DNA of 64,000 nucleotides, taken from NCBI GenBank assembly GCA_040285825.1, contig JAUPSS010000004.1:3390550-3454549 (forward strand), in the 5' to 3' direction. A model generated the notes under the pieces. That model was not told where the DNA came from. It saw nothing but the letters and a program-made list of their open reading frames with translations, and made no database searches. Positions 1 to 64,000 of this stretch are shown piece after piece (within the stretch, counting starts at the first letter, position 1; every line of letters begins with the position of its first letter). Source of the stretch: Eukaryota sp. TZLM1-RC (Eukaryota > Protista > Metamonada: BaSk clade). The position numbers were made by a program, and so were the translations under genes.

Positions 1-86
1 GAAAGTTTCTGGTCAAGGGACACACTCCACAATTTCAGTTCTCCCCTCAATTAAAAAAGCAAGTTGAACAACGTCAATCTGCTACC

Positions 87-1295
87 ATGTCATCAACTGA
101 CCCTAACCATAACCCTAACTCTAGCCTCACTGCTAACAAGAAGTCTGTTGAAGTCAAGCTTCCCACACCATCCGCCACTTCTTCTGCTACGTTGACCAAC
201 CAAACTCCCTCTATTAAGAGTTCTACCTCTGCTCGATCCTCTCGTGTATCTTCTGCTACTCTCTCACAAGCTCTCTCTCCTGTGCCTTCTGCCAAATCAA
301 GTGTTGCTGGCTCCGAGTGCTTGGGTAGGGATATGGTTGAATTCTGTGATTGTTCTTCTTGCTCTTCTGTTCAAGAAACAAATATATTCGCCAGACGTCC
401 CGAGACTCCCGACTATGATCCAAATGTGTATCGTAAAGCGCTGGATGAGCAGCTCAGCATGACAAAGAAGCAGAGGAGAGCGGAGATGATGAACAAGCAT
501 GAGAGTGAGAAGGGTATTTATGACACTGTGAAGGAAGCAGAGGAGAAGGAGAAGAGGGAGAAGGAGCAGGAAAGATTGAGAAAGAAGCAAGAATTGATTG
601 ATAAGATGAGAACTGATCGGTTAAAATCGAAAAAGGAAGGTGATGAAGGTTACGTTGAACACTATCCGCTTCTAGATAGAGAGCCTGACCCTGATGATTA
701 TAGAAAACAGCAATTTGAAAAAGATCAACAGTTGAAAACCTTTCAATACAATCAATGGAAGGAGAAGCAAAATTTACTGAAAAATGAACGTCTAAAGGAG
801 CAAAATGATGCAAATATGGCTTTCCAGAAGGTTAATGAGTTGGGAAGGGAAATAGATTCAAGAAAACCTGCAGAAGAACGATTGACTTCTGATTTTTTAA
901 GGTCTGTTTTGGATTCAAAGGCCAAAAAGCTTGAATCAAATGATGATCAGCCAGATATTGCCATTTGTGCAAGATCTATCACCAGTAGTGTGGCGAGAGA
1001 AAAAGAAAGGGAAAAAGCAAGACAATTGGCCAGGTTTCAGTTACATCAAGCTGAAGAGAAGAAGAAGAAACAAAAGGAAGAGCAGCTGAAGGAAGAACTA
1101 GCTCAGAAGAGGGCTATTGAAGACATTAAAAAGCAGGAAGAGGATGAGAAGAACAAGTATTGGACGGAATGTGCCAAAAGGCAGAAATCTAGGAGAGAGG
1201 AATTGGATTTACAGCTGTCGTTAAGTGGTAAGTTGTGTCCTAAATGTGGAAAACCAAAAAAATCCAAAAATAGAATGTATCATAGGTGTTGTTAA
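87..1295 (+). CDS. Hypothetical protein: Ser/Thr-rich N-terminus, long charged coiled-coil, C-terminal CxxC
   Basis: 402-aa ORF with coding-like composition, E/K/Q/R-rich helical region, CPKC near the end and AATAAA downstream; no family recognised. Confidence 0.75.
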   Translation: MSSTDPNHNPNSSLTANKKSVEVKLPTPSATSSATLTNQTPSIKSSTSARSSRVSSATLSQALSPVPSAKSSVAGSECLGRDMVEFCDCSSCSSVQETNIFARRPETPDYDPNVYRKALDEQLSMTKKQRRAEMMNKHESEKGIYDTVKEAEEKEKREKEQERLRKKQELIDKMRTDRLKSKKEGDEGYVEHYPLLDREPDPDDYRKQQFEKDQQLKTFQYNQWKEKQNLLKNERLKEQNDANMAFQKVNELGREIDSRKPAEERLTSDFLRSVLDSKAKKLESNDDQPDIAICARSITSSVAREKEREKARQLARFQLHQAEEKKKKQKEEQLKEELAQKRAIEDIKKQEEDEKNKYWTECAKRQKSRREELDLQLSLSGKLCPKCGKPKKSKNRMYHRCC

Positions 1296-2040
1296 TTTTT
1301 AATGTTTTTTTATTTATTTATTTATTTAATAAATTTAATAAATTTTTCCTTACATTTCATTTTTCAAAAATGGGTAAATCACTTTTTATATAACTTTTGC
1401 CAATTGGTATATATTGCCAGATAAAGCTAATTTTTTTAAGTCTTCTTTTAATTCTTTTTTTACTAATGCTCTGATTTTTTTGATGTCAACAAGAAATAAC
1501 GAATGATCATTGATAAAGTATACAATCAAAAAATGATTGTTTAAAAAATTGAAAACATAATTAATTAATTCATTCATTTTTATGAAATTCATTGTAGCCC
1601 CGCAGAAAATAATTGAAATTACAACAATAGCAGAGAACTTTTGTTGTGTCACTGCAACCTAGAGCATCTTTTGTACAATTTGAGTTTGACAAGTTTCTAA
1701 CAAGGGCTTACTGGTTATGAATCTGATAACTGATCAACAGTGAGGTTTTGTTAGCTTTATTTAATAAAAGTGATTATAACACTTGATGCATTTGATTGTA
1801 CTCATCATCATCTTGAAATGCTTTTGAAAAGCTGCCTGTACTGGCACATTGGTAGTTTGTTCTGATAATCTTCAGTTAGTACGCATTTCACTACTGATGG
1901 TGTTCAGATTCAGTTCACTCGTTCTTCTTTTGTAATAAATTAATCTCCACATACACACCTGAAAGAGATCAACCAATGGAGCTAAAAAACATAAGTGCAG
2001 ATTTTTATTTAAATAAGAAGATTACATTTATTACCGAAAA

Positions 2041-2056
2041 AGTGTTGAAAAACACC
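2041..2056 (-). other. Histone 3' stem-loop (H2A copy 1)
   Basis: GGTGTT-TTTC-AACACT 12 nt after the stop; equivalent structure after all 9 histone genes. Confidence 0.8.
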
Positions 2057-2068
2057 ATGCAAAACTAC

Positions 2069-2452
2069 CTAGATTTCTTGAGAAGCTTGTTCTTCGGCTT
2101 CAACACGAGCCTTGGACCCCTTGGGAAGGAGATCGGAATGAATATGAGGAAGAACACCACCAGATGGAATCATGATATGAGACAACAGCTTACTGAGTTC
2201 TTCATCATTACGGATAGCCAAGAGAATGTGTCTGGGGACAATACGGGTCTTCTTGTTATCTCTAGCAGCGTTACCAGACAATTCAAGGACCTCAGCGGTG
2301 AGGTATTCAAGGACAGCAGCCATATAGACGGGAGCACCAGCTGCAATACGTTCAGCATAGCGACCTTCACGGAGGTAACGACGGATACGACCTACAGGGA
2401 ATTGGAGTCCAGCTTTGAAGGAGAGAGTTCGAGCACCAGTTTCTTCAGCCAT
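2069..2452 (-). CDS. H2A: Histone H2A with C-terminal SQEI (H2A.X-type motif)
   Basis: [15 protein letters not shown]...[29 protein letters not shown]; true ATG at 2452 (MAEETG), not the ORF-track start. Confidence 0.97.
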
Positions 2453-2601
2453 GAGAGATGAATTAATGAGGATGAGGAAATAGAATTTCAATTTCAACAC
2501 GACAATTTTGATTGTTGCAAGATTGTCATTTGTGGCAAAACATTGAATCAACTTGTTTGTCTTGCAAAAACTGAATCTCAATCACCATTTCTCTCAATCT
2601 C
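2453..2601. promoter_or_regulatory. Bidirectional H2A/H2B promoter with shared histone motif GCAAGACA
   Basis: 149-bp divergent spacer; TGCAAGA(C/T) and GACAATT motifs recur upstream of H3 (3331-3356) and H4 (4121-4134) and in cluster 2. Confidence 0.6.
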
Positions 2602-3036
2602 ATGCCCGGAAAAAAGTCTGTAAAGTCTACCAAATCCATCAAGGGAGTTCCCTCCAAAGCCCCTTCAAAGGCCCCTGCCAAAGCTGTAAGCAAAGCTGTT
2701 GCTGAAGGCGGTGCTGCCGCTGCTGCCCCCAAGCGCAAGAAGGCCCGTAAGGAGACATGGGCTACTTACATTTACCGTGTCCTTCGCCAAGTCCATCCCG
2801 ATACTGGTATCTCCACCAAGGCCATGGGAATCATGAACTCTTTTGTCAATGACATTTTTGAACGTATCGCCACTGAAGCTTCTCGTCTTGCTCGTGTCAA
2901 CAAGAGGAATACCCTTTCTTCTCGTGAGATTCAGACTGCTGTTAGATTATTGTTGCCTGGTGAACTCTCCAAGCATGCTGTTTCTGAAGGTACCAAGGCT
3001 GTTACCAAGTTTACCTCTGCTGGTGAAGGTGAATAG
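2602..3036 (+). CDS. H2B: Histone H2B
   Basis: [35 protein letters not shown]...[22 protein letters not shown]; divergent from H2A. Confidence 0.98.
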
Positions 3037-3052
3037 ATTTGTGGTTTTTGAT

Positions 3053-3068
3053 AGTGTTTTTCAACACT
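3053..3068 (+). other. Histone 3' stem-loop (H2B copy 1)
   Basis: AGTGTT-TTTC-AACACT. Confidence 0.8.
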
Positions 3069-3415
3069 GGATAAATTTGTTTTTTTTGTGTATTTTAATT
3101 TAAAATGTTTTATTGATGTTTTCATCTGGATTGAAGTTTTGGAGAAAATACAAATGACAATTGTTCAATCAAATTGGGATTTGCTAAACCTGTTGTTCCT
3201 AATTCCTAAATAATATTTCAATAGTTCCATATAGGGCAAGAATTAAGTGCACATCTGATGAAGAGCGACAACAAAGCCGTAGGTCTACACAACCAAACCA
3301 CCAAAAACAAACCATCCAACAAAAGCAAATGACAATTGATTCTTGCAAGACATTTTCCCTGCTCTGAATTTCTGCTCAATTACAATGTTTTTTACAATAA
3401 TCCTGATCCACACAA

Positions 3416-3823
3416 ATGGCCCGTACTAAGCAAACTTCCCGCAAGACTACCTCCACCAAGACTCCAAGAAAGCATTTGGCTACCAAGGCTGCTCGCAAAG
3501 CTGCTCCCGCTACCGGTGGTATCAAGAAACCCCATCGTTATCGCCCAGGAACCGTTGCTCTCCGTGAAATCAGAAAGTACCAAAAGTCTACTGAACTCTT
3601 GATCCGCAAGCTACCCTTCCAACGTTTGGTTAGAGAAATTGCCCAAGAATTTAAGGGTGAGTTGAGATTCCAAGCCTCTGGTATCTCTGCTCTTCAAGAA
3701 GCTGCTGAAGCTTACCTTGTTGGTTTGTTTGAAGACACCAATCTCTGTGCTATCCATGCTAAACGTGTCACCATTATGCCCAAGGATATGGCCCTGGCTA
3801 AGAGAATTCGTTCTGATTTTTAA
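3416..3823 (+). CDS. H3: Histone H3
   Basis: ARTKQT...[39 protein letters not shown]. Confidence 0.98.
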
Positions 3824-3840
3824 TTTTGTTTCATAGTTGT

Positions 3841-3856
3841 GGTGTTCTTCAATACT
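3841..3856 (+). other. Histone 3' stem-loop (H3 copy 1)
   Basis: GGTGTT-CTTC-AATACT, AATAAA 10 nt later. Confidence 0.8.
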
Positions 3857-4197
3857 CAACTTTTGAATAAATTTAGGTTTATGAACTTGTTTTTCGTTTC
3901 AAATAATATTGCACAAAATCACCACAAAAAAAGCATACTAGCATGTTTGTAAAGAATGTTGTTTATTCACTATTACAGCGTTTCAATTACTGCAAAAGCA
4001 CAATATGCGTTTCCTGCATTCCAGCACACGAAATTGTCCTAATGAGATGGTCCATTACACTAACCATGTTGAAGAACCCTGAAACCCAACAATCACCATT
4101 GTGAAACAACAATTAATCTTGGCAAGACAATTTTCAGATCAAAATTCAAATTCCCAAACTCCTTTCAAATCTTGTATTCTTATCTTCATCGATCTTA

Positions 4198-4509
4198 ATG
4201 GCTGGCCGTGGAAAAGGTGGAAAAGGTTTAGGTAAAGGTGGTGCCAAGCGCCATAGAAAGGTTCTTCGTGAAAACATCCAAGGTATTACTAAGCCTGCTA
4301 TTCGTCGTCTTGCTCGCCGTGGCGGTGTCAAGCGTATCTCTGCACTTATCTATGATGAAACCCGTACTGTTCTCCGTACTTTCCTCGAAAACGTGATCCG
4401 TGACTCTGTTACTTATTGTGAACATGCAAGAAGGAAGACTGTCACTGCAATGGATGTTGTCTATGCTTTGAAACGTCATGGACGTGTTTTGTATGGTTTT
4501 GGTGTCTAG
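4198..4509 (+). CDS. H4: Histone H4
   Basis: [46 protein letters not shown]. Confidence 0.98.
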
Positions 4510-4523
4510 GTTTTTGTTTTTGG

Positions 4524-4539
4524 GGTGTTTATCAACACT
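4524..4539 (+). other. Histone 3' stem-loop (H4 copy 1)
   Basis: GGTGTT-TATC-AACACT immediately followed by AATAAA. Confidence 0.8.
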
Positions 4540-5234
4540 AATAAATCAAGATCTTCTTTAAATTTCCTTTTATACTCGTTTTGCAATGTACTAGGTTTTT
4601 CCAACCAATTATTATTTAACGATTATGATGTTGATTTATAAGTTTTCTAATAAATAAACATTATTAAAAAGAATTTCAACCAATGATGTGGTATAGTCCT
4701 TATATTCAAACTTATCATCTAAAATATTAATCTCACTGTGGTGATTCATTTTCTTGCCACCTCAAAAACACAACTTTTGAGATGAAACACAACGTACACT
4801 AGGGGACTTGTAGTGAGAGACAACTTCCGTGAGTTGTCAACTTTCAACAATCATTTTACACTCAAAAGCATCGATCCACTTACTTCGTCACTCTCATGCG
4901 CTTTCAGATATTTGTCAAGGCCAAGAACTACATAGTTGTAGTATGTTTTCAGTTTGTTGTGAAGAATTCCTTATTGTAAAAGAAATTTAAAGAATATCAT
5001 TTAAAAATCAAAATTTGGAAAACCATTTCATCATTCCATAAAATACCTGGATCAGTAAATCAAACAGTTCTAACAAACAAATAATACTGCTCTTGGTAAT
5101 AAAAACTAAAGCTCAAATTGCAAAAAAAGCTAAAAAGTGGTGTTGTCAAAATCATTGATTGACGCATATAGAATAATTGATTAACTGATGATTACAATCA
5201 AGTTGACCTTGAGCATAACAAAGCCTTCTTGAAT

Positions 5235-6074
5235 CTACCTAGTCAAAAACCCCTGAATCAATCTACAAAACTCATCAGGATTTGATTCAATTACACAGTG
5301 AGAACCGTTCAATTCCACTTTCTCACATCCCAATTGCCTCTGCAGCTTCTCTGAACAAGACACTCGTACATAATGATCATGATTTCCAACAACAATTAGG
5401 AAATCCACATTCGAGTCCCGAAGAGTTTCCATTTCAGCAGAGGATACACTATGATGAAGCGCAGCAAATGTTTGCTTCAGTACAGAGGAGAAAGTCTGTG
5501 GATACTCATCTTTAATGCGAGAATCACGTTCAATGAAGTACTCACAATTGGTTAGGTTTTCATCGTACGGACACACTTCATCAACACTTTGTCCATATCT
5601 CAAAAGCTGCCTAGCTCTCTGATGTCCGTGTCTCAAGGCGTAAAAGCAGGATTTGACAGAGGTGGATAATGGAGGAAGAGCAAATGCCCCTCTTGTAGAA
5701 CATAATATACAATGCGAAAACCTCTGTGGATCTAAGAGGACCAGCCGCAAAGAAATCATACCACCCATAGAATGACCTACTACTGTGATCTCAGAGTTCC
5801 AACCTAGATGGTCTAACAACTGAAGAACACAGGATGCAAAACTAGTAGTTGTAGCTAGTCCTGGTATTGAAGAACTACGACCAACGCAAAGATTGTCAAA
5901 AACTAATAAGGAAGCATTCAAATTCAAACGTCCTAGAAAAATGTCCTCCCAGAAATCAGTAGTTGAGCAAAGTCCAGGAACGCATAGAATACGATGAGAT
6001 ACGTCACCTTCAACAGGACCAATGTGATGTACATTGTAATATATTTTGAACTCTGAAGTATCAAAGTGGGGCAT
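5235..6074 (-). CDS. Alpha/beta-fold hydrolase
   Basis: GHSMGG nucleophile elbow, FDNLCVGRS, VGNHD acid and GSH histidine motifs. Confidence 0.9.
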   Translation of the reverse strand: MPHFDTSEFKIYYNVHHIGPVEGDVSHRILCVPGLCSTTDFWEDIFLGRLNLNASLLVFDNLCVGRSSSIPGLATTTSFASCVLQLLDHLGWNSEITVVGHSMGGMISLRLVLLDPQRFSHCILCSTRGAFALPPLSTSVKSCFYALRHGHQRARQLLRYGQSVDEVCPYDENLTNCEYFIERDSRIKDEYPQTFSSVLKQTFAALHHSVSSAEMETLRDSNVDFLIVVGNHDHYVRVSCSEKLQRQLGCEKVELNGSHCVIESNPDEFCRLIQGFLTR

Positions 6075-6089
6075 TTTTTGCAGAGTTCT

Positions 6090-7139
6090 GGGGGAAATTC
6101 CTATAAATACATGGTCAATTTTCGTGTGGAATAATTACAAAAACTATCTACTACTGATACGGATACTGAGGCCTTTCATTACCACTCATTCTGGCTTCAG
6201 CAATTGCAAACATATTCAGACAAGCCAGCTAATTTCTATTGAAAAGCTTTGTTGACCCTTTGTTGCTGAGTCTACAACCCTCACTGTTGCAAACTAATAA
6301 ACCATGACATGTAGTAACAGGAGTCTTTTCTCTTCTATAGAATCTAGGATTTGTTACTCTCAAAAACGTAGCAACCTTTTCAAAACAAACAGGACATTTT
6401 GCTGAAGTGAACACTTCATTAATCATCAATACTTCAAATCCATTCCTTTTCAGAAATTGAGTCCATCCAATGCCACGAGTAGGCCTATGATGTTTCAAAT
6501 TCTTGGAACCTTTTTTACCATAATCACCCATTAGAATTAAAGTGTTTCTTGGGTTGCCAAAATTCTGAACAAGGTTTTTTAACAACCAACTTTCAGTCTT
6601 TTGTTTGTGAATAAAAGCTTGCATTTTATGAATGCTCCACAAGTCAAGACTAAAAAAGTCAATTGTCAAAAACACTTGCCGAATTTTGGCAACCACAAAG
6701 TTGGAAAAATCTATAAAAGTTGCTGAATTTGCAGCAAACGCGGACAATTCGGTGTTTGCATCTTCAATTGTCATTTCGTAAGACTCTATCATCTGGTTCC
6801 TGTCGTAATCTACCTCAGTATACTTTGTCGCCCATCGTTTTTGCTTTTCATTCATCCTGCTTTTTGAAGACCAGGACATCTGAGTCATTCTTAACCATTT
6901 GTACTTCTTGTCTTGATTCATCACCCGACTATTTCTTTGCTGTTCGGTTTCATGTTCAGGAACCATGGCTTGTTCTTCATCAGTCTTTTTACTCCCAAAA
7001 TACAATAAATCACGTTTTCCAGGATCACAAACAACAATTCGTTTGTCTTGAAAAGCATCAACATCAACATCATCAATAAATCAGAAATACTAGCCTTGTT
7101 GTCTGGCTTACATTTCTGACCTTGTACATCCTGACGAAA
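6090..7139 (-). mobile_element. Fanzor element copy D (3' fragment: RuvC/zinc-finger part plus 3' hairpin end)
   Basis: VVCDPGKRD, LMGDYG, INEVFTSAKCPVC, HGLLVCNSEGC, FNRN; high DNA similarity to copies A and C. Confidence 0.85.
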
Positions 7140-7945
7140 TACAGCAGAACTAATATAAATGTTCTTTAAAAAATTTCCGAAAGCGGGATTTTCAGTTTTT
7201 CGGTGGTCTGGAAATGTATATATAATAATTTTCACAATTTTCCCACGGCTTTCCCTACTATGTTGATGTTTTTCGTACCATAATGTTATCGCACCAACCG
7301 GGCACGAGACCATGCTACGTTATGGCGGTTTCTTTGGAGTTTTAACTACTCAAAAAACAATTTGAGTAACGAAAACAGGTACAAAGGTTCGTCCCTTCAA
7401 AACCTCGAGCTATTTGGAGCTATTAATTATGATGAAGTTATTAATCTGTTATTAATTCAATTGACACACTCGGGATGTATATGGTAAATTGTACCATTGT
7501 TTTGATACAGAGGCATAAATTCGAGAAAATTATGGTATTTTATTGATTTACAACACGTTATAAAATAAACACAAAACTAATGGAAAAATTCAAACCAAGA
7601 TTTCCTCTACAGAATCCTGATCTGCTTGTTTTCTCCCCATCGCATCCCTTATTCGATGGAAAACTTTGCAAATTGCGTCATCAAAAGATGAAGATTAACT
7701 ACCATAACAGTTCAAATATAAACAAAATTGGTGCGTGTTTTGGCCAACTCAACTCTAGCATATAATAATGAAGCCTTTGATAAACTAAACTTAACAAATT
7801 GAGAAGATTTGGACGTGTGCATGGGATTGTGTGAAAAGTTGATGAGTGGAATTGTGCCAAGTGTGTCAAATCGCATTAGAATTTATATAAAATTTAACAA
7901 TTTTCGGATTAAAAGCAAAAAATACTATTTACACTATATACAAAA

Positions 7946-10900
7946 CTAAATCACAACACATGAATTGTTAACAAATCTTTCCTGATAATGAACAATCAAA
8001 CTAGCACGTTTTTCTAGTTCATCGGCTTTTCTCATTCCATCCTCTGAATCACCCCTTTCCCTGTACAAAGATGCAGCCACTTTAAGCACCTTCTTCGATG
8101 CTTCTGCATGCTCGCAAGCTATCAAGTAAAGTTCCTTCAAGAGTGAATGATCAACAGAACAAACTCCCTTTCTCTTCTCTCCTTCATAAACATCTATGGC
8201 CCTTTCCACATGTTCCAATGTTGGAGAGCGCAGATAAGCAATGCTGTAGGACTCTTCAGGAAATGTAAAGTTTGTGGTGTTGAATAGAAAATTTACAGCA
8301 TCTTTAAAATATTTGGCAGCAGCCTTCTGATTTGCAGTCCTTGTAACGGAATCGCCTTCTGTTGTTGATTTTTTCAAAAGTTCATCTCCAAGAACAAAAC
8401 AAGCATGTGGATGATGTTTTTTGGCAGCTAGATTGAGGAATTTCTTCTTTTTTTCAGAATCTCCGTTAGTGGAATAGTACTTGAATAATTCAAACGCACA
8501 ATGTGCACCTTCATTGGAACCTTGCTCAAATGCTTCAATAGCCTTTTTAAAATAACCATCATCTATTACTCTTTCTGTAACAACCAGTTTGGTATAGAAA
8601 GCTTGATAAAGAATTCCCTTATAGAAAAAAAGATCACCCAACAGAGAGCGTTCTTGTTCAATGTTTTCATAGTCAAAGTGGCTGAATTTCGCTCTTGACC
8701 CTTCTAATAACACTGAGAAAGAGTCAGTGAGCTGGATCAAATCATGAAACTCTTGATCGGAAATTCCTTGTAGACATTGATACCTACAAATACGAATTTC
8801 AACCATGAAAAAACAACTTAAATGATGACCACCATTGAAAGCTGCTTGGTAATACAAAAGGGCTTCATCTAGGTTAGGGTTAGCGTTAGCGTTAGGGTTA
8901 GACTTTTGATGTAATAGCCTTGCAACATTATAAATTGCTTCCAAGTCTTCTAAATCTGCTGCTTTTTTCCAATAAGTCAAAGCTAGTTCATCATCCTTCA
9001 CATCACCAGAACCAAGTCTGTCCTGATAGTATTTTCCAAGTAACTTACATGCATTAACATTATCTTTTTTGGCAGCGTTGGCAAGATACTTGACGCCATG
9101 TTGACATTTATCCTTCAATTCATAACCAAAAACATTTGATACTTCAGTAGCATCGGCATCCATTAAGAGCCACTTCCCCATTTCCTCCATTGCATTAGGA
9201 AACCCACATTCTGCTGCATTCTGACACAATCGGCGACCTTCTAGAACATCTCCCTCGTTCCCTCTTTCCATTAATATAAGTCCAGCCTTGAAAAAACATT
9301 CAGGTGATTCGAGAGCCAAACGGTAATACTCCAAGGCTTTTTCGGTGGAATTTGGTCTGGTCAATGATTCTTTAAGATAATGATCACCAATCAAAAGACA
9401 AGCTTCTGTTATATTATGCTTTGCAGCTTCTTTCAAATAACTAATCCCCAAATCCTTTGGAAAATTCAAACCCGGGTTTAAATAAATCTTGCCCAATTCC
9501 AACCAACCAAGCACATATCCTTGTTGATGTGCAAGTTGGAAATACTGAATAGCTGGATCAAAATCATTCATCAGCTTTGAACAAATTCCCGCCTGATAAG
9601 CACCTTCAGCATGATTAGATTTGATAGCTATCTTAAAGCAAGCGAGAGCTGTGGTCAAAGAAGGCTTACCAAGGGAATTGTCCATGTAAAGTAACCCTAA
9701 TTCATAACTACAGGCAGGACATTCAAGTTCAAATCCCTTTTGGTAATAAAACATGGCAGAGTTGATGTTATTCAAATAACGACGATACACTTGTGCCAAG
9801 TTGAAATAAATAAAAGGGTAAAATGCAGAAATTTCAAAAACTTCCTCGATAGAAATAAACTCAATCCCAGGAATCCAATCTGACTGAGGTTCCACACCCA
9901 GGACTTGTTCAAAGAGACTAACAACTTCATTTACATCCTCATCCCTGTAATGATCTTGAGCTTGGTCTATGATGGTCATTAAACACTTTGCAGCATGAAA
10001 AGCAGAAGCAAGGTTGAAGAAGAGATTGAAAGAGGATTTGAACATTTCAAAAGCCGCAATATTATCATTTTGGGACTCAAGATTTACTGCACATTTATAC
10101 TTTGAAAATGCACAAAACCTCTTCTCAAGTTGATCCAAGACGTCCATGTTTGAAATGCCATAATACAAAGCTGTGGCTTTGGTGCAATCTTTAGGTAAAA
10201 CAAAGCCGTATTCTAAACAAAGGGCTTGGTAGACAATACTTGATGGGTGATTGGGAGTTACATTCAGCCAATTATTGAACCAATCAAATCTGATTGATTG
10301 GAGAGGGAGTGGATCCTTGGCAGTTTGATTAATACCCTCGAGTTTAATTAATTGTGAAATGATTTTAATAGACACATCAGTTGAAATTTGGTCAATGATT
10401 GATGTTGTCCGAGGAAGTGAGCCTAAAATAAGCTTTAAATCTCCAAAAAAATCAATTGTGGCATCTCTACATTTGGATAGTTCTGCTAAAATTGACAGTA
10501 CATTCTGTGATTTAGCTATAATATCAGAATGATTAATGGATTGAGTAAAGGAAACTTCGAACAAAGAGTGAAACCCGACTGAACCAAAACAGTGTTCCAA
10601 CAATTGTGCTAAATCTAGGCAAGCTAAATAAATCTGATTCTGATTTACATCTACCAATTGGGTGAATGATGCAACTGAAGAAGAAAATAGACCAAGTTCA
10701 ATTTCAAAGATACCCTTGAATAACAAAGCATTTTGGTGGTTTGGTTGAATAGACAGACATTGAGAGAGAAGAAGAATAGAAGATAATTTACAAGAAAAAT
10801 CTTGCGACCATATTGAAATTGCTCTATAACAATAAGCTTGGGCTAAAGGTAAAGCTTTAGTACAAATTGCCTCAATTTTGGTGATGAATTTGTTCAATTT

Positions 10901-12742
10901 TTCTAAATATAATTCATGATTTTTTATACAATCGAGTTCTTTAAAATCAGACACTATTAGGTTGAGATTTAAGCAATCTCTATGATCACAATGAAAGGAA
11001 CATAGTGATCTGAAATCACCAATACAAAAATGATACAAGCTTTTGTAATAACACAATTCTTGGCACTTTGAGGAGTTGTAATGAGAAAGATTAATGAAAA
11101 TTGAGTCAAAGTCTCCATTATTAAAACAAGTTTTAATTTGGTCAAGATCAAGAGTTGATGCATCAGGATTATCACCGTCATCAACAATAAAATCATCACT
11201 TTCAGAGATTTCCTTGTTATTGACTTCTATTTGATGTAAGCTTGCCTTTTCCAAGTCTTTTTTCAATTCTGTTTCTTTTTCTATTTCCCTTTGTTGTTCT
11301 AATTGTTGTTGTTTGGATAGATTGAGTGATTCTAAAAGTGCAGAAACTCTATCTTCCAGGAAAGGAAAGTCATCATCATTGAATAAGTTTCTATTGATGA
11401 TACCATTAGTTTTTCTTAACAAACGCTGACACTCCACAAAATTCAAGTCATCAATTAAATCAGAAAATTCATTTAATTGAGATCTCCAATGTGGCAAAAG
11501 AGTTACCAATTCGTCTCTTTTCTTAACATTCTGATCATATTTTGAATCTAATTCCAAATAGAAACGCTCAATTTCAATTAATTTTGCTATTTCTTCTGTT
11601 AAATTAGCCTCATCAAATTGAACACCAGATTCTCCTAATTCAAAAGCACCATTTACTGGGTGAATAATGCAGCTTCTCGACCCAATTGAGATATTGAAAT
11701 AGGCAGCAACAACACGTTCTATTAATAAAAACTGGTTGTTTCTTTCAACAATATGAAGCCTGGCTATTTGAGTATTAGATAACTTTAAAGAAACTGTTTG
11801 GCAAAGTACTTTTAATTGATCAAATAAGTCTTTAACAATTGATTTAAACATTTTCCTTGTAATTCTCCCAGAAAACGATCCGTTATTCCCTCCATCCAAA
11901 TAAAAAGAAACCGATTCCTCTACAGATAAACAATTCCTAATAAAACTTGCTTGATTAACCAAATATTGCCACTCAAAACGACCCTCATTCCCTTCTTTCC
12001 TGACTTCATTCCTCAACCACTTGGCTAAACAAGTGTCAAAACTAGCATATCCAAGGTCATGAGAGGCCTCTCCTAGCTTGAGCACCGGATCTCCATTGTT
12101 GTTAGCCTCAATGACTGTCATGAAAGTGGAATGTGAACACATATCAAAAACAAGAAGGGTATCATGATTGGAAGAGGAGGACGACCGAAGCGGGGAAAAG
12201 CGGGCACTGAGAATACGTATCTGGTCAAGAGAAGAAGACAAGTTGACGTGGAGAAGGGATTCAAAATTGGTGAGGACTTTGAATCGGGAAAAACCAGCAA
12301 TTGTTACGGCTTTCTTTATAATTTCTCGTTGCTTACTGGTCCAAAAACCAGGAATCACAACAAGTATACCAGCAGCTGAACCATTGGTTTGTCTTCTTAT
12401 ATGTCCAAGGAGCATGCCCAAGAGAAGCGATGAAGGTAGGTGCTGTAAGTTATCATTATGTTGAACAGTGGCTTGTATTTCGTTTGGATGGTATGTGAGG
12501 TTTTCGGATAAGGGAAACCATTTGGGAATATCATCGGGAGAGGTAACTGCTAATAGTTGTTTAAGATCTGAGAATCTGTTATGACGACCTTGACGGCGAA
12601 TAATCTGACCAAACTCTCGATGATCACTGAGGAAAGCAATTGTATCATCGAAATATTTCAAGACTGTCTGTTGAGGATCTGAAGAAGAACGACAGGATAC
12701 AGCAATCTGTCGTGAAGAGAGATCTATGGCAATGTAATCCAT
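7946..12742 (-). CDS. Divergent Hsp70/Hsp110-like NBD fused to TPR and SEL1-like repeats
   Basis: N-terminal IAIDL, VIPGFWTSKQREIIKKAVTIAGF, LVFDM, LGYASFD, ITRKMF resemble Hsp70 NBD motifs; C-terminal repeats of the A..LG..Y..G....A..Y...AA..G type. Confidence 0.75.
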   Translation of the reverse strand: MDYIAIDLSSRQIAVSCRSSSDPQQTVLKYFDDTIAFLSDHREFGQIIRRQGRHNRFSDLKQLLAVTSPDDIPKWFPLSENLTYHPNEIQATVQHNDNLQHLPSSLLLGMLLGHIRRQTNGSAAGILVVIPGFWTSKQREIIKKAVTIAGFSRFKVLTNFESLLHVNLSSSLDQIRILSARFSPLRSSSSSNHDTLLVFDMCSHSTFMTVIEANNNGDPVLKLGEASHDLGYASFDTCLAKWLRNEVRKEGNEGRFEWQYLVNQASFIRNCLSVEESVSFYLDGGNNGSFSGRITRKMFKSIVKDLFDQLKVLCQTVSLKLSNTQIARLHIVERNNQFLLIERVVAAYFNISIGSRSCIIHPVNGAFELGESGVQFDEANLTEEIAKLIEIERFYLELDSKYDQNVKKRDELVTLLPHWRSQLNEFSDLIDDLNFVECQRLLRKTNGIINRNLFNDDDFPFLEDRVSALLESLNLSKQQQLEQQREIEKETELKKDLEKASLHQIEVNNKEISESDDFIVDDGDNPDASTLDLDQIKTCFNNGDFDSIFINLSHYNSSKCQELCYYKSLYHFCIGDFRSLCSFHCDHRDCLNLNLIVSDFKELDCIKNHELYLEKLNKFITKIEAICTKALPLAQAYCYRAISIWSQDFSCKLSSILLLSQCLSIQPNHQNALLFKGIFEIELGLFSSSVASFTQLVDVNQNQIYLACLDLAQLLEHCFGSVGFHSLFEVSFTQSINHSDIIAKSQNVLSILAELSKCRDATIDFFGDLKLILGSLPRTTSIIDQISTDVSIKIISQLIKLEGINQTAKDPLPLQSIRFDWFNNWLNVTPNHPSSIVYQALCLEYGFVLPKDCTKATALYYGISNMDVLDQLEKRFCAFSKYKCAVNLESQNDNIAAFEMFKSSFNLFFNLASAFHAAKCLMTIIDQAQDHYRDEDVNEVVSLFEQVLGVEPQSDWIPGIEFISIEEVFEISAFYPFIYFNLAQVYRRYLNNINSAMFYYQKGFELECPACSYELGLLYMDNSLGKPSLTTALACFKIAIKSNHAEGAYQAGICSKLMNDFDPAIQYFQLAHQQGYVLGWLELGKIYLNPGLNFPKDLGISYLKEAAKHNITEACLLIGDHYLKESLTRPNSTEKALEYYRLALESPECFFKAGLILMERGNEGDVLEGRRLCQNAAECGFPNAMEEMGKWLLMDADATEVSNVFGYELKDKCQHGVKYLANAAKKDNVNACKLLGKYYQDRLGSGDVKDDELALTYWKKAADLEDLEAIYNVARLLHQKSNPNANANPNLDEALLYYQAAFNGGHHLSCFFMVEIRICRYQCLQGISDQEFHDLIQLTDSFSVLLEGSRAKFSHFDYENIEQERSLLGDLFFYKGILYQAFYTKLVVTERVIDDGYFKKAIEAFEQGSNEGAHCAFELFKYYSTNGDSEKKKKFLNLAAKKHHPHACFVLGDELLKKSTTEGDSVTRTANQKAAAKYFKDAVNFLFNTTNFTFPEESYSIAYLRSPTLEHVERAIDVYEGEKRKGVCSVDHSLLKELYLIACEHAEASKKVLKVAASLYRERGDSEDGMRKADELEKRASLIVHYQERFVNNSCVVI

Positions 12743-12746
12743 AATA

Positions 12747-13194
12747 TGTTGGATTTCGAGTTGAGTTGAGTCAAGTTAACTCGAGTTAAACTTGACCGAC
12801 TCAACTCGACTTATAGTTACATCCATTTACACAAATCCTCCTTGACATCATCATGGCCATTGATCTTTTCACATCTTTTTCTTTTCAAATATCATGTCAT
12901 ATCAAATAAAAATCATACTTCGTTTCAAAATAATCAAACAAAAAAACTAACACTCACTTGATTGCACTCTAGCTGTCAACCATATGTGCTGTTTTTATAC
13001 CAAAACCTTAAACATAATGAACATTTTGCAATATTTTTCTTTACTAATGATCAACTATGTAGTGTTGCCACGTAATCGAAGAACAGTAGAGGAAGAAGTT
13101 TTATGTCATAAGTTTACTAATTTTGAGTCTAGTTGACTCATTTGGATAATACGTGACTCGACCCCAAACTCGGTGAATTGAGTCGAAATCCTAT
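12747..13194. mobile_element. Possible MITE (hAT-like) with ACTCGA/TGAGTC subterminal repeats
   Basis: GGATTTCGA at 12751 and inverted TCGAAATCC at 13183; clusters of GAGTT/ACTCG repeats inside both ends; no TSD found. Confidence 0.45.
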
Positions 13195-13639
13195 ATGACA
13201 GAGTCAGGAATTTGGATCATATGTTAGCCTTGGATAATATTTGTAATGATAGTTTATTTATAGTTTATTTATAGATTATTTACAGTTTATTGTACAAATG
13301 CGCCCATGCGCTGAAGTTGAGGGAAATCCTCTTTCCCTTGTAATAAATCTCATTACATTTCAGGTATAATTTATGTCTAACCCATCCAGATCATCACATA
13401 CACCATTTGGGACATACAGCAGAAAATGACTTATACCTTCAGTATTCAAAAGAATGTTTGAACATTTCAGTAACATTTTGAGTTGTTATGTTCTATATAA
13501 GTCTTCTGTTAGTTTGTCTATCTTGCAGTTCTTCAAATAAATTTGGTGTCAAATAACGAACAATGTTCGATGTCAATGGATTGAATCTTCGAGTTACAAG
13601 AAATGTTATAGAAAATTTCTGAAAATCCCGCTTCTACAA

Positions 13640-13890
13640 TAGACTTGCTACAATAGAGTTTCTGAGGGTCTGACAAGAGGTGATTTGTTTGTTCCCGGCT
13701 TAAATGGAAGCGTTACCATTTTAGAGGCCATGTCCATTGACCCTTGCAATTTTTTTGACAAACATTACATTAATTCTAGATGTAGAACTTATGTAGACAT
13801 AGATATGTAGATGTAGAGCTTACGTAGAGGATGTAGCGCTTTAATTGTGTATTTGATGATTTTTTATTCCTTATTCGATAAAGAAATAAA
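13640..13890 (+). mobile_element. Degenerate CRE-like retrotransposon 3' fragment (family A)
   Basis: DNA similarity to 23845-23975 (GLTRGDL..PGLNGS) and to the 24325-24380 3' end. Confidence 0.7.
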
Positions 13891-14317
13891 AATAATTTCA
13901 TGATCTACAAACAATTTAGTAATACTATAAAGTAAAGGTAACATTACCCAAAAGCAGAATTGATCTTGAGTCAGGCCAAAGAATTATCCATGTATAGACC
14001 CCTCTATGTCTCCTTCAAAAAACACCCAAGTTCCAGTAGTGCAATTGGTACCCTACATCGTAATTTTGCTTTCTATAGTAAGTGATGTGTAGAAAATAGG
14101 ATACAAGAAGAAAATAGTTTTGAAAATTTGATTTATTTCAGATATTGAATAATTCCACTAAAATGATGGACTTTCAGATTCAGAAAAAGTGATTTTATTC
14201 AAAATAATGAACAGAAAAAGGACAGTAAAATGACTAACAAGTGATGACTATTGAAAAAGAACTAATGATCTGCAAAGAAACCAAAAAAAGAGTTGAATAA
14301 AAAGCCCATTGTAAGAA

Positions 14318-14620
14318 TTAGTCACTGTCTGACGATGAAGAGTCACTGTCTGACGAGGTAGAATACCCGTCGCTACAGCCATCCCCATTCAGAGAAAGCA
14401 CACCTGGAAAGAGGTCAAATTGTATGAACCTATTGGAATCAGTACCAGAAGTAGTTGTAGGCAAAGGGGAATCTTGCATTGTGGGGACAAACTTACGTAA
14501 ACGGTCAAGTAATGCAGAAGAGTTTGACATCACCTCTTCAGGAGTGAGGCTTGATGACTCCACTTCTTGAGGAAAAGAGTATTCTAAAGGCTGAAGAGGA
14601 TATGAGGAAGATTCAGACAT
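14318..14620 (-). CDS. Small protein, possibly NOPCHAP1/DUF4598-like
   Basis: 100-aa ORF; SALLDRLRKFVPTM and FIQFDLFPGVL resemble the two conserved DUF4598 blocks; acidic Ser tail. Confidence 0.5.
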   Translation of the reverse strand: MSESSSYPLQPLEYSFPQEVESSSLTPEEVMSNSSALLDRLRKFVPTMQDSPLPTTTSGTDSNRFIQFDLFPGVLSLNGDGCSDGYSTSSDSDSSSSDSD

Positions 14621-15829
14621 CAGCTAATAGTACAAAAATGTCAAATAGTAGTAACCCGTTGAGATTACTGGAATATGAAGATGAAATGAATCAAGATCTT
14701 TTCAAAACTTGAGGTCTGAGATTCTGATCCACATCATGAATCAAATTACGAACATCATTGACATTACGATTCCATAGACATCTATACTTCTTACAAGGTA
14801 CTACATTGTGTATCAATACCGTTTTACTATTTGCTGCGACATAAGGTTTTAGATTAGGGACCCGATAGTTTTTTACATTTTCACCTTCTCTTCCTTCGAA
14901 TATACAACTTTGACATCAACGGCTTTTTTCTCCATTCATCGGTAGTAATTATGGGAAGTTCCATTTTTTAAGCATTTGTCGATAATCAACACTCTTTGTA
15001 GGTGCTTGATGGTCAAAATTAACCTACTTCCAATCACCGATTACTACGATGTTATTTGCTGGATGTGCAAACTTATTCTCAACTTCATTAATCAAATTTT
15101 CTTTCAATCTAGCTTTGACCATGAAATCTCCAAACTTCGTGACTCTTCATTCATCTTGAAAGCAGAACGCTCCTGCAAAGGAGAGAAAAGATGTTTTTTG
15201 CCTTGCAGTAAGATAAAAATATTTTCATGATTTTGTGTCTTCTTTGAAAATTGTTTTAATTCTTCTTTCCACTACTTGGCATTTGTATCTTTTTAATGCA
15301 TATTATTAGCTTTGTTTTCAGAATATGTGATAGTCTTTGTTCAGAGTTTCTCTACTTCTCTGAGTGGTAGTGAAACTTTTGAAAGTAATTGCCTCTAGTT
15401 TTGATTTCTTTTTTTTTTCATTTTGAGGAGGATTATAGTTTGGTTTGAAATCTTAATCTTTTTCTTGGTGGTTGAATTTTATTTTTGCAAACTGATATAG
15501 AGGAATTTGACATTACCGAATTTAATCCTTATTTAATGAGCTGTTGATTTTGCTCATCAAAACAAACTTTGTTTAACAAAAATTATGTATCTTTTTCAAC
15601 AAAAAGTCGATGAAAAGCAGCCAGAGCAACTTAAACATCTATTAGAATTGAATCAGGTTCAAGATGAAGATTAATGGTTAAATCACAAGCACTTCGTTCT
15701 ATTCAAATTTCAAGTGAATAAAACAGAAACATTATTTTATAGACTGAAATACAGTGGACTTGAGCCCAGGATTTAGATAAAAATATATCAATCATAAAGG
15801 AAGAAATTGAAAAAACTAAATTGTATAAC

Positions 15830-16913
15830 CTATACCTTTCCCCGTTGCCGAGAAGCTGGAGGTGTGTATGGCCGTTGTAATCCAGATCCGTACATGGATT
15901 TTCGTTGTGTATTGGCAGGGCGGAGAACCTGGAAGCTACACATTAGGGCTGCAGTGAAAATAAGTAATATAAACAAACTCTCGTCTACTGACATCATAGC
16001 TCCAGCATTATCAAACTCTCCACAATCTAAAGTAAGAGAAAAATTAGAAAAATCATACAGTTTGGAGCAGAGAATATTGTGACGAGCTGGCGATGTGCAA
16101 AAAACTCATAACCATCCTCAACAACTTGATGTGCCCTGCAAACAAGATCCAGGTCTTGTGAATCTAAGAAGCTTTGGACAACATCAGGTCCGAATGTGTA
16201 AGATACGCCTCTGTCGTTTTCACCCCAACCACTGATATCCTTATCAGGGTCAGACCAGAGCAAGTCACACAGGAGTCCAGAATCAGGAACATCAGTGGGT
16301 CGGACAATGCGACGGACTTGTTGTAGGTCCTTCAAGTCAGGAGAAAGCCCTCCATGCATACAGAAGATCTTTTCGTCGATGACAGCGGCAATGGGAAGAG
16401 AATTGAAACAATCAGTGAAAAGTTTCCATAGTTTGACACCAGAGATGTACCGCCGCTTGCATTCGTCATAGAAGCCATAGATGCGGTTGATACTGGCACA
16501 TTCATGGTTTCCTCGTAATATAAAGAAGTTTTCAGGGTATTTGATTTTGTAAGCTAGTAATAGGCACACTGTTTCAATACTTTGCTTACCTCTGTCAACG
16601 TAATCACCAAGGAAAAGATAGTTTGCATCAGGGGGAAATCCTCCATACTCAAAAAGACGAAGAAGATCAAAATACTGACCGTGTATGTCACCTAAGGTCA
16701 TAAGGAAAGGGTTGTGAACTTACCGCAAATCTTTATAGGAGCTTCCAGTTCGAGAAGCACGGGCTGTGAAAGAAATATTTCCCTTGCTCTGTGTATAAGA
16801 CCGCGAACCTCGTTATCTGACAACGTAACCTGTTTACCTGGTCTGTTTCCACGAACTTCAAGAAGTCTTCGGATTATGCTATCTACATCAATGTCGTAAC
16901 GATTGGAGGACAT
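15830..16913 (-). CDS. PPP1C: Ser/Thr protein phosphatase PP1 catalytic subunit (4 exons; introns 16692-16723, 16027-16058, 15949-15978)
   Basis: GDIHG, GDYVDRG, RGNHE, SAPNYC, MMSVDETLMCSFQ restored by removing three GT-AG introns of 32, 32 and 30 nt; C-terminal RPYTPP. Confidence 0.95.
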
Positions 16914-17571
16914 AAGAAGGAGTATGTAAGATGAATGGAGTATGGGCGGTTTCTTGTTGGGAAGTGGTTTTCTCTTTGAATGTCATTTTCCAAATTCTTC
17001 ACTTATTCAACCAATTAATAAGTTAACAAAGGAGTATTTTAAAAAGAGACTTCACCAAAAATTAATGAGTAAACTCATTTTGTTGGCTGAAGTTATTCGC
17101 ACAGCGTCTAATACGAGGATCTTTCTACCTTTAAAATGAGTATCAGGTTTTCCCAGTCGAAAGTGATGGGGATTGCAGACTGGGAGCAACAGAAACACTA
17201 GGAAGAGAACCTATAAAACACGTTTTGTAATTTGCTTTAAACTGACTGGTTTTATGTTGATGTATTGATAAGTTTCAAACCAGTTGCATCAATTGTTAGA
17301 AGAAGAAACAATTGATAATGTTGGATAGTGCAAATATGAAGTGTAAAGATAGAGGAATGAAAAATCTAATTTGGTAATGAAATTTGGTAATTAAATTTCT
17401 AAAAAAAAATTTGGCGGTAATGGAGGCATATGTAAGTTAAGGTGATGGACTGATTTATTTACAGAGAAGCACGGCTGATCCAAATAAAATTAGTTTGTTC
17501 TAAAACACAGGAATTAAGGTGAAAATCTTCCACTTTCTCTTAGGGACACTTATCAGACAACATCTGTCAGA

Positions 17572-18252
17572 ATGATGCAATATGTACCGTTGAACAGTGT
17601 ACAAATTCCCCGTCTTTATCTACCAGATCTTCAACCTCACACTTTTTCATCGCAATCAGCAAGATCAGCACGATATTATCGAACTTCTTCCTATTCAAGA
17701 CATTTAAGACGTCCCTCGACGTACGATGTGAGTCCTACTTATACAAATAATTCATCAACTGTTGCAATTGACAAACCTGTACTTTCTGCACGCTCAAGAC
17801 CATCCATCAGCCATCGAACATCTCAACGGTCACAAAGATCTATAATCAAGTCTAAAATAAGCTTTGACGATCTTGAATTTCCCCCCGCAGACCACATTCA
17901 ACCTGAAAGCAGTGTTGTTGAACAGTTACCGGAATCTTACTTATCCAGCGTTTCTATTATTGAAATTGCTCCTGAAAAAGTTCTTTCTCCAAACCACAAA
18001 GTTGGGACTTCTTCATTCAAACATGTACCCTCCCCTGCGCTCAAATCCAGCAGACGTGCAACATCCCGTCAACCAAAAAGAAGGAGTCCCAAAAGATCTG
18101 TACCAAGTGTTTCAAGGTCTGATTTGCAGAATGATGGTTTTTTTCAAAGTTCAGCAAGAAGAGCATTGTCTAAGTGTCCCCCAACTATGATTGATATCAC
18201 AGAACCAAAGACTAGAAGGATCGGTAAAGCCTGGAAAAGTCTAGAGCTCTGA
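17572..18252 (+). CDS. Hypothetical Ser/Arg/Pro-rich protein
   Basis: 226-aa ORF between AT-rich flanks; no domain recognised. Confidence 0.6.
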   Translation: MMQYVPLNSVQIPRLYLPDLQPHTFSSQSARSARYYRTSSYSRHLRRPSTYDVSPTYTNNSSTVAIDKPVLSARSRPSISHRTSQRSQRSIIKSKISFDDLEFPPADHIQPESSVVEQLPESYLSSVSIIEIAPEKVLSPNHKVGTSSFKHVPSPALKSSRRATSRQPKRRSPKRSVPSVSRSDLQNDGFFQSSARRALSKCPPTMIDITEPKTRRIGKAWKSLEL

Positions 18253-18450
18253 GTGATTGTAAAATTAATAAGTGTGCTTGAATAATTTCAAGCAACATTG
18301 TTAGCCTTGATTGATGAAGTGTAAGTATCGTTTATTTTAATTTATTGTAAAAATTTGTACATGTAAACCTAATTTATTTTAGCTATATTAGATTTTTTTG
18401 AAATGTGAAATTTGTACAAATGCTAAAGTATTTTAAAAGCTATTTTTAGC

Positions 18451-19388
18451 TCAATCTTCTTTTTTCGAGTAATTACATAAGGGAGACCGTAATCGTTTCT
18501 GGTTACTTATACAAGAAGGTGTGCAAATCGTTACACAAGACACCACAGAAGGTTGCTTCTTCTTTAGTTCCTCATGACGCTTTGGGTCAACCTTTTGGAT
18601 GACTGTTTGGGTTACTACCTCGTCAGAAGGGAGCGGAGGAGGGGCTGAGGTGGAAGACTTCCTTTTACGAGACCGTACGATGAAATCATAAGTGGTGAGT
18701 CCGGAACGAAGCAACCCGACATGGAAGATAAGCAACTGTAGGAGGAGGTAAGAGGTGGGAAGCGAGACGAGACCTATAAGTGAGAGAAATGCAAGCTTCA
18801 CCCACTTGAAGGAAATTGACCTGAAATGACTTCGCAGGGGACCGAAAATGATAAACAAAAATACTAAAAACGTGGTTATACATAGAGAGACGGCCAGGAA
18901 CGTCATGATAATCAACAACACAAAGAACTGTACATAATTATGCGCCTTGGACACACAAGTGTTGAGATACCTGCAATGATGATCAAAGTTGCTGGAGTTA
19001 GGGGATATAATTATAAAACGCACCTTACACATTTATTACACAGTTTGCAGTGCTTGGAGTTGGGCAACACGTGGGTCTTGCATATACAACAATAGTTTTG
19101 TTCATCAACTACTCTGAAACCTGGTGGTAAGGTTTTAGAAGACCGTGTTATCCTAGTATAATCAACAGAAGGGTCTGCTGGGTCTATGAACGAGCACCAA
19201 AGTTTGAGAAAAACACCCAGCGAAAGGAGAAATATCCACGGGTAGGCAACATATACAAATGCGAAAGGAGGAATAAAAGGAAGTAATACAAGGAAAAAAC
19301 CGGAAGCAAAAAAACCAAAGATAGATATGGCTATGATCTGGACAACATCGAATGGTCGTTGAAGTCCATGGCGTCGTGAATGACGCAT
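18451..19388 (-). CDS. DHHC palmitoyltransferase (intron 18992-19023)
   Basis: MRHSRRHGLQRPF start; C..C...V...[25 protein letters not shown] after splicing a 32-nt GT-AG intron; four TM segments; TTYDFI. Confidence 0.92.
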
Positions 19389-19838
19389 TGAATAAGAGTC
19401 CACAAATAGATAACTGTTGTTGCAAAGTAAAACAAGATTTTTCTGTGGGAAATTCCCATAATAATTACAATCACTATCACACAGATATTGAGGTCTTTCA
19501 TCACCACTCATTCTGGCTTCAGCAATTGCAAGCATGTTCAGACAAGCCAGCTTATTTCTATTGAAAAGCTTTGTTGAGCCTTTGTTACTGAGTTTGCAAC
19601 TCTCACTGCTGCAAGCTAATAAACCATGACATGTAGTAACAGGAGTCTTTTCTCTTCTATAGAATCTGGGATTTGTTACTCTCAAAAACGTAGCAACCTT
19701 TTCAAAACAAACAGGACATTTTGCTGAAGTGAACACTTCATTAATCATCAATACTTCAAATCCATTCCTTTTCAGAAATTGAATCCATGCAATGCCACGA
19801 GTAGGTCTATGATGTTTCAAATTCTTGGAACCTTTTTT

Positions 19839-19988
19839 TTTTTTGATTTTTTTTTCTGGAGTGGGTAAGAGACATCCAATAAGCTCTTCAACAGAAGACA
19901 AACCTCGGGCAGCCAAGTAATGAGATAGGCCATTTTCTAATTCATCCAATATCTGAAGACCATATTTGGTGGGTAGAGTACAGAACTG
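19839..19988 (-). pseudogene. Retroposed mRNA fragment (DHODH/DPYD-PreA-like C-terminal part) with poly(A), inserted in the Fanzor ORF
   Basis: QFCTLPTKYGLQILDELENGLSHYLAARGLSSVEELIG followed by an A-tract; interrupts GDYG|KKGSK, which is intact in copies C and D. Confidence 0.7.
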
Positions 19989-20135
19989 CATAATCACCCA
20001 TTAGAATTAAAGTGTCTTTTGAATTGCCAAACTGCCCGAACAAGGCTTTTTAACAATCAACTTTCAGTCTTTTGCTTGTGAATAAAAGCTTGCATTTTAT
20101 GAATGCTCCACAAGTCAAGACTGTAAAAGTCAATT

Positions 20136-23100
20136 TCTCTTAATTGGAAGAACAAAACAATCTTTATTGATTGATGATGTTCAAATTCCTTTCATTAATT
20201 ACGAACAACAAGCGTTCAAGTTTCTTGGATGTTGGTTAGGTAATTTGGATGAAATTTATTCCCAATTGAACAATTTATTGGAAAATTTTGATAAGGATCT
20301 TAGTTTTATTGCTGAATTTTATTTATTGAATTTGCACACTTAATTAAATTAACTCAATACTAATGGGACGAATGTCATTGAACCAAGATTTCCTCTACAA
20401 AATCTTGATTTGCTTGCTGTCTAGCTAAAGCTTCTCTTATTCGATTGAAAAACCGTGGTAATCTATTAATAATGGCAAATTGAATCCGTGAACGCCATAA
20501 AAAAATATCAAATCTTTTCATTGTTTTTTCTTTCACCATTTTTTGGAAGTCATCCAAAAAAGTTTCTGCTTCAACTGATAATCTTCCATTTATCGAAAAT
20601 GGGAAAGCGATAAAAACGAGCTGTGTATTTCAATCGACATTTGCCTCTTCAATGTCTTTATCATATTTTCTATGTTTCTCTCTTGCTTTAAAATCCAGAG
20701 CAGCCACCGGATTAAGTTTTCTTCTGTGAACCAAAGTATCGTTTGCAACATTACATGAGACAAAGTCAACAATAGCTTCAGAATTATCAATCCAATCACA
20801 GTATACATCACCTCTATCATCAGAACCAAAATTATTCAGAGAAAGTGTTTCCTTCAGCAGGGGCTCTTTGATACACGATATCCTTGAAGTTTGTGTCATA
20901 TTGAAAACAGTGTCTCTAACAGCATCATGTAATGAAGAACGATAAGTTATCAATTTAGAGCAATTCAGAGCATGGCGCAAAGTGAGTTGAGGTGAATTCG
21001 AACAAATACATTTTTCTTTTGATAATAATTGATTAATGGGGATATTCAAATATAATCTCATTTTTGTTACAAATGCTTCATTAGTGGCACACAATCCAAA
21101 TCTTCGTGGTACAATAGTTACAAAAAGTGAAGAATCTGACGACTTGTTTTCACAAACACCCATTTCCAATAACAATGAGTGAAGATCTTGATTTAAAACA
21201 GCCGAGCTGCATATATTATTATAAAGATCTTTTTCATACATTCCAGTCAATCTTTTCTGTAATGTTCGAAGAGTGTACTTCAAATTTAAAACATTTTTTT
21301 CTGGAATATTACCATTAAATGATTGGGGAAAACATCGACCCCATTTTTCTACATCAATTCTTGAAATTTCTTCATTTAATGCAAAAACAGTGGAACTTTG
21401 CGTTGTCATCAATAAATCTTCCCAATCTGCAAATCTTTCGGAAAACTCAAAGATTGCATTTCTGCATCCACCAACAAAAGCACACGAGGTAAGAATAGAA
21501 GCCTTCGTCCACCCTAAACCGCCATAATGTGGACTAAGGTAAGCATGATCTGGAATTTGAAACATTTTACATCCCAGTAATTGAGACAGAACTTTTGCAC
21601 GTAACTCATTAAACTTCTGAGCCAAAGGTCTAGTGACGAGAGGATTTGTAGATCGAAATATATGATTAAAATTGGAACTAAAACACAGTCTTATAATGGT
21701 AAATTTGATATGTTTTTTTATATCTAAATTCATCATTCGGTCAATTTTGTCAGAAATTGAGTTCAACTTTTCAAACAATTTTTTGGTAATTTCATCATTA
21801 TTTCCTAAAAACGAACCCAAATGACAAATAGCATCAATTGAATATAATTTGGCTTGAATTTCAATACCATCAACTATTGCGGAAACTGGAGAATTCGATA
21901 ACAAAACACATTTAAGTAAATTAAGTCGGAGACCAATTTTGGTAAATAATTCTTTAAAACATACAGTTGCTTGTTTCACAATATTTAAATCCCCAACAAG
22001 CACAACATCATCCATATATGCAATCATTTTTAGTGAAGGAAACATCTCTTGAATTTGCAGTAAAATAGGATGAATGGCCAAACAAAACAAAAGAGGCCCT
22101 AACGGATCTCCTTGCTTTACACCACTTGATGAACTCAAAATGTTATCACCAAAATGTAAATTAGAATATGTGCAATATGTTGATTGAAAATACGGTATTA
22201 ATTCCGGCATATATTGCAATTGAGCACCATGGATACTGCGACGACTTAGTGAATTGAAAGCATTACTAAAATCCAATGACATACAAACATTGGATTCATT
22301 TTGGCGAAATAAAACATCAGTAGCAAAAATTGCTGAAGAGACTCCGTCTGTAGTATTTATACCATATTGAAAGGGTAATAAAATCTTTTTAGCTTTTTCG
22401 TTGAACCTGCTTAAGCAACACGCAGAAAAAATATTGTGTAAGCTCTCAGAGACTGCAATAGGACGAACATCCATTTTTGAATTTTTGACAAGTGCAGTCA
22501 AACGAGAACTTCTTAATTCTTCTGGGTATTTGAGTTGACCAGATAATATTTGGTTGAAAAATTTGGTCAATAAACCAAGGCAACCTTCTGAAGAAATAAT
22601 CGCGGCTTTTACATGATCAATAGTAATACCAGAAAGTCCGGCAGACTTACCACGTGGTCTCTTTTTGATAACCGAAAAAACTTCTGATGGCATCAATGGA
22701 TAATTTTCCCAGTATGTGCCGTAAAAATTTTGATCCATTATAGGGTCTTCATAAGGATGAAGTATTTTTAGTTTATCTTTTGTATTTTCATTGTTGGGTG
22801 CTTTAACTCCGGGACTTAAAGCTGACAAAGCCTTGGACCATTTGTTGTCAAAGCATTTGTCTTCAAAAATTTAACTTAATTTCTCGGATGACTGATTTCT
22901 CGGTGCTATAATAGTTAAATCTTCGGAAATATTTACGAAATTTTGTTCAAAAGGAGTTGCTGAATTTGATATTGAAAAACACATCAAATTTTTTATTTTA
23001 AAAATTTGTTAATCTGGTAAATTCACTCATATTTTAAGATCAACTCCTCCCTCAGTGTCTCTTGATTTTTGTAGATCTTTCAACAAACTTCGGGTCAAAT

Positions 23101-24397
23101 TTTTTTCCTCATTATTGGAGGTTAATGAATCTTTAATTCGAAGTCATGTTTTTTGTTCTGCTGACTTAGGTGGAATTGGTTTCACGAAATCTTCAATTTT
23201 ATGTAAAGCAGCTTTTTTAGGAGGCGGAAGAAATGTTGTTTTTGAATTTTTTCAAAGGTTTCCTTATGATGTTCATATGATCCATGGTGAATCTAATTTT
23301 TATTTGAATCAACTTCAACTTGAATTAGATAATTTGCCTAGTGATATCTGGATTCAGTGTTTTCCTCAAAATATTCAAGAAATTCCCACCCGATCTCTTC
23401 CAAATTTACGTTTTTGCTTGAAAAAGCTTCAGCACCATCTGGTTAAATTATATGAAGGCTTGGATTATGAAGTAAGACTTGGCTTGGCCAAAACTAAAAA
23501 TCCCGCTTTCGGTAATTTTTTAAAGGATATTCGTGATAGCTCTGCTGCTGCTCAAATTCCCTCAGTTTATGGACTTTTGTTAAAAAACAATGAATGGCTT
23601 TTAAACATGCGTTTTCGTTGTTTTCTGTTTCCAAACAATTTGCCGAATCATTTAACTTGTAAATGTGGTAAGCCTCTTTTGTTTACTCATCTTTTGAACT
23701 GTAAACATTTCATTACATTTAGAAGCAAAGTACATAATAACGTCAGGGACCAAATTTATGTAATGTGCAAATCATATCGAGTAGATTCCTTTTTACAACC
23801 GCTGTTATCAAAATTAATTCTTGATGACCCCAATATTGATAGTACGTGCTACAACAGAGCTTCTATGGGTCTGACAAGAGGTGATCTAGTTGTTCCCGGT
23901 TTAAATGGTAGTTTTACTATTTTAGACGCCATGTCTATTGACCCTTGTAATTCCTCTAACGAACATCTCATTAACTCAGATGTAAATAATCCTCTTCTTG
24001 CAGGCGAAAAATATAAAATTGCTAAATATGCGAAACCCATTTCCTCGATTAATGAAAATTCTCATGCACAATATAATTTATGTCCCTTTGTATTTTCTTT
24101 GCTTGGATCTTTGGGTAAGGCTGCTATGGCTTTCCTTGAAGATTTTGTTGTTGTTGTAAAGGAAAGAACTGGAAGAATTTTCAATCGTGTTTACTGGCAA
24201 AACAGGATTGTATTTTCTGTTTTTAAGGGAATGGTAAAACTGATTTCTGATTCACTGTCTTCTTTTGGGAAATTTTCTGAATCTTTGGCATTTAATTGTT
24301 TTGATGTAGGGGAGGCAGGTTTTGAGGATGTGGAGTTTTAATTGTGTATTTTATGTTTTGATATTCGTTGTTGAATAAATTTTTAAATTAAAAAAAA
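20136..24397 (+). mobile_element. 5'-truncated CRE-like non-LTR retrotransposon (family A), 13-bp TSD GTAAAAGTCAATT
   Basis: TSD at 20123-20135 and 24398-24410; AATAAA and poly(A) at the 3' end; ORF 23055-24341 has CKC..H..C zinc motif, HN, RGD, K..KY, PF (RLE); frame continues across the nested insert. Confidence 0.9.
20320..22956 (-). mobile_element. 5'-truncated CRE-like non-LTR retrotransposon (family C) with RT and RLE, 11-bp TSD TTGCTGAATTT
   Basis: RPIAVSE, LDFSNAFNS, GVKQGDPLGPLLF, YMDD, CIC..H..C, HD, RGD, KHRKY; TSD at 20309-20319 and 22957-22967; premature stop at 20630. Confidence 0.92.
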
Positions 24398-27195
24398 GTA
24401 AAAGTCAATTGTCAAAAAAAACTTGCCGAAGTTTGGCAATCACAAAGTTCGAAAAATCTATAAAAGTTGCTGAATTGGCAGTAAATGCGGACAATTCGGT
24501 ATTTGCATCTTCAGTTGTCATTTCGTTGGACTCTATCAATTGGTTCCAGTCGTAATCCACTTCAGTATACTTTGTCGCCCATCGTTTTTGTTTTTCATTC
24601 ATTCTACTTTTCAAAGACCAGGACATCTGAGTCATTCTCCGACATTTGAATTTCATGTCTTGATTCATCACCTCACTATTTCTTTGCTGTTCAGTTTCAT
24701 GTTCAGTCACCATGGCTAGTTCTTCATCAGTCTTTTTACTCCCAAAAAACAATACATCACGTTTTCCAGGATCACAAACAACAATTCGTTTGTCTTGAAA
24801 GTATCAACATCAACATCATCAATCTATAAATCAGAAATACTAGCCTTGTTGTCTGGCTTACATTTCTGACCTTGTACATCCTGACGAACAAATTCTACTG
24901 CAATATTTAAATCCATCTGTGTGGATAATGTTGTTGAATTTATAGCTCTTCTGTTTGAACATTGGTTGGTTTAAATCCAGAATATCAGACCAAAAGTCAA
25001 ATTGCTGAGGTGGTTTGAATTTCATAATTTGGGGTAATGTATTGGACATTTTCAGCGTCTGTGTAGATGATAAATCATCAATTAATGTTTGTTTAACAAT
25101 TCTCCTTATTGTTCTTGTATCAATGGGAAAATATCCAGGACCTACAGTGGTTGAAACAGGAGAAATATGATAAGGTTTTTTCTCTCTACTGGAGATATAT
25201 TGGGCAATTGCAATTGCTGGTTTTGGGAATATTTGAGGATCTTTTTCATTAGCGTCTGCAAGAAAATGTATATCCACTGGAAATATGTTGTCAACTAAAT
25301 TGTCGTCAGTGACCAAATTCTCAATTTGACAAGTAAATCGCTCAATAAGACCTTCAAATATGTCTCTAAGTTCATTATTTCTTATATCATGTTGTTCACA
25401 TAAAGCGAAATATTCATCATTCAGAAGGTCTGAAATATTTTCAGGATGATGAAACAAAGAACTCAAGCAATCTCTATCACCCGCTAAAAACAAGTTTTTG
25501 AATTGACGAAGCCTAAATCTATATAGTGAAATAATGGTAGATAATGGCGTTGAGTATCCACCCAGCTTGTGCATTTCTGTTAACACATTTTTCACATCTA
25601 CTTTGTCAAAGTAAACATTAATAAATCGATTAATTTGTTTTTCATAATTTAGTTTCAAATTATTCTCGAAATTGGAAAACATTACTGGGGCTATGTACTC
25701 AGGTGGTCTACTGAAGCCATCAGTTGGAGATTGTGGAAAAAACTCAGTCCTATATCTCAAATGGTCTACAGAACTCAATGTTTTGTTCAACTTTTGTTGT
25801 TCAAAGGTGGTCGATAATCTATAATCTCCTTCACCATAAACAAAGTTTTCAAAATCCTGTGGAAATGCACTCTTTGGTTTCACCATTTCTTGCCCATAAT
25901 ATTCAGCTGAAATATAACGAATTCTGGCCATTAATGATTCATATAATTGAACAGATGTTCGTGGTGGTATAAAATTACGTTCAAAACAAGACTGTAAATA
26001 CAGCTTTAAGCAACAAGTGGTGTGAATACGCAATTGTTGAAATTTTAAAGCAGTTTTTCTCAATTTGAGTATCACATCTGAATGTTTAACCATTGAGTTG
26101 ACGGTTGCTCGAATGGTTTTATAAGACGATAAAACAAATTTGTCTTTCTGAAACAGCACGAACAGTTTCAAACAAATGATAAAATCATGATGCCGATATT
26201 GAATCGAATTTTGTCTCAGAGTAGAAGTAGCTAAACAATCAATTGGCAAAATATGGGAAAATTCCTGATGAAGTTTGATTTTCGTTTCATTTATCATTTT
26301 ATATGCCAGATTGCCTAATCCATTTCCGTAGGGTATTTTAATAAATTTCTCGGCTAAAACCTAAGTATCTAAAAGAAAAAAGCCATTTTCCCTGATGAAA
26401 ACTTCTCTCCATCTCGGTGAAAGTTGATTGAGTACATCAATTGTTGAATCATTTCGAACAGTGGGAAATGGTAAATCAAAATAATTTAATCTATTTTTCG
26501 AAACCTGTAAATCAAACTGCATTAAATTGTGATTGAGAAAACAATGGGGTTGATGATCACCAATAAGGTTTAAGAACCTACGAAGCAAGGTTTTTTCGTC
26601 AGAGAAAATTTCTGCCTGAATATCAATATCAATGTCTGGTAATCTGACTTGAGGATTCATTCTCAATATAAGTGAATATTTACTCTCCAAAAAGAAATTA
26701 TGGCGATCAAACTTACCAATAACAATCGAAATTAAAAACACTTTTTGATCTGAAATCCACTCACCCATTTGCTCATCAGTTTTCTTTTTCAAAAGATTTA
26801 CACCCTCTTTTTCTCTTTTTGTTGATAATCTCGTCAGGAGGGAGAAATTGGCCATCATGATTTTGGTAAAGATAACCGCTCTGATATGTTTCAAGATCAA
26901 AGCACATAACAGTGGGAAAATTTTGATTTGGGGTCATTGATTTAGTTGAAATCAATGAATCAGGCTTGGAGCCACTAAGACTTGGCCCAATTTTTCTGAC
27001 CATACACGGATTCAATGGTTTTTTTGTCAAAATCTTCCTGTTCTCGATATTCAACATTGTATTCTCAATACAAATTTCTCGGTTCAGTGCTGTTTGTTGT
27101 TTTTTTAGCTTACGCTTTGATGTTTGTTGGTCAAAAATCGCGTTTCTAATAATTTTTGGTGGAGGAATTGATTTGAAATTAGATCTTCTCTTTCT

Positions 27196-27255
27196 GGGAC
27201 CAGGATTTGCTTCAACATCTCCATCCATTGTTTAATCAACAGTAAATGGGTTTGT
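27196..27255 (-). other. 2A-like (StopGo) ribosomal-skipping peptide in the Fanzor polyprotein
   Basis: NPFTVD(L)TMDGDVEANPG|P matches D-(V/I)-E-x-N-P-G-P; the Leu codon is TAA in copy A but TTA in copy B. Confidence 0.8.
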
Positions 27256-28221
27256 TGATAGAAGATGTTGGCAGCTACTGGATTGAAAAGATAAATTAGT
27301 GACATAATAATCAAACTCAACATTATCAAAATAACAATTTAAGACACAACATTCCATATCTAAAGTGCAACAATCTGAACCGCAAAAATGAACAAACTCA
27401 TAAACATCAAAACAACAATGTAAAACAAAACACAAAGAAGAACATCCCATATCTAAGGTGATTAGCACCATGTCTGATTCAACAGCACCCATATCATGAC
27501 TCAAATGATGACTGAAAAAAGTGTAATACTCTACCCCCACGGAAGGATAAGAACGACGATTCCGATAGGAAATCGAGGCTCTGACCTTCCGTTTATTCCT
27601 TCAAAGCAGGATTACTGTTCCCGACTGAGGAGTTCGGGAGGAAGTACTCTGCTGTTCTGTGAAGAACAGGTTGAAGGAGGAGGTGGGAACCGGGTCCGTA
27701 ACCTCGTTATCCTTTTTCTTGTTCCGCTGCATGATGTTAGAAGAATGGGAAGAGTCGAGATAATCTCGCTGTCTGACACGATGTCTGACATGCTGATTGC
27801 AATTTCAAATTGATTGCTAATTTCCACAATGGTATCAAATGCCTATCCACTGTATCTCTATTAGTGGTCATCAACATCAGCTCGGTTTACCCTCTAGCTG
27901 TTCTGGTCGTTGTTACTCCGACTAAACTCTATGTTTTTTTCCAGTTTCCTTCTTCCTTTACCTCTTGTCTTCTTCCCATTCAGCTATCTCAACAATTCTC
28001 CCTTCCTCTCTCCCTCTCTGTTTCGACGGGACCTAAACAATTGCTTGATTCCCTACTTTCTACTCTGTCCACATTTTCTAACTCAATACAGTCTTCTTCG
28101 TCAGTTCAACTCCACCCTCACCTCTCCTCATGTCCTTCAGTTCAGTTCATAAACAAATTTGGAACCTGGACTGAAATGAACTAAAAGTCTGTTGTTCTCC
28201 TTGATGAGTTGTGTATGCATC

Positions 28222-28500
28222 TTGGATTGAAACAAATTCCATTGGTAAAAATCTCAATCGCAGTTTTAGTTTTGAGCAGTGTTATTGTTTGTGGCGGACA
28301 TTCAAATTCATTTCTGTGGTTTTCATTTGAAATGCATACTTAAAATAGACTAGCGGAGATAACTAACAAAAGACAGTCTGTAGAGGCACTGCTGGCTATT
28401 CTTGAGTCTAAACTCGAGTCTATTGCAGATCGTCCATCCCAAGCTGCTTCAACAACTTCTGCTGCGTCACCCCCTTCAGCTGTCCTTCTTGTCTTGAAAC
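28222..28500 (+). pseudogene. Possible degenerate WASHC3/CCDC53-like fragment
   Basis: NRLAEITNKRQSVEALLAILESKLESI resembles the CCDC53 ILExKLxSI motif; in-frame stop upstream. Confidence 0.3.
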
Positions 28501-29369
28501 TAGACATCTGAATTCTTATTATTACCTTGTCTCTCTACTTCACCCTCTTCACCCTCTTTCTACTCATCTTTCCTCCATAGAAGATGTTCCTCCTGTCTTC
28601 ACTTGTATTACCATCAGTTGTCAATATACACCCTTACACCTCTGGTATCGTTTGTTCACTCTCTACGAATCAACTCACTCCAATCTTAATCTACTCTAGA
28701 TCAAGATTTTTGAATTTCTTCTTTATTTCTGTGTCTTTAATAGGTGGATCTTGTTCTTTGACATTACGTGAAAGAGCTCAAGTAGCTACTGTGGCTTAGA
28801 TAAATGTAAGGTAAATATTTAACAAAATAAAATTAAAGACTGATACAAAACTAATTATTGAATACTGCCCATTATGAAAAATTTGCATGCAGACAACAGA
28901 CTGAACTGATGTTGTCAAATCAAGTTGAAATCAGTGAATTTAACACTATTATTCATACAATATACACAAAACCAATAAAAAAGTTGAAAATAAGATACAT
29001 GAGCGTTGAGTGATGCTAGTCACATTAAATATTGCGGCGGAAGATGATGAACAACAACAGCATTTGAAATTGAAAGCGTCCACTAACGTATAATATGCTT
29101 CTTACAGTGTATATCTTAATTAATGTGCTTTGAGTGTGTTCTTGTCGTTGTATCAAATTTAAGAAAGCTGAAATACAATTTTCACGTAGTGAAGGAGACA
29201 CAGTCATTTTATGTCCAGGTGCTTACAAGGTACAAATTGTATATGACTCTGTCGAATTGAGCTCAGATTGAATTACAGAATATGGTGACACCAACGATAG
29301 CTCTTGTAAATTGTAGAGATGAATGTTCATTTAGAACAAACTTTAAAAAAGAAACACATCCTTCAATCA

Positions 29370-30537
29370 ATGACAGACTGCTCTCAAGTCCGTCGGCGTA
29401 TCGGTGACTCTGATTGGGTAAAGAACTACAAGTATGGATGTATTGATCGCTCTCTCGTCACCAAATACATCTTAAAGCCTTACTGGGATTGGGCCATCAA
29501 TTTCTTTCCTGCTACCATTGCTCCCAATGCTATTACTATGATTGGTTTGTTTTCAGTTGCAATTCCTTCATTTATTATCATACTGTTAACTTTTATGCAA
29601 TTCAAAGTTCCTGCTTACTTGTTCTTCATCAGTGGTTTCTCAGTTTTTGCCTATCAAACACTGGATAATCTTGATGGTCGTCAGGCCCGGTATGATCACC
29701 CATCTTACTCACACCAGTCGCACTAAAACCAGTTCTGCTCTTGGTGAAATAACTGATCATTGTGTAGATTCATTCACGACCACCATCATCGGAGTTTCCA
29801 CTCTTCTTGGTCTGGGACTGGATATTCCATATGCCATACCCTTAACCATTCTACCCCAGATCACGTTCATCTTATGTGCAATTGAGGAATATTTTACTGG
29901 TTCATTATACCTTGGAGTCGTCAATGCTCCCACAGAAGGTTTATTAATGATCAGTGGTCTCCATATTGCTCTTGCTTTTGGATTTGAATTAGGCAATCCC
30001 AATTTATATTTATTCTGGTTTATTTTAGCTTTTTCTGCATTTACAATGATTACTTCCTTGGTCAATGTTTATTTATTCAAGGATAGTGATTTTAGAACTT
30101 TGGGTAGATGTATTGGTCACTTTGCTGTGAGAATGGCAGTTTACCCTATTTTGCTGCTATTAATTCATCTTTCTGAACCTGTTGGTCTTGATCATGTACT
30201 GATTTTCTTAATCTCAATGTTTTTGACTAGCTTCCAGTTGCTAGATGTTTTAATTGCAGTTGTTACCAAGACTCAACTCGAAGTTTCCATGGTGACCCCA
30301 ATGTGGCTGCTCTTTGGAGGTTTTGCTTTTGTACAATTTCTTTCTCCAAATCATTACAACTCGACGGTTTTGTTTGTCCTAGCATTGGTCATGACACTTC
30401 GCTTTGTCTCTTTGGCCTCCGCTGTAGTTAAGATATTTTGTCAAGATTTGGGTATCAGGTTTATGTCGATGTCTAGAGCACAGAAGGCTATTGCTGTTGA
30501 ACAAGTTTATGGAGCTGTCAGTAATAATGCATGCTGA
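29370..30537 (+). CDS. Choline/ethanolamine phosphotransferase (CDP-alcohol phosphatidyltransferase; intron 29690-29717)
   Basis: YKY..[39 protein letters not shown] after splicing a 28-nt intron. Confidence 0.93.
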
Positions 30538-30739
30538 AATGTTAAATTAAGATTTTATTAAATAAATTTATTACACATTTAGCACAATTTATCATAGTTA
30601 TTCTTACAATCAGAAAGAATACCTTGTAAATCAGTTCGAGAAACCTGCAAATTGAAATGGTCATAGAAGCACCCTCAATAATTTAAATATTAAATTGAAA
30701 TACGTTTAAAAAATTCGTGCTTTGATAGAAACTCTATCA

Positions 30740-31450
30740 AAAAAATTTTGTTTTTTATTATTAATTTTATTCAAAACCCATAAATCAACCTATAAATCAA
30801 CATCTAAATAATCCATCTCTCCCAAAACAAAAACACTAGATGCAACTCTCTCATAGTGAGAGCCAAGAGAAAGCAAAGCATCAGAAACCATCTTCAAAAT
30901 CCCCTTAAAAATAGAAAATACAATTCTAGTTTGCCAAAACAATCTGTTGAAATTTCTGTTAGTTCTTCTCTTTACAATCATTTTGAAATCTTCCAAAAAA
31001 CGTATAGCCGTTGGAGCAAATGAACCATATAGAGAAAATACAAATGGATACAAATTGTATTTTGCATGCTGATGACTGGCCAATTTGGACAAAGGTTCAT
31101 GGTATTTTTTGATTTTGAAATTTTCAGCATTTGAAAAAGGATTATGAATTTCAGAATTAACAAGCCTTTCATTTGAGGCATTACAAAGATGAACAGACAT
31201 TACATCCAATAAAACGAAGGTTCCATCTAATCCAGGTAATATGACATCACATCTGTTATTCTTTTGAAAATCATCTTCAGCATCAAACAGATTTGACAAC
31301 AGAGGATCCAAAAAGGATTCAATTCTGAGAGACTTACACATACAATATAATTGCTCTCTCACAGCATCGTGAACCTTGCTCCTAAAAGTAATAAAATGTT
31401 TACAATTTAACAAATGAGTAAATGTAATTTTTTCGAAAACATTTACAAAT
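30740..31450 (-). mobile_element. CRE-like retrotransposon 3' fragment (family B)
   Basis: HLLNCKH..RSKVHD, LLDVMSV, KIKKY, YPFVFS, ending DVDL followed by an A-rich tail. Confidence 0.85.
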
Positions 31451-33894
31451 GATGCCGTTAGGCAGAAATACCAAAGAAGTAAAGAGAGAAAAGAGGCTTT
31501 ATTAATAGAAGTGCTTGTTCTTGAGCAAGTGCCACGTCATCATGTAAATTCCTCATCTGTCTACCAAGTTAGTTTATCAATAACTACAACACAAACGCTT
31601 CATTATTAGCATACAGTTCAAATCTTCGTGGCACAATGGTTACAAACAGTGAACAATCTGATGACTGATTTTCATAAACGTTGTGGAAGAAGAAAAAACA
31701 CAATGGGTGCCAAGGTTATACGGAGAACTTCGTTAGTTCATGTTTTGTGGGAAGAGTAATTATAAAAGGTTATATGTTGACCATTGTAGCAGCTAATTCT
31801 GTAAAAGAGGAGTTTTTTGCGGTATGCATATTACTGGTTGACTGTTGGAAAAGCGAAGAAGATTGTCTATGTCTATGACAATATACCTTTCAAAAACCGT
31901 ATCAACCATCTTGATTTAAGGAACAGTAATCTATTGTTTTATTTAGTTTGTTAGTATTTTACTGTTATAAAGTATTTTTTTGTGTGATAGTATTTCGATG
32001 TGACTTTGTTGTAATTCTAAAACTTCAGAGTTAGAACCATATTGATTAGAAAACTCGCAATGATACATTGTGCCTTTATGCACAATGCTCTTCAACATTG
32101 AATTGCTATATTTTCAATTGAAACAATGTGTTCTACTTTGAATCGAATTGAATTATACACTGCAATAATCTCAAGCAATAGTTTTTAATTCGGATTCATC
32201 TTAAATTCTTCTCATGAAAGATACATTGCATCACACTTTGTTCCTCGATTGATCTATGGATTAAAGCACTGAATCAAAGCAGCCAAATCACTAAACCATT
32301 TCCCCTTTGGTGAACAACTTTACCAGATCAATCATTTCAGTAAGGGACGTAGTGCCACCACTGATTTAAATAATACCTATCAGTCTAAAATTGAAATTGA
32401 AAACTAGGAGAAATAATGGTTTTGTTTTAAAGGTTGATTATACATTGAAAGTGTATTTTCAGTTGATGTATATTGAAGAAAGGAAAATAATGTGTTTTAC
32501 CAACAATTTCTCCTGGTTGATTAGTTGTATAAGTGTTGATTAACGATAGAGCAGTTTCATAGCAGTTAGGAAATTGGACTAATCAAAGGTTTATTGTGAT
32601 GACTTACTAAAGCCTAGACATTCCGTAAGTTGAAATTTATTTTCTTCGGCTTTGGCACGTGGGCGCAAGTATTCAATAGATTTTACTACTCTTTTTAAAC
32701 TATAATATTAAAAATCATCAGTAAAAAACATTGTTAACCAACGTCAACAGTGAAAGAATTGCTATTTAAAGCAATTTTGCTTCATTTTAAATCCATTGTG
32801 TTGTAATTCGTAAAACTGTGGAAATTTGATTCATTTTGGCTCAAAGGAACCACAATCTTTGATTGAAAACTGAAACAACTAACTTTCGGTATCTAGAGGT
32901 CGTAAGATTGTGACGCTAGACCCGATATACTCATTGTCTTCAAAAAAAATTCGTTCAACTTCGACAATTGTTGCTGTAACATCTGATCTTAACATTGAAA
33001 AAAGAACTTAATGACCAAGTACTTTGTAATTCCAGTATAAATTGTGATCTATTATACGCATCGTATTGAAAATTATCATAACAGCAGAATATCCGCAATT
33101 ATATGCTTTGACCGATGAATTAAATAGGTTTGTAAATGAAAGAAGACCAATATTGCAATAATCTTGGTTTAAAAAACAAAACAACAGAATTTTTCAAAAT
33201 GTCACGTAGCAATCAATAGATAACAATTATTGAATTGCCAGTTCAAAATTTAGGAGGCATTTATATGCTATAAGCTATTGGAAATGCGTTATTTCTCAAT
33301 CCATCTTTTCTTTTATCTTTAGGTATCCAACTCTTTGTAAGACTTTGTGATTTTGTTTCTGCCACTTTTTCTGATATTATGTCAGTTATCAAAACTTAAG
33401 CAAATCAAATTGAAACAGAAATATTCAACAAAATGGGCTTGTGCAAATTTTCCATTTTTAAAATCAACTTTATAATGTTGAAATTCTATTAAAAAAGGTG
33501 GTTGTCTGTATCTTCGAAGTGTGCAGTTGGCGCAGGTGGCAAGACCTTTTGTGATCAGTTAACTTTTACTAAATGATTTTCCTTTATTGCTGTTTTTCTT
33601 AATATGAGGTAGGCTCCACTAACCGACATTATCTTTGTGTAATGATGCAAATTATCAAAATGAAGCAAACTGTGGCAAGGGTTTTTTGGAAAGGGTATGG
33701 AAAAAATGCAAAAAACAATTGTTTTGAATGGTAAAATGGCTAATACATTATTTTTATATTATATTGCTTTTATTAATTCATTCGCTCTATCATTTTCTAT
33801 ATTCATTTATTGTTTTTTATTGTTAATATACTCCACATTCATACTGTGCTATAGATGTTCAACAACACATTAAATCTGTAACTGCCATATCAAT

Positions 33895-34590
33895 CTACTT
33901 TTTCCTACGTTGATAATGCGTTCCTTCTTCAAGCGCTGCTACCTGTATAAGAATTGATTGAATTTCTTTATCCATACATTGTGTAATAGCATCTTCAGTC
34001 ACAATTGCTCCCTTTGCGAGCAACAACTCCGCAATAGGTCTAGCATCTGGGCCAACCTCTCTCACAGCAATTTCCAATGGAGTACTTCCTTCCTCGTTTT
34101 CGCAGTTGACACAAGCTTTAGCTATCAACAAAAGGTGAACAATATCCACAAGGTGTTGTTCACACGCAAGATGAAGAGGGGTGTTACCATGATCATCAGC
34201 AAGACTTACATCAGCGTCATGTACCAACAAAAGTCGAACGGCAGTTGAACTATTGTTTAACACCGCTAAATGAAGAGGACTTTGATTCAGTGTATTCAAC
34301 ACATGTGTGGATGCATGCTTTTCGAGAAGGAGAATTACTACATTCTCATGGAGGTTTTCAACAGCCAAATGTAACGGAGTGTTGTTTTCCATGTTTTTAG
34401 GGTTAATGAAGGAACCGAGATCGATTAACATCCTACATGCTTTTGAATGTCCATTCTTTGCAGCCACGTGAAGGGGAGTATTTCCATTTGGATCGCGACA
34501 GTTAATAACAGCCCCAGATGAGACAAGTTCAGAGATTCCAACAAGGTTTCCTTGCTCTGCAGATACTATTAAAGCTGTATCAATATCCAT
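33895..34590 (-). CDS. Ankyrin-repeat protein
   Basis: Repeated G.TPLH.A motifs (GNTPLHVAA, NNTPLHLAV, QSPLHLAV, GNTPLHLAC, GSTPLEIAV). Confidence 0.93.
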   Translation of the reverse strand: MDIDTALIVSAEQGNLVGISELVSSGAVINCRDPNGNTPLHVAAKNGHSKACRMLIDLGSFINPKNMENNTPLHLAVENLHENVVILLLEKHASTHVLNTLNQSPLHLAVLNNSSTAVRLLLVHDADVSLADDHGNTPLHLACEQHLVDIVHLLLIAKACVNCENEEGSTPLEIAVREVGPDARPIAELLLAKGAIVTEDAITQCMDKEIQSILIQVAALEEGTHYQRRKK

Positions 34591-35189
34591 TAATTCGGAA
34601 TATCGCAGATACAGATATCAAGGTACATATCCCTTGAAATTGTTTGAGTGGGTATCTTTGAGAGGCATATTTCATGTCTCACCTGTGTTTCTAATATAAA
34701 CTTTCTATCTTTGCTATAAATGATGGTTTTCTTTTCAATTGACACAAAAAATACTATACCATTTAAGAACTATTGAGTTCAATCTGGAACGATGTCAAAT
34801 AATTGTTTCAACATCAGTAAAATACCCCTGAATTCATTTACTTGGTTTTGTAAAAATTTGCGGGTGTCAAAAGAAAAAAATAGAGCCAGTACCGATCACT
34901 GAATAAAAAAATTGAAAAAGCAGCCAAATCGCAGTAACGATGCAAATAACCGGAAATTGGTGAATGCTGATAATACATTCAATGATATGGTTTAACTACC
35001 TGCTCTTTTGGATTTGTGGTTTTGACAATTGATTTAATCACTTATATCCTAAAATTTCGCATCGATATCGTCAGATCTATTGATGGCATATTATTCATAC
35101 CGTATCCTCAAATAAATTAATTTACTAAACAACTTAAAAATCAACTTTCAAATGATGCAACTAGATTGAAATGATAGAATTAGATATGA

Positions 35190-35950
35190 TTTCAACTAGA
35201 TGCAACTCTCTCAGGGTGAGATCCAAGAGAAATCAGTGAATCAGAAACCAATATCGACATCCCCTTAACAATATAAAACACAATTCTGTTCTGCCAAAAC
35301 AATCTGCTGAAATTTCCATTGGTCTTTCCTTTAACAATCAGTTCAATATTTGCTACAAATTGTGGGGAGGTGAGAGCAAGTGAACCAAATAGAGAAAACA
35401 CAAATGGATACAAACTGTATTTTGCATGCTTTTGGGTAAACAATTTCGTTAAAGGTTCACCACATTTTTTGATCAATAAATCTGCATCATTTCAAAGAGG
35501 ATTATGAACAAGAGAATTAGCTAAACTTTCATTTGAGATGTTGCAAGGGTCAATAGACATCACATCTACTTACAAAAAGGTTCCATCTAGGTAAAATAGC
35601 ATCACCTCTACTATTCTTATTCTTATGAAAATCGTCTTCAGGATCAAGCAGATTTGGCAACACCCTCTCCTTTTGGGAAATTTTCTGAATCTTTAGCAAT
35701 TAATTGTTTTGAAGTAGAGGAAACAGATTTTGAGGATATGGAGTTTTAGTTGTGTATTTCATGTTTTCATATTCCTTATTAAATGAATAAAAAACTTGCA
35801 AGAAAAATATATACAAAACTGTCAAAATATAGAGGTACCAGAGAAGATTCAATTCTATGAGACTTGCACATACAGCACATCTGATCTCCTGCACCGTCAT
35901 GAACCTTGCTTCGAGAAATAATAAAATGTTTGCAATTTAATTAATGGGTA
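35190..35950. mobile_element. Mosaic of CRE-like fragments (family B minus strand; family A 3' end on plus strand at about 35670-35790)
   Basis: DNA similarity to 30835-31410 and 24260-24380. Confidence 0.75.
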
Positions 35951-36213
35951 ATAAGAATATTTCTTTTATTGTTGTGAAAATATCATCAGATTCAAACGAA
36001 TATGGTAATAGAAGTTAGAGAGGTCATACTGTATTCGTAATTGTTACAGTGTATTGATTATCATTTCTGGATTTGTTTTGACAATGTCAAAAACAATGTA
36101 ATACATTGTTGTATAAATATACATATAATTTTATACCTTGTTTTACACATATATTGAGCCTGAAATTGAAAAGAAATTGTTAAATTGCATTTGGATTAAC
36201 ACATTTACCCATC

Positions 36214-36684
36214 CTATTTGTTTTCGAGTTCTACCAATTCAGTAATGACCATTAAATATTGATGCAACAAACTAAGTAGAGGGTCATCAAAAACACCAGT
36301 TTGAAGTGATCCATGATGGATAAACGGTAAAATTCTAATCATAAGTTCTTCATTTAAATCATTTGGTTTAACAGTACTGATTTGGTCAATAAATCTTTGA
36401 GTTACCATTTGCTCATTGTTTTGCACGTGAATGACAAGCTGGACGTAACTTGTAGAAGGTGCATTCAAGAGCTTTTCAACTAATTTGCTTGCATTCAAAT
36501 CTTGATGAAATATCAAGAGTCCCAAAGCAGACATTAATAGAGTTATATTGAGAGGAGCAAATTCAAAAGCATATCCAGCAAGCGCTAGTAGATCATTCGA
36601 AGAAATCTGTTTCAACTTAGTCAACAAATACTTTCGCTTTAAAGACAGCAAATGCAACCTTGTTCCAGGTATTAAACAAGGCAT
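36214..36684 (-). CDS. Hypothetical protein or gene fragment
   Basis: 156-aa ORF only; no motif recognised. Confidence 0.3.
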   Translation of the reverse strand: MPCLIPGTRLHLLSLKRKYLLTKLKQISSNDLLALAGYAFEFAPLNITLLMSALGLLIFHQDLNASKLVEKLLNAPSTSYVQLVIHVQNNEQMVTQRFIDQISTVKPNDLNEELMIRILPFIHHGSLQTGVFDDPLLSLLHQYLMVITELVELENK

Positions 36685-36791
36685 AGAAAAACTATCAAGG
36701 TGACATTAGTAGAACGAGATAAACAACATTAGTAGAGTCAGTAATTTATAACAAAATTTAGTACTTTTTTGGTATTGATAAACACCAAAAC

Positions 36792-37103
36792 CTAAACACC
36801 AAAACCATACAAAACACGTCCATGACGTTTCAAAGCATAGACAACATCCATAGCAGTGACAGTCTTCCTTCTTGCATGTTCACAATAAGTAACAGAGTCA
36901 CGGATCACGTTTTCGAGGAAAGTACGGAGAACAGTACGGGTTTCATCATAGATAAGTGCAGAGATACGCTTGACACCACCACGGCGAGCAAGACGACGAA
37001 TAGCAGGCTTGGTAATACCTTGGATGTTTTCACGAAGAACCTTTCTATGGCGCTTGGCACCACCTTTACCTAAACCTTTTCCACCTTTACCACGGCCAGC
37101 CAT
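36792..37103 (-). CDS. H4: Histone H4 (cluster 2); stem-loop at 36771-36786
   Basis: Protein identical to 4198-4509; ATG at 37103. Confidence 0.98.
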
Positions 37104-37476
37104 TGAGATCGATGAAGATAAGAATACAAGATTTGAAAGGACTTTTGGAATTTGAGTATGATTTTGCAAATTGTCCTGCCAAGATAAATTGTTGTTTGTT
37201 AATGGTGATTGTTGGGTTTCAGGGTTCTTCAACTTAGTTGATGTCATGGTCTGTGTGATTAGGACAGTGTCATGTACTGGAATGCAGGAAAGGTACATTA
37301 TGGTTTTGCAGTAATTGAAACGCTGTAATGGTGAATAAACAACATTCTTTACAAACATGCTAGTATGCTTTTTTGGTATTTATTTTGTGTGATAATATTT
37401 GAAACGAAAAACAAGATCATAACCTAAATTTATTCAAAAGTTGAGTATTGAAGAACACCACAACTATAAAACAAAA

Positions 37477-37884
37477 TTAAAAATCAGAACGAATTCTCTT
37501 AGCCAAGGCCATATCCTTGGGCATAATGGTAACACGTTTAGCATGGATAGCACAGAGATTGGTGTCTTCAAACAAACCAACAAGGTAAGCTTCAGCAGCT
37601 TCTTGAAGAGCAGAAATACCAGAGGCTTGGAATCTCAACTCACCCTTAAACTCTTGGGCAATTTCTCTAACCAAACGTTGGAAGGGTAGCTTACGGATTA
37701 AGAGCTCAGTAGACTTTTGGTACTTTCTGATTTCACGGAGAGCAACGGTACCAGGACGATAACGATGGGGTTTCTTGATACCACCAGTAGCGGGGGCAGC
37801 TTTGCGAGCAGCCTTGGTAGCCAAATGCTTTCTTGGAGTCTTGGTGGAGGTAGTCTTGCGAGAGGTTTGCTTAGTACGGGCCAT
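37477..37884 (-). CDS. H3: Histone H3 (cluster 2); stem-loop at 37444-37459
   Basis: Protein identical to 3416-3823. Confidence 0.98.
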
Positions 37885-38270
37885 TAGTGGAGATCAGGAT
37901 TATGGTAAACTGCATTGTAATTGAGCAGAAATTCAGAGCAGGGAAAATGTCTTGCAAGAATCAATTGTCATTTGCTTTTGTTGGATGGTTAGTTTTTGGT
38001 GGTTTGGTTGTGTAGACCTACGGCTTTGTTGTCGCTCTTCATCAGATGTGCACTTAATTCTTGCCCTATATGGAACTATTGAAATATTAAATGTGGGTTC
38101 TGTTTAGGAACAACAGGTTTAGCAAATCCCAATTTGATTGAACAATTGTCATTTGTATTTTCTCCAAAACTTCTATTCTGATGAAAACATCAATAAAACA
38201 TTTTAAATTAAAATACACAATAAAAAACAAATTTATCCAGTGTTGAAAAACACCATCAAATACCACAAAT

Positions 38271-38705
38271 CTATTCACCTTCACCAGCAGAGGTAAACTT
38301 GGTAACAGCCTTGGTTCCTTCTGAAACAGCATGCTTGGACAGTTCACCGGGTAGCAATAATCTAACAGCAGTCTGAATTTCACGAGATGAAAGAGTATTC
38401 CTCTTGTTGACACGAGCAAGACGGGAAGCTTCAGTGGCGATACGTTCAAAAATGTCATTGACAAAAGAGTTCATGATTCCCATGGCCTTGGTGGAGATAC
38501 CAGTATCGGGATGGACTTGACGAAGGACACGGTAAATGTAAGTAGCCCATGTCTCCTTACGGGCCTTCTTGCGCTTGGGGGCAGCAGCGGCAGCACCGCC
38601 TTCAGCAACAGCTTTGCTTACAGCTTTGGCAGGAGCCTTTGATGGGGCTTTGGATGGAACTCCCTTGATGGATTTGGTAGACTTTACAGACTTCTTTCCA
38701 GGCAT
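38271..38705 (-). CDS. H2B: Histone H2B (cluster 2); stem-loop at 38239-38254
   Basis: Protein identical to 2602-3036. Confidence 0.98.
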
Positions 38706-38854
38706 GAGATTGAGAGAAATGGTGATTGAGATTCAGGTTTTGCAACAAAAACAAGTTGATTCAATGTTTTGCCACAAACGACAATCTTGCAACAATCAAA
38801 ATTGTCGTGTTGAAATTGAAATTCTATTTCCTCATCCTCATTAATTCATCTCTC

Positions 38855-39238
38855 ATGGCTGAAGAAACTGGTGCTCGTACTCTCTCCTTCAAAGCTGGAC
38901 TCCAATTCCCTGTAGGTCGTATTCGTCGTTACCTGCGTGAAGGTCGCTATGCTGAACGTATTGCAGCTGGCGCTCCCGTTTATATGGCTGCTGTCCTCGA
39001 ATACCTCACCGCTGAGGTCCTTGAATTGTCTGGTAACGCTGCTAGAGATAACAAGAAGACCCGTATCGTCCCCAGACACATTCTCTTGGCTATCCGTAAT
39101 GATGAAGAACTGAGTAAGCTGTTGTCCCACATCATGATTCCCTCTGGTGGTGTTCTTCCTCATATTCATTCCGATCTCCTTCCCAAGGGGTCCAAGGCTC
39201 GTGTTGAAGCCGAAGAACAAGCTTCCCAGGAAATCTAG
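38855..39238 (+). CDS. H2A: Histone H2A (cluster 2); stem-loop at 39251-39266
   Basis: Protein identical to 2069-2452. Confidence 0.97.
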
Positions 39239-39677
39239 GTTGTTTTATATGGTGTTTTTCAACACTTTTTGGGTAATAAATGTGATTTTCTGAATAAAAA
39301 GTTCTTCATTTTATCTATCTTAAAGAACCAAAAATAGCAAATAATGAATCCTAGAATCAAAGTAACTGAGCTGTGGAGTTAGTTAATGTATGCAAAATCT
39401 GTAAATGAGGACGCTTGCCATGTACAAGAAGCAAAACACTCAGAAGATGGTTAATTGACCAATATTTTATGGCTAATCTTTACATTCAAACACAATGAAA
39501 TGAAGGTCTTGGCAAGTACAATTCCAGCAATTGTCTTATAAATGATGAGAATGTTGATCAACGATTCCAAATTAAATAATCAGTTTCAAACAAATTATAG
39601 AAAATTATAAGCTACTTTACAGCAACAAATAAAGCAAATTTAAAATCTTTATTAGTGTTGAAAAACACCCCAAAAAC

Positions 39678-39989
39678 CTAAACACCAAAACCATACAAAA
39701 CACGTCCATGACGTTTCAAAGCATAGACAACATCCATGGCAGTAACAGTCTTCCTTCTGGCATGTTCACAATAAGTAACAGAGTCACGGATCACGTTTTC
39801 GAGGAAAGTACGGAGAACAGTACGGGTTTCATCATAGATAAGTGCAGAGATACGCTTGACACCACCACGGCGAGCAAGACGACGAATAGCAGGCTTGGTA
39901 ATACCTTGGATGTTTTCACGAAGAACCTTTCTATGGCGCTTGGCACCACCTTTACCTAAACCTTTTCCACCTTTTCCACGGCCAGCCAT
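39678..39989 (-). CDS. H4: Histone H4 (third copy); stem-loop at 39654-39669
   Basis: Identical H4 protein; upstream ~210 bp resembles the cluster-1 H4 upstream region. Confidence 0.98.
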
Positions 39990-40329
39990 TGAGATCGATG
40001 AAGATAAGAATACAAGATTTGAAAGGAGTTTGGGAATTTGAGTTTTGATCTGAAAATTGTCTTGCCAAGATTAATTGTTGTTTGTTAATGGTGATTGTTG
40101 GCTTTCAGGGTTCTTCAACTTGGTTGATGTAATGGACCATCTCATTAGGACAATTTCGTGTGCTGGAATGCAGGAAACGCATATTATGCTTTTGCAGTAA
40201 TTGTATCACTGTTCCAGTTAATAGATATCGTGACACATGGTAGCATATGTAAGTAGTTTTAGTTTCAAATCTATTGTCTTCTTTTAGATGATAAAACACT
40301 TTCTTGTACAATGTGCATTTCATGTTTTG

Positions 40330-40725
40330 ATTTGTATTTCCGGATCAAAAATTTCTCCAAATCATCTTTTTATCTGTAAACACTTTATTATTTTCCGATC
40401 AAAAATTCATGATGTAGTAAGGGATCAACTCTATTGCATGTCAAAGTGACACAAAAGTGTTTCCTATTTAGATTTATTGCTCTCTCGTTTGGTTAATGAA
40501 GATATTTTGAATTCTGTTGGTCGAAATAGAAGTGATTTAATGCTTAAAGTTCTTGAAGGGACGACAATCATTGATGATGTGAGATGCAGTTATTATTATA
40601 ATGATTCTTTTATACCATTAGCTCAATCAAAATATAATAATCCTCTGTCTGTTATTGAAAAAGCCAAAATTGATAAAATTAAAGCAAAATTGCTATCCTT
40701 GAATACCGAATCGCATACTCATTAA
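40330..40725 (+). mobile_element. Degenerate CRE-like fragment (zinc motif/RLE)
   Basis: HLFICKHFIIFRSKIHDVVRDQLYCM and NRSDL..TIIDDV..AKIDK resemble the RLE regions of the other copies. Confidence 0.7.
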
Positions 40726-41220
40726 GGACTCACGTCTAACTTCTTTCAAAGATAATAAATATATTCCTAATGAGGAAATTGAAAAAGAGATGAACAGAGA
40801 TGCTTGTATGATAACGTTTATAATCTAACAGTTTAATTGTGGCTAATTTGATACTTACTGTTATTCTAAAAATAACCAAAAATGAATTATTTGTGGTTTT
40901 CAAAGAATACACATTTGAAAGTCAGGCTATTGGTCAAACAGAGCCTGCTTTTGATGTCCTGCTTTGAGCTTAAATATAATAATCAAAATAAATGACATGT
41001 AGAATAGATAATGATTTACATAATTAAATCTGTCAAAGTTTTTGCTTGTTTTAAAAACGATTAATCAAAAGAAAAAATTCTTCTTGTCTAAACTTAAAAA
41101 AACTTACTACCAAAGCCATATGAATCCAAAAAATAACAACAAAAAGATTAAAAAAACAGAAAAAATTAAAAAAATAAGGAAAATACATAAACTTTCAAAC
41201 GAAAATAGCCTTAAAAAACC

Positions 41221-42324
41221 CTACAATCCCCTCCTCCAAGAAGGCACAATTTTCCTAGCTGAATGTAAAATAAACCCACTGTCTCTATTGCTCCTCTCAT
41301 TCACCCCCTCTTTTTTACTCCTTGCACTTTGAGTCTCTCTCATCAACCTGGATGGATCTCGATCTACTGGAACATGATGAGCAGGTAGTTGGGTCCATCT
41401 GGGAGTGGAAGAAGCTCGTCTTTGCGAACGTAAAAGTGCTCTCTGTTTGGCATTCTCAATCTCTTCCTGTCTTTTCAAGTTTAAAAGTTCAATATTGACC
41501 GACTTTTTGACCTTATGTTCTGCACAACTCACAACTGATTCAACATCATACTTCCGAGTCTGCTTTTCCTTCAATTTTCTCCTCAACTCACTCCTTCGCA
41601 TCCTCAACCTTATAGCCTCCTTTTCCTTCCTTTCTACCATTCTCCTCTGATTATCATGATGTTCCATTAGTCTTTGTTCCTCTTTGGCCAGCTTCCACAT
41701 TAATACTTTTTCTTTAGTATCAGCAGTGGAATTTAATTTATTTTTATTTTTTATTTTTTTATTTTCACTTACCTCTTGCTTAATAATTAAGGAAGCATTT
41801 GGTTTAAAATCGTTTGAATTTGGTCTTGCCTGCAATAGTCTTGAATTTGGATTAATTCTTGATATAGGGGGTGTTTTCCTCACTATTGATTCATTCGGCC
41901 AAGATAAAGCCTTTTCGAATATACTATTCACCGCACAAGACAAATGGTCTTCCTGGCCATCCAGGAATGCCGACTCAGAAGTTATGTCGGCCCTGGCAGT
42001 AACGATGTCAGCCTCAATAACTTCCATAAGTGATTGAAGCTTCTGAAGGTAGGACTCACGTACACTGTCACTGATGTTGGGAGTCTGTTCAAGTTCGGAG
42101 ACAAGAGATTTGAACCGCTGGAGTTTAGAGCAGACTTGAGAGAGGTGTGGGATTGACGTACGTTCGTTGAAAGAGGGTTCCTCAACAGGGATTTTGTATT
42201 TAGAAAACAGAGCAGGTTTGCATTGAGATTGACGCAGTCGGACTTCATGCTTAAGAGTCGTGTAATGTTTACGAAAAGCATGCAACTTACGTCTTTTTAA
42301 AACATCTGGAGGAACGTCTGGCAT
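41221..42324 (-). CDS. Coiled-coil protein, CCDC112-like
   Basis: 367 aa coiled-coil; C-terminal RDPSRL...VPSWRRGL resembles CCDC112. Confidence 0.6.
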   Translation of the reverse strand: MPDVPPDVLKRRKLHAFRKHYTTLKHEVRLRQSQCKPALFSKYKIPVEEPSFNERTSIPHLSQVCSKLQRFKSLVSELEQTPNISDSVRESYLQKLQSLMEVIEADIVTARADITSESAFLDGQEDHLSCAVNSIFEKALSWPNESIVRKTPPISRINPNSRLLQARPNSNDFKPNASLIIKQEVSENKKIKNKNKLNSTADTKEKVLMWKLAKEEQRLMEHHDNQRRMVERKEKEAIRLRMRRSELRRKLKEKQTRKYDVESVVSCAEHKVKKSVNIELLNLKRQEEIENAKQRALLRSQRRASSTPRWTQLPAHHVPVDRDPSRLMRETQSARSKKEGVNERSNRDSGFILHSARKIVPSWRRGL

Positions 42325-42426
42325 ACAGCCGGCTTCGTAAGTGCCTTAAAGAGATGTTTGAGTTTTCGGAGTTTCAATATTTGATGATTGAAAAAAATTT
42401 CTTTCATCCTCCTCTATACTCTTTTC

Positions 42427-43068
42427 ATGTCAGTAATTTCTTCAGTACGGCAGCCCGGAGGCTTGAAAGAGATTCCTGTTCAGATGAAGATCAACAAGAT
42501 AATAGAGCGTCTCAAAGAAGACCGTAGACCTCATACATTACAAGAACTTTCACATCTTTGTCATATAGATTTCACTAATGATGAAAAGCTACAAGCTGCA
42601 TTGAGCCAGAATCCAAAAATAGCATTTGATGGTGAGGGTTATAGGTTTCAACCCTCTTATCCTTGTTCAGACAAGCAGTCATTACTGGCTATTCTGAATG
42701 AACATCCTTTTGGCATAAGCATGGATGAGCTGAAAGAAAGCTATGAAGAGGTAGAACACGATGTGGAGGAACTCAAGTTTGAGAACTTACTTTCTGAAGT
42801 CAGCACAAAGGGAAAACGCCCAAATGTGGTGTTTCCCACTTATGGCAACATGGGTGTAAGTGTAAGTGATGATGTACTTGACATGTGGGAAGAAGTAGAA
42901 GTTCCTGAGCTAGAAACCACTTTGGAATCGAAACTTCTTGAATTGGGAGAAAAACCTTTATTATTGGTGGAAATTGACCAGGATGCAGGAGAGAGCAGAC
43001 GAAGCTCAGCATCACAAAGAGGGCGTAAGAAGAAAAAGGTTGTTACCCAGAATGTTCATTTAGAGTAG
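42427..43068 (+). CDS. GTF2E2: Transcription initiation factor IIE beta subunit
   Basis: ALSQNPKI, YRFQPSY...DKQSLL.IL, GI..DELKESY, DVLDMWEEVEVP, C-terminal QNVHL; first ATG at 42427. Confidence 0.85.
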   Translation: MSVISSVRQPGGLKEIPVQMKINKIIERLKEDRRPHTLQELSHLCHIDFTNDEKLQAALSQNPKIAFDGEGYRFQPSYPCSDKQSLLAILNEHPFGISMDELKESYEEVEHDVEELKFENLLSEVSTKGKRPNVVFPTYGNMGVSVSDDVLDMWEEVEVPELETTLESKLLELGEKPLLLVEIDQDAGESRRSSASQRGRKKKKVVTQNVHLE

Positions 43069-43328
43069 AATGTTTTGTTTAAAAATGAAAAAAGAAGATT
43101 TATTACACAATTGGATGAGAAAGTGTGGTGTTAATTTAAAACACAATGAATAGTTGAAGATTCAACTTACAGTAAAATCAAAATTAAATCAATTGATTAA
43201 TTTCTAAACAGCTTAATTTAAAGAAAAATTCAAAAACACAAACAGGTCAAGAAGAAGCTCCTAGCAAGAGCCCTGTCCAATAATAGAAATACAATCAAAG
43301 AAACATGTTTCAGGCAAATATAGTTAAA

Positions 43329-43919
43329 CTAATCAAAGCTAAAAGTCTTTGGTGATGCTGATAACTTAGTAAGTTTAATAGACAAACTTTGCCATTCCTT
43401 ATCAAAATCAATGTTTTCGGTCGATGAAAGTCGTATTGGAGGAGAACGAGGAGGTGTAATTGATGGAGAGAAAACAAGAGATCTACGGCTGCTTGGTGGT
43501 GTTCTTGGTGGTGTCTGAACACGGGATGGGGTATGCCTAGGACTGGAGAGAACAGGTGAAAGAAGAAGCTCCATGGACGGCGAGAGAGAGAAATCTGTCT
43601 GACTCGATTGAGAAATGGATTTTGTTGAAGAACGAAGAGAGGCAATTAGAGGTTCCTTAACATCAGGTGTGAACTTATGATCCCCGTCAACCCAACCAGG
43701 AGATTGCTCAGTGCCCGCTGTTCGTTCATGTATTGTACGCGGTGGGGTTGAAAGAATTTCATCAAGAACTAGGTCATTCAGACAGTCGTTACCTGATAGT
43801 GAATCGGTGAAAGAGTTGCTCTCGTTAGGAAAGACTTCTGTTTCTGGAAAGTTGATGACAGAGCTGTTATCAAAAGGACCAGACCCAGGCATGAGTGAGA
43901 GGATGAACCCACTCACCAA
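43329..43919 (-). CDS. Hypothetical Ser/Pro-rich protein with many SP/TP sites
   Basis: Coding-like ORF; exon boundaries uncertain. Confidence 0.5.
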   Translation of the reverse strand: MVSGFILSLMPGSGPFDNSSVINFPETEVFPNESNSFTDSLSGNDCLNDLVLDEILSTPPRTIHERTAGTEQSPGWVDGDHKFTPDVKEPLIASLRSSTKSISQSSQTDFSLSPSMELLLSPVLSSPRHTPSRVQTPPRTPPSSRRSLVFSPSITPPRSPPIRLSSTENIDFDKEWQSLSIKLTKLSASPKTFSFD

Positions 43920-44369
43920 ATTGAGGAAAGGCAGGGAAAGTGGATAACATGATTATATTACCGATTTCACACATTTTACCATTCAGTGAATGAATTGAAG
44001 TGCTTACATTTGACACTAACATGAACTTAATTGTTATTATACAGTTTCTAAGTAGTGTCCATTAATTATAAAAAATAATGGTTATTAAATTTGGCCATTA
44101 TTCCAATTATTTCCAAAACAGTATTGAAAAACGGTTATTTTTGGAAGCATTGCAATTGATAGGAATCAGCACTAAAATAGTAACAAAGTTAACATGAATC
44201 TAATGTAATGCTGTTTCATGAGACCAAAATTTCAAATGTGACACTATACATTAAATTCAGTAGGGAAAAATACTGATCAAATGTACTGAAACTGCACAAA
44301 AGAAAAAAATGATAAATACTATTTTTATAAAATGCAATAAATTACAAAAAAATAAACAACTGAAAAAAA

Positions 44370-47300
44370 CTAAATTTGGTCCAAATAATCCCTAATTACT
44401 GAAACTTGGTCGATGGCTTGCTGAGGGATCATTGAAAGGAGAAGCATAACAGTCTGTTCTTCCTCATAAAGTCGGTTGATCATTTTTCTAAAAATAAATA
44501 AATACTCACCCAACAAAACCAACAAAATAGCAACAAAAACAATCAAAATGATTGAATCAAAACGATCTAGGAATGCCAAAGACTCGTCACGATAATAGGT
44601 AAGAGATTCATATAAATAGTAATGTAAAGACCTCCCTTGATCAATAAAATCCAATAAATCAGGATTATCAGCAGTAACTGCTTGACTTTGCGTGGACAGT
44701 CTATCAGCCAAATAAAGAAAGTTTTCAAACAAAACATGTAAGCCGCTAGCTTCAAGAAAAGAATCTGTACTAAACTCAGTGACAAATAGTAATTCATCCT
44801 GTTCAATTTGATTACCAACAGAGCCTCTAAAATTATCATTACCAAAGAGTACTTCAAAATGCTTAAGCCTCAAGATTTCAATTTCTTCTAGTAATTGTCT
44901 TGACTGCTGAGGTGATGTAGCTCCCAGTAATAATAAAGACGAAGCCTGAGTCATTTTGGTTAGAACGAACCTCTCTCCTGCTAGATGCATGGCAACGACA
45001 CGTGGATCCGACTCACGAGTGACGTAGACAGCGAGGAAAAAGAACAGAGCAACCAGAATTGATAATAAAGTTAAAGCAGAAATGTATTCTAGTTTCAAAA
45101 AACCTATTCCCTTGAACTTTAACTGTTGGACTATGTGAGCTTTTCTCTTTCGTTGAATGGACATTGCTAGGAAATAAACAATAGTGGTAAAAATTAACAA
45201 CAAAATACAAATAATTGAAATAATAATTAGCGAAACTATGCCAGCATTGAACGCAAAGACGGTTTCATTTGTAATACGACGAGAATCAATTCCAAAATTT
45301 GAAACAGCATCAATAATAATGTCATGATGTTCATCAGCAAATTCAAAGTAAATGTCAGAGTTCAGAATGGATCGTGATAACAGGATCTGTTCTTCCTTTG
45401 GTAAAGCTAAATCAGATTCGTAATCAGAATAGAAATTATCAAAATCATAGTAGTTATGTCTGCTTCTGATCAAATAATAATTATCTTGGTTCGTTAAATT
45501 CCAAGTTAAACTTTGCGGAATCAAAGCTTCTGGAATTTCAAAACCAGAAGCTGTCAATGTTATAGAAACATCTTCCAGGAATCGAGACTCAGTAAAAAAA
45601 TTGTTAGCCATAACTTCATAGAGTTCCTTAAAAACAGTCGAAATTGCATCATTAGAATCATTTGACAGTTCCGAAAACATTTCCAAGGCAGAATTAACGT
45701 CATTTCGATGTGACATTGCCAAGTTATGGATGGCCACGTCACCATATTGTGAATACATTGAGATGAAGTATTCAGAAAGGGTTTCATTGTCAATGATCTC
45801 GAATAAAGCAATTTCCCCCGCCGTGAAAGTTTCTATACCATCTGAAAGGTTAGAAAAGTTTGTAGAAGTCAAGTATAATGATCCGGCAGCGACTACAACC
45901 AAAACGATACTTGCAGTTAATAAAGCCACAGCAGCCTTCTTCAAGGAATACAATCGAAGATATTTAAAAGTAGCGAAAAGTAGGACGACTAAAACTAAAC
46001 CAACAATACCAAAGCTTGACAACATGCTTGTAACTTCAAAGTTGACAGTTTCCACTACTTCATCAACTTGATCATCAAAAACATTGAATACGCCAGCAGT
46101 GAATCTGATTAGTTGGGAAACTCTTTTTGAATCTAATTCCAAATGACGTCTATTTGAAACAATTGACCTTCCCAAGTTTTGAAGTTCTTCTGGCTCTAGT
46201 AGAGAGTCATTCTGCAGTGAACTGTACCAAAAATCAACATCATAATACTCTAATGCCTCAATCTGCCAGTCTTGCTCATTGGTAATGTCGTACGTGAAAT
46301 CAGAAACTTCCGGCATATCAAAGTCTGTGTAACCAAAAGCTAATTGAAGAATTTTGAGTGTCACTAATTCTTTGTACTCAATTAGAGACTGGTAATAAAG
46401 AAAATCCCCCAAAATAGCAGCATTTTCTTCGTTTAACGCGGTCCTTCGAAGGGTTGACATTGCATTTGCAGCAGTGGTTGAATACTTTAAGCTGAAATAA
46501 CGATGATAAAATCTCAAATCTCCAGTAGCAGCAAAGGAAAGAATGTTTTTGGACTGGCTTAATTGGGATTGTAACAAGTTTGAAGCAGTTTCAGCTATTT
46601 CAAACACAGTGAAGCTTCTTTCATACATCCAAGATGCATGATGGTTAAGTTCACTGGCAAAGTATAACAAACCTATTAGCGAGAAAATGATAAATAAGAG
46701 GGTGAATAACACTGAAAAAGTTTTACAACTAGAAGATTTGGTTTTGGACGACGTCAGCTTGTCTGTTTTGATTGACTGATCTCCAGTCGGGAAAATTTGG
46801 AGATTAATATCATTTCCCGAATATTCTTCTAATTGGTTGAGCAAAGGTTCTTGGTTTGGTCGAGGTGTGGTAATTGAATTTTGACAGACTTCTTCATCCT
46901 GAATTTCTTCAATGCCATTTTGTTCTTTTGTTTGGGCTATAGAGTCAGCAAATTTTTCATGCGATAAAATTTCCTTGCAGAATTGGGGAGGCACGTAAAG
47001 GAAAAGATTAAATATTTCAACCTTATTATCTTCGATTGCATGTAAAGTTCTGCCAAAAAGAAAAACCCCAATGATAACAATAACAGTTACTACACCTATA
47101 ATTAAAGCAACATTGACAACTAACAGAAATGATAACTCCGAAACAGAAAATTCCCTTACCGCACTCAAGAGCCTCAATACACCATCAGCAAGTTCGTTTC
47201 TATTGTCCAACAAGAAGGATACCAGCGAATCGTGAGCACGAATATCTATATCGACCCGTTCACTTTCGTTTCTCCCAAACATAAAGGCTCTTCGGGAATA

Positions 47301-49724
47301 ATCAAGGGAGAGCTCGTATAAAGAAACAATAGCAGTTACTGGAACATGAGGGAAGGTTGCTGACGACGTGACACGTGGCACTGATGGTGACGTGATGATA
47401 TCGACAATAGTAGGTTCTGCCAGGGCAGAAATCTCAGTAATTCCGCCTGGACAAGAAAATAAATCATTGACTTCTGGAGAAATCTCGTGCCCAATCAGCA
47501 ACCTCCGTAAATGGAATATAGCATGTTCAGCTTCTTCAATAATGCGTTGCCGAAGTTCATTCTCAGTGACATTGAAGTCGTTACCATTCAGTACAGATGA
47601 TAAAAGAAAAGATTGATAAGCGACATCTTGTTGTGAAGCACCGAAATGATCAGCTTCGAAAAGATAGTTGAACTGGGATTCAACCGTCTCAATACCAAAA
47701 CGGAGAAAGAAAAAGGCGAAAATGACGACAATAGTGAGGGTGATTAAAGCAATGTGGACTGAGAACTGTAATTTTTCGGTCGATGAGCTCGATTCGTCAT
47801 CTCTCGTGTCACTTACCGTCAACATTACACTCTGACCCTTTCTTCTTCTTCCCCTTCTTCTCTTCTTCCTTGACCTGCTAAACGTAGACCTTCCTGAAGT
47901 GGAAGGCATGTCAGACGACTGATCACCAATAGAAGATTGTCCATCAGACCCTACAAGCTCACATTGAGTTTGAAGGTTATCAGCAAGTTCGTCATCAAGA
48001 GTAATTTCTCGCACAAACTTGGAATAAGCCATTAGTATTTCCTTATTACCAGGATATTGTACCACCAGTTTGGAAAAACAACTCTCGGCTTCTTTTTTAC
48101 ACTTATAGATCTTTTCAGTAATTGGGGGTAATGCTGATAAATTAGTTTTACCACTATTTGTTAATAAATGATTCCAAAACACCGCCAGATAATCCAAGCA
48201 GTCCTTATGTAAATCAGAAGCTGACCTTAATTGGCGTTGTAGAACAAGAAAAGAACTTGAATCCAAAGACTGTCCTGTTGATTGCTCCCTTCTCAAGTTG
48301 TCCGCTATTTTCTTACAGTGTTGGAAATAAAATTGATAGTCTAGACGAACGTCTAAGTCCATATGACCTATATGCCCGACTTGAGCAATGGTGCTGATAT
48401 AGTCCTTGCCAGCGGATAATTCAAATACACACTTAACTAAATAAACATGGAGTGACTCTGGGAAACGATCCATTGCATGGTCAATAAGATTCCTGCAGAA
48501 AACCACGTCATGTTCCAGAACGGATCGTTTAGTGTGAATCCATCTAATAAGGACTTCAGCATCGTAAGGAGTCTTGACAAGTCTTGAGAAAATACTAGAC
48601 TCGCAGTTAAATTGAGCTACCTCTTCATTAATAACACCATAACTTTCATCTCCCTCTTCCACTACTTCATCCTCTCGGTTGGTTGATGCCAAGGAATCTC
48701 GGTAAGACAGTAACTGATGTGTTCTTGAGAGGGTAGTTCTGATGATGAAATATCGAAAACCAAACCCAGAGAGTAAACAAAAAGAATAATATATACCAGT
48801 GAATAACCATTGATTCCAGTTAATACCGACAAGCTCAGTAGCAACCCAAATGGATGAACTAAAAAACAAGGCTCCCACACAAAAGGCAACGTGTCCATTA
48901 GCATGGGTTTTGAAAAAAGGAATTGTTTTAAACAAAACAAAACCTAAAAGAATAGCTGAAATAGGATAGAAAAGATTAAAAATAATAGGCAGATGGTCAA
49001 AGTAGACCAGGGAAAAAGAGAGGAAAATCTTGATGAGCACCAATAAGGAAAGAAAACGCCTGTCTACGCAAGAAAAAACCTTCTTAGAGTTTGGGATAAA
49101 GTCTCCAATCATTGAGGATTTAAACAAGACTACACAAGTCAGAATTCCCCAAGAGAAAATGAACAAAAACTTTAAGAAAACAAAGCCTGTGGACCAGCAA
49201 GAATCGATGGGGATGGCATGAAAGACAGTGTTGTCGGAACAAAGAAGATGAGTGAAGGTGGTCATGGTGAGGGGGAGGTAAAAAAAGGAAAGAAGTTCAA
49301 GATAAACACGGACAGAGACCAGCAGGAAGGAGTGCTTGATGTTCTGGTTGCTAACCCAAAATCCAACCGCAAAAAGAACGAGGGAAATGAGAGCTAGTGT
49401 GGGGACGGCGTAAGATAGAGCGTTGTAAGAGAGGAGGGACCAGGAACGCGTATCATAGCTGCTGAAGGAGATAAAGTGGAAGAAAGGTCGTACATCGAGG
49501 TCCTTGTGGAGATGAGGGAAGTTTTGGTTTATCTGGATACCAAAAAGTTCTGAGATAAGGAGAAGAAGTCACATACGTAAAAACTCGAGAAAAAAGAAGA
49601 CAATAGCGAGGAAGTTGTGCTTGCGAAGACAAGTTGAAAGAAGAGACACGAACGAAAAGCCGCCCGTCTTGATGCGGGTTGCTACCGTCGCCGAGAAGGC
49701 AGCCGACCCAGCATGAGAACTCAT
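44370..49724 (-). CDS. Large polytopic membrane protein, TmcB/TmcC-like (intron 49550-49576)
   Basis: ATG at 49724 plus a 27-nt GT-AG intron extends the 1631-aa ORF in frame; many TM clusters; FWNHLL, YSKFVREI, IFNLFLYVP, LLLSMIP motifs typical of this protist family. Confidence 0.75.
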
Positions 49725-50127
49725 AATTGTGAGGGCCGGTTAGTGAAGGATTTACTTTTGCTCATTTCAACCGATTTATTACCCCTCTACATAATGTTTA
49801 TACGTGAAATCACATGGCATGTTGTTGTGGTTTAGGGCCTTGACAAGGTAATAGATCTTCTACCACAAGACTCACAGCTCTGAAGTACTTCTGTATTGTC
49901 ATTTTGATGTATTTTCATTTCTCAGTTTTTGCCCTTTGTGTCACGTATTTCTTTTGATCAGTGGTTTACGCTGTAGCTGACATCTTATGATGTCAATCTT
50001 CATCACATTCTTCCACCTTGATTAATTTACCCTTCTTCTGCTAAACATGATGATTATAAATGACTGAGGTTGTTTTAAAGAGTTGGCAATAAAAACACAG
50101 TTACTAAATTCAAAAAAATATTGGAAA

Positions 50128-50168
50128 TGAAACAAAAACAAAACAAAACAAAACAAAAAGAACAAAAA
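50128..50168 (+). repeat. (AAAAC)n-like microsatellite
   Basis: aaacaaaaacaaaacaaaacaaaacaaaaagaacaaaa. Confidence 0.6.
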
Positions 50169-50194
50169 TATTTATTATACAGCTTAACATTTAC

Positions 50195-52033
50195 CTAAAC
50201 ATTCCACATTGTTATATTAGAATCATCACCAACAGAAACCAACTTAGAACCACTTGGACTAAAAGAAACATCCCGAACACATCCAGAATGTCCTAAAGAA
50301 GACACAAGTTTATCAAAACTTCTTGTATCAAATAGACTCAGTTGCCAATCAGAGCTTCCGACTGCCAGGTAATTATTAGAAGGATTCAAGTCAACGCAGG
50401 TCAACTGAGGAACGTCATCAAAGGTCAAAACATGGACAGGGTCTTTCATAGTCAGATCGTAATGAGTAAGTGTACCATCTGATGACGTCACGAATAACGA
50501 TTTTTGATCCTTTGCCAACACAGCACTGGTTAACGGACCAGAAGCCTTCCATGACGACATCTTTGTAGATGTGGAGAGGTTCACCACATGGACATAAGAA
50601 TCTTTAGAAACTGTAACTGCATATTGATCCGAATTAAAAAGACAAACATCAGAGACAGATTGGCGATGTGTTTTTACTTCCTCTAACAATGACTGCTTCC
50701 GGACGTCAAATAAACGAAGACAGTCACTGGCAGTGGCAAAGTAGCGGTGGTTTTTGAATAATTTGATAGAGTTGACAGCATATCGCCCCGTGCTGACCAT
50801 CCATAAACAATCTCCACTCTCTTCAGCATCAAAACAACGAACTATACCATCCTCATGGCCAACAAAGCCAAGGACAGAACCTACGTCCATGGAAAGAGAG
50901 GCACCTGGAGAAGGACGAATAGTGGATGAGGATAGACAATCAAAATTCACGGATGACCATCTTCGGAAGGTATCATCATCAGACAACGTGTGGAAAAAAT
51001 CATCATTTTTATAAACAACACAACTAACAGGACCTCTGTGGTTCTGATATTCTTTATTCATAGCATGCTTAATAATACCATTTGGTTGGGGTTGGGAAAG
51101 AGAAATATCATAAATAGAACCTGAACCAGTACCTATCAACAACCGATTGTTATTACAGCTCATATCAACAATAGGGGAAGTCAACCTGCATTCCATGGTT
51201 TTAATCACGTTTGATCGTTGACTTTGATTGACTTCCATCCCGATTATTGACCCGCTGCTTCCCCCAGCGTAGAACCCTGCCGAATAAGGAAGAAGGGTGT
51301 GAATATGGCCATTAGAGACAGGCACGACTGTGAACAGAGAGAATGATTGGAAAGTAACAGAAAAGAGACACACGTCACCACTAGTGGTACCAGCAAATAA
51401 TAATGAGCGGTCAAAAGAAAACTCAAGTCCAGAGGTGAATTGTCGTTGATAAGTTCCTAATTGAGGTTTGATTGATTGGGTAACGTCACCTGACTGAGGG
51501 TCGAAAACAACGAGTAATAACCCGGACTCTGAACTTACCACAAACTGAAACAAATCAGTCTCCCGTCCTTTAATGTTCCGTTGTCTTCCTCCCCAAGCCA
51601 CAGCTTTCACTCCAGACACTTCTAAATGGGCGGAGGTGACATAATTACCAGTGAGTGTGTCCCAAATGAAGAAGTAGCCGTCGGGGATAGACATATGGCC
51701 ACCTAGTGAAACCAGGAAACGACCTTCAGACGAAAAAGTGAGGGCTGAGACAAGGGAATCGTGCTCTGATAGTCTGTATTTGAGACTCTTTTGTGCAAGA
51801 TCCCAAACACAGATATCAGCATTATAGCCATCACAAGCTGTAGCAGCAAGTTTTCCATCAGGAGAAGATGCAAAAGCGGTGATGTCACGATCGTGGCCTC
51901 TGAAGAAGTGCTGTTCCGTTGATGACAGATCAGTGTAGATTAAGGTTCCACCAGATATATGGCATGTTTGATTGTCAGTTAAAGATAAAGAGTGGGGTTT
52001 GGCACTGTAGCCGATGGTGTGGACAATACTCAT
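50195..52033 (-). CDS. WD40-repeat protein, CFAP52/WDR16-like
   Basis: HTIGYS start, QHFFRGHD, ADICVWD, AGTTSGD, GHSGCVRDVSFSPSGSKLVSVGDDSNITMW; ATG at 52033. Confidence 0.8.
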   Translation of the reverse strand: MSIVHTIGYSAKPHSLSLTDNQTCHISGGTLIYTDLSSTEQHFFRGHDRDITAFASSPDGKLAATACDGYNADICVWDLAQKSLKYRLSEHDSLVSALTFSSEGRFLVSLGGHMSIPDGYFFIWDTLTGNYVTSAHLEVSGVKAVAWGGRQRNIKGRETDLFQFVVSSESGLLLVVFDPQSGDVTQSIKPQLGTYQRQFTSGLEFSFDRSLLFAGTTSGDVCLFSVTFQSFSLFTVVPVSNGHIHTLLPYSAGFYAGGSSGSIIGMEVNQSQRSNVIKTMECRLTSPIVDMSCNNNRLLIGTGSGSIYDISLSQPQPNGIIKHAMNKEYQNHRGPVSCVVYKNDDFFHTLSDDDTFRRWSSVNFDCLSSSTIRPSPGASLSMDVGSVLGFVGHEDGIVRCFDAEESGDCLWMVSTGRYAVNSIKLFKNHRYFATASDCLRLFDVRKQSLLEEVKTHRQSVSDVCLFNSDQYAVTVSKDSYVHVVNLSTSTKMSSWKASGPLTSAVLAKDQKSLFVTSSDGTLTHYDLTMKDPVHVLTFDDVPQLTCVDLNPSNNYLAVGSSDWQLSLFDTRSFDKLVSSLGHSGCVRDVSFSPSGSKLVSVGDDSNITMWNV

Positions 52034-52077
52034 GATTTGAATAAACAAATCTAATTCTTCTAAAACATGCTAATTTA

Positions 52078-54471
52078 GTGGGAAATCCCCATAAGTACAC
52101 GATCAATTTTCGTGTGGAATAATTACAAAAACTATCTACTACACAGATACTGAGGCCTTTTATTACCACTCATCCTCGCTTCAGCAATTGCAAGCATATT
52201 CAGACAAGCCAGCTTATTTCTATTGAAAAGCTTTGTTGACCCTTTGTTGCTGAGTCTACAACCCTCACTATTGCAAGCTAATCAACCATAACATGTAGTA
52301 ACAGGAGTCTTTTCTCTTCTATAGAATCTGGGATTTGCTACTCTCAAAAACGTAGCAACCTTTTCAAAACCAACAGGACATTTTGCTGAAGTGAATGCTT
52401 CATTAATCATCAATACTTCAAATCCATTCCTTTTCAGAAATTGAATCCATCCAATGCCACTAGTAGGCCTCTGATGTTTTAAATTCTTGGAGCCTTTTTT
52501 ACCATAATCACCCATTAGTATTAAAGTGTTTCTTGGGTTGCCAAAATTCTGAACAAGGCTTTTTAACAACCAACTTTCAGTCTTTTGCTTGTGAATAAAA
52601 GCTTGCATTTTATGAATGCTCCACAAGTCAAGACTGTAAAAGTCAATTGTCAAAAAAACTTGCCGAAGTTTGCCAACCACAAAGTTGGAAAAATCTATAG
52701 AAGTTGCTGAATTGGCGGCAAATGCTGATAATTCGGTGTTTGCATCTTCGATTGTCATTTCGTAAGACTCTATCATCTGGTTTTTGTCGTAATCTACCTC
52801 AGTATACTTTGTCGCCCATCGTTTTTGCTTTTCATTCATCCTACTTTTCAAAGACCAGGACATCAGAGTCATTCTTCACCATTTGTACTTCTTGTCTTGA
52901 TTCATCACCCGACTATTTCTTTGCTGTTCGGTTTCATGTTCAGGCACCATGGCTTGTTCTTGATCAGTCTTTTTACTCCCAAAACAATAAATCATGTTTT
53001 CCAGGATCACAAACAACAGGGAGGACATTTATTGGAGTGAAGAAAAATTGAGAAGTTGAATAACTATTTTTTTTTGTTATAGGATAAATTTATTTTCAAC
53101 GCTAACAAAACATTAAACAAAAAACTAGAACTCAATATCCTCAATACACGCATCAACATCATCAAATCTTTTAAGCGCGCGATTTTCATACTCTATTCCT
53201 AATTGTAACAGTGCTTTGGTCAACATTTCTGGAATTGCTTTACAACAATTCGTTTGTCTTGAAAAGCATCAACATCAACATCATCAATATATAAATCAGA
53301 AATACTAGCCTTGTTGTCTGGCTTACATTTCTGACCTTGTAAATCCTGACGAACAAATTCTACTGCAATATTAAATCCATCTGTGTGCATAATGTTGTTG
53401 AATTTATAGCTCTTCTGTTTGAACATTGGTTGGTCTAAATCTAGAATATTGGACCAAAAGTCAAATTGCTGAGGTGGTTTGAATTTCGTAATTTGGGGTA
53501 ATGTATTGGACATTTTCAGCGTCTGTGTAGATGATAAATCATCAATTATTGTTTGTCTAATAATTGTCCATATTGTTCTTGTATCAATGGGAAATTATCC
53601 AGGACCTACAGTGGTTGGAACAGGAGAAATATGATAAGGTTTTTTCTCTCTATCAGAGATATATTGGGCAATTGTAATTGCTGCTTTTAGGAATATTTGA
53701 GGATCTTTTTCAACAGCGTCTGCAAGAAACTCTATATCCACTGGAAACATGATGTAAACTAAATTCTCGCCAGTAACCAAACTCTCAATTTGACAAATAA
53801 TTGGTTCAATAAGACCTTCAAATATGTCTCTAAGTTCATTATTTCTTATATCATATTGTTCACATAAATCGAAAAATTCATCATTCAGAAGGTCTGCAAT
53901 ATTTTCAGGACGATGAAACAAAGAACTCAAGCAATCTCTATCATCAACTAAAGACAAGTTTTTTGAATTGACGAAGCCTAAATCTATATAGTGAAATAAT
54001 TGTAGATAATGGCGTTGAGTATTCACCCAGCTTGTGCATTTCTGCTAACACATCTGGTTTGTCAAAATAAACATTGATAAATCGATCAATATGTTTTTAA
54101 CAATTCAATTTCAAATTATTCTCAAAATTGGCAAACTTTACTGGTGCCATATACTCAGGTGGTCTGCTGAAGCCATCAGTTGGAAATCGTGGAAACTGTT
54201 CAAGCTTGTGTTTTAAGTGATCAAGTCAACTCAATGTTTTGTTTAACTTTTGTTGCTCAAGGGTAGTTCTTAAAGTATGATCTCCCTCACCACAAACACA
54301 GTTTTCAAAATCCTGTGGAAATGCACTTCTTGGTTTCACCATTTTCCCCCCATCATACTCAGCTGAAATATAACGAATTTTGGCCATTAATGATTCATAT
54401 ATGTGGGCAGATATTTGTGTTGGTATACAATTACGTTGAAAACGAGACTGTAAATACAGCTTTAAGCAACA
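52078..54471 (-). mobile_element. Fanzor element copy C (3' half with the best-preserved 3' hairpins)
   Basis: ORF remnants 52282-52872, 53220-53513, 53595-54026, 54226-54516 are collinear with copy A; interrupted at 53019-53241. Confidence 0.85.
53019..53241 (-). mobile_element. Short CRE-like 3' end (family D-like) inserted in Fanzor copy C
   Basis: KAIPEMLTKALLQLGIEYENRALKRFDDVDACIEDIEF* then AATAAA and A-tract; ACAACA on both sides. Confidence 0.75.
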
Positions 54472-54990
54472 TGTACTACATCGACTCGAACTCGACTTGA
54501 ACAACTCCAACTCCACTCGTACTCGAGATCAAAAATTCTAACTCGACTCGAACTCGAAATCAAAAGTTTCATGTTGAAAACGGCAATTAGCAAAACGAAA
54601 TGGTATAAAAATCAGTATTTAGGCAAACATAACAACTTTTATTGATGCAATTAAAACATCACAGATCCTCCCAACACTAGAAGTCTATTCTTCGTTCTTC
54701 TTCCATGATTATAAACACACAACTGCCTCAATCATCTCATCAGACAACAAATTTTGTTTGTCAGTAATCATATTACCCGCAAGTGAAAAAAGACTTTCAG
54801 ATGCGACAGATGATGCTTGGATTAATAAATAGTCCCGAGCCATTCGAGCTTATCTTGGAAAGCGAACCTTGGTGACGTTCCACCATTGTAGAATGTTTGT
54901 TGAAATGGGTACAAGTTCTTCTCTTTCGTAAGCCATTATTTCAGTGACCATTGGTTGAGCAAGATTTTGTTCTTGTCCCCTTTGTGTTTT
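54472..54990 (-). mobile_element. hAT transposon remnant (C-terminal dimerisation domain plus ACTCGA subterminal repeats)
   Basis: Manual translation: ILQWWNVTKVRFPR*ARMARDYLLIQASSVASESLFSLAGNMITDKQNLLSDEMIEAVVCL*SW. Confidence 0.85.
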
Positions 54991-55712
54991 CTATGGCCTT
55001 GTTCTTTACCAAATGATTTAATTTGTCGCTGCAAGAGTGTGGTTACGTTTCTTCATATTTTTAACTGTAAGTATTTTATATCGCTCAATTGTTCATGACT
55101 CAGTTTGTGATCAATTATATGCCATGTGCAAAAGTTTCAATATAGAGGCATTTATTGAGCCATTGGTACGTGAGCTGTCTTCAGATCAAACTGATGATTT
55201 CTTTAATAAAAGAAGGGCAGATTTAGTAGCTCCAGGGATCGATGGTGTTCTCAATGTTGTAGATGTTCTCTCAGTTGATGTTTGCAAAAATTCTACTGCT
55301 CGTTTAGTGTATTCCGCTGATTCGCCGTTATCTAACGCCGAAAAAAAGAAGATAAAAAAATATGAAGAACCTTTGGCACAGTTAGGTAGAGTGGAACATG
55401 TGAAATATCAGTTTGTGCCGTTTGCAATTTCTCTTTTTGGCAATATTGGACCTTCAGGGTTGCACTTTTTTGAAGATTTTAAAAAAGTGTTACTGAATAG
55501 GTCTGGTAAAACAATGAATTCCACTTTCTGGTTAAATAGAATTGTTTTTTGCATATTCAAGACTATTCCAACAATGATTTCAAAGGCACTTCTAGCTATT
55601 GGTATAGAATATGAACGTAATGCTGTAAGTAGGTTTAGTAATAGTGACGCTTGTTTGGAGGATATTGAATTCTAGATAGATTTTTTTTCTCAATAAATAT
55701 TCCAGTTAAAAA
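54991..55712 (+). mobile_element. CRE-like retrotransposon 3' fragment (family D)
   Basis: RSIVHD, IEP, RRADL, VVDV, KIKKY, FVPFA, ending EDIEF then AATAAA. Confidence 0.85.
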
Positions 55713-55714
55713 CA

Positions 55715-58699
55715 ATTAATATGTTTTTTCATAATTTAGTTTCAAATTATTCTCAAAATTGGTAAATATTACTGGGGCCATATACTCAGCTAGTCTACTG
55801 AATCCATCAGTTGGAATTCGTGGAAAAAACTCAGGCCTATATCTCAAATGGTCTACATAACTCAATGTTTTGTTCAACTTTTGTTGTTCAAAGGTAGTCG
55901 ATAATCAATAATCTCCTTAACCATAAACAAAGTCTTCAAAATCCTGTGAAAATGTACTTTTTGGTTTCACCATTTTTTGCCCAAAATACTCAGCTAAAAT
56001 ATAACGAATTCTGGCCATTAATGATTCATATAATTGAGCAAATATTCGTTGTGGTATAAAACTACGTAAAAAACAAGACTGTAAATACAGCTTCAAGCAA
56101 AAAGTGGTGTGAATACGTAATTGTTGAAATTTTGAAGCAGTTTCTCTCAATTTCAGTATCACATTTGAATGTTTAACCATTGAGTTGACGGTGGCTCGAA
56201 TGGTTTTATAAGATGATAAAATAAATTTGTCTTTCTGACACAACACGAAAAGTTTCAGACAAAGGATACAATCATGAAGCCCGTATTGAATCGAATTTTG
56301 TATCAGAGAAGAAGTAGCTAAACAATCAATTGGCAAAATGTGGGAAAAATCCTGATGAAGTTTGATTTTCTTTTCATTTATTATTTTATTTTCCAGATTG
56401 CCTAATCCATTTCCGTAGGATATTTCAATAAGTTTTTGGGTAAAACCAAAGTATCTAAAAGAAAAAAGCCATTTTCCCTGATGACAATTTTTCTCCATCT
56501 CGGTGAAAGTTGATTGAGTACATCAATTGCTGCATCATCTCGAACAGTGGGAAATGGTAAATCAAAATTATTTAATCTATTTTTTAAAACCTGTAAATCA
56601 AACTACATCAAATTATGATTAAAAAACAATGGAGTTGATGAATACCAACAATATTTAAGAACCTACGAAGCAAGGTTTTTTGTCAGAAAATATTTCTGCC
56701 TGAACATCCATATCAATGTCAGGTAATCTGCTAACTTGAGGACTCATTCTCAACATAAGTGAATATTTACTCTCCAAAAAGAAATTATGGCGGTCGAACT
56801 TTCAAATAACAATCGAAATTAAAAATACTTTTTGATCTGAATCCACTCATCCATTTGCACCCTCTTTTTTCTTTTTGTTGATAATCTCGTCAGGAGAAAG
56901 AAATTGGACATCATGATTTTTGTAACAATGACCATCCTGATAGGTTTCAAGATCAAGCACATAACAATGGGAAGATCTTGATTTGGGGTCATTGATTTCA
57001 ACATAATCAATGGATTAGGCTTGAAGCCACTAATACTTGGCTCAATTTTTCTGACCATACTCGGTTTCAATGGTTTTTTTGTCAAAATCTTCCTGTTCTC
57101 GATATTCAACATTGTATTTTCAATTCAAGTTTCTCGGTTCAGTGCTTTTTGTTGTTTTTTCCGCTTACGCTTTGATGTTTGTTGGTCCAAAATCGCTTTT
57201 CTAATATTTTGATGGAGGAGTTGATTAAAAATTGGCACTGCTCTTTCTGGGACCTGGATTTGCTTTAACATTCTCATCCATTGTTAAATCGACACTAAAT
57301 GGGTTTGTTGATACAATATTTTGGCAGCTTCTGGATTGAGAACATAGACTATAAACATAATAATCAGACTCAACACTATTAAAATAACATTTTAAGACAC
57401 AACATCCCATATCTAAAGTGCTAGTATCTAAACCACAAAAATCAACAAAATCAAAGACATCAAAATAACAATTCAAAACATAGATGGAAAATACAAATAC
57501 TTGTATTCTTCCGCATTTTGTATTTGTATTTGTATTAATAATAATACAAACCGGCTATTTGTATTTTTCTTCTTATGGGTCATTCTTCGTCTACGGTCCT
57601 GAATCCTTCTCGTCTTTCTAAATTTCGACGTAACAATGTTCAGTCCCACAATCCTCTCTGGAACATGTGCTTTATCAAAAACAAACAAAACTCTATTAAC
57701 ATGCATATTTTATGTGGCGGATGTGGTCAGGCATTTCCCAAAGCTAATGCAACTCGGAAAGAAGCACAATGTTGGAGCAACTGAAAAATCTGGTATTTCA
57801 GGTGTAGAATAATTTGTTTTGTTATTGAATGGTGTTTGTTAGAATACGGGTGCTATTGACTCGGAGTATCAGTCAATTAAATAAAAATACATAAAATGGT
57901 GACGTGTTCTGTCTCTGTATTTGGTGTATTTGTATTTGTATTAATACAAGGGCAAGGTGGTGTATTACCCATCTATGACTCAAAACAAAACACAAAGAAG
58001 AACATCCCATATCCCAGGATGATTATCACTATGGCTAATTCAATAGCACCCATATCATGACCCACATGAAGACTGAAAAAAGTGTAATACTCTACCCCCA
58101 CGGAAGGATCAGAACGACGATTCCGATAAAAAATCGAGACACTGACCTTCCGTTTATTCCTGTAAAGCAGGATTACTGTTCCTGACTGAGGAGTTCGGGA
58201 GGAAGTACTCTGCTGTTCTATGAAGAACAGGTGGAAGGAGGAGGTGGGAACCCTTGCCCGTAACCTCGTTATCCTTTTTCTCGTTTCGCTGCATGATGTT
58301 AGAAGAATGGGAAGAGTCGAGATAATCTCGCTGTCTAACACGATGTCTGACATGCTGGTTGCAATTTCAAATTGATTGCTAATTTCTACAATGGTATCAA
58401 ATGCCTATCCACTGTATCTCTATTAGTGGTCATCAACATCAGCTCGATTTATCCTCTAGCTGTTCTGGTCGTTGTTACTCCATCTTAACTCTATGTTTTC
58501 TTCCAGTTTCCTTCTCCTTCCTTTACCCCTTGTCCTCTTCCCATTCAGCAATCTCAACAATTCTCCTTAGTCTCTCCCTCTCTGTTTCGACGGGACCTAA
58601 ACAATAGCTTGATTCCTTACTGTCTACTCTGTCCACAATTCTAACTCAATACAGTCTTCTTCATGAGTTCAACTCCACCCTCACCTCTTCTTTTGTCCT
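55715..58699 (-). mobile_element. Fanzor element copy B (5' part: leader, degenerate 2A, DEDDy exonuclease, start of Fanzor)
   Basis: Collinear with 25630-28136; DLTMDENVKANPGP, DLETYQ, YGLHD. Confidence 0.85.
57479..57977. mobile_element. hAT-type MITE (16-bp imperfect TIR, 8-bp TSD)
   Basis: CATAGATGGAAAATAC ... GTATTACCCATCTATG; TSD ATTCAAAA (57471-57478) / ACTCAAAA (57978-57985); TATTTG subterminal repeats; absent at the equivalent site of copy A. Confidence 0.88.
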
Positions 58700-58839
58700 G
58701 GTGGAAGTAGAATTGTGGTGTTATCAAAACCTGAGAATTTCACGACCGATTTCATTCAAATTCACGACCAATGAATTTGAGAACATGGATGTCATTCATT
58801 GTTAATTGAGAATTAATTCCATTTTCATTTTTTTTATTT

Positions 58840-59400
58840 TTAACATGGCAATAAACACAAGAATCTATTGTATTAAGGAGCCTTTGCTTAGAGAAACACT
58901 GTCATTGAAAAATTTTGATGCTGATGATAGAGGTGATATTTACTGTGATTGGACTGATCAAATTGTTAAGATTTGGTCTTTTAAACATGGTGGTGAACAA
59001 AAACATGCTTCCCAATCTCCTCTCTCAACAACAGCAATGTTGGAAGCTTAAAATGATAGAAACATGGTCGAATAATAACACTCTATATAAAATCACAAAG
59101 CCCTTCTACAACGTCTCAATGGAGCAAGATGTAGAAACAACAAACCTGCCCCAATTGTTATTTCGATTGTTGGTACCTTTGGAACTGAAGGTCTCAATTT
59201 TTTAGATGATTTAGGAAATCTTCTCAAAGAAAGTGGTCGCACATTCGATTTTAATTTGGAAGAACAGAATTGTTTTTCGTTATTGAAAGCTCTTCCTCGT
59301 TATATTAACTCCATTTTGATTAATATTACGGAGTTTTATAACAAGCAAGTTGCTATGCAAGTGCATAGCGAAAATCTTCCGTCATTTAATTGATGGGGTT
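58840..59400 (+). mobile_element. Degenerate CRE-like fragment
   Basis: CIKEPLLRETLSLKNFDADDRGDIYCDW, close to family C; degenerate RLE C-terminus follows. Confidence 0.7.
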
Positions 59401-59480
59401 TGAGTAGGTAAAAGCATTAGTTAAGGTTTTTGGTTGAGGTTTAAAATGTTTCTGCTTTTGAAATAAATCTTTTTAATTCA

Positions 59481-60165
59481 ATGTGTATTTGTAACAAAAA
59501 ACCTACTGCCAATTTCCGTCATATTGTGAGTTGTAAGAAATTTCTCCAATATAGGTCAGTTCTTCATAATGCCGTTCGTGATGTGACATATGAGATGTTC
59601 AAGTGTTACAATTTTAGTTGCAAAGTAGAACCTTTGTTGAAGCATTATAGCGATGATAATCTATTTAATTCACGTCGAGGTGATTTAATTGCTCCTTTTG
59701 TGGATTCCTCCCAAGTTGTTGTAGATTTCACTACAGTTGATCCCTTTGCTTTTGTTTATCGCGATGATGTTTTACTTAGTACTAATGGTCATTTAAACAA
59801 GGCTGAAGATCGTAAGAGAGATAAATATACTGAGATATTAAATGATTTAAATTTCAATAAGAATCTTTACTCGAAGTTTTCGTTTGTTTATTTTGCCTTT
59901 TCGATTTTTGGCAACATTGAACAATCCGCCTTGAATTTCATCAATGATTTTGGTAATTTATGTCGTTCAAGTGGTAAGAATTTTGCAGAGAATTTATGGA
60001 AGAATCGTATCATTTTCGCTTTGTACAGAAGTGTTCCCAAGTACTTGAGTTTAATGATATCCAAACTTTATAAGGATTCATCAAGAGATGGCGTGGAGAA
60101 TTTAGTTTCTTATGTGTTTTAGTTTGTTTTGTTTTTATTTGATTCTTCGTAATAAATAAACATTT
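59481..60165 (+). mobile_element. CRE-like retrotransposon 3' fragment (family E)
   Basis: CICN..HIVSC..HN, VEP, RRGDL, VDFT, KRDKY, then AATAAA. Confidence 0.85.
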
Positions 60166-60739
60166 TTGAAATTTTTAATTCAATATTTAATTTAATTTTT
60201 AATTTTTGTTTCAATATCTTCTCTACAATTACAGCAGCTTATCGTTTCTTTCATTTTTAAATTTTTAATACAAGAAGAATACCAGGGAGAATGAAATAAG
60301 TATTGATGATTTTTGCGTGGATTTACCGAAGATTGTCAAATTGTTACGTCCCATTACTAGTCCATTTTTGTTTGAGTTATTTTCTTGAAGGATTGCCACC
60401 CCAAATCTGGACCAAACGTTTCCGTCAATCAATGCAGGAGATTTCAGGACATTTCTTTTTTTAATTCAATCATTTTAATTTGCGGTTTTGTGTATATCAA
60501 CTCTAGCAAAAATTGTGGAAAATTTTCGAAAGCTCAGATATTAATGTTAGACTTGACTTGTCTGGGAAAAAGTGAAGCTTTTGTAGTTCTTTTACATGAT
60601 ATGTGTAAATTTTTGGCACTTTGGTAACTGATACAGCATGAGTTTTGAATATGAAACTTAGTTCCATTATTTGATCTGTTGATCTCTTCCAATGTCATAC
60701 ATAAATATAGTCGTAAAATCACAATTTCTCATTGGTTGA

Positions 60740-61150
60740 ATTGTTAACATTTTATTACTTTTAGAAGCAAGGTTCATGATGCTGTAAGAGACCAATTATA
60801 TTTTTTGCTCAAGTCTCATAGAATTGAATCCTTTTTGAAACCTTTTGTCCAATTTGTTTGAAGTTGAAGATGTTTTTCATAAAAATAATAGAGGTGATGT
60901 TATTTTGGTTGGATTAGTTATAACCTTTGTGGTAGTGATGATGATGTCTGTTGATCTCTGCGTAAAGTCTGTAATGATAGATTAGCTAATTCTCAAAATT
61001 GTAATCCACTTTCCATTGTTGAAAATTGTAAATTCAAACAATATAACGAACATATATCCAAGTTGTCTGCCTGACTGCATGCAAAATACAGTTTGTATCC
61101 TTTTGTGTTTTTTCTACTTGCTTCAATTGTTCCCACTGTCCTACATTTCA
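60740..61150 (+). mobile_element. Degenerate CRE-like fragment (family B)
   Basis: HFITFRSKVHDAVRDQLY..IESFL..NNRGDV, with frameshifts. Confidence 0.75.
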
Positions 61151-61280
61151 TGCGACATTTCAGCTGTTGATAAGTCAATGAATTAATATATTCATTGAAA
61201 ACAATATCAGCTCATCCTGTTGGTTCAATGTTCCATCTTCTTCCATAGGGAGTCCTCTCAATCGGTGTCGATCAAAAACA

Positions 61281-61352
61281 TGGGACCACGAGGAATCGAA
61301 CCACGATCTTGCAGCTCTGGAGGCTGATGCCCTACCATTGGACCATGATCCC
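61281..61352 (-). tRNA. trnW: tRNA-Trp (CCA)
   Basis: 72-nt cloverleaf GGGATCA-TG-GTCC-AATGGTA-GGGC-A-TCAGC-CTCCAGA-GCTGC-AAGAT-CGTGG-TTCGATT-CCTCG-TGGTCCC-A; TTTTT terminator 2 nt downstream; mismatches at 27:43 and 51:63. Confidence 0.85.
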
Positions 61353-61510
61353 ATTTGGGTTGCGATGTAGGTCCACATTAGAGACAATCAGCAATCGGTT
61401 GTTTTTATAGTTACTGAACTTCTACACTTAACAATATAAAATCATATCTAATGGGAGAAAATTCATTGAACAAAGATTTCCTCTACAAAAACTTGATCTA
61501 CCTGCTGTCT

Positions 61511-62385
61511 TTTTTTTGTATTTTTAATTTTATTAAAAACCTATAAATCAACATCTAAATATTCCATCTCTCCCAAAACAAAAACAGTAGATGCAAATCT
61601 CTCATAGTGAGATCCAAGAGAAAGCATAGCATCAGAAACCATCTTCAACATCCCCTTAAAAATAGAAAACACAATTCTATTTTGCCAAAACAATCTGTTG
61701 AAATTTCTGTGAGTTCTTCTCTTTACAATCATTTTGAAATCTTCCAAAAAACGTATAGCCGTTGAAGCAAGTGAACCAAAAAAATACAAATGGATGCAAA
61801 TTGTATTTTGCATGCTGTTGACTGGCCAATTTGTACAAAGGTTCATGGTATTTTTTGATTTTGAAATTTTCCGAATTTGAAAGAGGATTATGAATTTCAG
61901 AATTAACAAGCCTTTCATTTGAGGCATTACAAGGATCAACAGACATTACATCCAATAAAATGAAGCTTCAATCTAATCCAGGTAATATTACATCACCTCT
62001 ATTATTCTTACGAAAATCATCTTCAGTATCAAACAGATTTGACAACAGAGGTTCCAAAAAGGATTCAATTCTATGAGACTTACACATACAAAATAATTGG
62101 TCTCTTACAGCATCGTGATCCTTGCTTCTAAAAATAAGAAAATGTTTACAATTTAACAAATGAGTAATTGTAATTTTTCGAGAACATTTACAAATTAAAT
62201 TATGAGGTAAATTATCAGACCAGATAAAGGACCGAAATCTCATATTCAAAGTCCAAGCAGAATCAGTTAAGAGAGTACCATAAACTTGAGGAATTGTTGT
62301 TACTAAGGCAGAAAAAGTTCTATCACACATATCTTGTAAAAGATTTGCAAAAGCGGGATTCTTTTTCTTGGCCAAGCCAAGTCTT
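61511..62385 (-). mobile_element. CRE-like retrotransposon 3' fragment (family B) with poly(A)
   Basis: High similarity to 30790-31445; ends DVDL then A-tract. Confidence 0.85.
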
Positions 62386-62519
62386 CATCAAACTCCAAGC
62401 TTCCAAAATTTTTTGACAATTTTTGTTGAAAAGTTTTTTTACAGCAAAACTGCAAATTAAAAAAAGATCGGTTTGGAATTTCTTGAATTGAGTGGGGAAA
62501 ACATTTTGTCCAAATTTGT

Positions 62520-63295
62520 GGTAACTTGCTGTCTCGCTAAAGTTTCTCTAATTCGATTGAAAAACCGAGGTAATCTTTTACTTATGGTAATTTGAATTTG
62601 AGAGCACCATAAAAAAACATCAAATCTTTTCTTTGTTTTTTCATGAACAATTTTTTGGAACTGATTCAAAAAGGTTCTTGCTTCTACTAATAGTCTTGTG
62701 TTTATCGAAGATAGAAAAGCAATAAAACTGTTCAATTTCTATAAGCATTAGCTTCTTCGATACCTTTGTCATATTTTCTATGTTTTTCTTTAGATCTAAA
62801 TTCGAGAGCATCAACAGGATTAAGGTTCTTTCTTTGAACCAAAGAGTCATTTGCAACATAACAGGAGTCAAAGCCAACAACAGCTTCAGAGTTCTCCGAT
62901 AAGTTATCAATTTCGAACAATTAAGAGCATGGTGTAAGTTGAGCTGTGGTGAATTCGAACAAATACATTTTTCTTTTAATGATAATTGGTTAATTGGAAT
63001 ATTCAAATATAATTTCATTTGTGTTACTAACGCTTAATTGTCAGCACACAGTCCAAATCTTCCTGATACAATAGTCACAAACAGTGAAGAATCTGATGAC
63101 TGATTTTCACAAACACCATTTACCAATAACAATGAATGAAGATCTTGATTTAAAACAGCCGAGCTGCGTATACTTTCATAAAGATCATTTTCATACATTC
63201 CAGTCAGTCGCTATTGTCATGTTTGAAGAGCGTATTTTAATTTTGTATAATTCTTTTCGGGTCATATTGCCATTGAGTGATTGGGGAAAGCAACA
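62520..63295 (-). mobile_element. Degenerate CRE-like fragment (family C)
   Basis: Collinear with 20410-21335 (KEKCICSNSPQL, KHRKYDK). Confidence 0.85.
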
Positions 63296-64000
63296 TTCTG
63301 ATACGCAACACTAGATGAATTTTCAAACATCATTTCTTTAAATTGTTTCTTTCACACTTTTTAACATTTTATTAGATTTTGTGTAAGTTTCAAGAAGATA
63401 CCCAATTATTTGAGAATGTCCATTCCTTCATTTAATGCAAAAAATTGGTTGTTTTGCTTACCGATAGTCTTTTGGAATTTGTTTAACAACAAAACGGATT
63501 TTTTAAAGCAGAGCATTTTCTGATCAATGGTTTTAAACAAATGTAGCAAATGCGAAATTTTAATTACCACAAGAATTGCCTATGGGTTAATAATGATTTT
63601 GACGTTAACACAAAGCATGACCTGGTTGGACGTCATACATCATCTACTTAACAATATTGAATTTTGCAGATACTTGTCACAGTATTTCAACATTTTTGGC
63701 GAAGTAAATCAAAACAAAAGTTGTTGAAACCAAAAAAATTTCTATACTATAATGTGTTTGTAAAATTTTTGAGAATTTTGCCTTTTTGTGCCAAAGTTTT
63801 TTGGCCTCAAGTTTTTGCCGCCATAAAATATTGCTACCATAAAACAACTATGTCAAGTCCTGTTTCTGAACACCAACACCGTAAGCGCAGAGTTACTCTC
63901 TTTGACCGTTTTCAACCAGTAACAAAACAATTTTTTTATTCAATTGCAAAAAATTTATTACTTATCGTTGGACTATGCATGATGCTGTCAGAGATCTAAT

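Follow-up and report, generated by a model that had tools for sequence, protein, structure and literature searches.

A mobile element of the metamonad Skoliomonas encodes a predicted DEDDy exonuclease and Fanzor1 in one reading frame behind a 2A motif

The closest described relatives of the protein reported here are the Fanzor1 nucleases SpuFz1, PpFz1 and GtFz1. Fanzor1 cuts lie 14-21 nt from the TAM (PMC10432273), and a D/E/N RuvC triad is active in GtFz1, with the substitution D606N raising the activity of SpuFz1 (PMC11423790). The elements that carry such proteins include Spu-1, with terminal inverted repeats (TIRs) of 30-33 bp, and the one-ended CRe-1/2/3 (Helitron2) and MCi-2 (Bao & Jurka 2013, PMC3627910). 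The fusion described here bears on the question of how Fanzors help elements persist in eukaryotes. 2A/StopGo peptides have been described in retroelements as well as in genes of eukaryotes (Rao et al. 2025, PMC12338488), and the 3'-5' exonuclease of T4 polymerase takes part in intron homing (PMC2988022).

The window analyzed here is a stretch of 64,000 nucleotides from Skoliomonas (Eukaryota sp. TZLM1-RC), a free-living soda-lake metamonad. Its minus strand holds three copies of one element at 91-95% identity, namely copy A (19445-28136), copy B (52078-58699) and copy C (6090-7138). The Fanzor1 domain resides in a multi-copy eukaryotic mobile element: the eight copies examined are 89-95% identical, and a single protein cluster has 42 or more members. 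Copy A is a dead member of this family. The core of copy A (19445-28040), about 4.2 kb without its two inserts, is common to the near-full copies A, B, L009 and L010. A 5' extension (28041-28136) is common to A and B only, and L009 and L010 share a different one of 270 nt, so that the 5' ends are variable. Copy B is degraded and has inserts at 53019-53241, 54475-55708 and 57481-57981, and copy C is 5'-truncated, starting at A-position 24888, with an intact 3' end.

None of B, C, L007, L009, L010 and L011 has the two inserts of copy A, which a previous sequence-only reading of this DNA had proposed to be later additions. The one at 19839-19988 (150 bp, minus strand), absent from all other copies, has an A-rich tail and no Pfam or PDB match, and is probably a retroposed mRNA end. 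The one at 20136-24397 had been read as a TSD-flanked CRE; it does have a 13-bp TSD (20123-20135 and 24398-24410), but consists of two nested non-LTR elements, the inner one being CRE-like. The outer element lies on the plus strand and is 5'-truncated (20136-20315 plus approximately 23030-24397, with poly(A) at 24390-24397), and the inner one runs on the minus strand from 20316 to approximately 23020, with an RT ORF at 20630-22828.

The element encodes a single ORF consisting of a variable leader, a 2A motif, zero to two Ulp1 domains, a basic linker, a DEDDy exonuclease and Fanzor1, followed by a fixed structured 3' end. The join of exonuclease and Fanzor1 is found in at least six divergent Skoliomonas families, and the junction recurs in seven. 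Natural ORFs were used in place of a consensus; the protein of copy A was searched as separate pieces, and its DNA segments were concatenated unchanged solely for alignment with other copies, with stops read as X. The layout is present in the uninterrupted ORFs P0102 (1195 aa, window family), P0059 (1905 aa) and P0056 (940 aa), with a further one in L002 (9986-13876), while L007 reads as one frame apart from two stops, at both of which A is open. We consider it practically negligible that the ORF is an artefact of degraded fragments being joined or of frameshifts being bridged by false introns: short introns are indeed called in some of the database models (P0008, P0055, P0080, P0096) and P0036 joins the element to a host helicase, but P0102, P0059, P0056 and P0113 translate directly from contigs with no introns, and these ORFs, together with the junction in seven families, refute it.

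These natural ORFs, the matches to SpuFz1, PpFz1, GtFz1 and Pol delta, a structure model with both folds and purifying selection on the exonuclease bear out the leader-2A-DEDDy exonuclease-Fanzor1 layout in one ORF that the sequence-only reading had proposed, including the domain order with the basic linker and the length of about 1100 aa after the 2A (97 linker + 1003). It had suggested looking for intact copies, and uninterrupted ORFs were found in P0102, P0059 and P0056; neither of the findings that it had named as fatal, i.e., fixed stops or frameshifts between the domains or the lack of a Fanzor/TnpB RuvC match, was encountered. Its details for copy A needed revision. The ORF starts at ATG 27732 (MQRN..), the proposed ATG 27791 being an out-of-frame upstream ATG, and the frameshift placed at ~27690 in A is an extra base in copy B, the frame of A there agreeing with L009, L010, P0098, P0099, P0102 and P0115. 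Copy A has 11 point or short-indel coding lesions, all private to it; seven lesions had been missed in the earlier reading, namely those at 27601, 24421, 20057, 20034, 19838, 19478 and 19461. The changes located in copy A, those at its 3' end included, are TGA 27601-27603 and TAA 27232-27234 in the leader and 2A (the latter indeed open elsewhere, as TTA in B, L009 and L010), +1 at 26812 and TAG 26361-26363 in the exonuclease, and +1 at 24908, TAG 24824-24826, -1 at 24800 and +1 at 24421 in the RuvC-I region, followed by TGA 20057-20059 and +1 at 20034 in the middle segment and by -2 at 19838, -4 at 19478 (stop removed) and -25 at 19461 in the 3' part. The frameshift placed at ~24906 (+1 at 24908) and TAG 24824 had been described as open in copy C; both are private to A, but it is copy B that is open at these sites, as C covers A only from position 24888 on and, where A has the TAG, lacks 4 nt through a deletion of its own.

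The leader of copy A covers 178 codons (27199-27732) and contains a Cys-rich tandem repeat of 32-33 aa in two units (starting at 27459 and 27366), against three to six units in other copies (compared with P0096, P0098, P0099, P0102 and P0115). The Cys-rich leader had been considered part of the architecture; it is present in the window family, but by its sequence it is a variable tandem repeat specific to that family. A conserved domain was rejected, as the leader has no similarity to the leaders of other families and no family match above the cut-off. In the other families the leader is unrelated, or the 2A is followed by Ulp1 proteases, which occur in three families. Between the two coding parts, and in frame with both, copy A has a 2A (StopGo) motif of the form D(V/I)ExNPGP, ending DVEANPGP (27196-27240, motif 27196-27231), with TAA 27232-27234 just before it. 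The motif is exact in P0096, P0102, P0059, P0069 and P0080, appears as H variants in P0014 and P0042, and is degenerate in copy B (DENVKANPGP). Six families, with leaders that for the most part are unrelated to one another, have it in the same position, and ribosomal skipping would probably take place here. Compared with the 2A/StopGo peptides of eukaryotic genes and retroelements (PMC12338488), the motif here precedes a Fanzor polyprotein, of which we found no report. The following linker (26905-27198) comprises 97 K/R-rich residues and may possibly serve as a nuclear localization signal.

The segment at 26130-26904 matches the PolB-type DEDDy 3'-5' exonucleases (Pfam PF03104, E 3.8e-8), with ExoI DLET at 26887-26904, ExoII NxxxFD at 26511-26534 and ExoIII YxxxD at 26181-26198. 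Seven families, 26-55% identical, retain the DxE, NxxxFD (HxxxFD in P0014) and YxxxD motifs, and PF03104 was above the cut-off in nine of nine proteins. Among solved structures, Pol delta and further PolB exonucleases come closest in both sequence and fold. A structure model built on a 32-row alignment (the pLDDT of a single-sequence AlphaFold model being only 33) has an RNase H-like exonuclease fold with pLDDT mostly 73-93 for residues 31-190, and its Foldseek matches include Pol delta, alpha and epsilon. The domain has the same ExoI-III DEDDy motifs and fold as the proofreading domain of family-B polymerases (Pol delta, Pol II, RB69/T4 gp43), but the polymerase domain is absent and the exonuclease is joined to an RNA-guided nuclease instead. 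Both parts are under purifying selection, with dN/dS of 0.18-0.35 (exonuclease) and 0.14-0.29 (Fanzor part); an exonuclease tree gave no clear branching order and so does not show that the two co-diverged.

The domain is a predicted 3'-5' exonuclease, whose substrate may be DNA or RNA since DEDDy enzymes include RNases. Trimming of RNA, be it the guide at its 3' end or the element transcript, rather than of cut DNA is a rather improbable role: the DEDDy superfamily includes RNase D-type enzymes and the exonuclease is joined directly to the N-terminus of WED, near the RNA-binding part, but in sequence as well as in fold it matches the proofreading domains of B-type DNA polymerases best, and not RNases. 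Furthermore, TnpB-family proteins process their own RNA via RuvC, which argues against this role. Such end processing is treated in PMC10530073.

The remainder of the ORF of copy A encodes Fanzor1, in a WED/REC region (24912-26123, ending at HTDG 24912-24923), a RuvC-I region (24398-24911, DPG at 24756-24782), a middle segment (19989-20135, GDY strand 19990-20010) and a C-terminus (19478-19838, HHRPTRG 19794-19814 and ERP 19482-19499). The RuvC-II E lies in NEVFTS (19725-19742, E-x-x-T-S) and is followed by a C4 zinc ribbon (CPVC 19707-19718, C..C 19596-19616) and by RuvC-III NRN (19554-19565). The RuvC-I Asp occurs in a DPG-type motif across families (DLG in the P0080 family), and NRN is present in all Skoliomonas families with a C-terminus. 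The triad is thus D/E/N, and the strict 2013 'RD' motif is unmatched; GtFz1 has the same triad in active form (PMC11423790), and a RuvC inactive because of NRN was consequently rejected. Sequence searches matched SpuFz1 (E 4.9e-33), PpFz1 (2e-25) and GtFz1, and the predicted structure gave TM scores of 0.77, 0.63 and 0.66 to SpuFz1, PpFz1 and GtFz1, respectively, so that the suggested structural comparison with SpuFz1 and PolB exonucleases supports both halves. Over the whole domain the similarity is to Fanzor1 rather than to TnpB, Fz2 or Cas12, the top seven structure matches all being Fz1, and RNA-guided DNA cutting by this domain is likely. Sequence, fold, the DPG-type RuvC-I, E-x-x-T-S, the C4 zinc ribbon and a short non-coding 3' end are all common to the Skoliomonas protein and the three known ones, but here a PolB-type exonuclease of about 250 aa is present at the N-terminus, and the polyprotein includes a 2A and, in some families, Ulp1 domains.

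Among 1.84 billion representatives, all source-assignable matches covering the exonuclease end were from Skoliomonas, and word-based searches also returned Skoliomonas relatives only. Scans of the JGI metagenomes and IMG/VR, made with close-relative patterns, returned no relative, and none of 12 other Fanzor matches checked had an exonuclease profile match. In the literature searched, which leaves aside the supplementary domain survey of PMC10530073, we found no report of the exonuclease-Fanzor1 layout. Engineered fusions such as TREX2-Cas9, T5exo-Cas12a and T5E-SpuFz1 likewise tether an exonuclease to an RNA-guided cutter; in comparison, the Skoliomonas fusion occurs in nature, has a polymerase-derived exonuclease of 3'-5' polarity and is maintained by selection. 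It is a natural counterpart of these tools and may shift repair outcomes, and a proofreading-type exonuclease hard-wired to the nuclease suggests that the processing of cut ends matters. The intact natural proteins P0056 and P0059 make this question testable by a single active-site comparison.

Considering these results together, we favor, with confidence slightly above even for the explanation as a whole, a non-autonomous, Skoliomonas-specific Fanzor1 mobile element operating by the following steps, in order of falling certainty. Skipping between NPG and P would free an exonuclease-Fanzor protein of about 1100 aa from any leader. The protein would then bind an omega-RNA from the 3' end of the element, with the host flank as guide, and its D/E/N RuvC would cut the empty site. 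The attached exonuclease would strip the 14-21-nt 3' tail that the Fanzor cut leaves on the TAM side; as this tail is mismatched to the element-bearing donor at the junction, its removal would block simple re-joining and favor copying-in of the element from its 3' end, a homing-like maintenance. An engineered fusion of the T5 (5') exonuclease lowered SpuFz1 editing (PMC13434818), which by analogy would count against this mechanism, though its polarity is opposite to 3'-5'. About equally improbable as an RNA-trimming role is a destructive one, in which the protein cuts and degrades the empty allele or foreign DNA, thereby eliminating invaders or chromatids that lack the element, and has no part in copying the element. 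A processive 3'-5' exonuclease tethered at a break would enlarge it, and engineered exonuclease fusions have been used for break enlargement. However, the flanks serving as guides would lie 5' of housekeeping genes (CWC22-like, longin, RRM-LRR), where large deletions would therefore probably be costly, and no virus-derived flank was seen.

Copying-in from the 3' end would also account for the intact 3' ends, variable 5' ends and lack of a TSD. The 3' end, with its terminal hairpin, is kept in seven of eight copies and 5' truncation is frequent. Neither TSDs nor TIRs, as a TIR/DDE transposon would have, were found in nine copies, the two ends having only a weak AT-rich similarity, and the tail of poly(A) or simple repeats expected, along with a TSD, of a retroposed (LINE-mobilized) element is likewise absent. 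The intact 3' ends, the frequent truncation at the 5' side, differing 5' regions, terminal hairpins and the lack of an internal transposase are shared with CRe-1/2/3 and MCi-2 (PMC3627910), but those have TSDs of 7-19 bp or 11-12 bp and no reported exonuclease or 2A, and Spu-1 differs in its TIRs. First entry into new sites would probably depend on a partner in trans, most likely a HUH/Helitron2-type enzyme that works where the DNA strands open close to the start of a host gene. In agreement with the earlier suggestion that the element contains no transposase or RT partner, no mobilizing partner was found at the 11 loci: there was no transposase, Rep or helicase common to the flanks and no RepHel with matching ends, and the element was not assigned to Helitron2. 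A split PIF1 beside L006 was rejected as an element part, as it is not shared with L003.

CRE-like RT elements occur at every locus, and the RTs might spread copies in trans from element RNA, with 5' truncation as incomplete reverse transcription and the exonuclease-Fanzor merely biasing or preparing the site. Fixed 3' and variable 5' ends agree with this, the A-tailed insert in copy A indicates retroposition in trans in this genome, and an RNA ending in the guide would carry over guide-length flank. Nevertheless, no copy has a poly(A) tail or a TSD, both of which the CRE-type insert in A has, and CRE 3' ends have no gene-start preference (0/11 within 63 nt), and we rate this origin slightly below even the destructive and RNA-trimming ones. 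In the window family, the start of a co-oriented host gene lies 16-63 nt downstream of the element end in 7/7 copies; this preference is clear in that family only (1/7 in the other three). The 3' flank of copy A (19365-19444, minus strand), which would supply the guide, includes the start of a DHHC palmitoyltransferase gene (ATG 19388, 57 nt from the end), copy B ends 45 nt upstream of the ATG of a WD40 gene, and copy C ends 16 nt upstream of that of an alpha/beta-hydrolase gene. A match between the element end and a shared promoter motif was considered and rejected. This placement, together with the 2A and Ulp1 polyprotein, widens Fanzor diversity.

Two pairs of copies at different loci have the first 16-22 nt of the 3' flank alone in common (p <= 0.0005 each). 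Such guide-length sharing is limited to 2 of 24 copy pairs, and may also be read as a longer element end or a common promoter-proximal motif. An unlikely variant of the preferred reading dispenses with a dedicated transposase: the exonuclease-Fanzor would cut at sites that resemble the guide, a short way upstream of where host genes start, and trim the break, and host repair would copy the element from its 3' end via a short donor-flank match. If true, a eukaryote would harbor an RNA-guided homing element that is self-sufficient and brings its own break-processing enzyme.

The putative omega-RNA scaffold at the 3' end of copy A (19445-19480, minus strand) includes the terminal hairpin at 19445-19460, and an omega-RNA may be expressed from this end, which is conserved along with its hairpin layout. 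The 3' end folds weakly in the window family (z -0.7 to -1.4), with no two-sided covariation within that family and no Rfam match, and copy A is missing the 25 nt that hold the penultimate hairpin. The double hairpin is kept in three families with differing sequence and is weaker in a fourth.

The exonuclease-Fanzor1 architecture is real, and the single ORF proposed by the sequence-only reading is found unspliced in nature (e.g., in the database proteins P0102, P0059 and P0056, read straight from contigs). P0059 (1905 aa) and P0056 (940 aa) are direct translations from contigs of Skoliomonas sp. TZLM3-RCL, with the layouts leader-2A-Ulp1-Ulp1-linker-exonuclease-Fanzor1 and exonuclease-Fanzor1, respectively. 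In the window family, P0102 (locus L009, 6001-9588) carries the leader, the 2A and the Fanzor up to its C-terminus in one unspliced ORF free of stops, in which most of the linker plus ExoI is missing through an in-frame deletion, P0115 spans the leader, a decayed 2A, the linker and the complete exonuclease, and P0113 is an intact ORF of the C-terminal Fanzor part. At locus L007, a single frame can be followed from ExoI onwards to the end, interrupted by two stops at which copy A is open. The ORF length in this family varies with the number of leader repeats, and the lengths proposed earlier (~1300 aa, ~1100 aa after the 2A) agree with the about 1280-1380 aa and 1100 aa found, but the start at ATG 27791 was wrong, as the frame from ATG 27732 spans the leader of copy A and agrees with five natural copies.

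The element is a Fanzor1 by every testable sequence and structure feature. As had been recognized for the C-terminal half, the similarity of the protein P0008 to SpuFz1 (E 4.9e-33) and PpFz1 (2e-25) sets in directly behind the exonuclease, and the N-terminal part of P0008 is similar to Pol delta; the L007 piece matches PpFz1, SpuFz1 and GtFz1. For the predicted structure of P0056 (pLDDT 79), seven Fz1 rank first (TM 0.77 to SpuFz1) and PolB exonucleases next. The DEDDy residues are all kept in seven families of 26-55% identity, and the dN/dS of the exonuclease (0.18-0.35) is similar to that of the Fanzor part. RuvC-III reads NRN in all Skoliomonas families with a C-terminus; a D/E/N RuvC triad is active in GtFz1, and D606N increases SpuFz1 activity (PMC11423790). 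In the tree, a 100/100 branch separates the Skoliomonas Fanzors from ten metagenomic Fz1-like proteins, all ten of which are devoid of the exonuclease. This would fit one fusion event behind the Skoliomonas exonuclease-Fanzors, without proving it. No relatives outside Skoliomonas were found at the limited sensitivity of the searches run. No Fanzor with an exonuclease, 2A or Ulp1 was found in the literature, one relevant supplement being outside coverage, and the layout bearing them appears new within Fanzor1 as far as that literature goes; among LTR retrotransposons, DnaQ-like exonucleases are a known accessory domain.

The Cys-rich leader is present as proposed; it resembles none of the leaders found in other families. 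In the window family it is a tandem repeat (32-33-aa unit, 2-6 units), and since the length differences among copies preserve the frame (copy A lacks 267 and 27 nt), they suggest that the leader is translated. Leaders and Ulp1 modules have been exchanged between families. Loci L003 and L006 are 97% identical, and divergence begins immediately before an ATG ~37 codons upstream of NPGP. P0014, P0041, P0042 and P0063 represent mosaic families: one leader is joined to different exonuclease-Fanzor cores, and a P0014-type Ulp1 module sits on a P0056-type core. The constant feature across layouts is the 2A motif, found in six families, which would free the enzyme from the interchangeable leader; eukaryotic 2As are typically located near the start of coding regions.

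The same 3' end, ~60 nt past the stop, is retained in 7 of 8 copies, and the 5' ends are staggered. Three families carry two terminal hairpins of unlike sequence, 4-5 nt apart; the penultimate one is also present in a fourth family and has been lost from copy A. Folding z-scores are -3.0 and -3.5 in two families and weak (-0.7 to -1.4) in the window family. The copy ends examined showed no TIR, TSD or poly(A), and no transposase was common to the 11 loci. Each of the seven copies that retain a 3' end terminates 16-63 nt before the start of a co-oriented host gene (DHHC, WD40 twice, hydrolase, MIF4G-MA3, longin and RRM-LRR). The chance rate of such placement is 3.5% per site, or 17% under a cautious null (17%^7 = 4e-6), for a 63-nt limit chosen after the fact; in other exonuclease-Fanzor families it occurs in 1 of 7. 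Copies might alternatively have been spread by the CRE reverse transcriptase, and CRE ends show this placement in 0 of 11 cases. Based on strand-specific placement, hairpin ends and the absence of TSD, we favour a mobilising partner of HUH type, by analogy with IS200/IS605 and Helitron2 biology. In its mode of action the element would resemble the one-ended Fanzor elements described by Bao and Jurka (PMC3627910), and its assignment to Helitron2 is not established.

The 3' flanks of L003 and L006 share exactly 16 nt and those of L010 and L011 about 21 nt before diverging (each p <= 0.0005, among 24 pairs), lengths which match the Fz1 cut distances of 14-21 nt (PMC10432273) but may also be read otherwise. 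The architecture, its conservation, the structure of the ends and the site bias are observed directly; we infer that the ribosome skips at the 2A and that the element protein binds an omega-RNA and cleaves the empty site. Our best guess is that the exonuclease would then trim away the 3' tail that remains on the TAM side, leading to repair by copying from the 3' end of the element, a role with precedent in the T4 polymerase exonuclease in intron homing (PMC2988022). TSDs of 7-19 bp persist in the one-ended CRe Fanzors, where they follow a fixed tetranucleotide (PMC3627910), as expected from an untrimmed tail, and the lack of TSDs here would fit tail trimming. Rival roles to tail trimming are that the exonuclease trims RNA, or that the exonuclease-Fanzor destructively degrades the DNA it has cut.

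The window, from a free-living soda-lake metamonad whose genome is probably the skoliomonad one of 31.9 Mb, 35.8% GC and 55% repetitive content (PMC11316075), holds three element copies (A, 19445-28136; B, 52078-58699; C, 6090-7138), each on the - strand. The element is neither a viral nor a toxin gene. Most lesions of copy A had been described as open elsewhere, and comparison with six other copies showed its lesions to be all private to A: stops (27601, 27232, 26361, 24824), indels of one base (26812, 24908, 24800, 24421, 20034) and deletions of 2 nt at 19838, 4 nt at 19478 and 25 nt at 19461. Copy A also has an extra TGA at 20057, a Trp codon in B, C and L007. Two lesion sites credited to copy C are open in B instead, and the extra base near 27693 belongs in the alignment to B and not to A. 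Both inserts described in copy A are absent from other copies, but the large one is not a single CRE: it comprises two nested non-LTR elements with a 13-bp TSD. Copy A is dead, and intact relatives serve as test material. Copy B may represent two recombined copies, because a ~390-bp stretch of the Fanzor gene is present two times (54079-54469 and 55709-56100, 82% identical) around a 1.2-kb insert.

The 150-bp insert of copy A (19839-19988) ends in an A-rich tail, and its translation presumably resembles the C-terminus of dihydropyrimidine/dihydroorotate dehydrogenase; no database match was found to back this resemblance. The loss of the stop codon in copy A leaves one frame open through the retroposed insert and the Fanzor C-terminus into the host DHHC gene (19011-19997, - strand), and the NCBI gene model merges all three.

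A second, unrelated TnpB/Fanzor-like family occurs at window positions 28315-28696 (- strand; weak TNB match, no similarity to P0113) and at L007 (8750-9632), L010 (4315-4834 and 6305-6415) and L009 (5569-5679). In copy A, L007, L009 and L010 its 3' end, which likewise finishes in CCAC, is situated upstream of the exonuclease-Fanzor, and one L010 copy ends ~20 nt before a host PheRS start, a placement as in the exonuclease-Fanzor element. L009 also holds a fragment of a further exonuclease-Fanzor family (1712-1883, ~70% nucleotide identity). At L003, a 50-nt direct repeat (15652-15701 and 15802-15851), which includes the 16 nt shared with L006, begins where the element ends and has its second unit in the adjoining host gene. 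Upstream of P0059, L006 800-6189 (- strand) contains a split PIF1 helicase and also two ORFs in which Ulp1-like motifs can be seen by eye, with no Pfam C48 match; the region is possibly another mobile element. Elsewhere in the window, a histone gene cluster (2008-4545 and 36765-39299, also 39631-40223) forms an inverted duplication of 94% identity, and two long intronless host genes encode an Hsp70-like plus Sel1 protein of 1598 aa (7946-12742) and a TmcB-like protein of 1631 aa (44370-49265).

Follow-up and report, generated by a model that had tools for sequence, protein, structure and literature searches.

The tail that follows a broken Fanzor1 reading frame at 52078..52136 forms the decayed 3' terminus of a repeated and likely mobile element, and it probably encoded the scaffold of a guide (omega) RNA while that element was active. 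It lies on the minus strand of a 64,000-nucleotide stretch from Eukaryota sp. TZLM1-RC (GCA_040285825.1, JAUPSS010000004.1:3390550-3454549), hereafter the window. Taken alone, the tail is nothing unusual, a decayed member of an RNA class already known, but the protein of its element is out of the ordinary. It is a predicted natural fusion of Fanzor1 with an exonuclease of the proofreading type; the fusion persists in subfamilies that share no more than 22-36% identity, and the intact relatives in them retain the catalytic motifs.

Copies of the element in the window

Self-comparison of the window revealed four loci of the element. A and B are the two halves of one element, which had been missed by an earlier reading made from the DNA alone (the sequence-only reading). 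"C" as a single element was rejected, as it comprises two different copies, C1 and C2, overlapping over 390 nt at 82% identity. The following features were assigned:

6083..7138, minus strand: copy D, a 5'-truncated Fanzor1 relic with tail, AGAACTC continuing to 6083
19445..20135, minus strand: copy A, the 3' half of element A+B, with tail
20123..24410, strand not assigned: 4.26-kb insert of retroelement relics between A and B, with a 13-bp duplication at 20123-20135 and 24398-24410
24398..28136, minus strand: copy B, the 5' part of element A+B; its 5' end may reach ~28700
24398..26123, minus strand: Fanzor1 WED/REC/RuvC-I part of copy B
26180..26904, minus strand: PolB-type DEDD exonuclease domain of copy B (DLET, NxxxFD, YxxxD), in frame with Fanzor but for one frameshift and one TAG
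27196..27222, minus strand: 2A-like core GDVEANPGP of copy B
52132..54474, minus strand: copy C1, a broken Fanzor1 coding part (TDG, DPG, E-zinc finger, and NRN motifs; stops, a frameshift, and a retroelement insert at ~53019-53241)
55709..58699, minus strand: copy C2, a 5' part of its own with leader, degenerate 2A (~57260), exonuclease, and Fanzor N-terminus

Reading copy B in six frames yielded a leader followed by GDVEANPGP and DLET...NHNLMQFD...YRHHD, with YKTIRAT (the Fanzor start), TDG, and DPG further on in the same frame; the 3' copies supply NEVFTSAKC, the zinc finger, and NRN. The order in the single ORF of the element is a 2A-like peptide, a PolB-type DEDD exonuclease, and Fanzor1. 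Every copy in the window is broken by stops, frameshifts, or inserts. The element is multi-copy, and no firm target duplication was found; a 10-bp candidate around A+B (28702-28711 versus the 3' flank, P 0.039) is only a lead. Pfam searches of open frames of the 5' blocks detected no transposase in nine of them, and the tenth belonged to a neighbouring hAT relic. This relic (54475-55100, minus strand; Dimer_Tnp_hAT, E 1.6e-11) carries repeated TCGAG-rich subterminal words, cuts copy C1 short, and probably inserted later, rather than being the element's own transposase.

Other insertions and rearrangements were observed. Relics of non-LTR retroelements (RVT_1) occur at 20317-24341, 30747-31679, 35195-35963, 53019-53241, 55124-55675, and 58837-63292, several of them in or beside Fanzor elements, and a tRNA gene lies among such relics (61281-61352, minus strand). 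A 157-nt piece of the retroelement insert in C was matched without difference by a contig of run X2 at depth 40. The leader of copy C2 contains a 500-bp insert (57481-57981) with short inverted ends and repeated TGTATT words, possibly a miniature transposon. Both leaders upstream of 2A (27300-27460 and 57359-57480) contain short tandem repeats with an 81-nt spacing; those of the relatives are also repetitive and are unrelated between subfamilies. Copy A harbors a 150-nt open-frame foreign insert ending in an A-run (19839-19988, minus strand), like a retro-copied mRNA end; it had no Pfam match and may resemble the C-termini of dihydropyrimidine dehydrogenases. Deletions in the same copy removed the Fanzor stop, leaving a frame that stays open from the Fanzor C-terminus across the tail and into a DHHC palmitoyltransferase gene (19011-19991, minus strand). 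The NCBI model P9112_007367 (Eukaryota sp. TZLM1-RC) represents this Fanzor-DHHC chimera and is identical to the window ORF over the first 322 of 326 residues, a match that assigns the window to the skoliomonads. Elsewhere in the window, two inverted histone clusters (H2A, H2B, H3, H4; 2008-4570 and 36754-40223) share 92-97% identity, and an extra H4 is present.

A Fanzor1 protein joined to a PolB-type exonuclease

The intact relative P0002 was used to identify the Fanzor part. Its best sequence match in the PDB was SpuFz1 (E 1.4e-21; 2.8e-80 by profile), and the next solved relatives, by sequence as well as fold, were PpFz1 and GtFz1. An AF2 model of P0002 built from 140 sequences (mean pLDDT 68.7, Fanzor part mostly >80) displayed the enlarged-REC Fanzor1 fold and superimposed on SpuFz1 with a target TM of 0.81-0.82. 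In a Foldseek search with this relative, Fz1 structures occupied ranks 1-7 (E 4e-29 to 1e-19), and Fz2 appeared at rank 49.

The motifs of the family were found in the window copies. The RuvC-I DPG reads CDPGK in copies B, C1, and D, and the WED TDG reads HTDGF in B and C1, both motifs being present also in intact relatives. The rearranged RuvC-II glutamate precedes the zinc finger by six residues (C reads NEAFTSAKC, A and D read NEVFTSAKC, and P0002 reads DETLTSKRC). At RuvC-III, asparagine replaces aspartate in all three window copies and in most relatives, and the P0020 group has D; among the rows listed for the relatives, this residue was D in 100, N in 14, and unreadable in 36. Because GtFz1 is active with N and SpuFz1 D606N cuts better, as described in the available text of Xu 2024 (PMC11423790), N at this position does not imply a dead enzyme, and an interpretation as a dead nuclease was rejected. 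Judged by its sequence and by the modeled fold of its intact relative, the window element is a member of the Fanzor1 family, a predicted RNA-guided DNA cutter.

Searching with the C-terminal piece led to a 1194-aa protein of TZLM3-RCL with 48% identity, which belongs to a cluster of 14 members; 5 of the 10 members examined (P0007, P0009, P0016, P0018, and the representative) span from 2A to the C-terminus. This sister species has unbroken ORFs of 1.1-1.8 k aa. TZLM3-RCL is a Skoliomonas sp., and skoliomonads are free-living metamonads, according to the accessible portion of the genome preprint (Williams et al.). Exonuclease and Fanzor occurred together in 37 of the 201 proteins collected, which form 8 groups when clustered at 60% identity. 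Named proteins of TZLM3-RCL or TZLM1-RC occur in seven of these, and the eighth is P0043. A library of 1.84 billion sequences gave 1235 matches, and 9 of the best 150 carry the exonuclease. The alignment of copy B with P0002 runs through the exonuclease-Fanzor junction (31% over 622 aa), which rules out a gene-model artefact as the source of the fusion; in P0056, from the same species as the window, W stands where copy B has its TAG. In some TZLM3-RCL subfamilies (P0201, P0197, P0033), one or two Ulp1/C48 protease domains are inserted between 2A and the exonuclease.

No intact protein from TZLM1-RC was found, the longest being a 732-aa fragment. Scans of viral contigs and protein-based scans of metagenome contigs returned no relatives with DNA context, and a metagenome scan with a 17-nt tail pattern gave 50 loci, all unrelated by blastn/tblastn. 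In a quick version of a tree, which had long branches, 9 of 11 family rows grouped at 100 and the P0020 pair fell apart, a topology compatible with one origin or with more; these family rows include P0031, P0032, P0034, P0035, and P0037, which were grouped without a look-up of their source.

The exonuclease domain scored above the cut-off for Pfam PF03104. All three motifs, ExoI DxE, ExoII NxxxF/YD, and ExoIII YxxxD, are present in copies B and C2 (C2 with a stop in ExoII) and in P0028, P0201, P0183, P0179, P0020, and P0056. The acidic motifs persist in most groups. The P0002 family lacks the tyrosine of ExoIII and keeps its aspartate, and P0197 has no ExoI motif. The exonuclease part of the P0002 model is of low confidence (pLDDT 40-60), and ESM Atlas gave PolB-exonuclease matches at lead level only (0.81). 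A 2A core, D(V/I)ExNPGP or its variant D(V/I)HxNPGP, was recognized in 22 of the 201 proteins, and all 22 also carry the exonuclease.

DEDD enzymes include RNases. Even with the tail correctly read as a scaffold, the exonuclease might trim the 3' end of the omega-RNA during guide maturation or be unrelated cargo. The one or two Ulp1 domains carried by some relatives are such further cargo, and DEDDh nucleases accompany P and piggyBac transposons as accessory proteins, the nearest precedent found for the fusion (Bao and Jurka 2013, PMC3627910). We regard this explanation as unlikely. The closest solved relatives of the domain are the exonucleases of DNA polymerase delta, herpesvirus polymerase, and Pol II (profile matches, E 5e-14 to 4e-10, Pol delta best), and the exonuclease abuts the start of the Fanzor WED domain in 8/8 groups, whereas Ulp1 is optional. 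The chances that it trims DNA ends at the cut, given activity, are about evenly balanced.

Full-text literature searches retrieved no report of an exonuclease-Fanzor1 fusion, although Repbase and most supplementary tables could already list such elements. The word "exonuclease" is absent from the main texts of Kojima 2026, Xu 2024, Jiang 2023 (preprint and paper), Bao and Jurka 2013, and Yoon 2023, as is "Fanzor" from the skoliomonad genome preprint (Williams et al.). Metamonads would be new hosts of Fanzors, and a DNA-nuclease element a new setting for 2A peptides; the searches turned up neither in print.

The 3' tail and the end of the element

Fanzor1 omega-RNAs derive from the 3' end of the element and extend 14-15 nt into the flank, as reported in the part of Saito 2023 available to us (PMC10432273), and since they are encoded there, a scaffold would be expected exactly at the window tail. 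The available parts of the literature describe the RNAs of Spu and Pp as 71-90 nt long (71-89 nt in Saito 2023, PMC10432273), Fz1 omega-RNAs as having a 7-bp first stem and a remainder that is little constrained (Xu 2024, PMC11423790), and Fz1 reRNAs as three-stemmed, with the target duplication absorbed (Yoon 2023). A reading in which known Fz1 RNAs start at the RPxYL codons was dropped.

The minus-strand sequence quoted by the sequence-only reading was found at 52078-52131, directly after the stop TAG of copy C1 (52134-52132). The distance from the stop to CCCAC is 54 nt, to which 2-9 nt are to be added, for a tail of ~60 nt in total:

52078..52136, minus strand: 3' tail of copy C1, a predicted relic omega-RNA scaffold with three stems
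52118..52136, minus strand: candidate SL1, a weak 7-bp stem-loop over the last codon and the stop, two G-U pairs, -1.3 kcal/mol
52097..52115, minus strand: 6-bp hairpin ACACGA/TCGTGT, perfect in C, two pairs broken in D, deleted in A
52079..52091, minus strand: terminal 5-bp palindrome including TGGG/CCCA, inner pair A-U in A and G-U in C, two pairs broken in D

Both hairpins described for copy C are indeed perfect stems (52115-52097 and 52091-52079). In copy A, the palindrome TATGGGAATTTCCCAC is present at 19460-19445 and the first hairpin is absent, as had been noted. The palindrome was also said to recur in copy D, which reads TATAGGAATTTCCCCC with 2/5 pairs broken; with the 2/6 broken in the other hairpin, four stem pairs are lost in the tail of D. 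The weak 7-bp stem over the stop codon (52136-52118) had been overlooked and is present in C and D and re-registered in A.

The tail had been called conserved, but it is kept no better than the pseudogenised ORF (C versus D: 52/57 nt in the tail, 833/878 nt in the ORF). Nor did the hairpins exceed chance: all seven folds had z values between +0.19 and -1.72 versus shuffles, and 3.4% of 3000 shuffles contained the two-hairpin pattern. One shuffle in 3000 produced three disjoint stems like those of C, by criteria set after the stems had been seen. Covariation was found in 0/18 pairs, comparing only three decayed copies; none changes on both sides, one changes on one side, and five are broken in some copy. 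Absent covariation is one of the two outcomes that the sequence-only reading had named as counting against it. RNAalifold gave an unfavourable covariation term (+0.56) and retained only the terminal stem, candidate SL1 and the 6-bp hairpin not being recovered. An Rfam search gave no match at the tail, and comparison by eye with the Spu, Pp, and Gt scaffolds revealed no evident sequence likeness beyond a few letters.

The nonsignificant folding, the missing covariation, and the equal drift of tail and ORF would fit hairpins that came about by chance in an AT-rich 3' untranslated end, the guide RNA having been lost or never used and the tail common by descent only. This is very unlikely in our view. 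Drift is expected in dead copies and is no test of the ancestral state; every characterised Fanzor1 uses a 3'-end RNA in the portions of the cited literature available; and the catalytic motifs are kept in intact relatives across the divergent subfamilies. The hairpins of the window copies are drifting, and the copies are dead in cis. Of the proposal that this is an omega-RNA scaffold at the element end, what stands is the 3' end of a Fanzor1-family element at the expected scaffold site, with fitting size and three-stem layout; conservation, covariation, and the guides do not. By analogy with known Fanzor1 RNAs in position, size, and stem layout, we consider the tail of C1 likely to be a relic scaffold.

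The copies had been described as diverging right after CCCAC. Instead, D and one contig of run X1 both go on with AGAACTC (chance 1.6-5.5e-4 per pair), and A goes on with AGAA. Contigs of runs X1 and X2 were aligned on copy C for this comparison, which is an independent test of the boundary because copy C itself lacks those letters. The X1 contig tracks C to 52078, continues with AGAACTC as in D, and then departs from D. Past CCCAC, positions 3-4 read AA in all four ends (C, A, D, and the X1 contig). One loose end of X2 shows a shortened palindrome and a different flank, and one of X1 stops short of the palindrome. The 3' ends are ragged: among the six listed (three from the window, three from contigs), three continue CAGAA, two have the palindrome with other flanks, and one stops before it. 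By these alignments, the true end, or the end plus a target duplication, is 2-9 nt past the boundary proposed earlier and is eroded in several copies. The main contig of the runs is none of A, B, and D (its alleles match D at 21/40, A at 18/23, and B at 13/17), and contigs of X1 and X2 did not cover the host gene beside copy C; no contig of runs X3 or X4 aligned.

The boundary being 2-9 nt too short, the three proposed guides, whose letters match the window, are out of register by this amount; according to the available text of Yoon 2023, the target duplication also becomes part of Fanzor1 scaffolds. The suggestion that the end lies ~18 nt beyond, made because A and C share TGTTTTA, was rejected because A and C agree at only 4/10 intervening bases, compared with 91-95% inside the element; D and the X1 contig lack TGTTTTA. 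This word is present in 2/4 flanks (chance 0.1-0.2% per pair; 40 occurrences in the window) and is at most a weak hint of a target preference.

The terminal palindrome could also serve chiefly as a signal in the DNA that marks the end for a trans-acting rolling-circle (Helitron/HUH-type) transposase, with any omega-RNA role secondary or located elsewhere. A subterminal hairpin a few bases from the end would suit such a signal, as would 5'-truncated copies that retain their 3' ends and the finding of no terminal inverted repeat for the element in the window, where its 5' end is not fixed. Moreover, Helitron2 elements that carry Fanzor1 are known, and they have hairpins at the 3' end and occur as one-ended copies (Bao and Jurka 2013, PMC3627910; Jiang 2023). 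The stem is short (4-5 bp), though, no asymmetric inverted repeat to the 5' region rose above shuffles, no Rep/helicase was found near the copies, and the truncations are accounted for by retroelement and hAT insertions. We judge it quite unlikely as the main role, and an end signal would in any case be compatible with an omega-RNA role.

Each of the three surviving 3' ends (6074-6090, 19388-19445, 52033-52078) is followed on the same strand by a host start codon, at a distance of 15, 56, and 44 nt, respectively, and the tails may thus be transcribed. The downstream genes encode a hydrolase, a DHHC protein, and a WD40 protein; three cases in a compact genome are not significant. With this position and all three stems retained, the tail of copy C could still be expressed as a "ghost" guide RNA and used in trans by an intact protein elsewhere in the genome; ghost guide loci are known for SpuFz1, as described in the accessible part of Saito 2023 (PMC10432273). 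Such use is very unlikely, given that no intact TZLM1-RC protein was found beside fragments of up to 732 aa and that the tail drifts like the ORF. It is likewise very unlikely that the tail of copy C has any present-day function.

Proposed mechanism and comparison with known systems

With slightly better than even confidence, we propose an active exonuclease-Fanzor1 fusion that would be moved by a transposase acting in trans. Ribosome skipping at 2A would free the enzyme from the variable, poorly conserved, repeat-rich leader. An RNA of ~75-85 nt would start near the stop codon and run ~15 nt past the end of the element; this length, tail plus ~15 nt of flank, is like that of the Spu and Pp RNAs. 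The RNA would steer the enzyme to the empty allele, where RuvC would make the cut. Trimming of the broken ends by the fused 3'-5' exonuclease would then prevent simple re-ligation. Repair of the trimmed ends by copying the element back would amount to restorative homing, which requires excision or an empty site. According to Kojima 2026, in the part available, OMEGA nucleases probably put the element back at sites from which it was excised, and the 3'-5' exonuclease of T4 polymerase is reported to affect intron homing efficiency (PMC2988022, likewise in part). A bolder and much less probable scheme is a skoliomonad radiation with the order 2A - [Ulp1] - PolB exonuclease - Fanzor1 that spreads without a transposase: the guided cut and 3' trimming would drive recombination-based copying into new sites, and the tail would be a minimal ~60-nt scaffold.

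If it acts as proposed, the fusion would reveal how a eukaryotic OMEGA system directs repair at the break that it makes, which the restorative-homing model leaves open, and would be a natural counterpart of engineered exonuclease-Cas fusions. The unbroken multi-copy ORFs in the cultured sister species make the guide boundary, the TAM, and both activities testable.

Compared with SpuFz1 and PpFz1 (PMC10432273 and PMC11423790, in the parts available; PDB 8gkh and 9cf0), the modeled relative shares the Fanzor1 fold and motifs (TM 0.81), and the window tail offers a short stop-to-end distance of similar size with a candidate 7-bp first stem. The skoliomonad element differs in adding an N-terminal 2A-like peptide, a PolB-type exonuclease, and, in some relatives, Ulp1; no 30-nt terminal inverted repeats were found in it; its candidate scaffold is AT-rich and weak, without evident sequence likeness; and its triad is D-E-N rather than D-E-D. 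GtFz1 of Guillardia theta (PDB 9cer) has the same D-E-N triad, shown to be active there, and a scaffold overlapping the ORF end, but the Gt scaffold, of ~140 nt, forms four stems, and GtFz1 is not reported as an exonuclease fusion. Fanzor1-bearing Helitron2 elements (CRe-1/2/3; PMC3627910) resemble the window element in their transposase-less Fanzor1 copies, 3' hairpin, and variable 5' extent, whereas asymmetric inverted repeats, a 5' hairpin, a firm target duplication, and RepHel were not found in the window, where the 5' end is not fixed.

Like the 2A (StopGo) peptides of viruses and non-LTR retrotransposons (PMC12338488, in the part available; PMC3708506), the skoliomonad 2A-like peptide has the class A core GDVExNPGP close to the beginning of a mobile-element ORF; in retrotransposons, the 2A goes with an endonuclease/reverse transcriptase, whereas the 2A predicted from skoliomonad sequences precedes exonuclease-Fanzor. 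Finally, T4 td intron homing (PMC2988022) and TREX2-Cas9 fusions (PMC13370227), as covered by the parts of these sources at hand, also bring a 3'-5' exonuclease to the ends made by a site-specific nuclease. In those systems, the exonuclease is a separate phage protein or part of a man-made fusion, whereas in the skoliomonad element it would serve a comparable role as part of a native one.
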